This document shows, piece by piece, positions 1 through 64,000 of a DNA stretch of 64,000 nt (within the stretch, counting starts at the first letter, position 1; each line of letters begins with the position of its first letter). The translations under genes and the position numbers were made by a program. This DNA comes from Mytilus californianus (Eukaryota), in assembly GCF_021869535.1 (NCBI RefSeq), contig NW_026262582.1, forward strand, positions 73,222,001 to 73,286,000, in the 5' to 3' direction. Below the pieces are notes generated by a model that had not been told where the DNA came from, did not search any database, and was given only the letters and a program-made list of their open reading frames with translations.

Positions 1-1034
1 AAACTATGTGCTCTCTTTTATACGCTGTTCCAAGAAAGTGTCGTCCTATTGGTAGATGTGATACTATGTATGTTTTGTTAAAAGAGAGGCAAAGGATACC
101 AAAGGAAAATTCAAACTCATAAGTCGAAAATAAACTGACAACGCCTGGTTAGAAAACAAAAAGACAAACAAACAAACAACAGTACACGAAACAACATATA
201 AAACCAAAGACTGGGCAACATGAACCCCATTTCAACTGGAGGTGATCTCATGTGCCTTGTTACGTGCGTTAAGTTCGCCTTTACGTCCCCTCTTGTTCTA
301 ATAGCACATAACGTTTCTACATGTTTATACATCAAAGGCTTTCACAATGTTTTGGCATAAGCGTTTCTGGTGAAGGTAAACCTATAAAAACTGTTCCGAC
401 GGACGAGATTTGTTTTCATCTACGACAAATAGAGAAGAAAGGCAAGCGGGGATGTTTGTGCGCAAATAAAATTGATCTGTGCAAATTAAATTGATCTAAC
501 TCATTGTCATTTCCTGTCTGTACCAAGTCATCCCCTACAGAACATATGTTGATAATGTCAATAGTTTTGGTTTCTGTGGTTAGTGTGTTGTGCTGTATTG
601 ATATACTGTTCATGATCTGCTGAAACACCATAGCTCAACCTCAGTTTTTGGTGGAGTTCGTATTGCTCAGTCTTTAGTTTACTATGTTGTGTTTCTGTAC
701 CGTTGTTTGTCCTTTTTTTGTCATTGCGTTGTGATTTTCATATCCACGAATGAGTTTGAATGTCTTTTGTTATCTATCGCCTCTCTTTTTCATGAATAAT
801 CATACATAGCGAATATGTAAAGGACATATTTTATACAATATCAGACAAATAAGAGTTCTCTAATTTTTCAACGTTACGATCTTTCATCTCAAATCATGGC
901 AGTTCATAGTGAAATTGTATTTATACATAATTTGATTAAATTATAATTATCATTGTTTAAAAGTCTACTACTAGCAGTAGTTAATTCCAATATAAACCAT
1001 TTATTTGGCAAATAACTATCTATACGCATAGTTT

Positions 1035-1099
1035 GTAGTTCATACTTCCATCGCGGTATCAAAGTTCGCCAGGTATGAGCCTCGCTGTAAGAATTTTGC
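1035..1099 (-). pseudogene. C-type lectin exon-3 relic (solo, degenerate)
   Basis: Minus strand tttcag|GCA AAA TTC TTA CAG CGA GGC TCA TAC CTG GCG AAC TTT GAT ACC = AKFLQRGSYLANFDT, matching exon 3 (AKCLRRGAYLANFET). Conserved Cys changed to Phe, internal deletion, then stop. Upstream 1100-1335 is homologous to intron 2 of the pseudogene at 19274-19630. Confidence 0.8.
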
Positions 1100-1365
1100 C
1101 TGAAAGCATATCATTCTTTGATTGTGTATGAATATATATGTCTTATTCCAGAAAAGGTCAATTGAAATAAAGATTAAATTGTTTGCACAACGGGTAGTCT
1201 CAGAAAGGAAATACAACTTAACACGTACTATACAATTTTCAAACGAATTTACCACGTGTACTTCATGTAAATATATTAAAATACTTGGATAAACTTCTAA
1301 AGTGAATTTTAAGCTTCGCTGTCTAATAAGCTTAAAAAAACAGTGTGATGGTTTTTTTTTAAGAT

Positions 1366-1401
1366 TGTCACTGATCAGTCATTTAGAGACAAAACGCGCG
1401 C
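1366..1401 (+). ncRNA. Degenerate hammerhead-ribozyme motif (family 1, probably inactive)
   Basis: tgtca CTGATCA GTC atttaga GAC AAAA cgcgcg: G8 changed to C and GAAA changed to AAAA relative to the intact copy at 27114. Confidence 0.55.
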
Positions 1402-2439
1402 AAAAGGATAAACCTGATATCTTGGATGGGGTAGTTTTAAAACCGAACGTTTAAGTACTGAAACACAAGGAGAGACGGAGTATACCTTAGTGATATTTTT
1501 CTCTTGTGGTCAACACTATTTTTATTTTAAATTAAAAATTCCGTGAATCACTCATCTCGTCTTTTGCATATACCATGAGTGACGTCATATGTCCATTTCC
1601 GGTGTCAAACTTTAATATCAGACATTTTAAAACTTTTTGTACTCTTCAGAATGTAATAAAATTTGACAAAAAGAAGATTTGCAGGTGAAAAGTGTGAATG
1701 TTTTGTATATTATTGAAGAAATCACATTTGGCCGTTGCATGGACGAAATGTACATCGTCTTAACCTTTGAAAGGCATTAATGACCTAACGAATAGCCAAT
1801 GTAAATGTCGTAAAATCGTCTCATGATGCTGGATAAGCCAATCAAATTAAATCAGTTTTCGTATCACTTTTTCGTATCACACTCCGTACAGTGTGATACG
1901 AGAAATATATCTTCAGGCAAGAAATAGATAACAGACCAAAACCATGAGAGAATATAATATTATGATTATATCACTACAACATAGGATGTTAAACATCAAC
2001 TTTTAACATCAAAATCAGCGAAATATCCTATTAATATAATACCCGAACTAATAAATTAAAACGTTTGAACTTTAGCTAAGAACGTTTGAACGTTTGCTAA
2101 GAATGTTTTATTATTTCTAAGAATAAGTGTTACTTTTATAAAGGCGTTTCCCTCCTTAAACAAAATAGCTGTCATGCGATAGATTTAGACATTTTCCCTG
2201 GCGTTTATTTAAGAACATTAACATGATTAATACCCTGGAGATAATATTTATTCAAACATTGACACGCACAGCTATTTCTTGGATAGAGCATCGTTTGATG
2301 ATATTGCAGCGGCTGATGACCTTTTGCCTTATTTTTTACCGGCATATAAAACTTTCACAAAATATCTCATTGAAATTATATGATGAAAAAGTAATCATAC
2401 CAACATATAACACTTCCATTGAATATATCAGCACGTCTG

Positions 2440-2635
2440 TGTTGATATGAATTATGATTGATATTGTCATAGATATGAATTAACTGTTAAAACTTTTTGA
2501 ATTGTTGGAAATGCTAAGGATGTTTACCCCCTAGGTAACCTTAGCTGAATTTGGCAAACCCTTTCGATATTTTGCCTTTATACCTTTTTTATTCGAGCGT
2601 CTTTGATTATTTTTTTAGGCGAAACTCCCGTCTAG
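2440..2635 (+). repeat. Relic monomer of the hammerhead-bearing dispersed repeat (family 1)
   Basis: Similar to 26960-27180 and 24210-24410 (ctaaggat...taccttagctgaatttggcaaa...ttcgagcgtc...ggcgaaac..cgtctag); ribozyme core eroded. Confidence 0.5.
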
Positions 2636-2894
2636 TAAAAGCATTGACCAAAATGCAAAAGCATATTCATGCCATATTTAAATGCACAACCTGGATGTTC
2701 AACAGTCATACATCTATCCACAAGTTCTGATAGTTGGTCATGAAATGCATTGAGGATACTACATTTTATAAAGTGATAAATCAGAAGTTTTAAGTTCAGA
2801 GTAAATGATAGAGACAAACCAAAATCAAACAGACTACAGAACGGACTAACAAAATAAAAACCAAAATAAAAGCAATTTGAACAAGATGTATAGC

Positions 2895-2941
2895 TCTTTC
2901 GTATTATTATCAATAATAACATTATTTTTATTATTATTACT

Positions 2942-2972
<31 letters not shown>

Positions 2973-3057
2973 TTATTATTATTATTATAAGTATTAGTAT
3001 TATTACCATTGAGTTGTTGCTGTTATTGTTGTTTTCTGTTGTTGTTGTTGTTGTCAT
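2895..3057. repeat. (ATT)n/(GTT)n microsatellite
   Basis: Direct runs of tattattat and gttgttgtt; explains spurious ORF 2632-3057. Confidence 0.95.
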
Positions 3058-3756
3058 GTCAGAATTCGTTTACTAATATCTGGTGAAAAAATTTTGTGGG
3101 TAGTGTTGTATTATTAACTAATGTGCATTATTTCCTTCTATTTGTGGTTACAAAAAAATTCAATTAGTCAATTAAAAATGTGCTTTTTGTTTCTTTAAAA
3201 TAGGTCCAATTAAATGAATGAATTATGTGGTCCTGAATTTGAAGATACTATATGTTTCGCTAACTTCAGGCTAACACTTTGACTTCGATCAATGATTAAT
3301 TTTCATTAATATGCCTGCAATTATAATATTGCCTTTATCTTGTTTGCAATACATTTAAATAAACAGAGGGTTCCCTGATTTAAAAGAATGGATTCTTGAC
3401 CTTTGCTTTTCAATCTGAATGAAAATTGTGAACTTAGAAAGCAACAGCTGTGTAAAAACACAAAACAAGACTTAAATGATTGACCTTTATTCAAGAAATT
3501 CGTAAGCTATATCTTTGCTTAATAACATATGTATATATGTATACCAATCTAAATTAGCCTGAACGCTTTTAATTGAGTGGGCTACTCTTTATCTTTCGAC
3601 AATTAAGCATATTGACTCTGATTTTGTATCAGATATTTGTAATGAAACATATGTGTTTGTTTAACAGATGTTGCCTTATATGGACGATCATGCAAAGATT
3701 CGTTTTGGATCGAGTTCAAGTACTGTAAATCTGTTACAGCGAAATTCAATATTGTA

Positions 3757-3764
3757 TATATAAA
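3757..3764 (+). promoter_or_regulatory. TATA box of C-type lectin copy A
   Basis: TATATAAA 58 nt upstream of ATG 3815; similar spacing (55-58 nt) in the paralogs at 48538, 59448 and 20395 (minus). Confidence 0.65.
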
Positions 3765-3814
3765 CCTCTGTCTGTCATTGTCTATCTTCATTTTGGAAAT
3801 AACCCACTTTCAGT

Positions 3815-5861
3815 ATGAAAGTGAAAACGTATTATGTGTTGGTGATTTATGGACTTATATTGGTTCATTGCCATGATGGTATGTATCCAGTTTTTAAGTG
3901 AAACTCATTAAAATAAAGTGTTTTTTCTGTAGATATAATTATAATTTTAGTACATGGCTTTCAATTCATTCTTAGATTTAAAATAATAAAAATATTAGTA
4001 GTATCGACATTTTCGGTCCTAATCTGTAACGTCCTAGGTTGTTTCATTTTGTGGGCTGAAAGATTTAAATATGAGGTTAAACAATATGCGTTCGCAGTAA
4101 GATTCAATTTTTAGCATATTTGCAAACCCCAAAAAGCTCTTTGTGGTAAAAATCATTATTTTAGACAATATAGTTAATAACAAAAAATTTGAAATTGGAA
4201 AAAAAAATTGAATGATCGTGCAGGCCAAGGCTTTGGGTAAGCTCTCTTACTCGATGGGTGCCACATGTAGAGCAGGATCGGCTTATCCTTCCGGAGCATC
4301 TGCGATCACTTCCAGTTTTCGGTGGAGTTCGTGATGCTCAGTATCTTGTTTTCTATGTTGTAATTTGCGACTGTTTATTTTTTGTATTTCTTTTTTAGCC
4401 ATGGTGTGGTAGTTTTTTTTCGACTTGTGAGGTTTAAATGTCCCAATTGCATCTTTTGCCCCTCTCTACCATAAAATCACCATAAATACCAGGCTTCAAT
4501 TTGTTTACCAGATCATTGTTTCGTGTAGATAATACTCACCAGTTACTCTCGAATTACGAAAGTGAAAAGGCCAATGAATCACGAAGTTGACGAGCTATGA
4601 CAATATTCCATTTACCTTATTGGCATATAACTTGTATTAACAGATGAATGCAGTCATCCATACCGACGAGTTGGTGAAGGATGTTATCTAATACACAAAG
4701 ATACTGTATCAGGTGATGCTGCTTTTGTAAGTTTTGCTTTCTTTTGTAATATAAGGTCTGGCAAAAGATAATAGCAAGGGTGGACAAAGGCTGGTGGAAC
4801 TCCTCTGTCTAGAGGAGACGAGCCTCGGTATAACGGGCACACCATATTTAGACCAGCTTCAATAAACAGGAGACACTTTCGGTCATCTCACATAAATTTT
4901 CACTAAGTCCTCACTCTATATTATCTAGATGAATAAATATGACAGATGAAAAAAGATAGATTTGCAAAGAGGTTATGTGTTTTTCGTGTTCAAACTGACA
5001 ATTATCTTCCAATCTTCGGTAATCAAACTCAGTTGTGAAACAGATGTTATATAGTGTTTTCCTATCAAACAGAGTATTTTTACATACCTACAAGTGAAAA
5101 AAAATACTTGTAGATAATACTAATTTGCTTTTCTAAATATCGTTTTTTCTATTTATTTAAAGTTTTTGAAGAATTTAAAAGTAAGCTCCAGAATATAGCC
5201 TAAAGCCAATGTGTGCAATTTATATATATAAAATGCTTTCAGAATATAGTATATATCAATAAGTGCATTTATACTATTTCATATTTTCAGGCAAAGTGCT
5301 TACTACTTGGGGCATCGTTAGCAAACTTTGAAACCCTAAATGAAGCAATGTTGATGAAGCACGAACTTGTAAAACTGAATACAGGTAAGCTTGTTATGAT
5401 CATAATGTCACTTGAATAATCTGATAAAAAAAGAAGTTCCCTTGTATGATATTTTTTTACATCCCAAATGACAATTGTAATTTCAGATAACTCAGGGGTC
5501 AGAACATGTGAATTGACATCATTGATATATAAAAATAGAAGGTGTGATATGATTACCAATGAAACAACTCTCATTGAAATATTCATTTTCTGTAATTTTT
5601 TCTTTTTGTTCTAAAGGCGTGCACTATTTCATCGGAGGACGTAACATCAATAGATATAAGCCTGGTGGAGATTGGAGATGGATCCGGAAGAACGGAGATA
5701 TGGTGAAAATGACATACTTTGCATTTGATAGCGCAGAACCAGATGGAACAGTTAGTCGTTCAGAAGATTGTATATTCTTCTATGCTTTCAGGAAATACAA
5801 GTTTCACTCTGTCTGGTGCGAAAACGGAAGTTTACTAGGAGGATATATTTGCCAGAAATAA
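3815..5861 (+). CDS. Secreted single-domain C-type lectin (perlucin-like), copy A, EPD motif; exons 3815-3878, 4644-4726, 5291-5384, 5617-5861 (161 aa)
   Basis: GT-AG introns, phases 1/0/1, open frame: MKVKTYYVLVIYGLILVHCHD|DECSHPYRRVGEGCYLIHKDTVSGDAAF|AKCLLLGASLANFETLNEAMLMKHELVKLNT|GVHYFIGGRNINRYKPGGDWRWIRKNGDMVKMTYFAFDSAEPDGTVSRSEDCIFFYAFRKYKFHSVWCENGSLLGGYICQK*. Signal peptide, six long-form CTLD cysteines, WIGL-like YFIGG. Confidence 0.92.
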
Positions 5862-5889
5862 AAGGAGGATATATTTGCCAGAAATAAAT
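5838..5889 (+). repeat. 26-bp direct tandem duplication of the terminal codons/stop of lectin A
   Basis: ggaggatatatttgccagaaataaa(a) occurs at 5838 and again at 5864. Confidence 0.95.
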
Positions 5890-6639
5890 AAAGTCTGTCT
5901 GTTAGAAATAAAGCATACACAAAAGTGTAATATGTCATTGCAAATCCTTTAGGGTTTGGTTGTCTGTTGTTTGTTTTGAGAAAAAGAGCCATATTTTGTA
6001 TTTTTATGCATCGAAGTCATATTTCCAGACTTATCGATGACTTAAATGAATGTTGGTATCATTAATGTAATTCAGTATCCTAAATGGCACAGTAACTGAC
6101 AGTGTTTTTCCTATACTGAATAACCAATGTTGGTCTAAAGTGGTCATTTTCATCTGAAAAGCTCTTTAAAGACTGAACAATAATATATTACGTCATGTTT
6201 AGTTTGTCAGTTAGTTTTCAGACTTATCCACTGCGGTAAATTAAGTATTGTTCGGACATTACGATTGCAGTCAATTTAGATCTGTTAAATTTATTTTCAG
6301 CCATTGAAGTAGTTGATATTTACCTGCACAGATCGACATTAAACTGATTAATCTGAAATGCTAATGTATAGTACTGAATATTTTACCCAATTTATTCCCT
6401 ACAGCATTAATCAGTCTTTTATTTGAGGAAGTATTTTTTATTTTCCCATACATGATTGAACACCGTTTATGAAAAATTATTTTTCCATTTTGCAGCAAAA
6501 CCAAATTTAAAGTTCATTCATATTGAGCATTGAAAGCGTAACTTTTCCATTCATCTAATGGCACAAACAAACTTGTACGGAAGCCCGTAAATCATTAAGA
6601 CACTACAAACTGCTCAGAGTCTGAAAAGACCATATTTTG

Positions 6640-6910
6640 TGCTCGACCAGTAAGGTCGATCAAGGATTTTACTTGACGAGACTCGACATAATCTCGACAG
6701 TACTTCACTGTACTCGAATTTGGGTTCGACTTTACTTAATATGTCTGATTGAGTTCTTGATAATCTTGGTATAGTCTGAATATGATCTCGACAAATGCTC
6801 GACCAGTCTCGACTCAATATTGACCAGTCTTGACCTATCTCGACCAGTACCGACCAGTCTCGACCTGTCTCAACTCAGTCTTGCCCTTAAAATGTGGTCT
6901 CGACTGGTCT
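6640..6910. repeat. Degenerate TCTCGACCAG-type short-unit repeat (possible subterminal repeats of a DNA transposon)
   Basis: More than 10 imperfect ctcgac/ctcgaccagt units in both orientations; CACTACAAA at about 6601 could be a CACTA-like end, but no matching other end was seen. Confidence 0.6.
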
Positions 6911-6924
6911 GAATCAGCCCATCT

Positions 6925-7520
6925 AACTTGATTATATATTGATTTTACAAAATTGCAGGTTATTTGGTAGTTTGGTTCATTGCTTTCAAATCAAATGATT
7001 TAATTGATAGGTTAAAAAAAGCTAAATGTTTTTGTTCTGATTAAATTCAGATATTCACCTTTAATTATTTCTTTAACTTTTTCAAATCAACTTGTATTTT
7101 CATAAAACTTTACAGCTATCTCAATTATATATTGATCTTACAAAATGCCAGGTTGTTTGGTTGTTTGGTTTATTGCTGTCAAATGTAAGTATTTAATTGA
7201 TAGGTAAAAAAAAGCTAGAACTTTCAGTTCGGACTTAATTCTGATAGTCACCTTTAAATTTTTTCATAACTTTTCTAAATCAACTTGGATTTTCATAAAA
7301 CTATACAGCTATCTCAATTTTATATTGATCTTACAGAATGCCAGGTTGTTTGGTATTTTGGTGTATTGCTGTCAAATTTAAGGATTTAATTAATAGGTAA
7401 AAAAGCTAGAATTTTCAGTTTGGACTAAATTCAGATAGTCACGTGCCTGTAAAATAAAATCAACTTGGATTTTCATGAAACTATACAGCTATCTCAATTA
7501 TATATTGATCTTACAGAATT
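6925..7520. repeat. ~190-bp tandem repeat, about 3.1 copies
   Basis: tatattgat(c/t)ttaca recurs at about 6934, 7128, 7321 and 7501; units share aaatcaacttggattttcataaaactatacagctatctcaatt. Confidence 0.9.
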
Positions 7521-7574
7521 TATTCAATTTGTTAGTTTCTCCACATTTTTTCTCCATCCAAGTTACAATTTATA

Positions 7575-7765
7575 AAAGTAAACCATTATAGGTCAAGGTA
7601 CGGCCTTCAACACGGAGCATTGGCTCACACCGAACAGCAAGCTATAAAGGGCCCCAAAAATTACTAGCGTAAAACCATTCAAACGGAAAAATCAACGGTC
7701 TAATCTATATAAAAACGAGAAACGAGAAACACGTATGAACTACATCAACAAACGACAACTACTGT
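7575..7765 (+). mobile_element. Abundant SINE-like dispersed repeat (tataggtca..cgtacggccttcaac family)
   Basis: Same motif block at 11725-12110 (rc), 14411-14835 (rc), 47220-47400, 50135-50370 and 61463-61790. Confidence 0.7.
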
Positions 7766-8364
7766 AATCTGTAAGACTACCAATTGTGTCCTATTCCTGC
7801 TTGTGACATTTAGTCTGATTGTAAATTAACATGGCGGGTGGTGCATCAATAGCAGGATACGCATATACTGTTGACGCATTCGGTCTCGCTTCTTTTGGGG
7901 TTCATGCAAATGATGCAGGTTTTTTTCTTCCAGTCGTTGGTTTGGTCCATTTTACAGTGCAATCGTTAATGGTTTGCCTTTCATCCTTTAGTCAGCATGT
8001 CTGTGTTGACATGAATAATCTACTGAAATGGTCATAATTATAAATAAACTTTGAATATATCGAAAAAATAAGGATTGGTAACCTTACGTAAATTTAAAGA
8101 AATTATGTGTAATCTATAAAAATTAAAGAAAAATTAAAGCTAATTCCGTGTGCTTGCGTCCATGTTAAAAGCCTTTAAACAATCAGAACTGTTTGCAGAG
8201 ACACTTTTAAATTAACTGAATATGTTTAATGAAACGTATGATAATAACTGTTATATTGATTTGCTTTATTATAAAAAAAAGCAATAATTACAAATTATAT
8301 GTCTTTTTTTTTAAAAACAAGTTCTCAACTACGGTCATGATGGGGAGAAAAATAATATTTGCTT

Positions 8365-8751
8365 GTCATCAAGTTTTTAATCATAATTATCATCAATAAA
8401 AAGCTTATCTTCATCATTATCCTCATAATCATCATCCGCATCATAATCAATCTCATCATCATCATNNNNNNNNNNNNNNNNNNNNNNNNNNNNNNNNNNN
8501 NNNNNNNNNNNNNNNNNNNNNNNNNNNNNNNNNNNNNNNNNNNNNNNNNNNNNNNNNNNNNNNNNNNNNNNNNNNNNNNNNNNNNNNNNNNNNNNNNNNN
8601 NNNNNNNNNNNNNNNNNNNNNNNNNNNNNNNNNNNNNNNNNNNNNNNNNNNNNNNNNNNNNNNNNNNNNNNNNNNNNNNNNNNNNNNNNNNNNNNNNNNN
8701 NNNNNNNNNNNNNNNNNNNNNNNNNNNNNNNNNNNNNNNNNNNNNNNNNNN
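8365..8751. repeat. (ATC/ATT)n microsatellite running into an assembly gap (N 8466-8751, 286 nt)
   Basis: atcatc repeats at 8365-8465 followed by an N run; both flanks are homologous to the flanks of the 27615-28375 microsatellite. Confidence 0.95.
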
Positions 8752-9702
8752 TATGAAAATGTAAACGAGTAACTGACAGTTAGATTTCAAAACATATTTA
8801 AGTTAACCTTTAAAAGTGCAATGAAGCAGGAGGAAATTAAACATACACTGCATGTTATACCTGCTTGTTTCAGTTGTAATCATCGTATTGATTGTATTCA
8901 ATTATATTTCTTTCTTTTTTTATTTCCTTGATAATGCTTACATGAAAGTGTTCAAAATGGTGGAAGTCTCTCTGCCAAGTATGTATTGATAACATCAGAC
9001 TTTTAGTTGAATATTATGGAATATCTTTTGGCGTGGCTCGGTATTTATACATCTCGCCATTGTGCTATTGTGGTATAGTCGTTTTTTGTCATTCTTTTTT
9101 GCTTATGTGCTTTGTCTATAAAGTATCTACATGTCATTTTTGTTTTTTTCTTTGTTGACTAAGTTGTTTGTTTTTATAGTGAATAATATTAAAACACAAT
9201 GTTGTGTCCCAATTTTTGACACGTTTACCTATTTTGTCTTTTTGTTCTGATCACACATATAATGGCATTTTATGAGACTGTCTTACAAGTGAGAGGTTAT
9301 CTAGATATACAACCAGGTTTTTATCCACCATTTTCTACTTAAGGGAATACCAGTACAAAGTCAGGAATTTGACAGGTGTTTTCCATTCGTTTGATGTGTT
9401 TGAACATTTGATTTTGCCCTTTGTTAAGGGACTTTCCGTTTTCAATTTTCCTTGGATTTCGGTATTTTTGTTATTTTACTTTTTACAGATTTCCAAAAGT
9501 ATGTTCAACAAATCCGTCTTCTTCTCCTGGATTGTATCATAACCGTAGTTATTTTTACTTTCAAATATCAACATTATAGTGCCATTAGTTCACATCCGGG
9601 TTTTAAAGGATTTTGTGTTTTGTTCAATGTTTAGTTTTCTGTCTATTGTTTTGTTTTTATTCTTTTAGACGTTATTCTGTTCAAAATCTTTCATGTTTTC
9701 GT

Positions 9703-9787
9703 GCATAATATTAACATCGTCGTGCATGCATCGCGAACCTTGATGAAGCAATGTTGATGAAGGACGAAATCTGAAAAATGAACACAG
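9703..9787 (+). pseudogene. C-type lectin exon-3 relic (solo)
   Basis: GAA GCA ATG TTG ATG AAG GAC GAA ATC TGA AAA ATG AAC ACA G|GTAATG; acceptor AG lost (ttttcgt), internal deletion, in-frame TGA at 9772. Confidence 0.85.
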
Positions 9788-10494
9788 GTAATGTATTTAA
9801 AGCACATGGTGTTAACTATCATTGTAATAAATAAAATAACACTCAAGAAACGTTTTTTAGTAAATGAATCTTTGCTTGTTATTTTAATCTAAACATTGAC
9901 TTTGAGATGCAGAACATTATTAAAAGTTATGTATGTAAGTTATTTCTCACCTTAAAATAGTTTTTTCCAGGTAAAATGTTGTTGTCCGTAGTGTTGGTCT
10001 TCAGTAGCGCTCAAGCACATAGTTAAACTTAAATCTTACATGTATTATACAAAAATATGATCTGTTCCCGTTGCTTTGAATGAATATTTTTACAATTTGC
10101 CCATGCATGATTGTTTTCTTAATTGCAACATCCAGAGGAATGCAAAATAACGCACTTGTGTTTTATACAAGTAGTTAATATGGTCGTAGGGAAAGAATAA
10201 CTGTAGAAAAGTTGCAAATAGTCCTCATTTATAATAATTATAAACACATTTTAATAATATACACAATGCAAAAAATATCTGAAAGTCTAAGGTAAACTAA
10301 GTCCTTGTTCATTATTGGTAATTACAATAAATGACAATAAAATGAGAATGGAAACGAGGAGTGTGTCAGAGAGACAACAACTCGACTTAAGAGCAGAAAA
10401 CAGCTAATGCCACCAATGTTTGTTTGTTTGTCGAAAGAATTTGTATATGTCTATTTTAAAGAGGAATAAATCATACTTTTCTGAAATAGACATT

Positions 10495-11040
10495 ATCAAT
10501 CAAGATGCTTGATTTCTTGATTGACAAACAATTTGTTTCGTTTGGAGCCTTGTTTTTCAAATTCAAATGGGAACCAACTGTGTTCCTCTGTCCATATAAG
10601 GTAGACTTCATACAAGAACTTTTAAGGAAGAATGAAAATAATATAGCATTGTCCTTGACCTGTACATTCCGCTATATAGATAATGTCTTCTCGTCGAATA
10701 ATTCAAAGTTTGGTGATATTCTAGAACTCATCTATATCCCATCACAATTGAAATAAAGGATGCAACTGATACTTTTAGGTCTGTCTCAAAGCTTGACTTA
10801 ATCTAGGAATTGACAATGAGGGTCAGTAGAGAACAATACATTATGACAAAAGAGATGATTTCAGCTCTCCGATTGCGAACTTTCCATTTCTATGTAGCAC
10901 CATTAAATTAGCGCCTACAAATTGAGTATATATCTCCCAGTTGATTTTATGTTCCAGAGCTTTTCTTATATGATTTCCTTGTTAGAAGGTTGCTGCTTAC
11001 AAAGAAGCTATTAAACGCAGAGTTCCGGTTGTTTTAATTT
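10495..11040 (+). mobile_element. Degenerate Penelope-like reverse-transcriptase fragment
   Basis: MLDFLID...FRYIDNV...DKRDDFS..ANFPFL motifs, frameshifted; homologous to 15712-16330 and 39935-40325. Confidence 0.8.
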
Positions 11041-11724
11041 TTACGGAATCAATGTTCAAATTTCATAAATCAATTAAGAACAAACAAATCAAGGTAACAA
11101 ACATAAACAGAATAAATCGATTGAACAATCGGAGACCAGATGAGTAGACAGGGTAATCGACTCCTGCTATTTATGCATCACTAATTCACACTCAGAATAT
11201 AACACCGAGAGAACCACTAACCTTTCGTGGGAAAATAGAGAATTCTAAAAAATTGATATCGGCGTCAAACACATAATGCCACGAGCTGTGTTTGAACTCA
11301 CAAGATCAGCTTTTACTGAATAGTGATCACTGTAGTGGAACTGTTTATGGTGCCCAAAATCTCAAGCTGTTTTATTTTGTTTCCTTTTGTTTCCACTGAA
11401 AATTACTAATGATAAAATAAAAGTACTAAAAGTTGAAAGTATTAAACAACTCTGTACTCGTACTGTGAACAACGAATTTATTTACTTTGAAAAAAATGTT
11501 TCCGTACTTCTAACAACAAAATTATTATATTTAATTTTACCTGTGTACGTTATTTTATTAAACGCCATTTTGTTCCAGGTTTGAGTTGTCTTTTTGACAT
11601 TGTTCTACAACTTTTTTTATTAATATTGTATTTATATTGTGTCATAGATCAAACGTATTCGTTCAGTGTATGTTAACTTGTTTGTGTTTATATTTCTTTT
11701 TGGTCGAGTTAGCCATTTGAATTG

Positions 11725-12110
11725 ATATTTCATTGTGTGTCTTTTTATATTGTAATGTTACACTACTATTTTAGGTTAGAGTGAAGGTTGGCGCCTGTTA
11801 AAACGTTTAAACCCGCCGCATTTGTATGTACCTATCTTAAGTCAGGAGCCTGTTGTTCAATGGTTATCGTTTGTTCATTTGGTTCATAAGTATTTCTCGA
11901 TTCTCGTTTTTCATATAGATTAGAACATTGGTTTTCCTGCTTGAATTGTTTTACACTAAACATTTTGGGGCCATTTATAGCTTGATGTTCGGTGTGAGTA
12001 AAGGCTCCGTGTTAAAGGCCGTTCTTTGACCTATAATGGTTTACTTTTTACACATTTTGACTTGGATGGAGTGTTGTCTCATTGGCACTCATATCACATC
12101 TTCTTATCTA
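11725..12110 (-). mobile_element. SINE-like dispersed repeat (reverse orientation)
   Basis: Reverse complement of the family at 7575/61463 (aagtcaggagcctgt..gtcgtttg..ttggggcc.tttatagct..gttaaaggccgt..gacctata..ttgtctcattggca.tcata.cacatcttctt). Confidence 0.75.
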
Positions 12111-12660
12111 TATTAATTTTAATTTCCAAGATAACGGTTTAGATTTTTTCTTTGATTTTGTATATTTTGCCAAGTCAAAACCTTAATATATGAGCAGTAT
12201 TTGATGATAAGTCAAATAAAAAAGTATTGAAACTGTTTACTCTGTGCATAGCTGTACACTTATTTAAACATTCATATATCATCAGGACCTCTTCAAACCA
12301 AATATTTAGAAAATTGATAAGAGGTAACAAAGCATCGAAGTAGCCCCCAGAAAAAGCATCTTGCCATGTTCTTTAATTTCATCTTATCCCTCAAATCTTA
12401 ATCAAGAAAGTTCCGACCGTGCAAGGTCGTTAAACGATCCCGTAGTAGTGATATTTCTTCGTTATTGATACAGATAGACGACTTGTAAAATATGGTCAAA
12501 AGCTAATGTTTTTAACTTTCCAATATCCATTTATTATTTCTCAACATGTTCATACCCTCTTCAATAAATGTAATTTATATCTTTATTTAACATTTTGATT
12601 ATTTCTAATTATGTTAACAACTATATAATTATGATTCCATCCAAGTCAAAATGAGTAAAT

Positions 12661-13664
12661 GCCGGAGGCGGGCTTCAGCTGGCCCCTAAACAAAATGTGT
12701 ACTAGTTCAATGAAAATGGACGTCACACTAAACTCCAAAATATATAAATGAACTTAAGTTAAAAAACATACAAGACTAACAAAGGCCAGAGGCTCCTGAC
12801 TTGGGACAGGCGCAAAAATGCTGCGGTGTTTAAAATGTTTTATGAGATCTCAACCATCCCCCAATACCTCTAGCCAATATAGAATAAACAAACACACAGC
12901 AAAACGCACAGTAAAACTCAGTTTAAAAGAAGTCAAAGTCCGATGTCAGAATAGATAACTAAAGAAACTAAGTAAAATGACAATTATGCATAAATAAATA
13001 AGGGACTACTAGCAGTAACTGACATGCCAGCTCCAGACCTCAATTAAACTGATTGAAAGATTATGTCTTTATCATATGAAAATCAAGCAAAATCCCTCCC
13101 GTTAGTGGTTTAGTATCTTACCATCATAAAATATACGAGAAGAACATAACCCGTATCATGCCAACAACTGGTTATAGAATAAATGTGTATATTTCATCTT
13201 AAATAATATGACAACAGTATCATAACTATATTCCTTCTGAATAAGTCTGTTTAAAGGTTTGGTTAGCTTTTGAGGTGAATGTCGAAATTTTTGTGCTTTG
13301 TACAGAATATTACCATAAAAAATTGGATGTAAAATACCTGAACGTAAAAGATGTCTGCATGTTGATTTATATTTACAAATGATGTCCTTGTACCGATGAT
13401 ACAATTTAGTAAAGTTTTGACTAGTTTGTGATATCGAAAACCTTGGTGTTATAATTTTTCAGTAATACAGAGATTTCTTTCGTTAAAATCAAATACGTTG
13501 TTACATACACGAGCAAATCGAACAAGTTGAGATATATAAACACCATAAGATGGTGACAAGGGAACGTCACCATCTAAAAATGAATAATTTACAATAGGAA
13601 ATGACAAATCATCTCTTTTATCATAAATTTTGTTATTAAGCTTCCTGTTAAATATATAGATATC
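12661..13664 (-). mobile_element. Penelope-like retroelement fragment: RT C-terminal region plus ~500-bp 3'/terminal repeat
   Basis: Minus-strand KIYDKRDDLSFPIVNYSFLDGDVPLSPSYGVYISQLVRFARVCNNVFDFNERNLCITEKL and YHRYKDIICKY..GILHPIFYGNIL; these motifs match Penelope-type RT thumb regions. The downstream segment recurs at 14142, 23466, 35430, 46857 and 59827. Confidence 0.8.
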
Positions 13665-13985
13665 AAAATTCAGTACTGTGCAAGCACTTCGCTTGCAATC
13701 AATACATATCTGTTCAGACATGGTTCATGCTGTTCAGCAGTTGTTATAAGCTTGTACATACAACATTAAACTGAATTTCCTAAACAAAAACAAAAAAAGA
13801 AACAAAAAAAACTACTGAACAGTTCAGGATTGACCTCAAGCAAATTATCTAAACATTACTGAATTTACACAAGAAAAAACTTAAAAAGTTGCAAAGGCTC
13901 TTAACAGTACGTTTTTTGTGTTTAGAGTTTTCAGAGGCTGTTACGATCAAACTGACTGTTTCTAATTTAAATTCATTTACTAGTG
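13665..13985. mobile_element. Non-autonomous TIR element ending TAGTG (CACTA/CMC-like), truncated copy
   Basis: Homologous to 43040-43346 and 32311-32726; ends ...attcatttacTAGTG. Confidence 0.6.
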
Positions 13986-14141
13986 CGGATTTTTTTATCG
14001 TGATCAAGGCATACAGTTTTTGTGTAATGTTTGATATTTTAGACTTAGCAACTGCGAGTACTCTCAGATCTGTACTTAGTGTCTTTTTGTTGCGGGGATG
14101 CATAATTACTCTGCCACGTCCACTCTGTGTTTATGTTAGAT

Positions 14142-14410
14142 AACATTGAGAATGGAAATGGGGAATGTGTCAAAGAGACAACAACCCGACCATAGAACAG
14201 ACAACAGCAGAAGGTCACCAACAGGTCTTCAATGCAGCGAGAAATTCCCGCACCCGGAGGCGTCCTTCAGCTGGCCCCTAAACAAATATATACTAGTTCA
14301 GTGATAATGAACGCCATACTAAACTCCAAATTGTACACAAGAAACTAAAATTAAAAATAATACAAGACTAACAAAGGCTAGAGGCTCCTGACTTGGGACA
14401 GGCGCAAAAA
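14142..14410 (-). mobile_element. Solo terminal segment of the Penelope-like element
   Basis: ttgagaatggaaatggggaatgtgtcaaagagacaacaacccgacc...gaggctcctgacttgggacaggcgcaaaaa, overlapping 12661-12820. Confidence 0.8.
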
Positions 14411-14835
14411 ATGTATGTCTGCTTTGTATCGATCTGACGAGTTAAGCCCTTTTCAACTGATTTTTATAGTTGTTCTTATGTTGTATTGTTACACCACTGT
14501 CGATGGTTATGGGAAGGGTTAGCGCCTTCAATCTAGTTTAACACTGCCACATTTTGTATGTGCCTGGTCCAATTCAGGAGCCTGTAATTCAGTGGTTGTC
14601 GTTTGTTGCTGTATATCATATTTGTTTTCTGTTCATTATTTTGCACATAAATCAGGCCGTTAGTTTTCTCGTATCATTTTTTTACATTTGTGATTTCGGG
14701 TCCTTTTATAGCTGACTATGCGGTATGGGCTTTACTCATTTTTCAAGGCTGTACGGTGACCTATAGTTTTTAATTTCTGTGTCATTTGGTCTCTTGTGGA
14801 GAGTTGCCTCATTTGAATTCATACCACATCTTCTT
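14411..14835 (-). mobile_element. SINE-like dispersed repeat (reverse orientation)
   Basis: Same family as 11725-12110, ending gtggagagttg.ctcatt...cataccacatcttctt. Confidence 0.75.
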
Positions 14836-15711
14836 ACTTTTTTAGCCAAATTCGCCAACAACAACGATAACATGTTTTGGTTTTCTTATTCAATGTGTGC
14901 ATTTATGTACAATTATTTGTAAAATCCAGGCAGGGGGAGATTCATATGTGTTTCAGAATTTCTTTATTCTTTTATATTATTGACAGCTAATATTGAAATA
15001 AAGTATCCAAACTTATTATTTTTATTTTTGTTGAATGGTTGGCATGGAAACATGCGGCCTTATTGCAGGAATTTATTTTGAAATCGTACATAAAATAGGG
15101 AAAATGCATGCTTTTGTAAGTGCTGCAAATTTCTGATAATAAGACTTGCATAAAAAAATTTTCAACACATCATTAAACATTATTTGAATTTTATATTTCT
15201 ATTTCTAAGTTTTTATATTTTTTTTTATAAGACAAAAATGGTATTTTAAAACGTTACAAAAACCTGTATTTTCATATTTTTTGAAAATGGCGTGAAATTG
15301 CATTTTAAATCAAGTAAAATTGACATTGGGCAGATGATTTTCTTAACAAATATAATTGCACTTTAAAGTTCAGATATTGAATCATGGGGTTTTTTGGTAT
15401 TTTTTGTTGTTGTCTTGGGAACCATCATTTATAGATTTCATAAAAAATGACAATAACATGCTTGTTCATGATCAAAATTTTGTCTATGTGTTATATCAAT
15501 GCAATTTAACAGACAATAAAAATGTCATGTGTTTGAAAAAAAACGCTATACTTATTTCACAAAAAGACCATAGCAACCAAAATCCTTAGCAACCAACCTA
15601 AAGTTGCTAAAATAATTCAAAATCAGCAATAAACACATGCAAAAATGTGTTGAATATGTATATTAAATGAAGTTTGAAGTCTATACTCAATAACTAAGTA
15701 TTTCACTCTAC

Positions 15712-16330
15712 TTTTGATGCAGATGCTTGATTTCTTGATTGACAACATATTTGTTACGTTTGGAGGACGTGTTTTTCAACAGACTGTCGGAATTCCAATG
15801 GGAACAAATTGTGCCCCTCTTCTTGCCGACTTGTTTCTTTATTATTATGAGTCTGACTTCATACAGGAACTTCTTAGGAAGAAAGATAAGAAGTAAGCAA
15901 TATCCTTTAACTTTACGTTCCGCTATATAGATGATGTTCTCTCACTAAATAATACAAAATTTGGTGACTATGTTGAACGAATCTATCCCATCGAACTAAA
16001 GATAAAGGATACTACATATACAGTTAAGTCTGCTTCATATCTTGACTTACATCTAGAAATTGACAATGAGGGTCGGTTGAAAACAAAACTTTACGACAAA
16101 AGTGATGATTTCAGCTTCCCAATTGTGAATTTTCCATTCTATGTAGCAACATTCCAGCAGCGGAGTATATACACGTATCTCCCAATTGATACGATATTGC
16201 CGGGCTTGTATTTCCTATCATGATTTCCTTGATAGAGGATTACTGCTCACAAGGAAGCTATTAAACCAAGAGTTCCAAATGGTGAAGTTGAAATCATCCC
16301 TTCGTAAATTTTACGGACGCCATCACAAGT
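15712..16330 (+). mobile_element. Penelope-like RT core fragment (catalytic region), disrupted
   Basis: QMLDFLIDNIFVTFGGRVFQQTVGIPMGTNCAPLLADLFLYYYE...(TAA)..FTFRYIDDVLSLNN...SYLDL...KTKLYDKSDDFSFPIVNFPF: QxxGxPMG and YIDD motifs; one stop near 15894 and a later frameshift. Confidence 0.88.
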
Positions 16331-18741
16331 TGGGTGGGGTTCGTGTTGCTTAGTCTTTAGTTTTCTATGTTGTGTCATCTGTACTATTATTTGTCAATTT
16401 GTCTTTTTATTTTTGGCCATGGCGTTGTCAGTTTGTTTTCGATCTACGAGTTTGACTGTCCCGCTGGTATCTTTCGTCCCTCTTTTGGTTACCATAGAAA
16501 CAAAAAATATCAGATTTGATACTAACCGTTACTTTATATCTGTAAATGTACTTTATTCAACCAACATAAACATGCCATTATATTTCTTTTTTATTTACAA
16601 CTCACAACCTCTGATTCCACGAAAGCGTTCTGTGGTTATCGTACACATTGTATGGCATAGAAATTTTAGATGGAAGGCAAAGTTAATACTATAGGATTGC
16701 TGAATTTGATGATTCCTAATAATCTTTATTCTGAGTAACAGTGACCTGCACAATAAATCTGACTACCTCAAATTTTAAAAAAAACTAGTACATTGCTATA
16801 GGTCCTTGCCTCTCAAAACATATGTAACACATCCATGAATATCATCAAATTTTACAAAGGTTAACCAAAGGCATGTAAGTTATTGCCAGGAAGCAATTTT
16901 CCTAGAGAACAAATTATTTTTATAAATCATAACTTTAACCTTTGACATTTTGAACTCAAACCCAATCTGGTGTATCCTTGTAACCATATATAAAGTCTAT
17001 GTAAACATCATCAAATTATACCGAGACAAAGTAAGTTATCATCAAGAAACTTTTTTTACAGTAAAAGATCTGTTTTTAGACATTGTGATTTCACCATTGA
17101 TACGAGGAACGGAACTCAAAATCAATCTGTACTTCCTTGTCACTATAACTTATTGTCTAGAATCAACAAAAAAATGGGTGGACTGTCACGAACAGAATGC
17201 TGAATATTTTAGTCCCAGTTATAACTGCCATATGCATATATGTTTATTTCAATCAATGAATGGAAACTTGATCATTCGGTAAACAAGTGTGGACAAAGTC
17301 CAGCGTGGATAGCATCTAGCATTCTGAGAGTATTGCATGGCACTACATAGTCACCTATCGATTGAAAATTTATTGTTCCAGAACAAAATTCAAACTGTTT
17401 TACACTGGTAATTTTAGGGCCCATTATAGATTGCTGTTCATGACGCGTGGAAAGGTGGAAAATAAAATGATTATATCAAGCAATCGTCTATATCAACCAA
17501 CAGAACGGATGTAAAACAACAGCTGTCATATTCCTGATTTTTCTGAGGAAAATTAAAATCAGAAGAAAATTAAGGTAAAAAAATGAAAATGATAAAGAAA
17601 ATATTAGCTGTAGTGAACAATTAAACTCGTCTAATCTTCTACTGAAATTTAGAAACAAAGTGTAGATTCTATTTACGTTGGTTGTTTATCTGATAATAAA
17701 CTATCAATGATATTCTTAATCTCATTGTACGAGTAGTTTTGGAGATGTGTTATATGGACCTTTTTTATTTTCTTTTTTTTTTCAAAACCAGTGGCAAACT
17801 AAAAAGAGATTAATTATTTCTATTCCGTCTTTTTGGAGTCAATCTCAAATTATAAAGAAATTGATTTGTTAAAATGAAATATTTTAAAGTAAAGTTATCG
17901 CAATACAGTACCATATATTACACTGTCTGAATGTTTGAACGTTTGAACTCTTTTCCCTTTTGATTTTATGGTTTTTCACTCTTTGATAAAAGGTATGATT
18001 GTCAATTGATAGTTTTTTGAAAAATAATCTTATTGAGTTGATTTGAACGAAAATTAATGCCTTAGTGATAAAAATTAACTTCAATATTTTTAATATTGAA
18101 TTGGGAAAAAAATCAAAGCTATTTATTCCGTAGAGGGTCATATGGTATTATTGCTGAGGTTGTTTACCCATCGTTTGAGCTTTTAACCGATAAAAAGCAC
18201 TTTATGAAAAACACAATTCTGAAAATTGGAATAAAACCTTTGATTTATGTGTGGGTAAACGGAGAGCCTGATTCCGACAAGTCGAAGTAAGACAGACAAA
18301 CCCATGGACAATCAGAAAAACGACGAATAGACAAACAAAAATCTAAAAAACACTTTTCCGAAAATAAAGGCTAAAAACACCAAAACCTGGGGTGATCTAA
18401 GGTGTTCCAGAAAGGTACGCAGACCCTGCTTCTTTAGTCGCACCCGATGTGTTTATCGTAACATGAATAAATCACGACGTTGCATTAGATGATGGCATAA
18501 ACGAGGAAAGAACATGACTACAGTATATAGAACTATCCTTTTGTTTGGACAAGTCTGATGCCATACTGGACATCTACAGTCCAACTATTTGACATCACGG
18601 TTAAGTTGCAATGTCATTTCGGTTATTTAAAGAAATTAGTTTCAATCTTAAGACATGTCCAGGACTAAAAATTTGTCAGATAACAAACCAGATAACGAAT
18701 GGACAACAAAATATAAAGAATCTAGATATTTTATAGTTCAA

Positions 18742-20339
18742 TTTATTTTCGCATATATAACCTCCAAGTGTATCACCGTTTGCGCAATGAACATTGTGGA
18801 ACATGTATCTTCTAGAAGCAAAGAAAAACATGCAATCTTCCTGTGTACTGAGTGATCCGTTAGGTTCCCTTGAATGAAATGCGAAGCATGTCATTTTGAC
18901 CATCTATCCGTCCTTCTTGATCCATCTCCTGTCTTTTATATGCAGTAAGTAAGACTGGCATGCATTTCTGTTCCCTTCAGAGTATGATGAGTGATATATG
19001 CATTTCAATAATAATGTAAATATACTTTTAACGTTCTATTATAACTTAATCTTTTTTTGATCGAGGGAGAGAGAGAGACGCATGAACACTGTTTATTTCA
19101 GTGTACAATCAACATTAGTTTTTTCACTTTTTATTCCTACTGTGTAATTTTCATTACTTTAACTCCTTTTTTATATTATCTACATTACCTGTGTTCATTT
19201 TCAATAGTTCATACTTCATTAACATGGCTTCGTTCAGGGTTCGCCAGGTATGCGCCTCGTTTTAGCATTTAGCCTGAAACCATATTATTCTATGATTGTA
19301 TATGAATATACACGTGTTATACACGTGTTATACACGTTAAACACGTTCCTGATGAAGGTTAATCCAGAAAAGCGCTTCGGACGCATGAAATTATTAAACG
19401 TGTTGTTTTCATTTTTTTATACCAGAAAAGGTCAATTAAAATTAAAGATTATATTTTATGCACAACGAGTAATATCAAAAAGGAAAAACAACTTTAAAAA
19501 CATTTAACACATGTCTTCTATACATTTCTCAAAACATTCAACACGTGTACTTTATATAAATATATCAAAATATTTTATATAAATTTCTGAAAAATGAATG
19601 TAAAGCTTAGCAGTCTTATAAGATTCAAAAAAGAGATTGTGTTTGTTTCACTTACAAACACATCATCTCCCGATATATTATCTTTTTGGATAAGATAACA
19701 TCCTTTACCAACCCGACGGTATTGGTAACTGCATTCATCTTAAAACAAAGAATTGCTTAATTGATACAAAGGTCTTGGTAGATACAATGTGAAATAAAAC
19801 AAAAGATTAACTCTATGTATCAAATAGGACGAAAAGTCATACGTGTTTACAGGGTATGAACAGGGTACATATATTACATTATAAAAGGTCGTTGCTTCTC
19901 TCGTATCCAGTTTTTGTTCAATATTTAGTTACCTCACCAGCTTTTCATTGGATAGGGATAGGCATCATATAAAACCCTGAAAATACTCATCTTAAATTTT
20001 GGTAGTGAAAATCCGTCAGGAAATAAAATGGACTGGAGCATGTATATTTTTTATAGCTAAGAGATTTAACTTACTGATTTTTGGAAAATTTGATAACGAT
20101 TCTAAAATTAGAAAATATTTGGTTTTCACGATTTCAAGTATTATTACATGTTGTACATTCTTTGATATATTAGTTAAATGGTTGTGCGTTTAAGATAGTA
20201 GTACGAATCCATACATCATTTAGGATTAAATATGCGATTGAGTGTTATTTTTTCTTAAATGAACATAAAATTCGTTTTACATACCAGCGTAACATTGAAC
20301 CAAAACAAGTACAAACATATAGTAAGATAAGATTATCAT
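18742..20339 (-). pseudogene. C-type lectin pseudogene (inverted), EPN type; exons 20339-20285, 19738-19656, 19273-19189, ~18920-18742
   Basis: Exon 1 MIILSYYMFVLVLVQCYA and exon 2 DECSYQYRRVGKGCYLIQKDNISGDDVF are intact. Exon 3 has AKC-TAA plus 1-nt and 8-nt deletions. Exon 4 lacks its 5' part, has GGA-TAG, and reads EPNGSLSTQEDCMFFFASRRYMFHNVHCANGDTLGGYICE. TATAAAA at 20395-20389. Confidence 0.9.
19344..19383 (+). ncRNA. Putative variant type-I hammerhead ribozyme (family 3)
   Basis: cgttc CTGATGA aggttaatcca GAAA agcgct TC ggacg: stem I cgttc/ggacg, palindromic AAGCGCTT stem III, UUC triplet; stem II closed by a non-canonical A-A. Confidence 0.55.
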
Positions 20340-20970
20340 ACAGAAAACTGCATATATTCCCAAATGAAAATTGATACTAACTTTTCTTTTTTATACCACT
20401 GATATAGAGTGAAAACAGATTTTTAAAAACTGATATTGATCTTCTACTTAGCGGTTGCGACTACACTTTAGTTTACGGTAATTTTCTCCTTTCCACCTGC
20501 CCAATTTGTGTTGTCCACCTTTGTTCACTCAAATTTAACCTCAGACTGAATGTTAAATTCTACTGATAAAAGAAAAGAATTGTCATATCAAATCCATAAA
20601 ATGGGTGCTTATACATCTAAAACATTTGTCCTTTCTTGTCAACATTGGAATGGCGGAAAAATACACTTCAGGAACGTGCACGTTCTAATGTTGAAACCAT
20701 AAAGGGATCAAAATATGTCCATCTTTTCGACACCCCCAACCCCAACCACATACACCGTGTAACATCAATAAGATTGCTTGTCGTTAGTAATACTTTTGAT
20801 GCTATTTCAAATCAATACTAATTTGTGATTATATTCAAAATTAAATTATATGAACTTACCGACAAACACATGAACATATAAGATATTATAAAAGTAATTT
20901 TGGAGACACTGATATTAAGAACACAGCTATATATATATATACGGCCTTCCAAATACCGTTTCGATTCCTA

Positions 20971-21014
20971 ACATCACTGAAGAGACATTAATTGTCGAAA
21001 TCCGGATATGGTGT
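20971..21014 (+). ncRNA. Minimal type-I hammerhead ribozyme (family 2)
   Basis: acatca CTGAAGA GAC attaatt GTC GAAA tccgga TA tggtgt: 6-bp stem I (one G-U), CUGANGA/GAAA core, 3-bp stem II, palindrome ATCCGGAT, AUA triplet. Confidence 0.75.
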
Positions 21015-23465
21015 ACAAATTTGTGTACCTCATGTATGCGGTATACCATCTTTTCCGCAAGTTTATTGTTTTCTGTTTGGTAATAAATTAATAATAAGAT
21101 CTATTTTGTGACATCTTGTTGTCCGTTTATTTGGCAATCGCCAATGGTCGTCAGCAGGGTTTAAGAACATTTGTTGTTTGACCTGCTAGTCAAATGCATT
21201 TTTGTTAAAATATACTTTTCACTCATTTGGTTTTTTGGAAAATGTTGTTTGTACTGTATTTAGACCCCTCTACCAAGAAATTTGTTTTGCATGCACACGT
21301 ATGAAAATTGCGGTTTTTATCTAACGCAATCATAGGTTTGAACGTTGTTTTCAATTTAGACTTGTATATTTATATATATAGATATATATAATTGGTCTAA
21401 ATAACAGCCCAACAATGTTAGATCTGTAAATTTGCGGAAGCAAATTTTTTGTTCTTCTCTGGCCGGGATTCGTACTCATGCTACTGAGATATCGTGGCAA
21501 CAAATCGCCTTGCAATATCTGTATCTAGAATAAGACTTATACTAAAGGAATTGAATGATACTATTGTCTTAGTTCAAGCTGATAAGGCAGTAAAAATATG
21601 GTTGTTGTTTGACGTAAAAAGTATATTAATATATTTCTAAATCAGGAAAGTTTGTCAACTAACCTAAGGCAAATAAACACATCTAAGAAAATCATTTAGT
21701 CGAAACTTAACATCTGTTAGTATCGTATCGGAATCACGGTGTCCAGAGTGGGGACACTGTAATTGGCCACTATGAAACTATAAACCCCCCTTAAGAACAG
21801 CTTTACTACTACCATATTTAAATCATACAAAGTGTCTGTTCATCTGAAAAGTGAAATTTCTACCAATTTAAATCTTATATCTAACTTGAAAATAGATTAT
21901 AAAAACTCGGGCGTCAACTATTACTTGATTATACAAATTCTGATGCAATCTTAAAATTATACTGATCGTGTTGTTAACTCTGTTTCTACTTTATACACTG
22001 CTCTTCTAATCAAAATTCAAAAATTCACTTGCATAATCAAACAGTTAGTTATTGAATTATTCTAGAGTTTTTTGTAAGCTTACTGCAGTCTATATGGGTT
22101 TGCTCATTGTTAAACACTAAACTGTGACCAGTAATTGTAAACATCTGTGTCCTGTAATCTCATGGATAGTTGTCCCATTGGTAATCATACCTCCTCTCAT
22201 ATTTGTTTACATCGGTAAACAAATATAATGGTTTTGATAACTCAGGTCTAGAATTTTAGTGTTGCAAAAAATTATGCAGCTGCTGGTAGACTCTTTGTCC
22301 CAAATGATATCACCAGCTCAGTGGTCTGTGCTTTGGTACTGAAATGATTTAAAACATATGTTTCTAACTTTCCCCGTTGATAAATTCCAATATTACTTAA
22401 AAAAACTAAAAGACTGAGGTCCCAAATTCCTGGAACACGATTGACCTTTCATAGTTGTGGCTATTCTTTTGTCGTCTCTTTTGTTTATATAGCTTCTTCT
22501 GTTTCTATTTACTGAATTATTTCGTCAAAATTGCCCCTCCAATCAATCGTCTGATGATTTTAAACACGTAGTGACCTCACACAGAAACTGCTGATTTCAA
22601 TTGAATTTTATGTTGAGACTTAATGAAACCCTTTAGGGGCGTTGGTAGCTTTTTACTTAAGCGGTATGTACTGATTTTAACTTCAAGCTTTGTATACCTA
22701 GCTTTTTGTGCAAGTACAATTTTACCCTGCTTCCAAATTATGTGACTGTTTAGTATGTGTCGTCAGGGTGGTAGATATACTGTGTAGTTTGTTATGCGTG
22801 TTTATTTTTTGTGTCCCTTCTGTTCATACAGCTTCCAAAGTGTCTACGTATTTATTCATCCCTGGCTTGTAAACGTTCTGTACCAAGCCAACCTATGCAT
22901 AACATATGTTCATGATGTCAATGTTTTTGGAATACTCTGGTTCTTGTGGTTTATGTGGTCTTCTGTATAAGTATCCTGTTCGTGAGTCATGACAAACAAA
23001 TATGGTCATACATGGCGAATATATAAAGGAAATATTTTAGAATAAATCAGAGAAATAAGAGTTCTATAAGTTATTCAACGTGTCAATATATTATTTCAAA
23101 TCATGATAGAACACAGTGAAATAGTATGCACGCCTACAATAAGTATATTATAATTATCATTGTTTGAAATCCATTTCTAGTTTATTCCAATGTACATACA
23201 TTTAGTTTGCATATTATGATATAAACGCAATTTGTTTTTAAATCAAATTTAGTTGATTGATTAAAAGTTCCAAGACGATAAATACAGAAAATTCATTTAT
23301 AAAGAATTTAATGACATTGGAATCTATGTCATTGGAATCAGAAATCACGGCGGTCGGCTGCAAAACTCATATTTGGTATTTAATACAATTTGTTTGATGA
23401 GATGAGAGATAGGGTGTTTAAAAAGATCCCCAAACGACACATAGAGTCCAAATAATTTTGGCAGT

Positions 23466-24060
23466 AAGATATATAAAATTGAGAATGGAAATAGGAAATG
23501 TGCCAAAAAGACAACAACCCGAACATAGAGCAGAAATCAGCCCAAGGCCAACAATGGGTCTTCAACACAGCGAGAAAATCCTGCACCCGGAGGCGGGCTT
23601 CAGCAGGTCCCTAAACAAAAATGTGTACTAGTTCAGTGAGAATGGACGTCACACTGAACTCCGAAACATATAAATGACCTAAAATTTAAAAAAAACATAC
23701 AAGACTAACAAAGGCCAGAGGCTCCTGACTTAGAACAAGCGCAAAAATGCGGCGGGGTTAAACATGTTTTGTGAAATCTCAACCTTCCACCTATACCTCT
23801 AGCCAATGTAGAATAAACAAACACACAGCAATACACACAGTAAAACACAGTTTAAAAGAAGTCCGAGTCCGATGTCAGAATAGGTAACAGAAGAAACTAA
23901 GGAAAATGACAATGATACATAAATTACCAAAAGGACTACTAGCAGTAACTGACATACCAGCTCCAGACCTCAATTAAACTGATTGAAATATTATGTCTTC
24001 ATCATATGCAAATCAAGCACAATCCCTCCCGTTAGGGGTTTAGTATCATACAATCATAAA
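23466..24060 (-). mobile_element. Terminal segment (~600 bp) of the Penelope-like element
   Basis: Near-colinear with 12661-13120 plus the 14142 head; absent from the paralogous position in block I. Confidence 0.8.
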
Positions 24061-24324
24061 TGTATCTATCTCAAACAGCCTGCTTCATATATAGAAACAT
24101 TTAGGTTCTAAGTAAAGTTTAACTTTCATGACCCGATCTGGATGTATACAAAGGAAGAAACATCAATTATTGTGATACGCGTTTCTGAATTTACCTTCAT
24201 CAAAAACAATCAAAGCCAACAATTAGATATATTATCTGTATTTGGCAAAACTTATCTGAATTTTGGACCCTAAATGCTCCTCAACTTTGTACTTTATTTG
24301 GCTTTACAACTTTTTTAATGCTAT

Positions 24325-24366
24325 CGTCACTGATCAGTCATTTGAAAACGAAACGCGCGTCTGGCG
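24325..24366 (+). ncRNA. Degenerate hammerhead motif (family 1)
   Basis: cgtca CTGATCA GTC atttgaa AAC GAAA cgcgc GTC tggcg; G8 changed to C (shared with the 1371 paralog) and a stem II mismatch. Confidence 0.6.
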
Positions 24367-24790
24367 TACACAAACATAAGCCTGGTATCTTTGATGAGGT
24401 ATTTTTAAAGCCGGATGTGTAAGTACTGAAACACGTTAAAGAAAGGCGGAATATACCAACGGGGTATCCAAACTCAAAAGTTCAAAATTAACTGCCAATG
24501 CATGGGATATACATTTTCAAACTCATTTAGTATTCAAGAGCTTGTTTTATTAAACGTCAGCCGTGTCTGAGCAGAAAATTGACGAACCAGGGTTATGTCC
24601 CGTCCTTTTTCTAAAAAAGTATATCGGAAGATACCAAGACTTTCTTGATAAATATTCCGTATCAACTTCACAAATTATACATGTTGGTCTTGAAGAATAA
24701 ATTTTAGGTACTGACGTTGTATATCATCTGAAGTACGTGTTGTGGTGTTCTTTTTATGTCTTTGTCTACTCTTAATCTTTACTGTTTAGT

Positions 24791-24946
24791 GGCTCGAACC
24801 TTTACTGTTCAGTCCATTTTTGGTATTATCCTTTTGGCGTGGCTCAAACTTTTACTGTGTAGTCCATTTTTGGTAATATCATTTTGGCGTACCTCGAACC
24901 TTTACTGTGTAGTACATTGTTGGTAATATTCTTTTGGCGTGGCTCG
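24791..24946. repeat. 50-bp minisatellite, about 3.1 copies
   Basis: Units start at 24791, 24841, 24891 and 24941 (ggctcgaacctttactgtgtagtccatttttggtaatatc.ttttggcgt). Confidence 0.92.
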
Positions 24947-25284
24947 GTACATATACAGCCCGCCGTTGTGTTATTGGTACATGGTTATTTTTTGTATTAT
25001 TGTCCTTAATTTTTGCTTAATATGTGTTTTGTCTAAATGCCATTTTGTTTTTTTTTTGTTGACATATTTGTTCGTTTTATAGTGATTAGGATTATAACAC
25101 AATGACCGTTTTGAATTTTCCTTGTGTTCGGTATTTTTGTTATTTTTCTTTTTACCAGCTCAGTGGTCAGCACATTTTGTGTGTTTACATCATTGGTATA
25201 TATAAAAATAGAAGGTGTGATAAGATTGCCAATGCGACAACCCTCATTGAAATGTTCATTTTTGTATTTGTTTTTATTCTAAAA

Positions 25285-25532
25285 GTGTGCACTATTTCAT
25301 CTGAGGACGTAACATTGATAAATAAAATTCATATGGTTGAGAATGGAGATACATCCGGAAGATCGGAGATATGGTGAAGATGACGTACTTTGCATTTGAT
25401 AACGCAGAACCAGATGGAACAGTTAGTAGTTCAGGAGATTGTATGTTACTATATGCTTAAAAAAAATACAAGTTTCACTCTGTCTGGTGCAAAAACGGAG
25501 GTTTACATGGAGGATATATTTGCCAGAAATAA
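25285..25532 (+). pseudogene. C-type lectin exon-4 relic, EPD type (paralog of copy A exon 4)
   Basis: VHYFI*GRNI...FAFDNAEPDGTVSSSGDCMLLYA*KKYKFHSVWCKNGGLHGGYICQK*; acceptor AAAG changed to AAAA; flanks 25195-25715 match 5525-6060. Confidence 0.9.
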
Positions 25533-25914
25533 ACGATGTCTGTCTGTTAGAATGAAAGTATACACAAAAGTTTAATTTGTCATTGCAATCCATTTGAGCA
25601 TTGGTTGTCTGTTGTTTGTTTTGAAGAAAAGAGCCATAGTTAGAAATGTAAAATATGTTAAGTATTTGTATGCATCGATTTCATATTTCCTCACTTATCG
25701 ATGACTTAAATGAACGTTGGTAAGCTTAATCTTATGGACATTTCAAAGCAAAATACAATTTATTTTCGACCTCTCTTACAGAGCGGATAAACAGTTTTGT
25801 CAAGGGATAATTAACGTGTCTACCGTGTTCACTATTTAAATTACTATATTCATTATTTAATCTTATTCTAATAAAATTAGATATTAAGGATCGGTTTATA
25901 ACTATCAATACAAA

Positions 25915-26190
25915 AGTTATAATTTTTAATAATTTAATTTGGATGTAACACGTCTTCTGATTGGCTGAGAGAATTTTGTTTATCAGCTCATAGACATAAT
26001 TTTGTCATGTGACCGTGACGTTATCAACGTTTTTTTCATGATTTACTCCTTAAACATGGAATTTAGAATTAAATTATAAGGAATGATTGTAATATTTTTT
26101 CTGTCTATTCGAAATAACAGAAAACATGTGGTGCACACTGTTAAATAACCCGCTACGCGCGTTATTCAGTGTGCACCACATTTTTTATTA
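25915..26190. mobile_element. Short non-autonomous repeat with internal 14-bp hairpin
   Basis: tgtggtgcacactg (26127-26140) pairs perfectly with cagtgtgcaccaca (26167-26180); gattggctga and gtgacgt boxes upstream. Family not assignable by eye. Confidence 0.55.
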
Positions 26191-27113
26191 TCAAATTTGT
26201 TTGTTTCTCCACAATTTCGTCCGTCTCTCCTCGAATATGACAGTACCGAATTTTTACATACATGAGTTACACGACGGAATCCACATCTGAAGCAGGATCT
26301 GCTTACCCTCTAATCTAGAGAAAAGTCATAATATGAAGGATACTTGACTTATCTGTTGTATCATATATTTCAAACTTAATGGGATAGATGTCTCAACATA
26401 GTAACCAAACTTTGATTTTTTTTCCATTTGTCAACTTCCCATTCTCAGCAGTAACATACCTTCTGTCTATCCGTATTGCGTGCGCATATCTTAATTGATA
26501 CGTTACACTCGTGTATCTTTACACTATGCAAACTTTATTAGCTGGGTCGCACCCCAGACACAAAAACTGCGCCAGGACAGTTATGAGGAAAACGACAGAA
26601 ATCGACACTACATTATATTTAGGGTCACCACGATGAATTGGTTAATTGTTACGATATGTCCGTGTCTCAACTTACTACCGACATGTTTTTGTATTTGTAG
26701 ATATCAAAAAAATTGAACGATTTGTAAATCTACCGATTGTTTTCCATTCCTGTGACATTAAGACTGGTTGTATATGGCGGATGGTGCATAAATAGGAGGA
26801 CATGCCTATACTATCGACGCATCCATTCCCTCTTCTTTTTTGGGGATCATGCGATTGATTCAGGGTGTGTTTCCTTAGTTGGTTTGTTTGGTTTGTTGTA
26901 GAGTTCGATCTTTAATGATATGTCTTTCATCCTTTAGTCAGCACTTCTGTGTTGACACAATCTATCATTGAAATGGTCACAATTATAAATTAACTGTTGA
27001 TGAAACCTGGATTTTTCGAAATATAAGGATTTTATACCCGAGGAATATATTACTTTAGCTGTATTTGTCAACCTTCCGGAACTTCGAACTTTATTTTGTC
27101 TTTTTTCTCGAGC

Positions 27114-27153
27114 GCCACTGATGAGTCTTTTGTAGACGAAACGCGCGTCTGGC
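27114..27153 (+). ncRNA. Minimal type-I hammerhead ribozyme (family 1), intact core
   Basis: gcca CTGATGA GTC ttttgta GAC GAAA cgcgcg TC tggc: stem I gcca/tggc, stem II GTC/GAC, palindrome ACGCGCGT, GUC cleavage triplet (C27149). Confidence 0.82.
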
Positions 27154-27250
27154 TTGCACAATTTTAATCCTGGTATATATGATTTGTTTTATTTATGCAG
27201 ATTTCACGTTTTCTTTTCAATTATGGATTTTCATATATTTTGGCGTCGAG

Positions 27251-27292
27251 CATCACTGAGGAGACATATATTGTTGAAATGTGCATCTGATG
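27251..27292 (+). ncRNA. Minimal type-I hammerhead ribozyme (family 2), near-intact
   Basis: catca CTGAGGA GAC atatatt GTT GAAA tgtgca TC tgatg: perfect 5-bp stem I, stem II closed by G-U, AUC triplet (C27287). Confidence 0.7.
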
Positions 27293-27614
27293 CAGTACAC
27301 TTGGTACTGGTAATGTTGTAAACATTACTACGTAAATTTAAAGAAATAACGTGTAATTTATCAAAATATAAAAAGTGAAAGCTAGTTCCGTGTGCTTGCA
27401 TCCATATCAAAAGCCTTTGAACAATCATAATTTTTTGCGGAGATACTTTTCAATTCACAGAACATTTTAAAAAAACGTATAATAAGAACTGATATATTGA
27501 ACTGCTTAACATATTTCATAAAAATAACATGAACTATTTTGCCAAATCTATTTTTTTAATAGTTTTATGGTCATGATGGTGTGAAAAATAGTATTTGCTG
27601 GTTACAATGTTATT

Positions 27615-28375
27615 AATTATAATCATCATCATCGTCAAAAATCTTTTCAAAACCATCATAAGCATCATCATCATCATCATCATCATAAAAATCATTTAAC
27701 AGAATCTTGATTGTTATCGTCATGATTGTTTTTGTCATGATTATTATCATCATGATTATCATCATCATTATTATCATCATTATTATTGTCATTATTGTTA
27801 TCATCATTGTTACATTCATCATTGTTATTGTCATCATTGTTATTGTCATCATTGTTATTGTCATGATTATTGTCATCATTGTTATTGTCATGATTATTGT
27901 CATCATTGTTATTGTCATCATTGTTATTGTCATCATTGTTATTGTCATGATTATTGTCATCATTGTTATTGTCATCATTGTTATTGTCATCATTGTTATT
28001 GTCATGATTATTGTCGTCATTATTATTGTCATCATTGTTATTGTCATCATTGTTATTGTCATCATTGTTATTGTCATGATTATTATTGTCATGATTATTG
28101 TCGTCATTATTATTGTCATCATGATTATTGTCATCATTGTTACTGTCATCATTGTTATTGTCATTATTGTTATCATCATTGTTACTGTCATCATTGTTAT
28201 TGTCATGATTATTGTCATCATTGTTATTGTCATCATTATTATTGTCATCATTGTTATTGCCATCATTGTTATTATCATTATTATTGTCATCATTGTTATC
28301 ATCATGATTATCATCATTGTTATCATCATCATCAGTATCATCATCATCATCATCATTATCAGCAGCAACAGCATC
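27615..28375. repeat. ~760-bp cryptic trinucleotide satellite (ATT/GTT/GTC/ATC/ATG) with higher-order 12-15 nt units
   Basis: Recurrent attgttattgtcatc and attattgtcatg units; source of the Ile/Val/Met/Thr-only ORFs on both strands. Confidence 0.95.
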
Positions 28376-29148
28376 TGAAAGTACGCCTATGAGTATAAAA
28401 TACAGTAACTGGTAGTTAGATATCTAAATATGTTTAACTTCACCATTTGTAATGCATTGAAGCAGGAGGAAATGAAGCACTCTCTGCATGTTATACCTGT
28501 TTGTTATAGTTGACAAATGTTTTCTAGCAGATTTTTTGTATTCAATTATTTTTTTTTTTATGAATATCTTGATAATGCTTACAAGAAAGCTTTTCCACAA
28601 AGTGTTTCAAATTGTTGAAGCCACCCCCTTAAAATATGTGCTGATAACATCAGACTTTGGTTGACCATTATGGAATATCTGTATTACAGATGACCACGAG
28701 TATGTTCCACTCGTCTTTACCACAAATCCGTCTTTTTTTTCCTAGATTGTATCGTAACCGTACGTATTTTTTCTTTCAATGAGTAACACGATGGTGTCAC
28801 ATTCGGGTTTTGATGGATTTTGTGTTGCTCAATGTTTAGTTTTCTGTGTATTGTGTTATTATTATTGTAATATAGGGAGATGTGGTATGATTGCCAATGA
28901 GACAGCTACATAAATATATCAACCAGAAACTAGATGACGTCGACATTGTTTTCTAAGAAAATTTCTGTACCAAGTCAGAAATATGACAGTTGTTTTCCAT
29001 ACGTTCCGTTGGTTGATAAAGTCTAACGTTTGATTTTGTCAGTTTTTATCGACTTCCCCCTTATTGAATTATCTTGGAGTTCGGCATATTTGTTAATATT
29101 TTCTCAACAATTTTGTTGGTCTTGTAAAGGTCTTCTCGGTCATCTGTA

Positions 29149-29369
29149 TACTGTTAACTAACTAATTTTGAAAGCGATTTATTTTTCGCGACTTTCGCGA
29201 GTAGAAAAATAACGCGAATATTAATCGTCGCAAATATGTAAAATTTTGACTTTCCTTATTGAACTACATCAAGTAAATTAGAAAATCGCGAAATCAAATC
29301 GCCGCGAAATGGACTAGAAAGAGATAGACGCGAAATAAAGTATCCGCGAAAATAAGTTGGTTACCAGTA
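29149..29369. mobile_element. TA-flanked MITE with CGCGAA subterminal repeats
   Basis: ta|ctgttaactaacta...aataagttggttaccag|ta imperfect TIRs; many ttcgcg/cgcgaa motifs in mirrored orientation. Confidence 0.7.
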
Positions 29370-29609
29370 TTAATTTAAAGGTAGCACTTTTTTTTTAAGA
29401 AATGTTAATGTAAGTATTAAAATGAAAACATTACACGGAACTGTCCAAGAGGTGACGTCCTATTGTCTTCTAAAGTATATATATATATTTACCTCTTTTT
29501 TGCAATTTTCTCAAATCACGTGCGGAATCACTTGTATTATAATTAAACGATTTTATATTGAATATTTTCTTTTAGAGGTTTATTTGTTCAACATCTTTCA
29601 TGTGTTCAT

Positions 29610-30448
29610 GCAAAAGCAGATAACGTGGCGCATACATCGCGAACATTGAAACACCCAAATGAAGCAATATATAAATGAAGTACGAACTCTGAAAAATTAA
29701 TACAGGTAATCTATATAATGCATATTGTGTTAAATATTTTAACGTTTTTTTTTTTCTTCGGTAAATTAATATATGCATGTTATTGTGATCTATACTCTGA
29801 CTTTGAGATGAAGAACATCAATAAAAGCGCTGTTCCTTTGCTTTTTTGTGTGTTTTTGCTGTGCATGTACTAACTTTGTGTTAGGGATGGATACCATATA
29901 TACTTTGTTTTTCTATCAGTCATAGTTACATGAAGATAATGTCATAAAGGCGCAAGTCACTTATGATATTTATATTAACGAATTAACTCAAATCCGTTGT
30001 TTCATGTTTACGGCGTTAGTTAAAGTAGGTAACATGTACCTAAATGCTTCTTTGCAAGTTAATTTGTATTGACTACACATGAAATATCCTAGCAATTATT
30101 GATTCGAAGCCTAAACGATTTCAGAGTTAAAAGCGGTTTATGTTCAGACAAACATTAAGCAATCCGTTAAAAATGCTTATTAAATATTTTCTGTTCGCAA
30201 TTATATTTTATTTTTATTTCAAAGATGTGCATTATAAGTCGGAGCATGTGACATCAATAGGTTCAAGACCTGTGGTGATTGGACATGGCCAAAAAAAAGA
30301 TGGAGACGTACTTTGCATTTGATAATGAAGGACCAAATGGAACATTGAAGGCGTCACACTATTGTATGTTGTTGCTAGATGATATACATTCAATTCTGTT
30401 AGGTGCACAAACAGAGGATCGCTTGGGAGCTATTTTTGCGAGAAATAA
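29610..30448 (+). pseudogene. C-type lectin pseudogene, exons 3 (29610-29705) and 4 (30225-30448) only
   Basis: Exon 3 ends ATG AAG TAC GAA CTC TGA AAA ATT AAT ACA G|GT, acceptor AG changed to AT. Exon 4 is frameshifted (gtgcattat...ctttgcatttgataatgaaggaccaaatggaaca...gcgagaaataaa); 3' flank matches copy C. Confidence 0.88.
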
Positions 30449-31555
30449 ATCATGACTGCCACTTTTACAAATTTTTACTTTTTATTTTAATGAACTGATT
30501 ATAGTTCAGTCCTTGAAAGTTCTTTTCGGGAGACGTAAGGTTGACCTTGAGTCAAGCTTTGTTCTATACAGTCATTTAACCAGGATCCTGATATACAAAG
30601 GGGTACCAGTTGAGTGTATTGTTTGTGAATAATGATGGATGCCGATTGTATTTTATCTCATAAAATGTGATAAATTGATGCTTGTCGCTGTTTTAAGTGG
30701 AATAATTGTTTGCATTGTCCATTTGTTTGGTTTCTGTTCAGGCGATGCCACCGTTTCGTGTTTAATTAAGGCTAGTCGCGGCGAGTCTGTTGCTAATCCA
30801 TATGAGTATTCTTGTCTATTTTTGAATATATATTTTCATTTTTACTTTTATCTTAAAGGAAAGTTAAGTTCAGGATGTAGTCGTTTCAGATTTAAGAACT
30901 TTTGTCAAATGTTCGGACTCCTTGAGTTTTTTTCCTGCGATACAGGGTAAAATATTTTGCCCAATGTCACCCACTTTGTATTCAAAGAAGACGTCAATAG
31001 CACATACAATATCATTACCAAAATCTAAGCAGATTCTAGATTTCTTTTCTTACTATTTGAGACCAAAATAATGCAAATGCTAAATGTAAGGTTGAAGTTT
31101 ATACAGAGATCATTTATCATATTTGTTGCCCAATAATTTAACAGATTAAATTGTCTAAAGCTTTCCCTCTATGTTTGACTATATTATCATGATTATAAAT
31201 TTCGTCGAACATCTTTCCCCTTTATAGCAATTTGTAAATTTGCATAACCCAAGGTGTTACAATTCTCTTCCTTATTTGTTGTCTTTGTACAATGCAGTTT
31301 TTGGTATTTTTGTCTTGTTTGTTGGTTCGTCTGTGTGCATAACGTGATGTTGTAATTTTATTTTGATTTATGATATTATTTTTCTGTTGTATCATCGAAC
31401 AATTGTTTCTCAAAAGCCTTAAGAATGAAGTTGTTACAGTCTAAGATGCCATGTATTGATAATCTGAGAATGCCTGCGTGATGTCTTATTTGTGCAATAT
31501 TTGAAAGTAGGTGTACAAGTCTACCTCAATTGACGCTCTTATCTTTCTCTGTTAA

Positions 31556-31943
31556 GGATATTCGCTCCTCTGTTACAAAATAACAAGCTTTTTAAAAGAC
31601 TGTTATAAATTGATAGTATATAAATAAAGGTCTAAAAAAGCAGAACAAAATGTAGGGACAATGTGCTCGTTTTCGAGATATAAGCCATTGAAAATTTGGC
31701 GGGAAATGATTCTCTCTAGACTTTTCATCATTTAACATTGTCACCTTTTTTCTTTTAAAAACTATGAAAAATTAACAAGAAGTTTATAAGATTTTCAAAT
31801 ATGGCTTTTTAAACTATATGTAATAAAATTATTAACAAAAAAGTAGGGGTTAGCGGGAAAAAAATTTTAATGGCACTACATGGATAAAACCAGAGGATTA
31901 AGAATATCTGGCAAAAATTCAAAAACAAGAGGAGTGAACATCC
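31556..31943. mobile_element. TTAA-flanked MITE (Kolobok-like), 15-bp TIRs
   Basis: TTAA|GGATATTCGCTCCTC...GAGGAGTGAACATCC|TTAA (13/15 TIR match); homologous to 62611-63001. TTAA TSD with purine-purine ends fits Kolobok better than piggyBac. Confidence 0.75.
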
Positions 31944-32310
31944 TTAATTACAAATATAATTTATAATAATGACTACAAGTGACTTACAACGTTCTTAGTA
32001 ATATGTTTTCAAAATATTCACACTTTTCTTGTCGTCATTAATTAACGCAAACATTAAGTTCGAAAGGTTACATTTAAAACACATTTTACACTGCAAACGG
32101 CGCATATTCAGACAGAATGAGGATTAACAAACACAATCACGAGACGTTTCCAAATGATAAATATTTCCATTTCTTCGTAACGTATCGCACGATAGCGGAA
32201 ACCTAGCCTAAGAACAATATTATCAAAAACCTTTTTGTACATAGCCGAGGAAACATTCATCAATATTAACAAGTTGAGATATAAGAAACGAACATCCTCA
32301 TGTGATGTCA

Positions 32311-32726
32311 AACTAGTAAAAAGGTGTTAGTCTGGAACGTTCATTAACCTTAACATCATCTGAAAAGTCTAAAAAATGAATTATAAAGTCATGTTCAGAC
32401 TTTCAGTCAACTGTCAGAATTCTCAACTGCAATATATAATCAGTTCTGTTCAGACAAATTGTTTGCACTCAATTCAGTACTGTTCAGTAAATTTTGAGAC
32501 AATCACGGTTGTTGTTGGTGTGTACAGGTAAATAACAGCTACTGAAAAGTCTGAACAGAGAATGAACAGATCTTAATTTACTTCAAGCAAATTATCTGAA
32601 CAGTTATGGATTAAACGAAGTGGATAAGCCTCAAAGACTGAAAATGATGTACACATGTATTGTTCAGTCTTTTAAGACCTGTTCAGGTCAAAAAAACCGA
32701 TTCAGATCAAAATAAGTTTACTAGTG
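32311..32726. mobile_element. Non-autonomous TIR element (CACTA/CMC-like ends)
   Basis: aACTAGTAAA...TTTACTAGTG; internal mirrored tgttcag/ctgaaca motifs; same family as 42919-43346. Confidence 0.6.
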
Positions 32727-32848
32727 TAAGAAGATATGTTGACTCTGTTAGACACCTTGACCCCCTCCGCCTTTGCTTTTTCTCCATTAAAGTTACAAGT
32801 ATCGTTTGTTTTGGTCGATTGTATCAAGTTGTATTGCTTTTACATTGC

Positions 32849-32937
32849 TCATCGTTTTATTTTTTTGTTAGCTTTGGCGTTTTTCATGAGTACGCTATGT
32901 ATGATTTTGGACGCAGTCTTCACTGGCGATTTGAGGT
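32849..32937 (-). CDS. Candidate terminal exon of the VWA gene (basic tail)
   Basis: Weak acceptor ctgtttcggtaag|AC gives (H)LKSPVKTASKIIHSVLMKNAKANKKIKR* in the correct phase after a 116-nt intron; no independent support. Confidence 0.35.
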
Positions 32938-33053
32938 CTTACCGAAACAGGTAGATGTGTTTAAACAATTTTTACGTGTATCAGGAAATATAGTATATGA
33001 CTGGATATTCTTACAAAATAGTATTGCTGATGATCAATTCTTAACATACTTAC

Positions 33054-33599
33054 GTTTAGAAATATACTTTCTCACAGCACTTTTAATTAATTTCAAACGT
33101 AGAAATCTGGTCACCCGCAACATTTTCTTTCTGTCACTTGCAAATTTTTTCAACTTATACCTCAATCTTGGCCTTCCTACACCAATTACTTTAACATTAA
33201 TTCCTTCCCTCTTGGCCAAATAAGTCATCAAATGTGTGCGAAATGGTGAGACTGATCGACCATCGGTAACAATGACCATGTGTTTTGACGCGAAAGACCG
33301 TCCTTCCTCTCGCATCATTTTTCGCACGCGTCTAATGCCCAATGCAGTATTAGTTCCTTTTTTTGGATGTCGTAAATTTTTTGCCAACCTTTTCAATAAG
33401 TATTTTGATTTAAATGGTTGTAGGTGAACGATGTCACCTATCGTACTGCTAAATACCACAATACCAACATGCACAGACTTTTTCCCAATTTTGAAATTAT
33501 CTATCATATTAGCCACAACATGTTTTTGTCGTCGGAAGTCCGCATCGGTGATACTGTTAGATCCATCAATTAAAAATACGATGTCCCTAGCAACATTAC
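33054..33599 (-). CDS. von Willebrand factor type A (VWA) domain exon, matrilin/collagen-VI/PTMP-like, strongly basic; 5' exons not identified
   Basis: Acceptor ttttgcag at 33600 and donor GTAAGT at 33053; 546-nt phase 1-1 exon with open frame; DIVFLIDGSNS (MIDAS DxSxS), GTNTALGI (T), IVTDGRS (D), VIGVG. Confidence 0.88.
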
Positions 33600-35429
33600 C
33601 TGCAAAACACAATCCGACTGGTTTTAAGAAGTCAAATCGATAAACAAAGATTATTATCTAGGGTGACACACATTAAGTGGGACTGTTGGTCAAAATGATG
33701 GAGGGAAATTCTTTTCTATATTAAATATTTTTTCTATTCTATAGTTCGTTTTTTTTTTTGTTGACTGTCATTCTCAGTATACTCTCTATCAATTTATACA
33801 TTATTCTAATATTTTTTTTCAAATAAAAAGAAATATAATTTAACCCTGTTTAGCTTCACACCAATGCCACATGAAAGGCGGGATCTGCTTACCCGTCCGG
33901 AGCACCTGAAACCAATCATCCCCGTTTTTAGGGGTTGGTGTTGCTCAGTCATTATTTTTCTATGTTGTGTTTTGTTTATTGTAGTTATGTCTTTTAGTCT
34001 TTTTTTTTGTGCCAGGGTTTGTTTTCTACTAATGAGTTTGAATGTCCATTCTAATATATTTTTTTTTCAAATAAAGAAAAGTAAGTTAACCCTATTTAGC
34101 TTCATTTCAATGCCACATGAGAAGCGGAATCTGCTTACCCGTCCGGAGCACCTGAGATCACCACCAGTTTTCGTTGTGGTTCGTTTTTCTCAGCCTTTAT
34201 TTTTCTATGTTGTGATTGGTTGATTGTTTTTCTGTCAATTGGTTTCTTTTTTGTTGCCATGGCGTTGTCAGTTTGTGTACTACTAATGAGTTTGAATATC
34301 CCTTTGATATCTTTCGCCTCTCTTCAATTATATCTTTACAAAAGTTTCCGAAATGTTTTTGTAAAATTTTGCGTGTGGTCCTATAGTGGTTTTTCTTAGA
34401 TGAAATCTCGTTGTCCGTAGTGTTGGTCTTCACTAGCGCTCAAACACGTAGTTAAGCACAAATCGTACATGTATTACATAAACATTTGATCTTTTCCCAC
34501 TAAACCTGTAGTTTTTAATGAATATTTTTACACTTTGCCCATGCATGATTGTTTTCTAATTGCCACGTGCAGAGGAATGAAATATTCGCACTTTTGTCTT
34601 ATACATGTAGTTAATATGGTCGTAGGGAAAGGATAGCTGAATAAAAGTTGCAAAATAGTCGTCATTTATCGTATGAAAATAAAAATAGTATAAAAAAAAT
34701 ATCGAGATGAGGTATTATTACCAATGAAACAACTACCCACTAGAGACCAAATGACTTAGATGTTAGCAACTTAAACCTCTTTATCGCGTCTGGCGTATAT
34801 ACAAAATTTCAATCCTGGTATCTATGATGAGTTTACTTATATGAAACTTATCAATAAAATATTGAAATAAAAACAGATGCACATTCAAATGTATTTGAAT
34901 AATATCATTGCATCACCAATACTTAAATAAAATGGAAGAAGTCTAAACATTTCGAGAAAGATTTTGTTTGTATTAATTTTAGGACTACCTGAACCTCAAA
35001 GTAAGCTCAAAACAAATAATAGTCAAGGAATTACCTAGATATAATGACTAGAGGAGAAGGAAACAATTAAGTATATTCACTGCTCATCAATAACAAAAAC
35101 ATCGGATTAAAAGTCCACATGAAACAATACATAGTACCTGAGATAGGGGACTCGCATTCGAGTAATAAACTATAAAATATAAATGTTTTTTTCTTGTCTT
35201 GAATTAAAGTTTCTTATATTGTGTTTTGTTTATTTTGTCACAAATCAGGAAAAGCCAACAAGACTATGGCAAATAACGAAAAACGCAGAAAGACCAAGAA
35301 CAATCTACAAATCACTACATAAACAACTAAAGACAGAGCACAATGAACTATACACGGGGGTTCATCTTGTGTACTTTTGAATAAGGTTATCCTTTTCCTC
35401 ACCCGTGGTGTTGATCATTGGATGCATAA

Positions 35430-35770
35430 TTTTCTTTAGATCGGACCTGGGTGTAGGGGGAGGGTTGAGATCTTACATATCAAATTGACCCCCGCTGCAT
35501 TTTTGCGCCTGCCCAAAGTCTGGAACCTCTAGCGTTTGTTAGTCTTGTGTGTTTTATTAATTTTGATTCATTTGTATGTTTCGGAGTTTAGTGTGGCCTC
35601 CATATCGTTGAACTAGTCTATACTATTGATAAGGGGCCAGCTGAAACCCGCCGTCGGGTTCGGGATTTTCGCGCTGCGTTGAAGACCCATTAGCGGACTT
35701 AGGCTCTGTTCTGCTCTTTGGTATGGTTGTTGTCTCTTTAACACATTCCCCGTTTTCATTCTCTATTCTA
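35430..35770 (+). mobile_element. Penelope-like terminal segment (opposite orientation), diverged
   Basis: ggggagggttgagatct...ttttgcgcctg..ggggccagctgaa..gcgttgaagacccatt...acacattccccgttttcattctc = reverse complement of the 14142/23466 segment. Confidence 0.75.
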
Positions 35771-35961
35771 TTAACATATGAGAGTCATTTCGCTTTGGAA
35801 ATGTGCAACTCCTCATAATTATAAAACTTACCGTGTTGATGTGAATTTCGAACAATGAAACATATTAAAACTATAAATAGCAATATCTTCATCTGAAAAA
35901 TAGTCAAAATATAAGTTAGGTGTAAAAACTACAATTTTCATTGTCAGGTAAAAAACAGTAT

Positions 35962-38600
35962 TTTTTTTTTTTTTTAGTTTTTATTTTATTTTTTTTAATT
36001 TATCATATTTTATTGAAATCTGTACATTTGTTAGTTGGAAAACATCAAGTACCGGTACCTTATCCCGGCCTCGTTAACATTAGTAAATAACATATTTATA
36101 CAGCTGTGAGTATTTGTTAGTAATATACATACAATTTTACATACTTTTAAAATTATATGCCAGGTCAGTAAAATCAAATAAGAAGCTTACTACTAAGATT
36201 ATCAAACATATAATTATATAATTTAACAAATGCACAAGTTATGAAAAATATAGAGTTTGCGTTGTTTTAGTAGTAAAATATAAAAATAATGAATAATAAA
36301 CAGAAACAAAAACAAAAACAAATAATTGAAAGAAAAAAAGAGAAAAAAAAGTAATTCAGAAGAATTTTAAAGAAATCAAAAGTTGTTTTGTTTGTTTGTT
36401 TTTTTTTTTATTTGTACAGATGAATTATAGTTTTTTCTCATATAAGCGCCAATAAATCATACGACAATTTTATTTTTACTAATTTATGTACATATACCCA
36501 TTGTAAACAAAAATAACTGATCATTCACTGAATAGAATGGCAAAAGCAGTCCAACTCTTGTCAAAAATATCCATTATTTTAGTATTTTAACAGCAATTAA
36601 TTTTTCAATGCTGAATAAAGACTTTATTTTACTTTGCACTGCTTGGAATGTTAAAGCTTTTTAAAAATATTTGCAGTTGAATAGGTGCATTACAAATAAA
36701 AGTAAAATTAAGCCCATTAATCTTTAATTTTTTTAACAAGTTCTTGATTTAGATTTGGGAATGTAATTATAACGTGATTAAGGACAGGTAAAATCAGAGT
36801 TTTCACAACTGTAATTTTACCTATTACTGTAAGATTTCTTTTTGACCATATCTTAATTAGATTTTTTATCTGCAAAACTCTCTCATTATAATTAATGTTA
36901 ATAATTTTGTCAAGATCAACATCAAAATTAATACCCAATAACTTAAAAGATGTTGTACCCCAAGATAAATTTCTGTTTCGACATAGTATATCACTACAGT
37001 ATTTTATACTCCAATCCAAACTACCTGTGTTTTATAAAAGTTTATATTTAGAAAGTTTTGCATACCAATCTAATTCATTTAAAGTTTTATTTATAGACTG
37101 TTCACTTCAATCTAAAATAAGTGAAGTATCATCTGCAAACTGTGATAACTTATGTTCTATCCTACTCACAGTTATATCAGTAATATTTCTATTCCCCCGT
37201 ATTCGGATTTCTGCAAATAGTATAAAAAAGTAGGGTGACAAGGTGTCCCCTTGTCTACAGCCACGTCCTATTTAAAAAGAAGTCTGAAAGATTTTCCCCT
37301 TGAAAGACTGCAGATGAAATATTATTATAAAATATTTAAACCCAGATATAATAATATATTCACATAAATTGAAAAATTGCAATACTGATACCAGAAAGTC
37401 CAAAGATAGAGATTGAAATGCTTTTTTCAAAATCAATTAAAAGCCATAAAACTAGAATGCTATGTTCTCCTGTATACTGTAAAAGATAATAAATCAATCT
37501 AATGTTATCCCCAATAAAACGTCCATTGATGAAGCCAGTTTGATCTAAATCAACCAGTTTGTCTAGAACTTCTTAGAAGCTACTAGCAATAACCCCTGAA
37601 CCAATTTTGTATACAATATTCAGCAAGGAGATATGTCTCCAATTTTTGAGTAAATGTCTTGGTTTATTCTCTTTTGATAAGCATGTAATGATACACTGCC
37701 CTTGAGTTACTGATAAGAATACTAAATTCGACCCATAATTTAACAACAAATGATTTTAAATCTTTCCAGAAAAACTTTAAAAAATCTGTTAAAAAACCAT
37801 CTGACCCTGGTGATTTATTATTATTTATTTTCTGCCAACTAAGGCTGGCTTCAGTTATAGTTATCCCCCCTTCTAAATTCAACTGTTCATTCACTGATAA
37901 TTTAATCTTTCATGTCTCTTTATTAATCACCCATTTTACACAAATTGCCACTTTTATCACATTTTTGTATATAAGATTTCATAAAAGTCTTTTGTCTCCT
38001 TTCAAATATCAAATTGGTTTGTAATAATTTGCCCGTCATCCTTTTCTACTTTGAGAATTATTTTGATTCTAGACCACAAAATTACTTTGTAGGTTTCTTC
38101 AATCCACTGAACTCTAGAGCGTATAAATTTCCCCCTAATGTTTTCTTTTCTTATACTTTATAATTCTTGGGTTTTTTTTTTATTTCTAAGCTATGTACTG
38201 AATTTTCTTCTAGTGCAGCTTCTTATATTTCAATATCACATAATTTTTTTTTTCTTTTTTATTCCTTTGTTTTTTCTTGTAGCTTGAATAAGAGATTGAT
38301 TGATTTTGATTTTAACGCCACTTTTAAGCACCGCTTTTGGGCTATTTCGTGGCGGCCAGTTTTTATTGGTGGAGGAAACCGGAGTGCCCAGAGAAAACCA
38401 CCGACCTTAGATAGGGAAACTGACAATCCTAGTCAATTAAGATTGGAGTCGAAAGCACCCGCACGAGCGGGGCTCGAACTCACAACCTCAGTGTTGAATG
38501 GCTAGTGATTACAGTAGTAACTACTTAGACCACTCGTCCACTGAGGCCCCCTAAATAAGAGATTGTTTTACCTCTTATTTCTAACAATAAAGAAACAACT
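35962..38600 (-). mobile_element. 5'-truncated degenerate L1/Tx1-clade LINE (ORF2 EN-linker/RT fragments plus 3' UTR and poly-A)
   Basis: Minus-strand IRGKTISYSSYKKKQR, NNKSPGSDGF..DFLKFFWKDL, RGCRQGD.LSPY.FIL, FKLLGI.F, WSKRNLTVIGKITVVKTLILP; many frameshifts; T-rich tail at about 35962-36000. Confidence 0.88.
38299..38553 (-). mobile_element. tRNA-derived SINE inserted in the LINE ORF2, with 12-bp TSD
   Basis: rc head ggggcctcagTGGACGAGTGGtct (A box) and gAGTTCGAGCCC (B box), core ggtcggtggttttctctgggcactccggtttcctccacc, (aatc)n tail; TSD AATAAGAGATTG at 38287-38298 and 38554-38565. Confidence 0.88.
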
Positions 38601-39934
38601 GACTATCTATAGTAAAATGAAAAATTATTACTTGATTTTTTTTATATCACACATTAACAACAATTATTGATAAGCTCTTACATGTTTTTTTTTTTTTTTT
38701 TTTTTTTGGATTTTCTATTATTTTCGCCTCACTGAAGATAACATTTATTTTTTTACAATCACTGAGGAGACGTTTATTGTCCAAATGCACAAATTGTTGC
38801 TGATTATGTTATTAATCGAAACAAAGTGATATTTTCTTAAAAAAAATATCATAAAATACAAATTTGCTTGATCTATATATCACACAAGGAGTTATCGTCA
38901 GCAAATGTTTCACCAACAATTACACTTTCAAATTGTCTTTGAGCTTTTTTGTAACATTTCAAATATCAAAATCTTTTTGTGCGCATAGTTTTTTTTCTAT
39001 CTTGTGATCGTGACATTTTGCAACTTTACGTATACAGGCTTGTAGTTTAAATCTCCGTATGTGTGTCACATTAAAGTGTAAATAAAAATTAACTGGATAT
39101 TTTGGCTTTGAACAACAAGATATTACATATATCACATTACCTATGAAACAATCTAATATATATCGCTTTATCTTTACAATTGTTATTCTTATCATTTTTA
39201 CAAATTCTGCTACATTTATCATTAAGTTAAAAGATTACAGCAATTAAAACATTGAAGGAAATGTTAGAATAACTGTTTTAAGAATCAAAGTATTGAAATA
39301 TAATATATGAAAGCGAATTTTGATTTTACATTTCTCTTAGAATAACAGGAAGGAATGAATTCAAAATATAAAATTCCATACCTTGGACAAAAAGTCCTCT
39401 CCGTGTTAGCTTACCAAACGGCACACAAATTTGTCCCTGTGTAACGGTTTAACCTTCGCCTTTTATTTCAATACGCCAAACTACATTTCTGGGTGTAATC
39501 ACGATTTGCTAAATCTGGATCTGCACCAGACACCGAATTTATTCTGTTGACAAGATGCATTTGCCCAGAAGCTAAACGCCGACATTCTCATTTGTTTCTA
39601 TTGTAAACGGCACTGGGGCATATGAGGGATAAAGCCAGTATGAAATTGCTAAAAATGGTGCCAAGATGTGTTTATTTTCAGATGTATATGCCAAAGATTT
39701 CCTTATTTTCAATTTACAATGTTCAGAAGAAAAGATGATATTTATGAACCATAAAAAAAAAACAGTATATGTATTACATTTTCATAATATATACAATGTA
39801 AAACAAATCTGAAAGATGACTTAGTCCTTGAACATCATTGTCGAGGGAATTTTTGAAATATATACTTTTTAGAGAGATAAATTATACTATGTAAAATAAA
39901 ACATTCTGATTCAAACAAAATTTTTTTCTGAAAT

Positions 39935-40325
39935 TGACATTATGTCGATGCATGATTTCTTCATTGACAACATTTTTGTTACGTTTGTAGACTTGTTTTT
40001 CAACAAACAATCGGCAATTGTGTTTTTTTAGTCATATGAGTCAGACATCATACAGGAGCTTATAAGGAAGAATGAAAACAAGCTAGCATTATCTTTTAAC
40101 TGCATATTCCGCTATAAAGAACTTCTCAATTTTGAATTTTCCATTGCTATGTAGCAACATTAATTAGCACCTTCAAATTGAGTATATATCTCCCAATTGA
40201 TTCTATATTCTAGAGTTTTCCTATGATGATTTCTTTGATAGAGGATTGCTGCTTAAAAGGACGCTATTAAACCAAGAGTTCCAGTTGTTTTAATTGAAGT
40301 TATCTCTTCAAAAGTTTTACGGAAT
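39935..40325 (+). mobile_element. Degenerate Penelope-like RT fragment (paralog of 10495-11040)
   Basis: gatttcttcattgacaacatt..gagtcagac.tcatacaggagctt.taaggaagaatgaaaa..ttccgctata..tttccattgctatgtagcaaca..ctattaaaccaagagttcca. Confidence 0.75.
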
Positions 40326-40427
40326 CCATTACAATGTTCAAATCTCATAAATCGATTAAGAGGAAACACATCAAGATAACAAATAAAGTCTGCGGAAATC
40401 GCATGAGCTCCGTAAGAAGGAGATCGA

Positions 40428-40494
40428 ATGCGTCGACAGGGTATGCGACGACATGGTATGCGTCGACAGGGTATGCGTCGACAGGGTATGCGAC
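40428..40494. repeat. 15-bp tandem repeat (atgcgtcgacagggt), 4.5 copies
   Basis: Direct units at 40428, 40443, 40458, 40473 and 40488; single-copy at related sites near 11140 and 45937. Confidence 0.95.
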
Positions 40495-42918
40495 TCCTGC
40501 TATGGATGCATTACCCGTCACACTAATCCACACTTAGAATATTACTTCATGAGAACCACTAACCTTCCGGAGGAAAACTGCGCATTCTTATAAATTATTA
40601 TCGGCGTCAAACGCACATTGCAAGGAGCTGGGTTTGAACTCACAACATCATCGTTTACAGGCTAGTGATCACTGTAGTAGAACTGCTTATTGTGTCTAGA
40701 TTCCAAAGGTATCTTATTTTGTTTTATATTATTTGCACCGAAAATTACTGATGATAAAATAAATGTATTAAAAGTTGAGAGTACTTAAACAGCTTTAATT
40801 TTTGTTTCCAAGATACCGTTTTAGCCTTTTTTTCTTTGATTTTGTAAATTTTTACAAGTCAAAACCTTTATATATAAGCAGTATATCGATGATCAAACAG
40901 AATTAAATAAAAATATGTTAAAACTGTTAATGCTGTACAGAAAAAACATTTGTTTAAATGTGAATATGCTGCTAATTTATAGATATCAATGAAAAAATAT
41001 GTTTCTTGTCATTTTAAAAACTAAAAAATGATTTGAGCATGTTTTTGTTCATAATTTTATTACATATAGTTTAAAAAGCCATTTTTGTTAATCTTATATT
41101 GTATTTTTTCATAGTTTTTGAGTGAAAAAAAGGTGTCAATGTTAAATCATGAAAGTATTATATTGGCAGGAACTCCAATATACCGACTTCAAACGTTTAT
41201 AGTGCGATGCCGCAAAATCGTTAAGTTTCTGTCAATTAACTCGACATGGCATATAGATGCATGGGTTCAATCAAATTTTTGGAACATCGTGATTGATCGT
41301 ATTTACGGAACATACCGAAATAACCGTATGTGTACTTAATTGTTAAGGAAGTGACATTTAACGACCATGTCACTAAATGATAAATATGTCAGTTTTGACG
41401 AGTTTTGCTGCGTTAAAATAAATAAAAAGAAATAAACAAAAATCCTTCGACTGTTTTAAAAAAAAAACTGAAGAGTGAAAATACTCTCAAGCCATGAACA
41501 TTTAAGTTTTAGTTACAATAAATTCAAATGATAGTAAGGTTTTTATTCAAGAGAGGGCTGTTGGCTATGCATGCATAACTGTTACAATATACATGCTAGG
41601 CTCGAAAATCATAAAAAAAGGGCTTTGATCGGGAAAAAAATATGATATTTTGGCATAATGAAATAACGCATGGGCAATCATATCACTATCTCCTTCTTTT
41701 AAAATTAGCTTGAATAACAATAAATTCCTTGCGTAAAGAAAAAAAACAGTTGTAATCTGCATCTGAGTTTTAATGCTAAAATTTGACAAATATTTTGATT
41801 AATTGTTTATTGAAAGTCAAATGACAAATATTTCTGCAATTCAACAAGAGACAAGTCATTCCTAAAAAAAATTCTGTCAGGCGTCAGATCGAGCAATCCC
41901 GGACTAGGTTGAAGGTTGAAAGTTGTTTTTTAACTTTTGAATTATTATAAAAGGTGTAACAATTCATCTGTCTCGTCATCTGATACATGCTATGTAGAGG
42001 TCATTACGTGCTTGTAATTATTAAACTTTTTTAGTCTTTAAAACATATGTGATAAATACGTTAATAACATTTTTCTACACTGAGACGATAGAGAAAACCA
42101 TTAATATTCTTGTAAAAATTAAATCACAAAAATACTGAACTCCGAGGAAAATTCAAAACGGAAAGTCCCCAATCAAATGGCAAAATCAAAAGCACAAACA
42201 CATCAAACGAATGGACAACAACTGTCATATTCCTGACTTGGTACAGGCATTTTCTTATGTAGAAAATGGTGGATTGAACCTGAAAATGGTGGATTGTAAC
42301 AATCGATAAAAATTTACAACCTTTAACGTAAATTTCAGCGATCCTTCGCCATCTTACACACTACATGCGCATCACTTTATTTTCCGCAAACACCCAACTT
42401 CAGGTACATGTTATTTTTAATATCGGATATTTCCCGATTTCCAAGTTCCAATGATTAAAACATATTAAACAATACAAAAAATACTCTTGCCCTCTTTCCG
42501 AATGCAGTTAATTTTCTTATGTCATTCTGTTAAATATGGACCGATTTTTCAGATGTTTTCAGCTTTTGCCTTCATTTATTAAACGGAAACAGTTGTAGTT
42601 ATTCATGTGGCGATTCACAAATAAACACGGGAGTACGTTTTATTCGCTCGTGTTCCCTTTATCATGCTTCTCAGTTGACCACATTTGTTTACAGTAATCT
42701 ATTCTGTCGTACATTCTTATTTTGCGTTCTTATCTCTAATATTGCTTAAATCCTAAATATGACTTCTACATCAGACTCAAAATCTCATTCATTTCATTAC
42801 ATCTCAAAACAACAAATAAGTGTAACTAAGTTTTAGTCGCTCATCCGTTGCGTACATTCTTGTGATGATTTTGTAGCTTCGTTAACAATTTAGGTTCACT
42901 GCGGCCTTTAAACTTGTC

Positions 42919-43346
42919 CACAAGTAAACCAATCTTGATCTGAAATTGTCATTTTGATCTGAACAGTTCTTATACGATTTAACAATATCTCAAAATGTAT
43001 CAATGTTTAGTTTTTCGGTAAATTTTCAAACTTGTCTACTGCGGAAAATTCAGTACTGTGCAAATAATTCGCTTGCAGTCAATAAAGATTTGTTCAGACA
43101 ATGTTCATGCTGTTCAGTAGTTGGTATTTACCTGTACAAACAACAGCAAACTCAGTTTTCTTAAAAACCTACTGAACCGTCCTGGATTGACTGCGAGCAA
43201 AATATCTAAACAGTACTGAATTTACAACAAAAAATATCTTAAAAGTTTCTTAAACTCTTGTCAAGATATAACGTTTTTATGTTTAGACTTTTTAGATACT
43301 GTTAAGATCAAAATGACTGTTTCAAGCTTAAATTCATTTACTAGTG
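42919..43346. mobile_element. Non-autonomous TIR element (CACTA/CMC-like ends)
   Basis: CACAAGTAAACC...TTTACTAGTG; paralogous position to 13665-13985. Confidence 0.62.
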
Positions 43347-43844
43347 TTGTAATATTTATCATTGTCAAGGCATTACTCGCTTAAACTTATATATGCTATC
43401 GTTTAGCAAAATTCGCCAATGATGTCGGTCTACAACGATTACATGTTGTTTTTGGTTTCCTTAATTAATAGAACAATGTACGCCTGTGCATTCATAGGGT
43501 TAATCCAGGTTTATTTGAATATTTGTTGGGTTTTCACATGAGTTTTTGTCGGACCGACACAAATTCCACTTCTTGATCAAAAGTAAATTATCGCGAAAAA
43601 TAATTGTAACGTCAAGATTTGCACCAAAATAGCTTTCATTCGTATTCATATGAAAGTGTACTATATTGAAAACATATTGTCATTTTTTTTTTTTTTTTTG
43701 GAAGCCGTAGAAATTGCTTCTTTAAACTTAATGGCTCTACTCTGATTTAGCATCACATTTCACCAAATGAATATCTCTCGTTGGCATGTGATTCCATCAT
43801 TTAAATGAAATTCAGCAGATATATGTGTAAGACTCACATCTAAT

Positions 43845-44780
43845 CGAAGTTCGTCCCTCAAATCGACGTCCAAATCTGACTTCATAATGAAATAAGATTC
43901 CAAATCGACGGCCAATTCTATGACCCTCTAATTGACGTCTTTCTGGTTTTTTGTCAAATCGACGTCTAATATTTGGCTTCTCTATTTGACGTCCTTTTTA
44001 CAGAGTTGCCGCAATGAAGTCACTACTTTATTTAATTATAACAACTGTCAAGTTCCTGTTTAGTTACAGGCATTTTTCGAATGCAAATGGTTGGTTGAAA
44101 CTTAAACTAAAAATTTGTTAAAACATAAGATTTTAAATCTTGCAGATTCCAAATAATTATACTTTTCAACAATTGACTCTTCTTCTTTATTCTGTCTATT
44201 GTTTGAGACTGTGTATTGTCCTGTTGTTGACGTTCGGATGTATTTGTCGTTGGGTTGTTGTCTCATTGTCATATACCCACATGTCATTTATCTATATGAA
44301 AATGAAAGGAATAAGACAACGTGAGCGAATGGATAAATTACTTTCGCCAAAATACTAACCTGTATGTACATGTGATATGATGTTGGTGGTTGTCTTAATT
44401 ATTACTATTCATTGATATTTGTTCTTAATTAGTATTTAGCCAATTATTTAAGACGAAATTTGGCCTAATTTCTTTTTAAATACACGCCAACTAAGTCATT
44501 ATGATTAGTAAAGTATAAAGATATAGGAAAACAACTAGTTTTTTAAGCAGATTTACACAAAGATAAAACGATACAGGTAATATGAACAACGGTCAAACTC
44601 AGAATACATGATTAAATCTTATTGAACGTCGCGACGTCTTATTTGTTATACATGACGTCATTTTGGACGTCGATTTGAAGGTACAAATATTAGACACTGA
44701 CTTGAGAACGTGACTTAACATTGTACGTCGATTTTAGGAATCGATGTCGATTACAGATCGGACGTCGATCTGATTCGAAC
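43845..44780. mobile_element. Element with inverted GACGTC-rich subterminal arrays (foldback/TIR type)
   Basis: aaatcgacgtc-type motifs clustered at 43845-43995 and gacgtcgatt-type motifs at 44625-44775, in opposite orientation. Confidence 0.55.
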
Positions 44781-44793
44781 ATATTTAAACTTG

Positions 44794-46287
44794 ACTTTTG
44801 CTATTCACATTTTGTTTATACTATGGGAACTTGTATTTGTTCATTGTCATGCCAGTATAGTATAATTTTGTATTTCTTTTTTTTTAAAAAACCTATTGTG
44901 CACAATATTAATCTTCAATGATTGTTTATTGATTAGTTATATTATGGTTTTAAATAATTTTGTGAAAAAAAATCTCTATTTATTCAATTTAAGTATGAAC
45001 GAGAAATTCTTCTATACTTTTTTTATCTCACATCAGTATCAACCCGAGGCATTAATAGAATAAAGGGAAATATGCTCGAGTGATTAAACTTAGTAGTAAG
45101 TAAAAAACTAATTTTTTATGTTGTAAAATCAATGGTAATCTTTCTGTATAAGGTATCCGTACTGAATGATATCAGTCAAGCTTGCATGGTATCAAACCCC
45201 ATAAGAAATAACATTTGCTGTGGGTGTACAAACTCATTATAGTTGAAATTGTGTACGCGTTTCGTCTACAAGAGACTCATCAGTGACGCTTGAATAAAAA
45301 CAATCTAAAGGGCGAAAATAAAGTACCAATTTGAAGAGAATTTAGGAGCCAAAATTCCGAGAGGTTTTGCCAAATAAAGCTTAGGAAATCTATTTCTGGC
45401 ATAGACAATCCTTAGAATTTTGAGAAAATTCAAAGTTTTGTAAACAGTTAATTTATAATTATGACCGCATCAATGATAATTCATGTCAACTCTGAAGTGA
45501 TGACTACAACAATTTCAAGCATCGAATTAACCCTCAACCAATATAATCCCTCGTACAGAACCGTCTGAATTATATTTGTGAATCTGGTTAATAAGGATGT
45601 GATACATGAATCGTAAAAGCCATATGATATATTCTATTTATTATGTACGTTTTTTTTTTTTCTGTTTCGGTTTGATAAAGCTTATGCAATCTTCACTGAT
45701 TTGTATATCGATATGAATCAGCACGTTATGCTTAAAATGTCGACGCACATTGCCTCAATCAACTTGTTCTCTGTCTTTAAGGGCTCTGTATTTTTGTTAT
45801 TACTTTTTTTTTCATAAATTAAGGCGACAGCAGTTTACCAATGTGCAAATCTCGTAGAGCGATTGTAAATAGACAAATCAAGGTAACAAACAAACCCCGA
45901 GGGAATCACATAAAACTTAAAGAGGAACGAGACCGGGTGCGTCGACAGGGTAAGCGTCTCCTAGACATATAACATAAACATCTTCATCTTCTGTGCGTAA
46001 CTTTATATTTTCAGACGGATGCAGTTATCCATTCGGTCGAGTTCGTTCAGGATGCTATCTTCTACAAAAAGATAACATTATTGCCGGTAAAGCTTTTGTA
46101 CGTTATCTTATCCTTCTTTCCGCAGTACTCAACTAGTTAACGATAATAGCCTTTGTTGCGAAATGCTGTTGACATAAGGATTTGGACTTTCAGTCAAAAT
46201 ACGTACGACGTGGTGCATATTTGGCGAACTTTGAAACTCTAAATCAAGCAATGTTGATGAAGTATGAACTCTGAAAAGTAAACATAG
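44794..46287 (+). pseudogene. C-type lectin pseudogene, exons 1-3 (44794-44854, 46015-46097, 46194-46287); exon 4 not found
   Basis: Exon 1 has ACT in place of ATG, then ..LFILWELVFVHCHA|GT. Exon 2 is intact (xGCSYPFGRVRSGCYLLQKDNIIAGKAF). Exon 3 reads SKYVRRGAYLANFETLNQAMLMKYEL-TGA, with donor GT changed to CT and Cys to Tyr. Confidence 0.88.
45255..45288 (-). ncRNA. Hammerhead motif (family 1), 3' stem I deleted
   Basis: rc: cgtca CTGATGA GTC tcttgta GAC GAAA cgcgta cac; core intact but the tctggcg arm is missing; inside a reverse-oriented repeat monomer at 45255-45500. Confidence 0.6.
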
Positions 46288-48537
46288 CTAATGTTAAGGT
46301 GAGGAAAAGGAGTAGAACACTAACAAATTAAGGTTGTGGATTGCAAGTCAGTGAAAAGGGTGATTTAATATCTCTCAAGGCTGACATTCAAACTACATGT
46401 ATCTGCTGAGCCTATTTCGAAAATGTGTTGGAAAACAGCTAACACACATAAGAAAAATCCTGCACAAAGCAGCTACCAACAGGATGACCGCTCATTCTAA
46501 CTACGAAATAAAAACTGGCCCGTGATTTGGAAAGCCGGCTTATATGTTTTAAATACTTAATGAGGCTAGCTAAGGTAAACAAATAACTCATGTTTAATAG
46601 ATTGTGAATTTAAATGTCTGTTGTCAAAATGATGTACCCCTACACTTATAGCGAGACGTGTTAATTGGTTAATTATTTCATAAAAAGGTATCAGTTATTT
46701 AGGATTGTTTTCCAGATGAGGAAATGATTCACAAAGTTTGTATTTAGATATTTATACAATGTCTAGTTGCTGTTAGTTTTCTGCACGTGAACGCTAAACT
46801 GCATACCTAGAGACCAAAACACTTCTAAATTGACAACAAACACAATGCATTAATACTCCGGGTGCGGGAATTTCTCGCTGCATTGAAGACCTGTTGGTGA
46901 CCTTCTGCTGTTGTCTGTTCTATGGTCGGGTTGTTGTCTCTTTGACACATTCCCCATTTCCATTTTTAACTTTATACTACTTTATTCACTATTATAACTT
47001 ATACATCAGAAGGATCACATGAATCTAAAATTGTAAAAAGAAAGGTAAGCCCATAAAAGGGACCTGAACAGAACAGATAAATAGATTATAACAGCAGTTT
47101 ATCGATGTTCAATTTTCGAAAATCCATTTTGAATTACATACTAGTATATAGTAATAAATTTTGATATCATTGGTTATTCGACAACTTTTCACCAGAGTTC
47201 AAGTAACGAAGATAAAAGCAAGTATAGGTCACCATATGGCCTTCACCAAAGAGGAAAATCCGCATCGTATAGTTAGCTATAAAAGTCCCCGACATGTTAA
47301 ATGTGACACAATTTAAACAAGAAAACTAACTGCCTAATTTAAACAATACAATTTACGAAAAACAAATATGACAGACATGAACCAACGACCAATGACAATC
47401 AGCAGTACCATCATATCGTAGGTCAACTACAACGCGTTTTTCATCACGTTACAATGAATTTGCAACAGGTTCCATATGTTCAAATGCATCACAAAACATG
47501 AAAATGAAAAACAATTAAATGGACTCAGACTTAAGTTCGGTTTGTCAAAAGTAGATAATTGATAACTATGTTACTGATTTATACCATTTGAATATGTCTC
47601 ACATGTTTTTTAGCTGTCTTAGATCTTTAGATACCAGAATAATCGTTTGTTCGGAAGGTTTACCGATTGTGTACTTTTCCTGATTGTGACACTTTGACTG
47701 ACTGCAGAAACTACTGTTGCCTTTTTTTTTCAAACAAATATGATCAAATTGAGCATTGAAGGACCTTCACAATAGATAATGAAATAGTCTAATTAATACT
47801 TTGCCTTGGACAATACACTTGCATGTACATCAAGACTGTTGCTTCGAAAGTGTAAAAATATTGATTCTGACGTATAATATACCAAATATGATATGTGTAT
47901 TGAGAGGGATACATATAACGAACGAGAAAAATCAAAACGAATTTGGACCTGCAAATATATGTCAAAACGAACAACATCATCTACCAAAATGCTAAAGAAT
48001 ATTAAAGGCCTGATAAATTTCTTGCATAGGCAGACAGGTACATATAGATAGAATTATCTTACTACAATACTCTAAATGAGTGAGAGAATAAGACAAAATA
48101 ATTTGTTTCAATGTCGGTAAAGGGCTATTTTTATATGCATTTATAAAAACGAAATGATTAATTGTATTGTTATTTAACGGGCCAGTCATTTTTCTTCAGT
48201 ATATTTCTTTTTATCAGTTCATGCTAGTAATCTCGTTACAAGAAAAGAAATCTAACCAAAATATTAGTTCATTCTTTCTTTCTGGTTTCTGCAAAATTTG
48301 TGTGCCATTTTATGAGTTTGAGATTCTATCAATAATCAATAATATAATAAGGTCAGTATATTACTTTTCGTTAGGTACCATTATTATTCAAATGATACAC
48401 TGTAAATGAATTTGCAAGGCATATGAATATTCTATTCTGGTATGTGATTCAATATTTGCATTGTTGCAAAAAGGTCAAAGTACATGATATTAATTTTACG
48501 AAATATGTTTCCATCATTAAAATGACATTTAATCAGG

Positions 48538-48545
48538 TATATAAA
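48538..48545 (+). promoter_or_regulatory. TATA box of C-type lectin copy B
   Basis: caggTATATAAA, same context as 59448. Confidence 0.65.
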
Positions 48546-48601
48546 CACTAAGCACACTGTTAATATCGACATTCATTTTGGAAATATCCACAATTTTATC
48601 C

Positions 48602-51188
48602 ATGTATTGTTTGTTTATATTATGTGGACTAGGTTTGATTTTTTGTCATGCTGGTATGGTAACATATTTTTTCTGTTTGTTCCTTTTTTACAAACAAATA
48701 TCGATTTACCACTCTATTTATCCTGAAATATTGACAGTTTGATTCGTTTTAAACTTCTCTGATAATCTGTGAAGAAAAGCCCTTGGTCGTTAATAGTATG
48801 TTCACCACTTCATTTTATTTGGTAATGGGTAAATGCTGCTCAATTACAACTATTATTCTTTTAAAAAACATATAATGCATTATGCTTGAAATTATGAAAA
48901 AATCATTATAGGTCATTTTCTTGGGTTTTTTTTCAAATTAAATTGAAATGAACAATTGATATTTTTGAACACATATTTTTGGATTTTTCTAATAATACGC
49001 TTGGGAAAAACGAAGTATTGGACAGCTTTAAAGATATAATAGAAATAACTGAAATTGCCAAGTATTTCACAGATGGGTCATACTGTTGTAGGAATAGAAA
49101 AAACCCAAAGAGGATTAAAAAATTTAACACAAGACAAACAATGTATCTGGATATACTGATCATTTCAAGGCACAATGTCTCACTTCATATCAATGTAATA
49201 GAGCTTCGTATGCCGTCCATATCTTCTTTTCCTTCATCACCAAGAATTCTGCTTTTGGAATTTTTTTTAAATTAAGATCTCTATTTTATATTTACAGATG
49301 CATGTAGTTACCCATACCGACGAGTTGGTAAAGGATGTTATCTTATACAAAAAGATAATATATCAGGCGATGATGCTTTTGTAAGTAATTTCTAAATTTC
49401 TTAAAGAAAAACAAAGTTTTACAAAGCATTCGACCGATAGAAATACATGGATATATAGACAAAGGGGGCGCACGTAAACCATATTTAGCCACACTTCATT
49501 TTTTGCCTGAACCAAGTAAAAAATCTGGCTATTGCGATTATTTAATGTTCGTTGTTGATTTCTTTGTTTGTATGTATGTTTTCCGATACGGAAGTCGGTT
49601 TTTGGGTCCTCAATGCTCAGCAACTTAGTACTTTATTTGGCCTTTTTAACTTTTTTCGTTACTGATGTGTATTTTGTAGACGAAACGCGCGTCTGGCTTA
49701 CAAACTTTTAATCCTGGTATCTATTATGAGTTTATTTGTTGGTTGATGTGGTATGCTGTACTGTGGATTAATTTTACGATTCTTGTTTTCCCTGTGTATG
49801 TGTTAAGTCTAAAAACAGAAGATGTGATATAATTGTCAATGATATAAGAATCCGCCAAACACCAAATAACCAGGGTGTTAACAACTACATATCACTGTAC
49901 TGCTTTGAAAAATTTTGAAATCTTATAACGTGTAAAAAGCTTCAAAATAAGATTTAAAGTCTCCTAGTAATTCATAATATATATTAATTTTATTTCATTT
50001 CCCTGACTTGTGACTCTAATATTTTAAGTACTCTTAGCTACACAATCTTTTTGTCGTCATCCTTGTTAAATTTATTTGTATGTCTGTTTCAATTTTTTAG
50101 TCATCCCAATTATTGACACATTAACATATCATATAAAAATAAAAAAGAAGTGGTATGATTGCCAATGAGACAACTATCCACAAAACTTCAATTGAAGTGG
50201 ATGAAAGCAATTATAGGGAACCGTACGACCTTCAACAATGAGAAAATCCTATACCGTATAGTCGGCAATAAAAGGCCCCGATATGAACAGTATGAAACAA
50301 TTAAATTGAGAAAAACTAACGGCCTAATTTATAACAAAACAACTATAGAAAAACAAATATGACAGAGATCACGTGTGGACTCACTTGTCTTATAAATACA
50401 CGACTTTAAACTCTTTTATACGTTATTTTGCTTAAAATCTTTCATGTTTTCAGGCAAAATGCTTACGACGTGGTGCATATCTGGCGAACTTTGAAACCCT
50501 AAATGAAGCAATGTTGATGAAGTATGAACTCTTAAAAATGAACACAGGTAATTTATACAATGCAAATGTTGTAACTATCATCCTCATAATAAAACAACAA
50601 ACAAGTATATTTATAATTAAATATATGCTAGTTATGATTACATGTAGATCATGTCACAATGTCACAATGTCGTCTGTAATTTAAGATTTTATTTATTAAC
50701 GAATTTAACTTAATCCCCTTGTTTCATGTATACTACATTTATTTATAGTAAGTTACATGTGCTTTAATGCTTTACTGCAATAAAATTTTAATTGGCTACA
50801 GATGAAATGTCCTAGCACTAGCAGATTCGACGGTTCAAGGATTTCTGGGTATGAAGGGGTTGTATGTTCAGACATAAGCGATCCGTTAAATATGCCTATT
50901 ACATAGTACACACTTGCAATTGTCTTTTATTTTTATTTCAAAGGTGTGCATTATTATGTCGGTGCACGTAACATCAATAGATATAAGACCGGTGGTGATT
51001 GGAGATGGATCAAGAAGGACGGCGAGATGGTCAAAATGACTTACTTTGCATTTGATGGTGGAGAACCAAATGGATCATTCAGTTCACCGGAAGATTGCAT
51101 GCTTTTCCTTGGTTCTAGACGATACAGGTTCCACAATGTTTGGTGCGCAAACGGTGGTTTACTTGGAGGTTATATTTGCGAAAAATAA
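48602..51188 (+). CDS. Secreted single-domain C-type lectin (perlucin-like), copy B, EPN motif; exons 48602-48653, 49298-49380, 50454-50547, 50944-51188 (157 aa)
   Basis: MYCLFILCGLGLIFCHA|DACSYPYRRVGKGCYLIQKDNISGDDAF|AKCLRRGAYLANFETLNEAMLMKYELLKMNT|GVHYYVGARNINRYKTGGDWRWIKKDGEMVKMTYFAFDGGEPNGSFSSPEDCMLFLGSRRYRFHNVWCANGGLLGGYICEK*; canonical GT-AG sites, exon sizes 83/94/245 as in copy A. Confidence 0.92.
49657..49697 (+). ncRNA. Degenerate hammerhead motif (family 1) in intron 2 of lectin B
   Basis: cgtta CTGATGT GTA ttttgta GAC GAAA cgcgc GTC tggc; A9 changed to T and a stem II mismatch. Confidence 0.6.
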
Positions 51189-54100
51189 ATTAATTATAAA
51201 ATATTGTGATTTTTTTTTATTTTTGTTGTCCATTTGTTATCTGATTTGAAATCTCTAAAATATATATAAGAACAAAAAAAAATCGAGCCCGGACATAAAA
51301 CCAGAGCTATGCATTAGGGAGATTTTCTCCTTCATTTTACTGAATTCAAAGTTGTTATTCGAACAATATCCGTATTTTTATGCCAGTATCGAAGTACTGA
51401 ATACGTGGCTGGTGATACCCTCAGTGATTTAAAGTACACACGCAGGGGTATCTATTACCAAGGCGATTATTCCAACTTTCCAATTGTCAACTTCTCATTT
51501 CTCAATAGAACGATACACTCTGCTCCGTCGGATGGCGTTTAAATACTAAATTTATACATTATGATCATGCATGTTCACATATTCAGACTTCATGAACAGG
51601 GTGTGATCCTACAGAGGAATTAGGAAGAACGACTGAAATCGACACGTTGACCGATACGATGTGTCCGTTTCTCAGCTCACTAGTGACATGTCTTCGCGGT
51701 CCTAAATTTTAACATACAGGATACGCTCAACCTGTCGACACAACCAGTCTCGCTCTTTTTGGAGCTCATGCGATTCTCTGAGTTTGTGTGTGTACCCTTG
51801 ATTTCTCTCTTTTTGTTCGATATACGAGATTTCAACGTCAGTAAAAATAATCGACTTGATTTTTATGTCTTATCTAAGACAGATGTTTTGTTCTTTAAAA
51901 ATTGTAGAGATTCGAACATTGGTAAACTACTTTCTCTTTAGTTTACCGAACGAGAAAAATCACAGGAAATATGTCGTGCGTGATAAAATTGGTATCTCAC
52001 ATTCATATCAATGATTTCGGTATGGTCTACTGTGGTCTTATCTGTCACTTTCTCCTTAGATTACAAATTGTACCAAATCAGTTTGAATTCATTTTCCTGT
52101 AACTGATATTTTGTAATACACCTGTATTTTATTTGTATATGCATCTATTCGTCTGTAAGCTTTGTAATCGAAACTGCACTCGACCTATAAACTGAAGAAG
52201 GGAACTGATGATATTCAAATTGATTAAACTTGACATTTATTAAATCTAAATTGTAACAATGGTAATTTTGTATTTGAATTAAAGAAAACAATGTATTCTG
52301 CTTCGAACATTGATATTTTAGGCATTGATAAATATATCTGAATTCATTCTGTTTTAAAAGCGTTAAATCATTGTATATTAGAAATGCATAAATAATCGTC
52401 ATGCAAGAATGTGCCTTACGTTAACGAAAACTAATGCATTTGAGATAATAATCGCATTAAACATTGACATACAAAGTAAACTATGTCAAAGAATACAAAA
52501 ATAAGAAGATGTGGTATGATTGCAAATGAGACAAATCTCCACCAGATACCAAATTACGTAGAAGTTAACAAACATAGGTCAAAGTATGACCATATCATGT
52601 TGTATCGATTTCTGGTGTTCTTCGGCATTACTCAGTTGTGACAATTTTTATGTCGGAAGTACACCCTGTTAATTGAATCCGTATAGTGTAAACATGCACG
52701 AGATATGTTAAACCCATACGATGGGTCAGGGGCTATATGTTACTACGGAGAAATGGGAAGATGACGATTGGAATGTTGAAATCATTACATTTGTCGTAGA
52801 ATTTAGTTTGAAGTCGTCCATCCGTGTCATTGTCGAGGGACGCAGTGGTGTTAAGGTTGTTCGCCACTTGAAAATGAACAAATATGGAGTGTTTTCATAT
52901 TCAGTGTCCGGTAAACAAAAAGTTGTCTCCAATCATAGTATAGTCGGTGTGTATAAATACATTAGATGTAGTTCTTTGAAAAAAAAATCAAAATCTAGTT
53001 TTAGACCCAGGGAAAAAGTCACGTGACCACCCGAAATAGAAAGTAAAATACTGGAAAACAAATCGTAATAGAACATTGACATGCTGATGTGTAAATATAT
53101 CGTTGAAGACACCTATGAATAGCCTATGGTCTAAAGTTCATTCAAAAATCATGGCAAAGTGTTGTTCTTAAAGATAATGCATAGAAAAACATATTCAAAG
53201 GTCCCATTTCACATTTTGTGCTTTTTTCAGTTACTCTTTCTGGGAAGCCAAAAAAAAATCGACCTCAGAGGCCAGTATGCCCTTGTTCTAATCGTTTTTA
53301 TGACTGATTCGTCAGTATTTCAGTTAAATCGTCGATTTTAAAACGCTCAATTGACTTTCAATGTTCCAAATGAGTTACTTCCCTTTGGTAACTGAGAACG
53401 CTGATTTTTCCTTTTAATTAATAAAATGAGCTGCTGTTTTTCTGTCCGTATGATATATTTTTTTTTTCTAAACTCTTTCACCTTGAGTTTTATTTGTTTG
53501 GTTATCAGCACAATTGGATAAGCGTATCGCTATTTTCATATATGTGGTTGAAAAAAGGAGGAGGGGTCGGGAGGACAACACATTTCATCAACGAATTTTG
53601 AAATCTTCGTTTTCATATCTAGCATGTGAAGGCACTGATAGTTTATGAAATTTACTGTATGCAGTTAAAGTCAGATTCTTTCATTTATACGCCAGTAAAA
53701 AATAAGAAGATGTGGTCAGATTTCCAATGACAGTGAGACAACTATCCAGATAGGATATTCAAATATTGTGGATATAAGCAATAATAATTATAGGTCACTG
53801 TACAGTATTCATTAATGAAGTTTATTTTTTAAAAGTTAAATTTGAGTCTAGACATGGTTGAGGGGGGTCCTGCATTTCTGTCAATCTGTATTCTTTAATG
53901 TTTAGGTAATCTTTTCTGTTCTTTATTTTTTTTTTGCCTAATCACTATTACAGACACTTATCTTTAAAATTTAGCACCATATTATTCTCTTTTTTATTTT
54001 TTGGGCCTTCTTTTCACTATTCTTTTATTTTTTTTTTCTTCATTTTTCTGCAGTATTGGCCATTATACTCTAGTATTCTGTAAATCCCTCTCAGACTCTG

Positions 54101-55870
54101 ATATATGTATCATACATGCTTTCCCTCAGAGTCAGAATTGTTGAATTTGTTCTGTTGTACTTGGTTCATTGTTTATTGTAATAATTTCATGTTGCCCCTA
54201 GATCATCATAGATGACCCATTGATTTTGAATGAACTATATTTATATGATCTATACTTTAGTTACACTAATGAGCAAATACATGTTTCAATGTTTTAAAAA
54301 ATATCAACACAATCTTAACTGTCCAATTGGTCAATTTATCACTCAAAAGAATACAAGGTGAGAAGATTTGACTTGATTTGCATGACTAAATGGGGAAAAA
54401 GATTAACAAGCAGGAGATCAGTAGCCAAGGCTTGTACAGGTTTTGGACTTGGCCCCTAAATATTTTTAAGTTAATTGAAAATATCCTTAATGCTTATGTT
54501 AATCTTTCATATTTTCACAAGTTGGGCCCTATATTGATACCCTGTTGAATATAATATTCAGTTGGAGAGGTTTTTGCATAGTTATATTTGTAATTGTATA
54601 TACCATGCTGATATGAAGACCCTTTTGATATATAGGTCTAAGTTCAAAATCTGCATTATAAGGTAAGAACTGGTTCTTCTCAGAATTGGTATATTTGACA
54701 AAGAATTAGAAATAATGTCTAATATGAGAACATTTATTGCTAAAAGCAAAGAAAAATTACATTAAAAGTTTCACTTAAATACATTTGTAGTTTTAATAAT
54801 ATCATAGAAAAAAAGGCACCTGTCAAACTGTTGATAAACATTTCCACTAGAACATAGTATAATATCCTAGAAGGAATAAATTATATTTCCTACCTCATTG
54901 ATAACGAATGATTACCTACACTTTTATTTAATCACTTTATCCTTGAAGTACATGAATCACATCGAATTTCCCTTTTCCATTCACATTGCTTTATACTCAT
55001 AGCAATTTTGAAGTAAAATTAACACATTTGTGGTGAACATTTAGAAAATTAATCCTCCCTTTTTAGGGTTTTCTCCAGTAGGCTTGATAACCTCTATGCT
55101 TTACTTTCAGTTTAAATATATAGGTCACTTTCTCACAGTTTGGATATATATATTCATTTGATCTGGAAAATATTAATAATGAAAATTAACAACTTGTTGG
55201 TCATAATGCTTGTAACTGTAAACAACCACCATAATCTAACACAAAACTTCACACATACATATAGATGTATTAAATAAATTGAAATATTTCAACTTCATTT
55301 ATCCTCATTAATTAAATTAAAATAAATATACTATCATCATTATAACTTTTCCAAAGATTGTGATCACCATTATCATAAATGATGGTTCTAAACACACTAT
55401 CAGTAAATCATCCTGATAACAAGACTTGTGAAATCAGGACCGAAGAAAATACACGAAACTGTTTGTAAACTTTAATGATGTACAGCTTTAAATTATTAAA
55501 AATTTTGATTGTTTTGAAGTTTAAACAAAAATTAACTGATCATATTTAAAAAGTGTTATTCTCATCATATATATTTATAATGACAGCAATAAGCATGAGC
55601 TTGAAGTTATATTCATAATTAAAGAGATGCATTTTGTTCAATTTCAATGTCTATAAATTCAAAATCTTGTACCAAATTTAAATTATAATCATTTATGCAA
55701 ACAGTTTATTAAATGGAATTAGAGATTTTAAATTTAGTTTGAAATGACCAAAAAACTGGGGTTTAGGCTAAACTACTGATTAAATTTATAAAAAACCAAG
55801 TACATTTTGTACTATCATTGTTTAATCATTGACAATCATACCACATCTTCTTTTTTATACTGAAATTTAC

Positions 55871-55941
55871 CTGTCTTGTTAATCCAATTGTCAATTGATG
55901 GCAAATTAATATCCTATTACAGCATACAGTCTGGTCACATC
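55871..55941 (-). other. Candidate 71-nt spliced exon of an unidentified minus-strand transcript
   Basis: ctgttttcttacag|GATGTG...AAGACAG|GTAAAT: good acceptor and donor in otherwise unique AT-rich DNA; one open frame (xCDQTVCCNRILICHQLTIGLTRQ). Confidence 0.3.
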
Positions 55942-57018
55942 CTGTAAGAAAACAGAGAACACATAAATAATTGAAAGACTTTCTATGCAAAAATTAAATG
56001 GAACAATTTACTCAAACAATCTTGAACAAGCAAATAAAAGATTTATACATTTTTAATTAAAATGCTATCTTTATTTTATACAGTATAAACCTTTGTTATC
56101 TATATTTTCTTATTCCTGCTATATGATAAAGAATAAAAAAAATCCTTTTTCCTAAAACCATAAATAGTTACCCTGCTAGCTAGCTACATTTATATAATGT
56201 GCACACACTTACAAATATAAAGCTTGATACTGGATTTATATAGAGAAATAAATGACACATTCAGGAAAAGTGCAATAATGTATCATCAACATTTTTTCTG
56301 AATGAAAGTTACATTTATTTTAACAAAGATTTTCAAACCATGAAGTTTTTCATACAATATATTTCAACTTTCAATTATATTCAGAGTTATATTTTTACAT
56401 CAAGAAATTGTTCATTCATAACTTTTCATTTGATAAGAGCTCAAAACTTTTATTTCTATATAACATGTATAAGTTTCCATGAAATAAAGTATCAATGAAA
56501 TAAATACAAATTCATGTTTGTCTTATATACTTGTCTGATAAGACAAATCAGTAAATTTATGCTTTGTGTACATATTTAATTGATTTTTCTGAAATCAAAT
56601 GGCAATTTATTGTACGTATTTAGAATTAAAGAACTCTACAAATAGTGTTATATGTACGAATCCAGATTTATTTTCGTCTAAAAAAACGAACACTTAGTGA
56701 ACACGCGTTCACATTATAAAATAAACAGGATCAAGTTGGAATTGGATAACCTCCCCTTTTTTATCGAAAAAAAACATACCACCTAACAGTACGCGATTTT
56801 AACACATCGCATGAAGACAAACATAAGTTTTAAGTGATATTGTACTTACATTTGAATACTCATGATTGTGTATGAGTCTTGTTTTCCGTCAGGAACATCA
56901 TTGAATCTTGTAAAATCCTCGTCAACAGCTGATTCGCAATTGTTTGTTTTGATGCCTTTTCAAGCTTTAAAATGACGTTGAGTGTAAGAATAAATGTGAC
57001 GATAACCAATGGAAACGA

Positions 57019-57204
57019 CTACAATGACTTCACAATGAGATTACGATAGAATCGTTGAAAATTCATGGAGAACTGCCTTAATATTACTGCGAAAAGATTA
57101 AGATACGAAACAGACCTTCTAAGTTTGGAAGCATCCTTAATCTCAATTTCACTTGGATATATAAGATTCAAGCTCTCACTACAATTTGAGATATTGAGTG
57201 ACAT
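57019..57204 (-). mobile_element. Old Penelope-like RT fragment
   Basis: LIYPSEIEIKDASKLRRSVSYLNL matches IYPIELKIKDTT..KSASYLDL at about 15980-16050; further relics at about 26340-26600, 51470-51640, 52590-52710 and 57740-57880. Confidence 0.65.
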
Positions 57205-59447
57205 GACATCTAATTAAAACTTCGGAAGATGTTTTATTTCTTTCTGTCTTTGAAAATGTGTTATAATTCTGCTTCATATGCATACACGGCAAATAAGGGG
57301 GCACAATAAGTACCTATTGCAGTATCGATATTTTGTTGAAATATCAATCCACCAAATTAAATACATATGTTGTCAATTAAAACGTTCAGCACTTTGATGA
57401 TATCATCTTCGGTCTATTTTTAATTGAAATCAGTACATTTCTTCACAAAGTAAGATTTGTCATGACCTAAAACAAGAAATTTGTATAAATGCGCTGTTTA
57501 GTGAGAAGATGAATTCGATCTTTCAATTAAACCTGGAAAATAGTACTGTTAAGTGTAGAAACAAAAATGAAAAGTTTTTATATAACTTCAAACTTGTCAA
57601 GGTTGTAATTAAAGATTTAGCTTTTTTTTTTAATTTCCAGTATCATCATCTGATTGACCAAGTTCAACACTGTCAAAATCAGTTGTAGGGTAGAAATGTC
57701 AAAAATTGTTATGAGATAGTACTGCTACTGTCAGAAACTGTTCGAAATATGACACAATTAAAACTTGTGTACTGTGAATTGCTGTAGTTCTTCCTCATAA
57801 GACTGTTAAAGCAGTTTTTGTGTCAGAAGGACATCTCTATCAATTAAGTCCGTGTAGATGAGAACATGCACGAGCGAACAGTAATAGGCGAGGTAAAATA
57901 TTCGTCATGTTAGTGTTATAATTATGTACCTCATTTCTTTCAAAATGTACAGAAATTGAACATGATGTTTAAAAGCGCAATATCATAAATATTTCAATGA
58001 CAGGTAGAAAGTAATGTATGAACCTGTGGACCTAATGAGCAACTCTTTGTTCACTTGGGTTTTTTTTAATAAATAAAACAAAGAATCACCATAAATAAAT
58101 AAAGTCTGATCTTTTCTGTAGAAAGAACACTAATAACACCAAAAACTGCTTTTTTAGAATTTTTTCGCTATATTTCTATGGGAGAGTGACCATGGATATT
58201 GGAATTTTGTTATATCCCAATTTCGGTCATGCTGGGAATTACTCATAGATTGTTATCAAATTATTCAAAATATTTTCGCATAGAATTAATACGATAATTT
58301 TGATAACAATATTATAGAGTAAAAATATCTAAAAAATAGTTCAGATACTATGCTATGAGAATATTTTTCTCCAAACTTCCGATGACCAATTACATTATAA
58401 TTCAACGGGAAAGTGTGGAGAACAGTATAGTTCGTTCAAAACACGTAAAATGTACAAATATCGTATCAAAGTTGTGTAGGGAGGTAGATCATTAAACCTA
58501 AATCTCATATATTAAGATATCTACGTTTTTATTAACAGTGGACATAAAACACTATTAGACTCACACGACGATCGAAAACGATGATAGTAGATATATAAAA
58601 ACTGAGGAATTATTAGCTACCCGTGCAATGAATCAGAGCTATGCCTGAAGGAGATACGTTTTATTTATTTTTTTAACATGATTTCCAAAATTAATAGCTG
58701 AGAAAATATTGACAATTTAAAAGTGGACACCATACTGTTTGTTATAGATTCTCGTTTGAAGTTGTCCATCTTTGTCAAAATGAAGATGTAAAGATCAGGC
58801 TTTGAAGAAGAGCTCCTAGTTTTTGTGGTATCCTTACTTTTAAAGTTCATTTAGATAAATGAGATGAATTCAGTATATTGTGAATAAATGTTAGAATGGA
58901 CACTACAGTTTATGGTTTTACCGAGGTCTTTAATGCTATCTATAATACTAGGAAATATTGAAATCTAAATGACTCTCTGATGTAGACGGGTAAACGTAAA
59001 TGCCTAAATACAATACGTGCAATGAGTACCAGAACAACGAACAAGCAAAAATTAGTCTGCCTGTCGCTTCGTGATTCTTTTAAGGGGTTATTCAAATAAA
59101 TTCTAAAAATTCCAATGACAAATTTAATTGCTCAATAAAACTTGTTTTTTATTTTCTTTTCGTAACTATCATTTCATCTTAGACATTTACAAATTAAATC
59201 GTGATAAAAAAATCTAACCAGAATAATAGTGCAGTGGGGTTTTTTGGTGGTTTCTCCGAGATTTTATATGTCTTCAGATGAATTAAAAATTCTATGAATT
59301 AATGATTCATTGAGAAGGTTAATATATTACTTTTCGTTATGTACAGTGGCATGTGTTTCAATATTGAAATTGTTGTAAAAAGTACGGAGTACATCGATAA
59401 CAAATGTACAAAATATGTTTCCATCATTAAAATGAAATTTGATCAGG

Positions 59448-59455
59448 TATATAAA
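59448..59455 (+). promoter_or_regulatory. TATA box of C-type lectin copy C
   Basis: TATATAAA 58 nt upstream of ccgccATG (59506). Confidence 0.68.
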
Positions 59456-59505
59456 TATAAAAGGACTAGCTGTCTATTTCGACATTAAGTTTGGAAAAAT
59501 CCGCC

Positions 59506-62500
59506 ATGTTTACCATATATTGTTTGTTTATATTATGTGGACTAGTTTTGGTTTATTGTCATGCTGGTATGTTAACATTTTTATCTGTTTATGCCTTTAT
59601 TTACAAATGAATTTTTCTTTACAACTCTTTTTATCTTGAAAAACTGACATTTTGATTCGTATTTCTCTTGTGATCAGTTGAGAATAGTAATTCACAAGAG
59701 GTTTCATAATTTTGTAGGCATAGCCAAGAAAAAAACCAAGAGCATTAAAAAAGAAACACAAGGCAGACAATGTAGCTGGACATTTCATGGCAATTTTTCT
59801 CACATGACTTCAATTCAATGGAGCTTAATATTCATATGATGAAGACATAATCTTTTAATCAGTTTAATTGAGGTCTGGAGCTGGCATGTCAGTAACTGCT
59901 AGTAGTCTGTTCTTATTTATGTATTATTGTCATTTTGTTTATTTTCTTTTGTTTCCTATTTTGACATCGGACTCGGACTTCTCTTTTACTGAGTTTTACT
60001 GTACGTACTGTTGTGCGTTTGTTTTTTCTACATTGGCTAGAGGTATAGGGGGAGGGTTGAGATCTCAAAAAAACATGTTTAACCCCGCCGCATTTTTGCG
60101 CCCGTCCCAAGTCAGAAGCCTCTGGCCTTTGTTAGTCTTGTATCTTTTTTTTAATTTTAGTTTCCTGTGTATAATTTGGAGTTTAGTATGACGTCCATTA
60201 TCACTGAACTAGTATACATATTTGTTTAGGGGCCAGCTGAAGGACGCGGGTGCGGGAGTTTCTCGCTGCATTGAAGACCCATTGGTGGCCTTCGGCTGTT
60301 GTCTGCTCTATGGTCGGGTTGTTGTCTCTTTGACACATTCCCCATTTCCATTCTCAATTTTACTTCCATATCTTCTATACCTTCATCACCTAGAATTTTG
60401 CTTTCGGGAAGTTTTTTAAAATTAAAATCTCTATTGTATTTTAACAGATGCATGCAGTTATCCGTACCGACGAGTTGGTAAAGGGTGTTATCTAATACAA
60501 AAAGATAATATATCAGGCGATGCTGCTTTTGTAAGTAATTTCTAGATTTCTTATATTAAATAAAAAAAACAAAGTTTTACAAAACATTGGACCAATAGAA
60601 ATGTGTCGTATTAATTAGAACTAATCATCAAATACATCTACTCGTCGTACCATTGACATTAATGTTTAAATTGACTTATAGGCCTAAACGGTCGGGTATT
60701 CTCATAATTGTTTTCATTTTCACTGTATTATAAAATATTTGTCAAAAATACTTGTCACTATAATAAATAATTTAGTTAGTTAGTTTGTTACATGGATAGA
60801 CAAAGGGGCGTACGTAAATCAGATGAAGCCACACAACAGTTCTTGACTTTACCAAGTCAAAAATCTTGCTATTTTGACTCTTCAATGTTCGTTGTTGTTT
60901 CCTTGTTTGCAGTATGCTGTTTTATAGGGAAGTCGGGTTTCTTTAATATCGTACTTTATTTGGCCCTTTAATTTTTTTCGTCACTGATGAGTCTTTTGTC
61001 GACGAAACGCGCGTCTAGCTTACAAAAGCTTAATTCTGGTATCTATGATGATTTTATTATATGGTTGATGGGGTATGTTGTACTAGGGAATATATGTGAG
61101 ATTCTTGTTTTCGCTATTTATGAGTCATTTAAAAGAAAAGAAGATGTCATTCTATTGTCAATTGTATGATGTTTACAACTACATATATGTATCACTGTAA
61201 TGCCTTCAACTATTTTAAAACCTTATAATGTGTAGTAAGCTTCAAAATTAGATAAGTAATTCATTATATATTAACTTCATTTCATTTCTCTGACTTGTAA
61301 CTCTCATACTGTAAGCACTATTAGCTACACAAACTTTTTTGTCGGCGTCTTTGTTATGTTTGTTTTATTTTTTTAGTCAGTTGTGTTGTATGTCTGGGAT
61401 ATATGTTTACACTGCTTCGGCCAAATTATTGTTACAATAATCTCTAATACAAAACTAAGGAAATGTGGTATGATTCCCAATGAGACAACTTTCCACCAAA
61501 GTTCGAATGATGAGGATGTAAGCAATTATATAAGCAACAGTACGGCCTTCACCAATATGGAAACCCTTATTGTGTAGTCAGAAATTGAAGCCCCGACATG
61601 AAAACAATAAACCAATCCAATTAAGAAAACTAACGGCCATACTTATAACAAAACAATTTACGAAAAACAAATATGATAAACATGGACCTACGACAACCAC
61701 TGAACGACAGGTTCCGGACTTAGGACAGGCAGTTAAAGAATATGGCGGGGTTAAACCTGTTTGAAACCCTCCTCTAACCTTGGACAACCGTCCCCTTGTA
61801 TTATGTTTATTGCAAATTTTATCAATATAATATAAATATAAACAAATGTCATACAAGTGGGAGGTTAAGCTAGCTTTAAAACCAGGCTTAACCACCATTT
61901 TTTTTTTTAAAAATGTATGTTCCACGACAAGAATGTAACATTTGCTTTCCATACATGTACGTTCCATTCGTTAATAAAGTCTAACGTTTGATTTCGTCAG
62001 CTTTTCTTGACTTCCCCATAGCTTGTTTTTTTTTAATACTTTTTTCTCAACCATTGTGTTGAAAACTTTGGTGACCCTATAAGATAACGAATTCTCCATC
62101 ATCCATGTGTTATCTGTATTTTAATTTTCATTAAATGTTTATTCATTTCTTTATTCAAAGATATTGATGCTAGCATTAGAAAAAATAACAAAAAACAAGG
62201 AGTTTGCCAAGAGGTAATTCCCTATTGTCTTATAAGGTAATATTTATTTACCTCTTTCTCTGCATTTTTCTCCAATCATGTGAGGACTAATAATCAAACG
62301 ATTTTATATTGACATGTTTTTATATGATAACATTCTTTTAGAAGTTATTTTGCTCAAAATCTTTCATGTTTTCAGGCAAAATGCTTACGACGAGGTGCAT
62401 ACCTGGCGAACTTTGAAACCCTAAATGAAGCAATGTTGATGAAGTACGAACTCTTAAAAATGAACACAGGTAATGTATACAATGCAAATGTTGTTTCTAT

Positions 62501-63545
62501 CATATTATTGAATAAAGTAACAAACAAGTGCATTAATATATGTTAGTTATAGTTACATTTAGATCATGTCGTCTGTAATTTATGATTTTTGTATTAACAA
62601 AATAACTTAAGGAAGTTCGCTACTCAGTTTCAAAATAACAAGCTTTTCATAACACTAGTATATATTGATAGGGCATTAATAAAGGAACCAAAAGAGCGGA
62701 AAAAAAGTATAGGTCCGTGTGCTTGTTTTCGAGATATTAGCCATTGAAATTTTGGCGGGAAAATGTTCTCTCTTGATTTTTCATAGCTTTATCATTGACA
62801 AGTTTAAGTTGTCAAAAACTTTTAAAAAATAACAAAGATTTTATAAGACTTTTACAGATGGCTTATAATTATACATGTAAAAGATTTATAAAAAGAAAAA
62901 TGGGGGTTAGTGGGCAAATTTTTTTAAGGCATTCAAATGGATAAATCCAGAGGATTCCGAAAATCTGACAAAAAGTCAGAAACAAGAGTAGCAAACATCC
63001 TTAAGTTAATCCCCTTCTTTCATGTTTACTACTTTTATTTTTAGCAAGTTTCAAGTGTTTTAGTGCTTTATAGCATTAAAATTTTAATTGGCTACAGATG
63101 AAATGTCCCAGAACTAAGAAATTCGACGATTCAACGATTTCTATGAAGGGGTTGCACGTTCAGACATAAGCGATCCGTTCAATATGCCTATTACATAGTT
63201 TATACTTGGAATTGTCTTAGACATAAACACTTATCTTAACATTTAAGTCAGAAAAATAAAGATTGCAGTTTAACACTAGTGTCTTACTTTCATTTCATAG
63301 GTGTGCACTACTATATTGGTGGACGTGACATTAATAGATATAAGCCCGGTGGTGATTGGAGATGGATCAAGAAAAACGGAGAAATGGTCAAGATGCCATA
63401 CTTTGCTTTTGATAATGGAGAACCAAATGGAACATTCAAGTCGGCACAAGATTGTATGTTCTTCTATGCTTCTAGAGGATATAAGTTCCATTCTGTTTGG
63501 TGTGCAAACGGAGGCTCGCTTGGAGGTTATATTTGCGAGAAATAA
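59506..63545 (+). CDS. Secreted single-domain C-type lectin (perlucin-like), copy C, EPN motif; exons 59506-59566, 60448-60530, 62376-62469, 63301-63545 (160 aa)
   Basis: MFTIYCLFILCGLVLVYCHA|DACSYPYRRVGKGCYLIQKDNISGDAAF|AKCLRRGAYLANFETLNEAMLMKYELLKMNT|GVHYYIGGRDINRYKPGGDWRWIKKNGEMVKMPYFAFDNGEPNGTFKSAQDCMFFYASRGYKFHSVWCANGGSLGGYICEK*; Kozak-like CCGCCATG, GT-AG introns. Confidence 0.93.
59827..60360 (+). mobile_element. Penelope-like terminal segment inserted in intron 1 of lectin C
   Basis: Reverse complement of 23470-24015; the paralogous intron of copy B (49195-49225) lacks it. Confidence 0.85.
60979..61020 (+). ncRNA. Hammerhead motif (family 1) in intron 2 of lectin C, sense strand; core intact, stem I weakened
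   Basis: cgtca CTGATGA GTC ttttgtc GAC GAAA cgcgcg TC tagct; stem I cgtca/tagct has two mismatches. Confidence 0.65.
61463..61790 (+). mobile_element. SINE-like dispersed repeat in intron 2 of lectin C
   Basis: gaaatgtggtatgatt.ccaatgagacaact..cagtacggccttc..gaaaactaacggcc..cgacaaccactgaa..ggcggggttaaac; a shorter copy lies at 50135-50370 in copy B. Confidence 0.75.
62611..63001. mobile_element. TTAA-flanked MITE (Kolobok-like) in intron 3 of lectin C
   Basis: TTAA|GGAAGTTCGCTACTC...GAGTAGCAAACATCC|TTAA (13/15); copy B intron 3 has the empty site aacttaatcccc at about 50708. Confidence 0.8.
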
Positions 63546-64000
63546 AGCATGACTACCACTTTGACAAATGTTACTTTTTAATTAGTGCATTGATTATACA
63601 TGTAGATTAGTTCTGGAAAGTTCTTTCCGGGAAAATTTACGTTGACCTATATTTTGGTTTAATCCGTTTTGGTATCTATCATATATCTTTCCACATTTCT
63701 GAGAACGAAACTATTGTTTTTGAATAAACTAATGACGTCGTCTGATGAACAGGTTTAGATAGATTGATAGATAACTCTCTAAAAATTGAGTACAAGTTCA
63801 CAGAGAAACATACGATATCAAAAACAACAATAAAATAAAGTTAAAGATAAAGGTAAACAAATGCAGTGGGTTAATGTTCTGTACGATCCCGGAATTGACA
63901 GTTAGTTTAACCGGTTGAATCCAAACATGCATTGAAAATAAACACAAAGTTCTCCAATCACATCTTTATTGGATGTCAATAGGTAAAAACTACGAAAGAC

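What the first reader, a model, noticed from the sequence alone, without database searches (positions are those of the whole stretch)
48602..63545. Mosaic lectin genes: exons 2-3 nearly identical between B and C, while exon 4 and the 3' flank come from different lineages
Seen (hand alignment): B and C differ at 1 residue across exons 2-3 but at about 18 of 81 in exon 4. Exon 4 and the downstream flank of B match the inverted pseudogene at 18650-18920 (KKDG, GSxSxxEDC, SRRY, FHNV; flank ..ctataaaatat...ttttgttgtccatt.gttatctg). Those of C match the pseudogene at 30225-30550 (catgact.ccacttt..caaat..ttactt). Copy A pairs with the 25285 relic. B and C share intron-2 insertions that the inverted pseudogene lacks. 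Inference: recombination or gene conversion in intron 3 swaps the ligand-binding exon onto a homogenised 5' half, so pseudogenes may act as a reservoir of binding-site diversity.
Basis: partly seen in the sequence, partly recalled or inferred. Interest (0 to 1): 0.72.

Follow-up and report, generated by a model that had tools for sequence, protein, structure and literature searches.

The report
Old chimeric lectin gene, mussel array
One gene in a California mussel array of small secreted C-type lectins is an old hybrid whose sugar-binding tail came from another paralogue lineage; this is an ordinary product of recombination in gene arrays, not a pseudogene-fed diversity system.

Summary
The window is Mytilus californianus chromosome DNA. 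It holds part of a tandem array of at least 16 four-exon C-type lectin genes and pseudogenes, and the array runs past both window ends.

- B and C differ at 1 residue in exons 2-3 and at 18 of 80 in exon 4.
- The 3' flanks pair as B/Inv, C/psi30 and A/R25.

The mosaic is real. Non-coding homology and trees put B with the C-like (T) lineage from intron 2 to mid exon 4. From there to about 78 nt past the stop, B sits with the minus-strand (S) lineage. Reciprocal AU tests reject each half's clade on the other half (p 0.009 and 0.0003).

Three corrections:
1. The switch lies inside exon 4, at the EPN codons (window 51068-51080), not in intron 3.
2. The 5' half is not homogenised. B-C dS is 0.25 and intron divergence 0.14, so protein identity reflects purifying selection (dN/dS 0.03).
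3. Nothing shows pseudogenes acting as donors. The junction is old and is shared with a decayed duplicate (D68) just outside the window. No recent conversion tracts were detected.

Expression is not shown. The scan's notes hold no similar earlier finding. This is a new member of a known kind, of modest interest.

The parts
48602..48653 (+). Gene B exon 1 (start codon and hydrophobic leader; intron phase 1)
   Evidence: Translation and GT donor; tblastn
49298..49380 (+). Gene B exon 2 (83 nt)
   Evidence: AG/GT borders; alignments
50454..50547 (+). Gene B exon 3 (94 nt)
50548..50943 (+). Gene B intron 3. It is T-lineage up to the acceptor site. It matches only C, D68, psi30, m12 and the end of E77, and shares a deletion with C and D68.
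   Evidence: blastn; alignments; tree with {B,C,D68} at 96/99
50944..51188 (+). Gene B exon 4 (245 nt with the stop). It encodes the EPN motif, the following Glu, and FHN at the WND position.
   Evidence: alignments to Mincle, CD23 and MBP
51068..51080 (+). Junction zone in B. The last T-type diagnostic sites are at exon-4 nt 119 and 125. S-type sites start at nt 132 and run on from nt 137, with one T-type site at nt 135 between them. The zone covers the EPN codons.
   Evidence: Diagnostic-site table; MaxChi breaks at exon-4 nt 125-146
51081..51266 (+). S-lineage tract of B: the second half of exon 4 plus about 78 nt of 3' flank. Further downstream B matches only D68.
59506..59566 (+). Gene C exon 1
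60448..60530 (+). Gene C exon 2
62376..62469 (+). Gene C exon 3
63301..63545 (+). Gene C exon 4. The second half is T-lineage. The first 60 nt are closest to the S-type copy m2 (92%).
63546..63648 (+). C's T-lineage 3' flank, shared with psi30 and E77 (m12 carries only the part of the T-type flank further downstream)
4644..5861 (+). Gene A, exons 2-4 (4644-4726, 5291-5384, 5617-5861). This is a third lineage, with EPD in place of EPN. Exon 1 was not located.
18678..19770 (-). Inverted pseudogene Inv. It is S-lineage throughout. It has internal stops and a deletion of about 150 nt that fuses intron 3 to exon-4 nt about 57. Its sister copy is m25, outside the window.
25285..25532 (+). Relic R25: exon 4 only, with stop codons. 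It is the sister of A.
29445..30547 (+). Pseudogene psi30: end of intron 2, exon 3, intron 3, exon 4 and flank. It is T-lineage in both halves.
9661..9882 (+). X9: a T-lineage exon-3 relic with its flanks
46002..46294 (+). D46: a pseudogene with exons 2 and 3 separated by only about 80 nt and a stop in exon 3. No exon 4 was found.

Best explanation
The window is part of a tandem array, about 125 kb long, of short secreted C-type lectin genes on a Mytilus californianus chromosome. The array evolves by duplication, decay and occasional exchange between paralogues.

Two lineages matter here:
- T copies, all on the plus strand: C, E77, psi30, m12, X9.
- S copies, all on the minus strand: m2, m32, m25, Inv.

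Gene B and its decayed duplicate D68 (just past the window end) carry T-lineage sequence from at least the 3' end of intron 2 to the middle of exon 4. From the EPN codons to about 78 nt beyond the stop codon they carry S-lineage sequence.

One old ectopic recombination event in the common ancestor of B and D68 explains this. The event came after that ancestor split from C (non-coding divergence about 0.14) and before the B/D68 duplication (about 0.08-0.12).

I infer that interlocus gene conversion of an S-type tract of about 0.2 kb into a T-type gene is somewhat more likely than a crossover. All S copies lie in the opposite orientation to the T copies, and the S-like stretch is short. This step is not shown.

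The tract replaced the part of the domain that holds the residues after EPN. This includes the position equivalent to the Asp of WND, which is Asn in B and Ser in C. B therefore probably differs from C in its calcium and sugar site.

The identical proteins in exons 2-3 reflect purifying selection, not homogenisation.
For: Organism and family:
- A homologue from M. californianus lies on a contig of 80,295,649 bp, which is the length of contig C2.
- The genome size of 1.65 Gb fits PMC9710001.
- Full-length homologues hit Pfam Lectin_C above the cut-off.
- Exon 4 aligns its EPN motif and its FHN motif to EPN and WND of Mincle, CD23 and MBP.

Lineages from non-coding homology:
- B's intron 3 matches only T copies.
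- B's 3' flank matches only S copies and D68 (alignments).

Trees:
- S clade at 95/97 in the exon-3 block, excluding B.
- {B,C,D68} at 96/99 in the block from the end of intron 2 to intron 3.
- T clade {C,m12,psi30,E77} at 95/96 in the 3' block, excluding B and D68.

AU tests:
- The 3' block rejects {B,D68,C}, p=0.00026.
- The exon-3 block rejects {C,E77,psi30,m12}, p=0.0093.
- The exon-3 block rejects {B,Inv}, p=4e-10.

Junction:
- Of the first 7 diagnostic sites that can be called, up to exon-4 nt 125, 6 are T-type. Of the 17 from nt 132 on, 15 are S-type.
- MaxChi on exon sites alone gives p 0.0024-0.04, with breaks at exon-4 nt 125-146.

Distances in exon-4 nt 129-245:
- B to S copies 0.13-0.18; B to T copies 0.21-0.32.
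- C shows the reverse.

Synonymous step: B-C dS is 0.25 in exons 2-3 and 0.67 in exon 4 (Fisher p=0.037), with dN/dS 0.18 in exon 4.

Not an artefact:
- D68 has the same junction at 5-16% divergence.
- Contigs from three other individuals cover 50523-50960, 50993-51186 and 51162-51500 with 1-3 mismatches.
Against: - Tests confined to exon 4 are weak. PHI gives p=0.08-0.10. The MaxChi p-values are not corrected for the number of triplets tried, and two triplets with m2 as parent were not significant.
- The broad AU tests did not reject: B and D68 placed beside the whole S clade in the exon-3 block (p=0.15), and beside the T copies in the 3' block (p=0.068).
- The groups were named after the alignments had been seen.
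- Only 7 diagnostic sites separate S from T in the first half of exon 4.
- No present copy is a close donor; the best is 0.13 away.
- Beyond +78 nt B's flank matches neither lineage, so conversion and crossover both need an extra event.
- No single read or contig spans intron 3 through to the flank in another individual.
- The RNA run that was read (6% of it) had no reads on B's exons, so function is not shown.
Confidence: 0.77

Rival explanations
1. Exon 4 is swapped repeatedly by recombination in intron 3 onto a 5' half that is kept uniform by conversion, and pseudogenes serve as a reservoir of binding-site variants.
For: Each of A, B and C has a pseudogene partner for exon 4 and its flank. 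There are hints of further patches. C's first 60 nt of exon 4 are 92% identical to m2 (nominal p=0.024). m2 groups differently in its 5' and 3' parts (the 3' block rejects {m2,m32} at p=0.012).
Against: - B's intron 3 is T-type up to the acceptor site, and the switch is inside exon 4.
- The 5' half is diverged (dS 0.25, introns 0.14).
- No pseudogene is closer to the tract than the copies with open exons.
- No tract survives Bonferroni correction over 36 pairs.
- The gene/pseudogene pairs are old duplicates at 15-25% divergence.
Confidence: 0.08
2. C, not the B/D68 ancestor, is the converted copy. The common ancestor of B, C and D68 already had the S-type tail, and C later regained a T-type tail.
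For: B, C and D68 are equidistant in the 5' region (0.135-0.142). The order of the splits is therefore unresolved, and either history needs one event.
Against: C's distance to psi30 and m12 is about the same in the 5' region (0.22-0.24) and in the tail (0.11-0.18 in exon-4 nt 129-245; 25% over exon 4 plus flank). This is what an unconverted T copy would show. A recent T donor would make the tail much closer.
Confidence: 0.1
3. There was no recombination. Exon 4 simply evolves fast under diversifying selection, and the flanks differ through insertions and deletions.
For: The second half of exon 4 carries most of the amino-acid differences. B against m2 there shows 15.5 non-synonymous and 1.5 synonymous differences.
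Against: - B-C dN/dS in exon 4 is 0.18, and synonymous divergence itself rises.
- B's flank is positively homologous to the S flanks, and it lacks the roughly 100-nt T-specific proximal flank.
- The AU tests reject a shared topology.
Confidence: 0.03
4. B is an assembly chimera that joins reads from two paralogues.
For: The array is repetitive, and the contigs from other individuals are short unitigs that do not bridge the whole gene.
Against: The same junction is present at a second locus (D68), which has diverged by 5-16% and has its own 1.6 kb of matching downstream DNA. In another individual, run X5 record 23 covers 50993-51186 across the junction with 1 mismatch.
Confidence: 0.02

Closest known systems
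Birth-and-death evolution of tandem immune-receptor arrays with hybrid genes made by unequal crossover or interlocus gene conversion. Examples from my own knowledge, not tested here: the C-type-lectin-like NK receptor clusters Ly49/KLR, KIR hybrids, and opsin and globin hybrid genes.
   Same: A tandem array with many pseudogenes, segmental duplication of multi-gene units, a chimeric paralogue with a localised junction, and the junction placed in the best-conserved stretch of the gene.
   Different: Here the genes are small secreted invertebrate lectins. The donor lineage lies in inverted orientation. The event is old, and no polymorphic hybrids were shown.
Expanded, lineage-specific C-type lectin repertoires of bivalves (Saco et al. 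2023, PMC10140915)
   Same: Mytilus-restricted proteins made of a single C-type lectin domain with a leader. The family is narrow: 47 representatives at E<=0.001 among 1.84 billion proteins, and the six clusters looked up carry only Mytilus names where they are named.
   Different: That paper's text has no occurrence of 'recombination', 'exon' or 'chimer'. The array structure and the mosaic gene are not described there.
Diversification by gene conversion templated on pseudogenes (chicken immunoglobulin loci; gene conversion proposed for Biomphalaria FREPs). From my own knowledge.
   Same: A functional gene flanked by many related pseudogenes that carry alternative versions of the binding region.
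   Different: The defining features were not met here. No pseudogene is a closer match than the copies with open exons. No recent or multiple tracts were detected. There is no evidence of somatic or recurrent exchange.

Membership tests
C-type lectin domain (Pfam PF00059 Lectin_C) | A significant match to the family profile | tested here: inconclusive
   Single exons of A, B and C give no Pfam hit. Full-length homologues found with B's exon 4 hit Lectin_C at 23.5-35.5 bits against a cut-off of 22.6. All 7 PDB hits to exon 4 are C-type lectin domains, at E 0.06-0.6.
C-type lectin domain (Pfam PF00059 Lectin_C) | Six cysteines of the long-form domain | tested here: met
   Read directly from the translations. 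There are two Cys in exon 2, one in exon 3 and three in exon 4 in A, B, C, m2 and m39. D68 has lost the exon-3 Cys, and E77 and F82 have lost the last Cys.
C-type lectin domain (Pfam PF00059 Lectin_C) | Canonical calcium site 2 and sugar site: EPN or QPD together with WND | tested here: not met
   EPN is present in B and C, and A has EPD. The WND position reads FHN in B and the S copies and FHS in C, A and the T copies. Calcium-dependent sugar binding is therefore uncertain.
Chimeric paralogue made by ectopic recombination | Adjacent segments support conflicting trees | tested here: met
   AU p=0.00026 and p=0.0093 in the reciprocal tests. The clades have support of 95-99.
Chimeric paralogue made by ectopic recombination | A localised breakpoint | tested here: met
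   Diagnostic sites switch between exon-4 nt 125 and 137. MaxChi gives p 0.0024-0.04. PHI on exon 4 alone gives only p=0.08-0.10.
Chimeric paralogue made by ectopic recombination | Not an assembly artefact | tested here: met
   A second, diverged locus has the same junction. Contigs from three other individuals match. No single-molecule bridge was available.
Interlocus gene conversion, as opposed to crossover | A tract bounded on both sides by acceptor-lineage sequence | tested here: inconclusive
   The 5' bound is clear. At the 3' end, S homology stops at about +78 nt, but T homology does not resume. The inverted orientation of all S copies favours conversion.
Diversification templated on pseudogenes | Pseudogene donors closer to the tract than any functional copy, and multiple recent tracts | tested here: not met
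   B's tract against Inv is 0.15 and against m25 0.18. Against m2, whose exons 2-4 read open, it is 0.15, and against m32 0.13. No pairwise tract survives correction.
Concerted evolution (homogenised 5' half) | Synonymous and intron divergence near zero in the homogenised part | tested here: not met
   B-C exons 2-3 show 8 synonymous differences in 37.7 sites, dS 0.25. Non-coding p is 0.142.

The most novel reading that the evidence does not exclude
The second half of the lectin domain, from the EPN codons to the C-terminus with its short flank, behaves as an exchangeable cassette among paralogues of this Mytilus-specific array. Under this reading the conserved EPN-coding stretch serves as the preferred junction. 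Repeated exchanges (the B/D68 tail, the m2-like patch at the start of C's exon 4, the mixed affinities of m2 and E77) would create combinations of binding sites that differ between mussel haplotypes.
Probability: 0.15. Interest if true: 0.55.

Novelty: new member of a known kind. Interest (0 to 1): 0.3.

Why it matters
Bivalves rely on large, lineage-specific lectin repertoires for recognising microbes. How new binding specificities arise in these repertoires is poorly documented at the level of gene structure.

This locus gives a clean, datable example. The calcium and sugar-site half of a lectin domain was moved between paralogue lineages, and the resulting gene kept an open reading frame.

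It is also a caution. Identical protein sequence in neighbouring exons was due to purifying selection, not homogenisation. A pseudogene that looks like a donor was only an old duplicate.

The example is a useful annotation and a starting point for population work. It does not change how such arrays are thought to evolve.

Tried and rejected
- Pfam on single exons gave no hits.
- A profile of eight exon-4 peptides against the PDB gave no hits at E<=0.01.
- The PHI test on exon 4 alone was not significant: p=0.10 for 11 copies, 0.08 for 8 copies, and 0.23 without B and D68.
- A GENECONV-like longest-run scan over 36 pairs gave a minimum p of 0.014, so nothing survives correction.
- Broad AU tests were not rejected: B and D68 beside the whole S clade in the exon-3 block (p=0.15) or the exon-2 block (p=0.38), and beside the T copies in the 3' block (p=0.068).
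- The exon-2 block alone is nearly unresolved.
- MaxChi with m2 as the S parent gave p=0.15 for B and 0.06 for D68. A test of C as a chimera of m2 and E77 gave p=0.74.
- A search for a donor of C's 65-nt intron-3 insertion in the whole genome found none.
- A copy on another chromosome (L005) and more distant copies are not donors of B's tract.
- RNA reads: none fell on B's exons in the 6% of run X21 that was read.
- In one search the exon-2 coordinates of m2 were off by one codon. The exon 2+3 dN/dS values for pairs with m2 in that call are therefore invalid, and I do not use them.
Exons 2 and 3 meet at a codon boundary, and they were pooled inside a script only to count differences. Nothing joined was saved or sent.
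Full report
**What the region is**

The window is G000:C2:73222001-73286000 of a 1.65-Gb, 175-contig genome with about 32% G+C. A homologue annotated in Mytilus californianus lies on a contig of 80,295,649 bp, which is exactly the length of C2. I therefore take the organism to be the California mussel.

The genes in the finding are four-exon genes of 157-160 codons:
- B: 48602-48653, 49298-49380, 50454-50547, 50944-51188.
- C: 59506-59566, 60448-60530, 62376-62469, 63301-63545.

All have GT/AG borders and intron phases 1, 0, 1. Exon 1 is a hydrophobic leader. Exons 2-4 together make one long-form C-type lectin domain with six cysteines.

Single exons give no Pfam hit. B's exon-4 peptide finds only 47 proteins at E<=0.001 among 1.84 billion representatives. 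The six clusters looked up carry only Mytilus names where they are named. The full-length ones hit Lectin_C above the cut-off.

Exon 4 aligns its EPN to the EPN of Mincle, CD23 and MBP. Its FHN aligns to their WND (E 0.06-0.26, all hits C-type lectin domains). So exon 4 does encode the calcium and sugar site, but the WND motif is not canonical.

I never assembled or searched the spliced model.

These hold:
- B and C differ at 1 of 58 residues in exons 2-3 and at 18 of 80 in exon 4.
- The three flank pairings are real: B with the inverted pseudogene, C with the copy at 30.2 kb, A with the relic at 25.3 kb.

Two qualifications apply. First, exons 2-3 carry 9 nucleotide differences in 177, of which 8 are synonymous. 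Second, the array does not stop at the window. tblastn and blastn on 80 kb of added flank show at least 16 copies between C2:73.18 and 73.305 Mb. I name the outside copies by their window coordinate:
- m39, m32, m25, m12 and m2 lie upstream.
- D68, E77 and F82 lie downstream.

Only A, B, C, m2 and m39 have exons 2-4 free of stops and frameshifts.

**Lineages**

Non-coding homology sorts the copies cleanly.

From the 5' end of intron 2 through the flanks of exon 3 to all of intron 3:
- B, C, D68, E77, psi30, m12 and X9 share one sequence (T), as far as each copy reaches. All are on the plus strand.
- m2, m32, m25 and Inv share another (S). All are on the minus strand.

In the second half of exon 4 and the 3' flank:
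- C, E77, psi30 and m12 are T. Their flank begins with a stretch of about 100 nt that the S copies lack; m12 has lost that first stretch and keeps the T-type flank beyond it.
- m2, m32, m25 and Inv are S, and so are B and D68.
- A and R25 form a third type.

B and D68 are therefore the only copies with a T front and an S tail.

**Trees and tests**

Tree support:
- The exon-3 block recovers the S clade without B (95/97).
- The block from the end of intron 2 to intron 3 gives {B,C,D68} at 96/99, with all three pairs at p=0.135-0.142 and 0.22-0.24 to psi30 and m12.
- The block of exon-4 nt 129-245 plus flank gives {C,m12,psi30,E77} at 95/96 and {B,D68} at 98/100 among the S copies.

These two splits cannot sit on one tree. 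The 3' block rejects {B,D68,C} (AU p=0.00026). The exon-3 block rejects {C,E77,psi30,m12} (p=0.0093). It also rejects {B,Inv} (p=4e-10).

The groups were defined after I had seen the alignments, which weakens these p-values somewhat. Broader constraints were not rejected (p 0.07-0.38).

**Where the switch lies**

I scored columns where the T and S sets each have a near-fixed but different base:
- At nt 27 of exon 4, a weak site, B and D68 are S-type.
- From nt 35 to nt 125 they are T-type.
- At nt 132 they are S-type, and at nt 135 T-type.
- From nt 137 to nt 239 they are S-type, with one exception.

This places the junction at window 51068-51080, on the EPN codons, the most conserved stretch of the exon. 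It is not in intron 3, which is T-type right up to the acceptor site.

MaxChi on exon sites only gives p=0.0024-0.04 for five triplets, with breaks at exon-4 nt 125-146. It was not significant when m2 was the S parent.

Raw distances agree. In nt 129-245, B is 0.13-0.18 from S copies and 0.21-0.32 from T copies. C shows the reverse.

PHI on exon 4 alone is only p=0.08-0.10. The case therefore rests mainly on the contrast between intron 3 and the flank.

**Selection or history**

B-C synonymous divergence is 0.25 in exons 2-3 and 0.67 in exon 4 (Fisher p=0.037). dN/dS is 0.03 in exons 2-3 and 0.18 in exon 4. So exon-4 divergence is not a matter of dN>dS. The identical proteins in exons 2-3 are due to purifying selection on sequences about as diverged as the introns (0.14). 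There is no homogenised 5' half.

**Age and mechanism**

D68 is a dead duplicate of B:
- It has a 16-nt deletion in exon 3.
- It has lost the exon-3 cysteine.
- No exon 1 was found.

It shares B's junction, exon 4 (94.7%), intron 3 (84%) and 1.6 kb of downstream DNA (88-89%). The DNA upstream of C matches the DNA upstream of E77 (86%). This suggests that a two-gene unit [B..C] was duplicated to give [D68..E77].

The chimera therefore predates that duplication and postdates the split from C.

B's S homology ends at about +78 nt, whereas S copies share more than 1 kb of flank among themselves. T homology does not resume after that point.

All S copies are inverted relative to the T copies. A simple unequal crossover is therefore unlikely, and a conversion tract of about 0.2 kb is my preferred mechanism, at roughly 55:45. 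This is inference.

**Pseudogene reservoir**

This idea is not supported:
- Inv is no closer to B's tract than m2 or m32.
- Inv is sister to m25, which lies outside the window (100/100 in the exon-2 block).
- psi30 groups with m12 and E77.

A longest-run scan found no pairwise tract that survives correction.

**Artefact check**

The second locus with the same junction argues against misassembly. In addition, contigs from three other individuals (runs X2, X4, X5, a different study from the likely source sample) match B at 50523-50960, 50993-51186 (across the junction, 1 mismatch) and 51162-51500.

No single contig bridges the whole gene. RNA run X21 (6% read) gave reads only on the intron-2 repeats, so expression of B is not shown.

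**Verdict**

The mosaic is real and statistically supported. It is a single old exchange with its junction inside exon 4, in an array that evolves by ordinary birth and death. There are hints of further old patches, in C's first 60 nt of exon 4 (92% to m2) and in m2's mixed affinities.

The bivalve C-type lectin survey I read does not describe such chimeras (PMC10140915). The scan's notes hold no similar finding.

It is a new member of a known kind. Interest is 0.3.

Noticed in passing
Outside the window: L030-L037 (C2:73172001-73222000 and 73286001-73316000): The lectin array extends past both window ends, with at least 16 copies over about 125 kb. Exons 2-4 read open only in A, B, C, m2 and m39. 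All S-lineage copies are on the minus strand and all T-lineage copies on the plus strand.
   Followed up: partly
window 51189-52838 and 58005-59200, against L035 4652-6472 and 6640-7802: DNA downstream of B matches DNA downstream of D68 (88-89%). DNA upstream of C matches DNA upstream of E77 (86%). This suggests that a two-gene unit was duplicated. The B-C spacer has about 5 kb extra (52838-58005).
   Followed up: partly
window 49544-49751 and 50064-50375 (intron 2 of B): Two very high-copy repeats, with summed contig depth of 10^4 to 10^5 in three individuals. They were the only parts of B that drew RNA reads.
   Followed up: no
window 63301-63360: The first 60 nt of C's exon 4 are closest to the S-type copy m2 (92%), compared with 86% to B and 83% to E77. 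This may be a second short old exchange. The nominal p is 0.024, which is not significant after correction.
   Followed up: partly
window 62611-63000 and 63219-63283: C's intron 3 carries an insertion of about 390 nt and an extra 65-nt segment just upstream of exon 4. B and D68 lack both. No source for the 65-nt segment was found in the genome.
   Followed up: partly
window 18929-18990 (minus strand): In the inverted pseudogene a deletion of about 150 nt fuses intron 3 to about nt 57 of exon 4. The intron part matches m25's intron 3.
   Followed up: yes
window 51072-51185 against L034 7371-7484 (m2): Between B and m2 the second half of exon 4 has 15.5 non-synonymous and 1.5 synonymous differences (ratio about 3, Fisher p=0.5). 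This is a hint of diversifying selection on the binding-site half, and it is not significant.
   Followed up: partly
L035 8109-8159 and 9355-9405; L036 3254-3493: E77 has two copies of exon 1, 1.25 kb apart. It has Tyr in place of the last conserved Cys, as does the pseudogene F82. Its intron 1 matches B's rather than C's, although its upstream DNA matches C's.
   Followed up: no
L034 (m2) and L031 (m32), against L032 (m25) and window 18678-19770: The 5' end of m2's intron 2 resembles that of m32, but its exon-4 tail and 1 kb of flank resemble m25 and Inv. The 3' block rejects {m2,m32} at p=0.012, while the exon-2 block is uninformative. m2 may be another mosaic.
   Followed up: partly
window 46002-46294: Pseudogene D46 has exons 2 and 3 only about 80 nt apart, whereas intron 2 is 0.4-1.8 kb in the other copies. 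No exon 4 was found for it.
   Followed up: no
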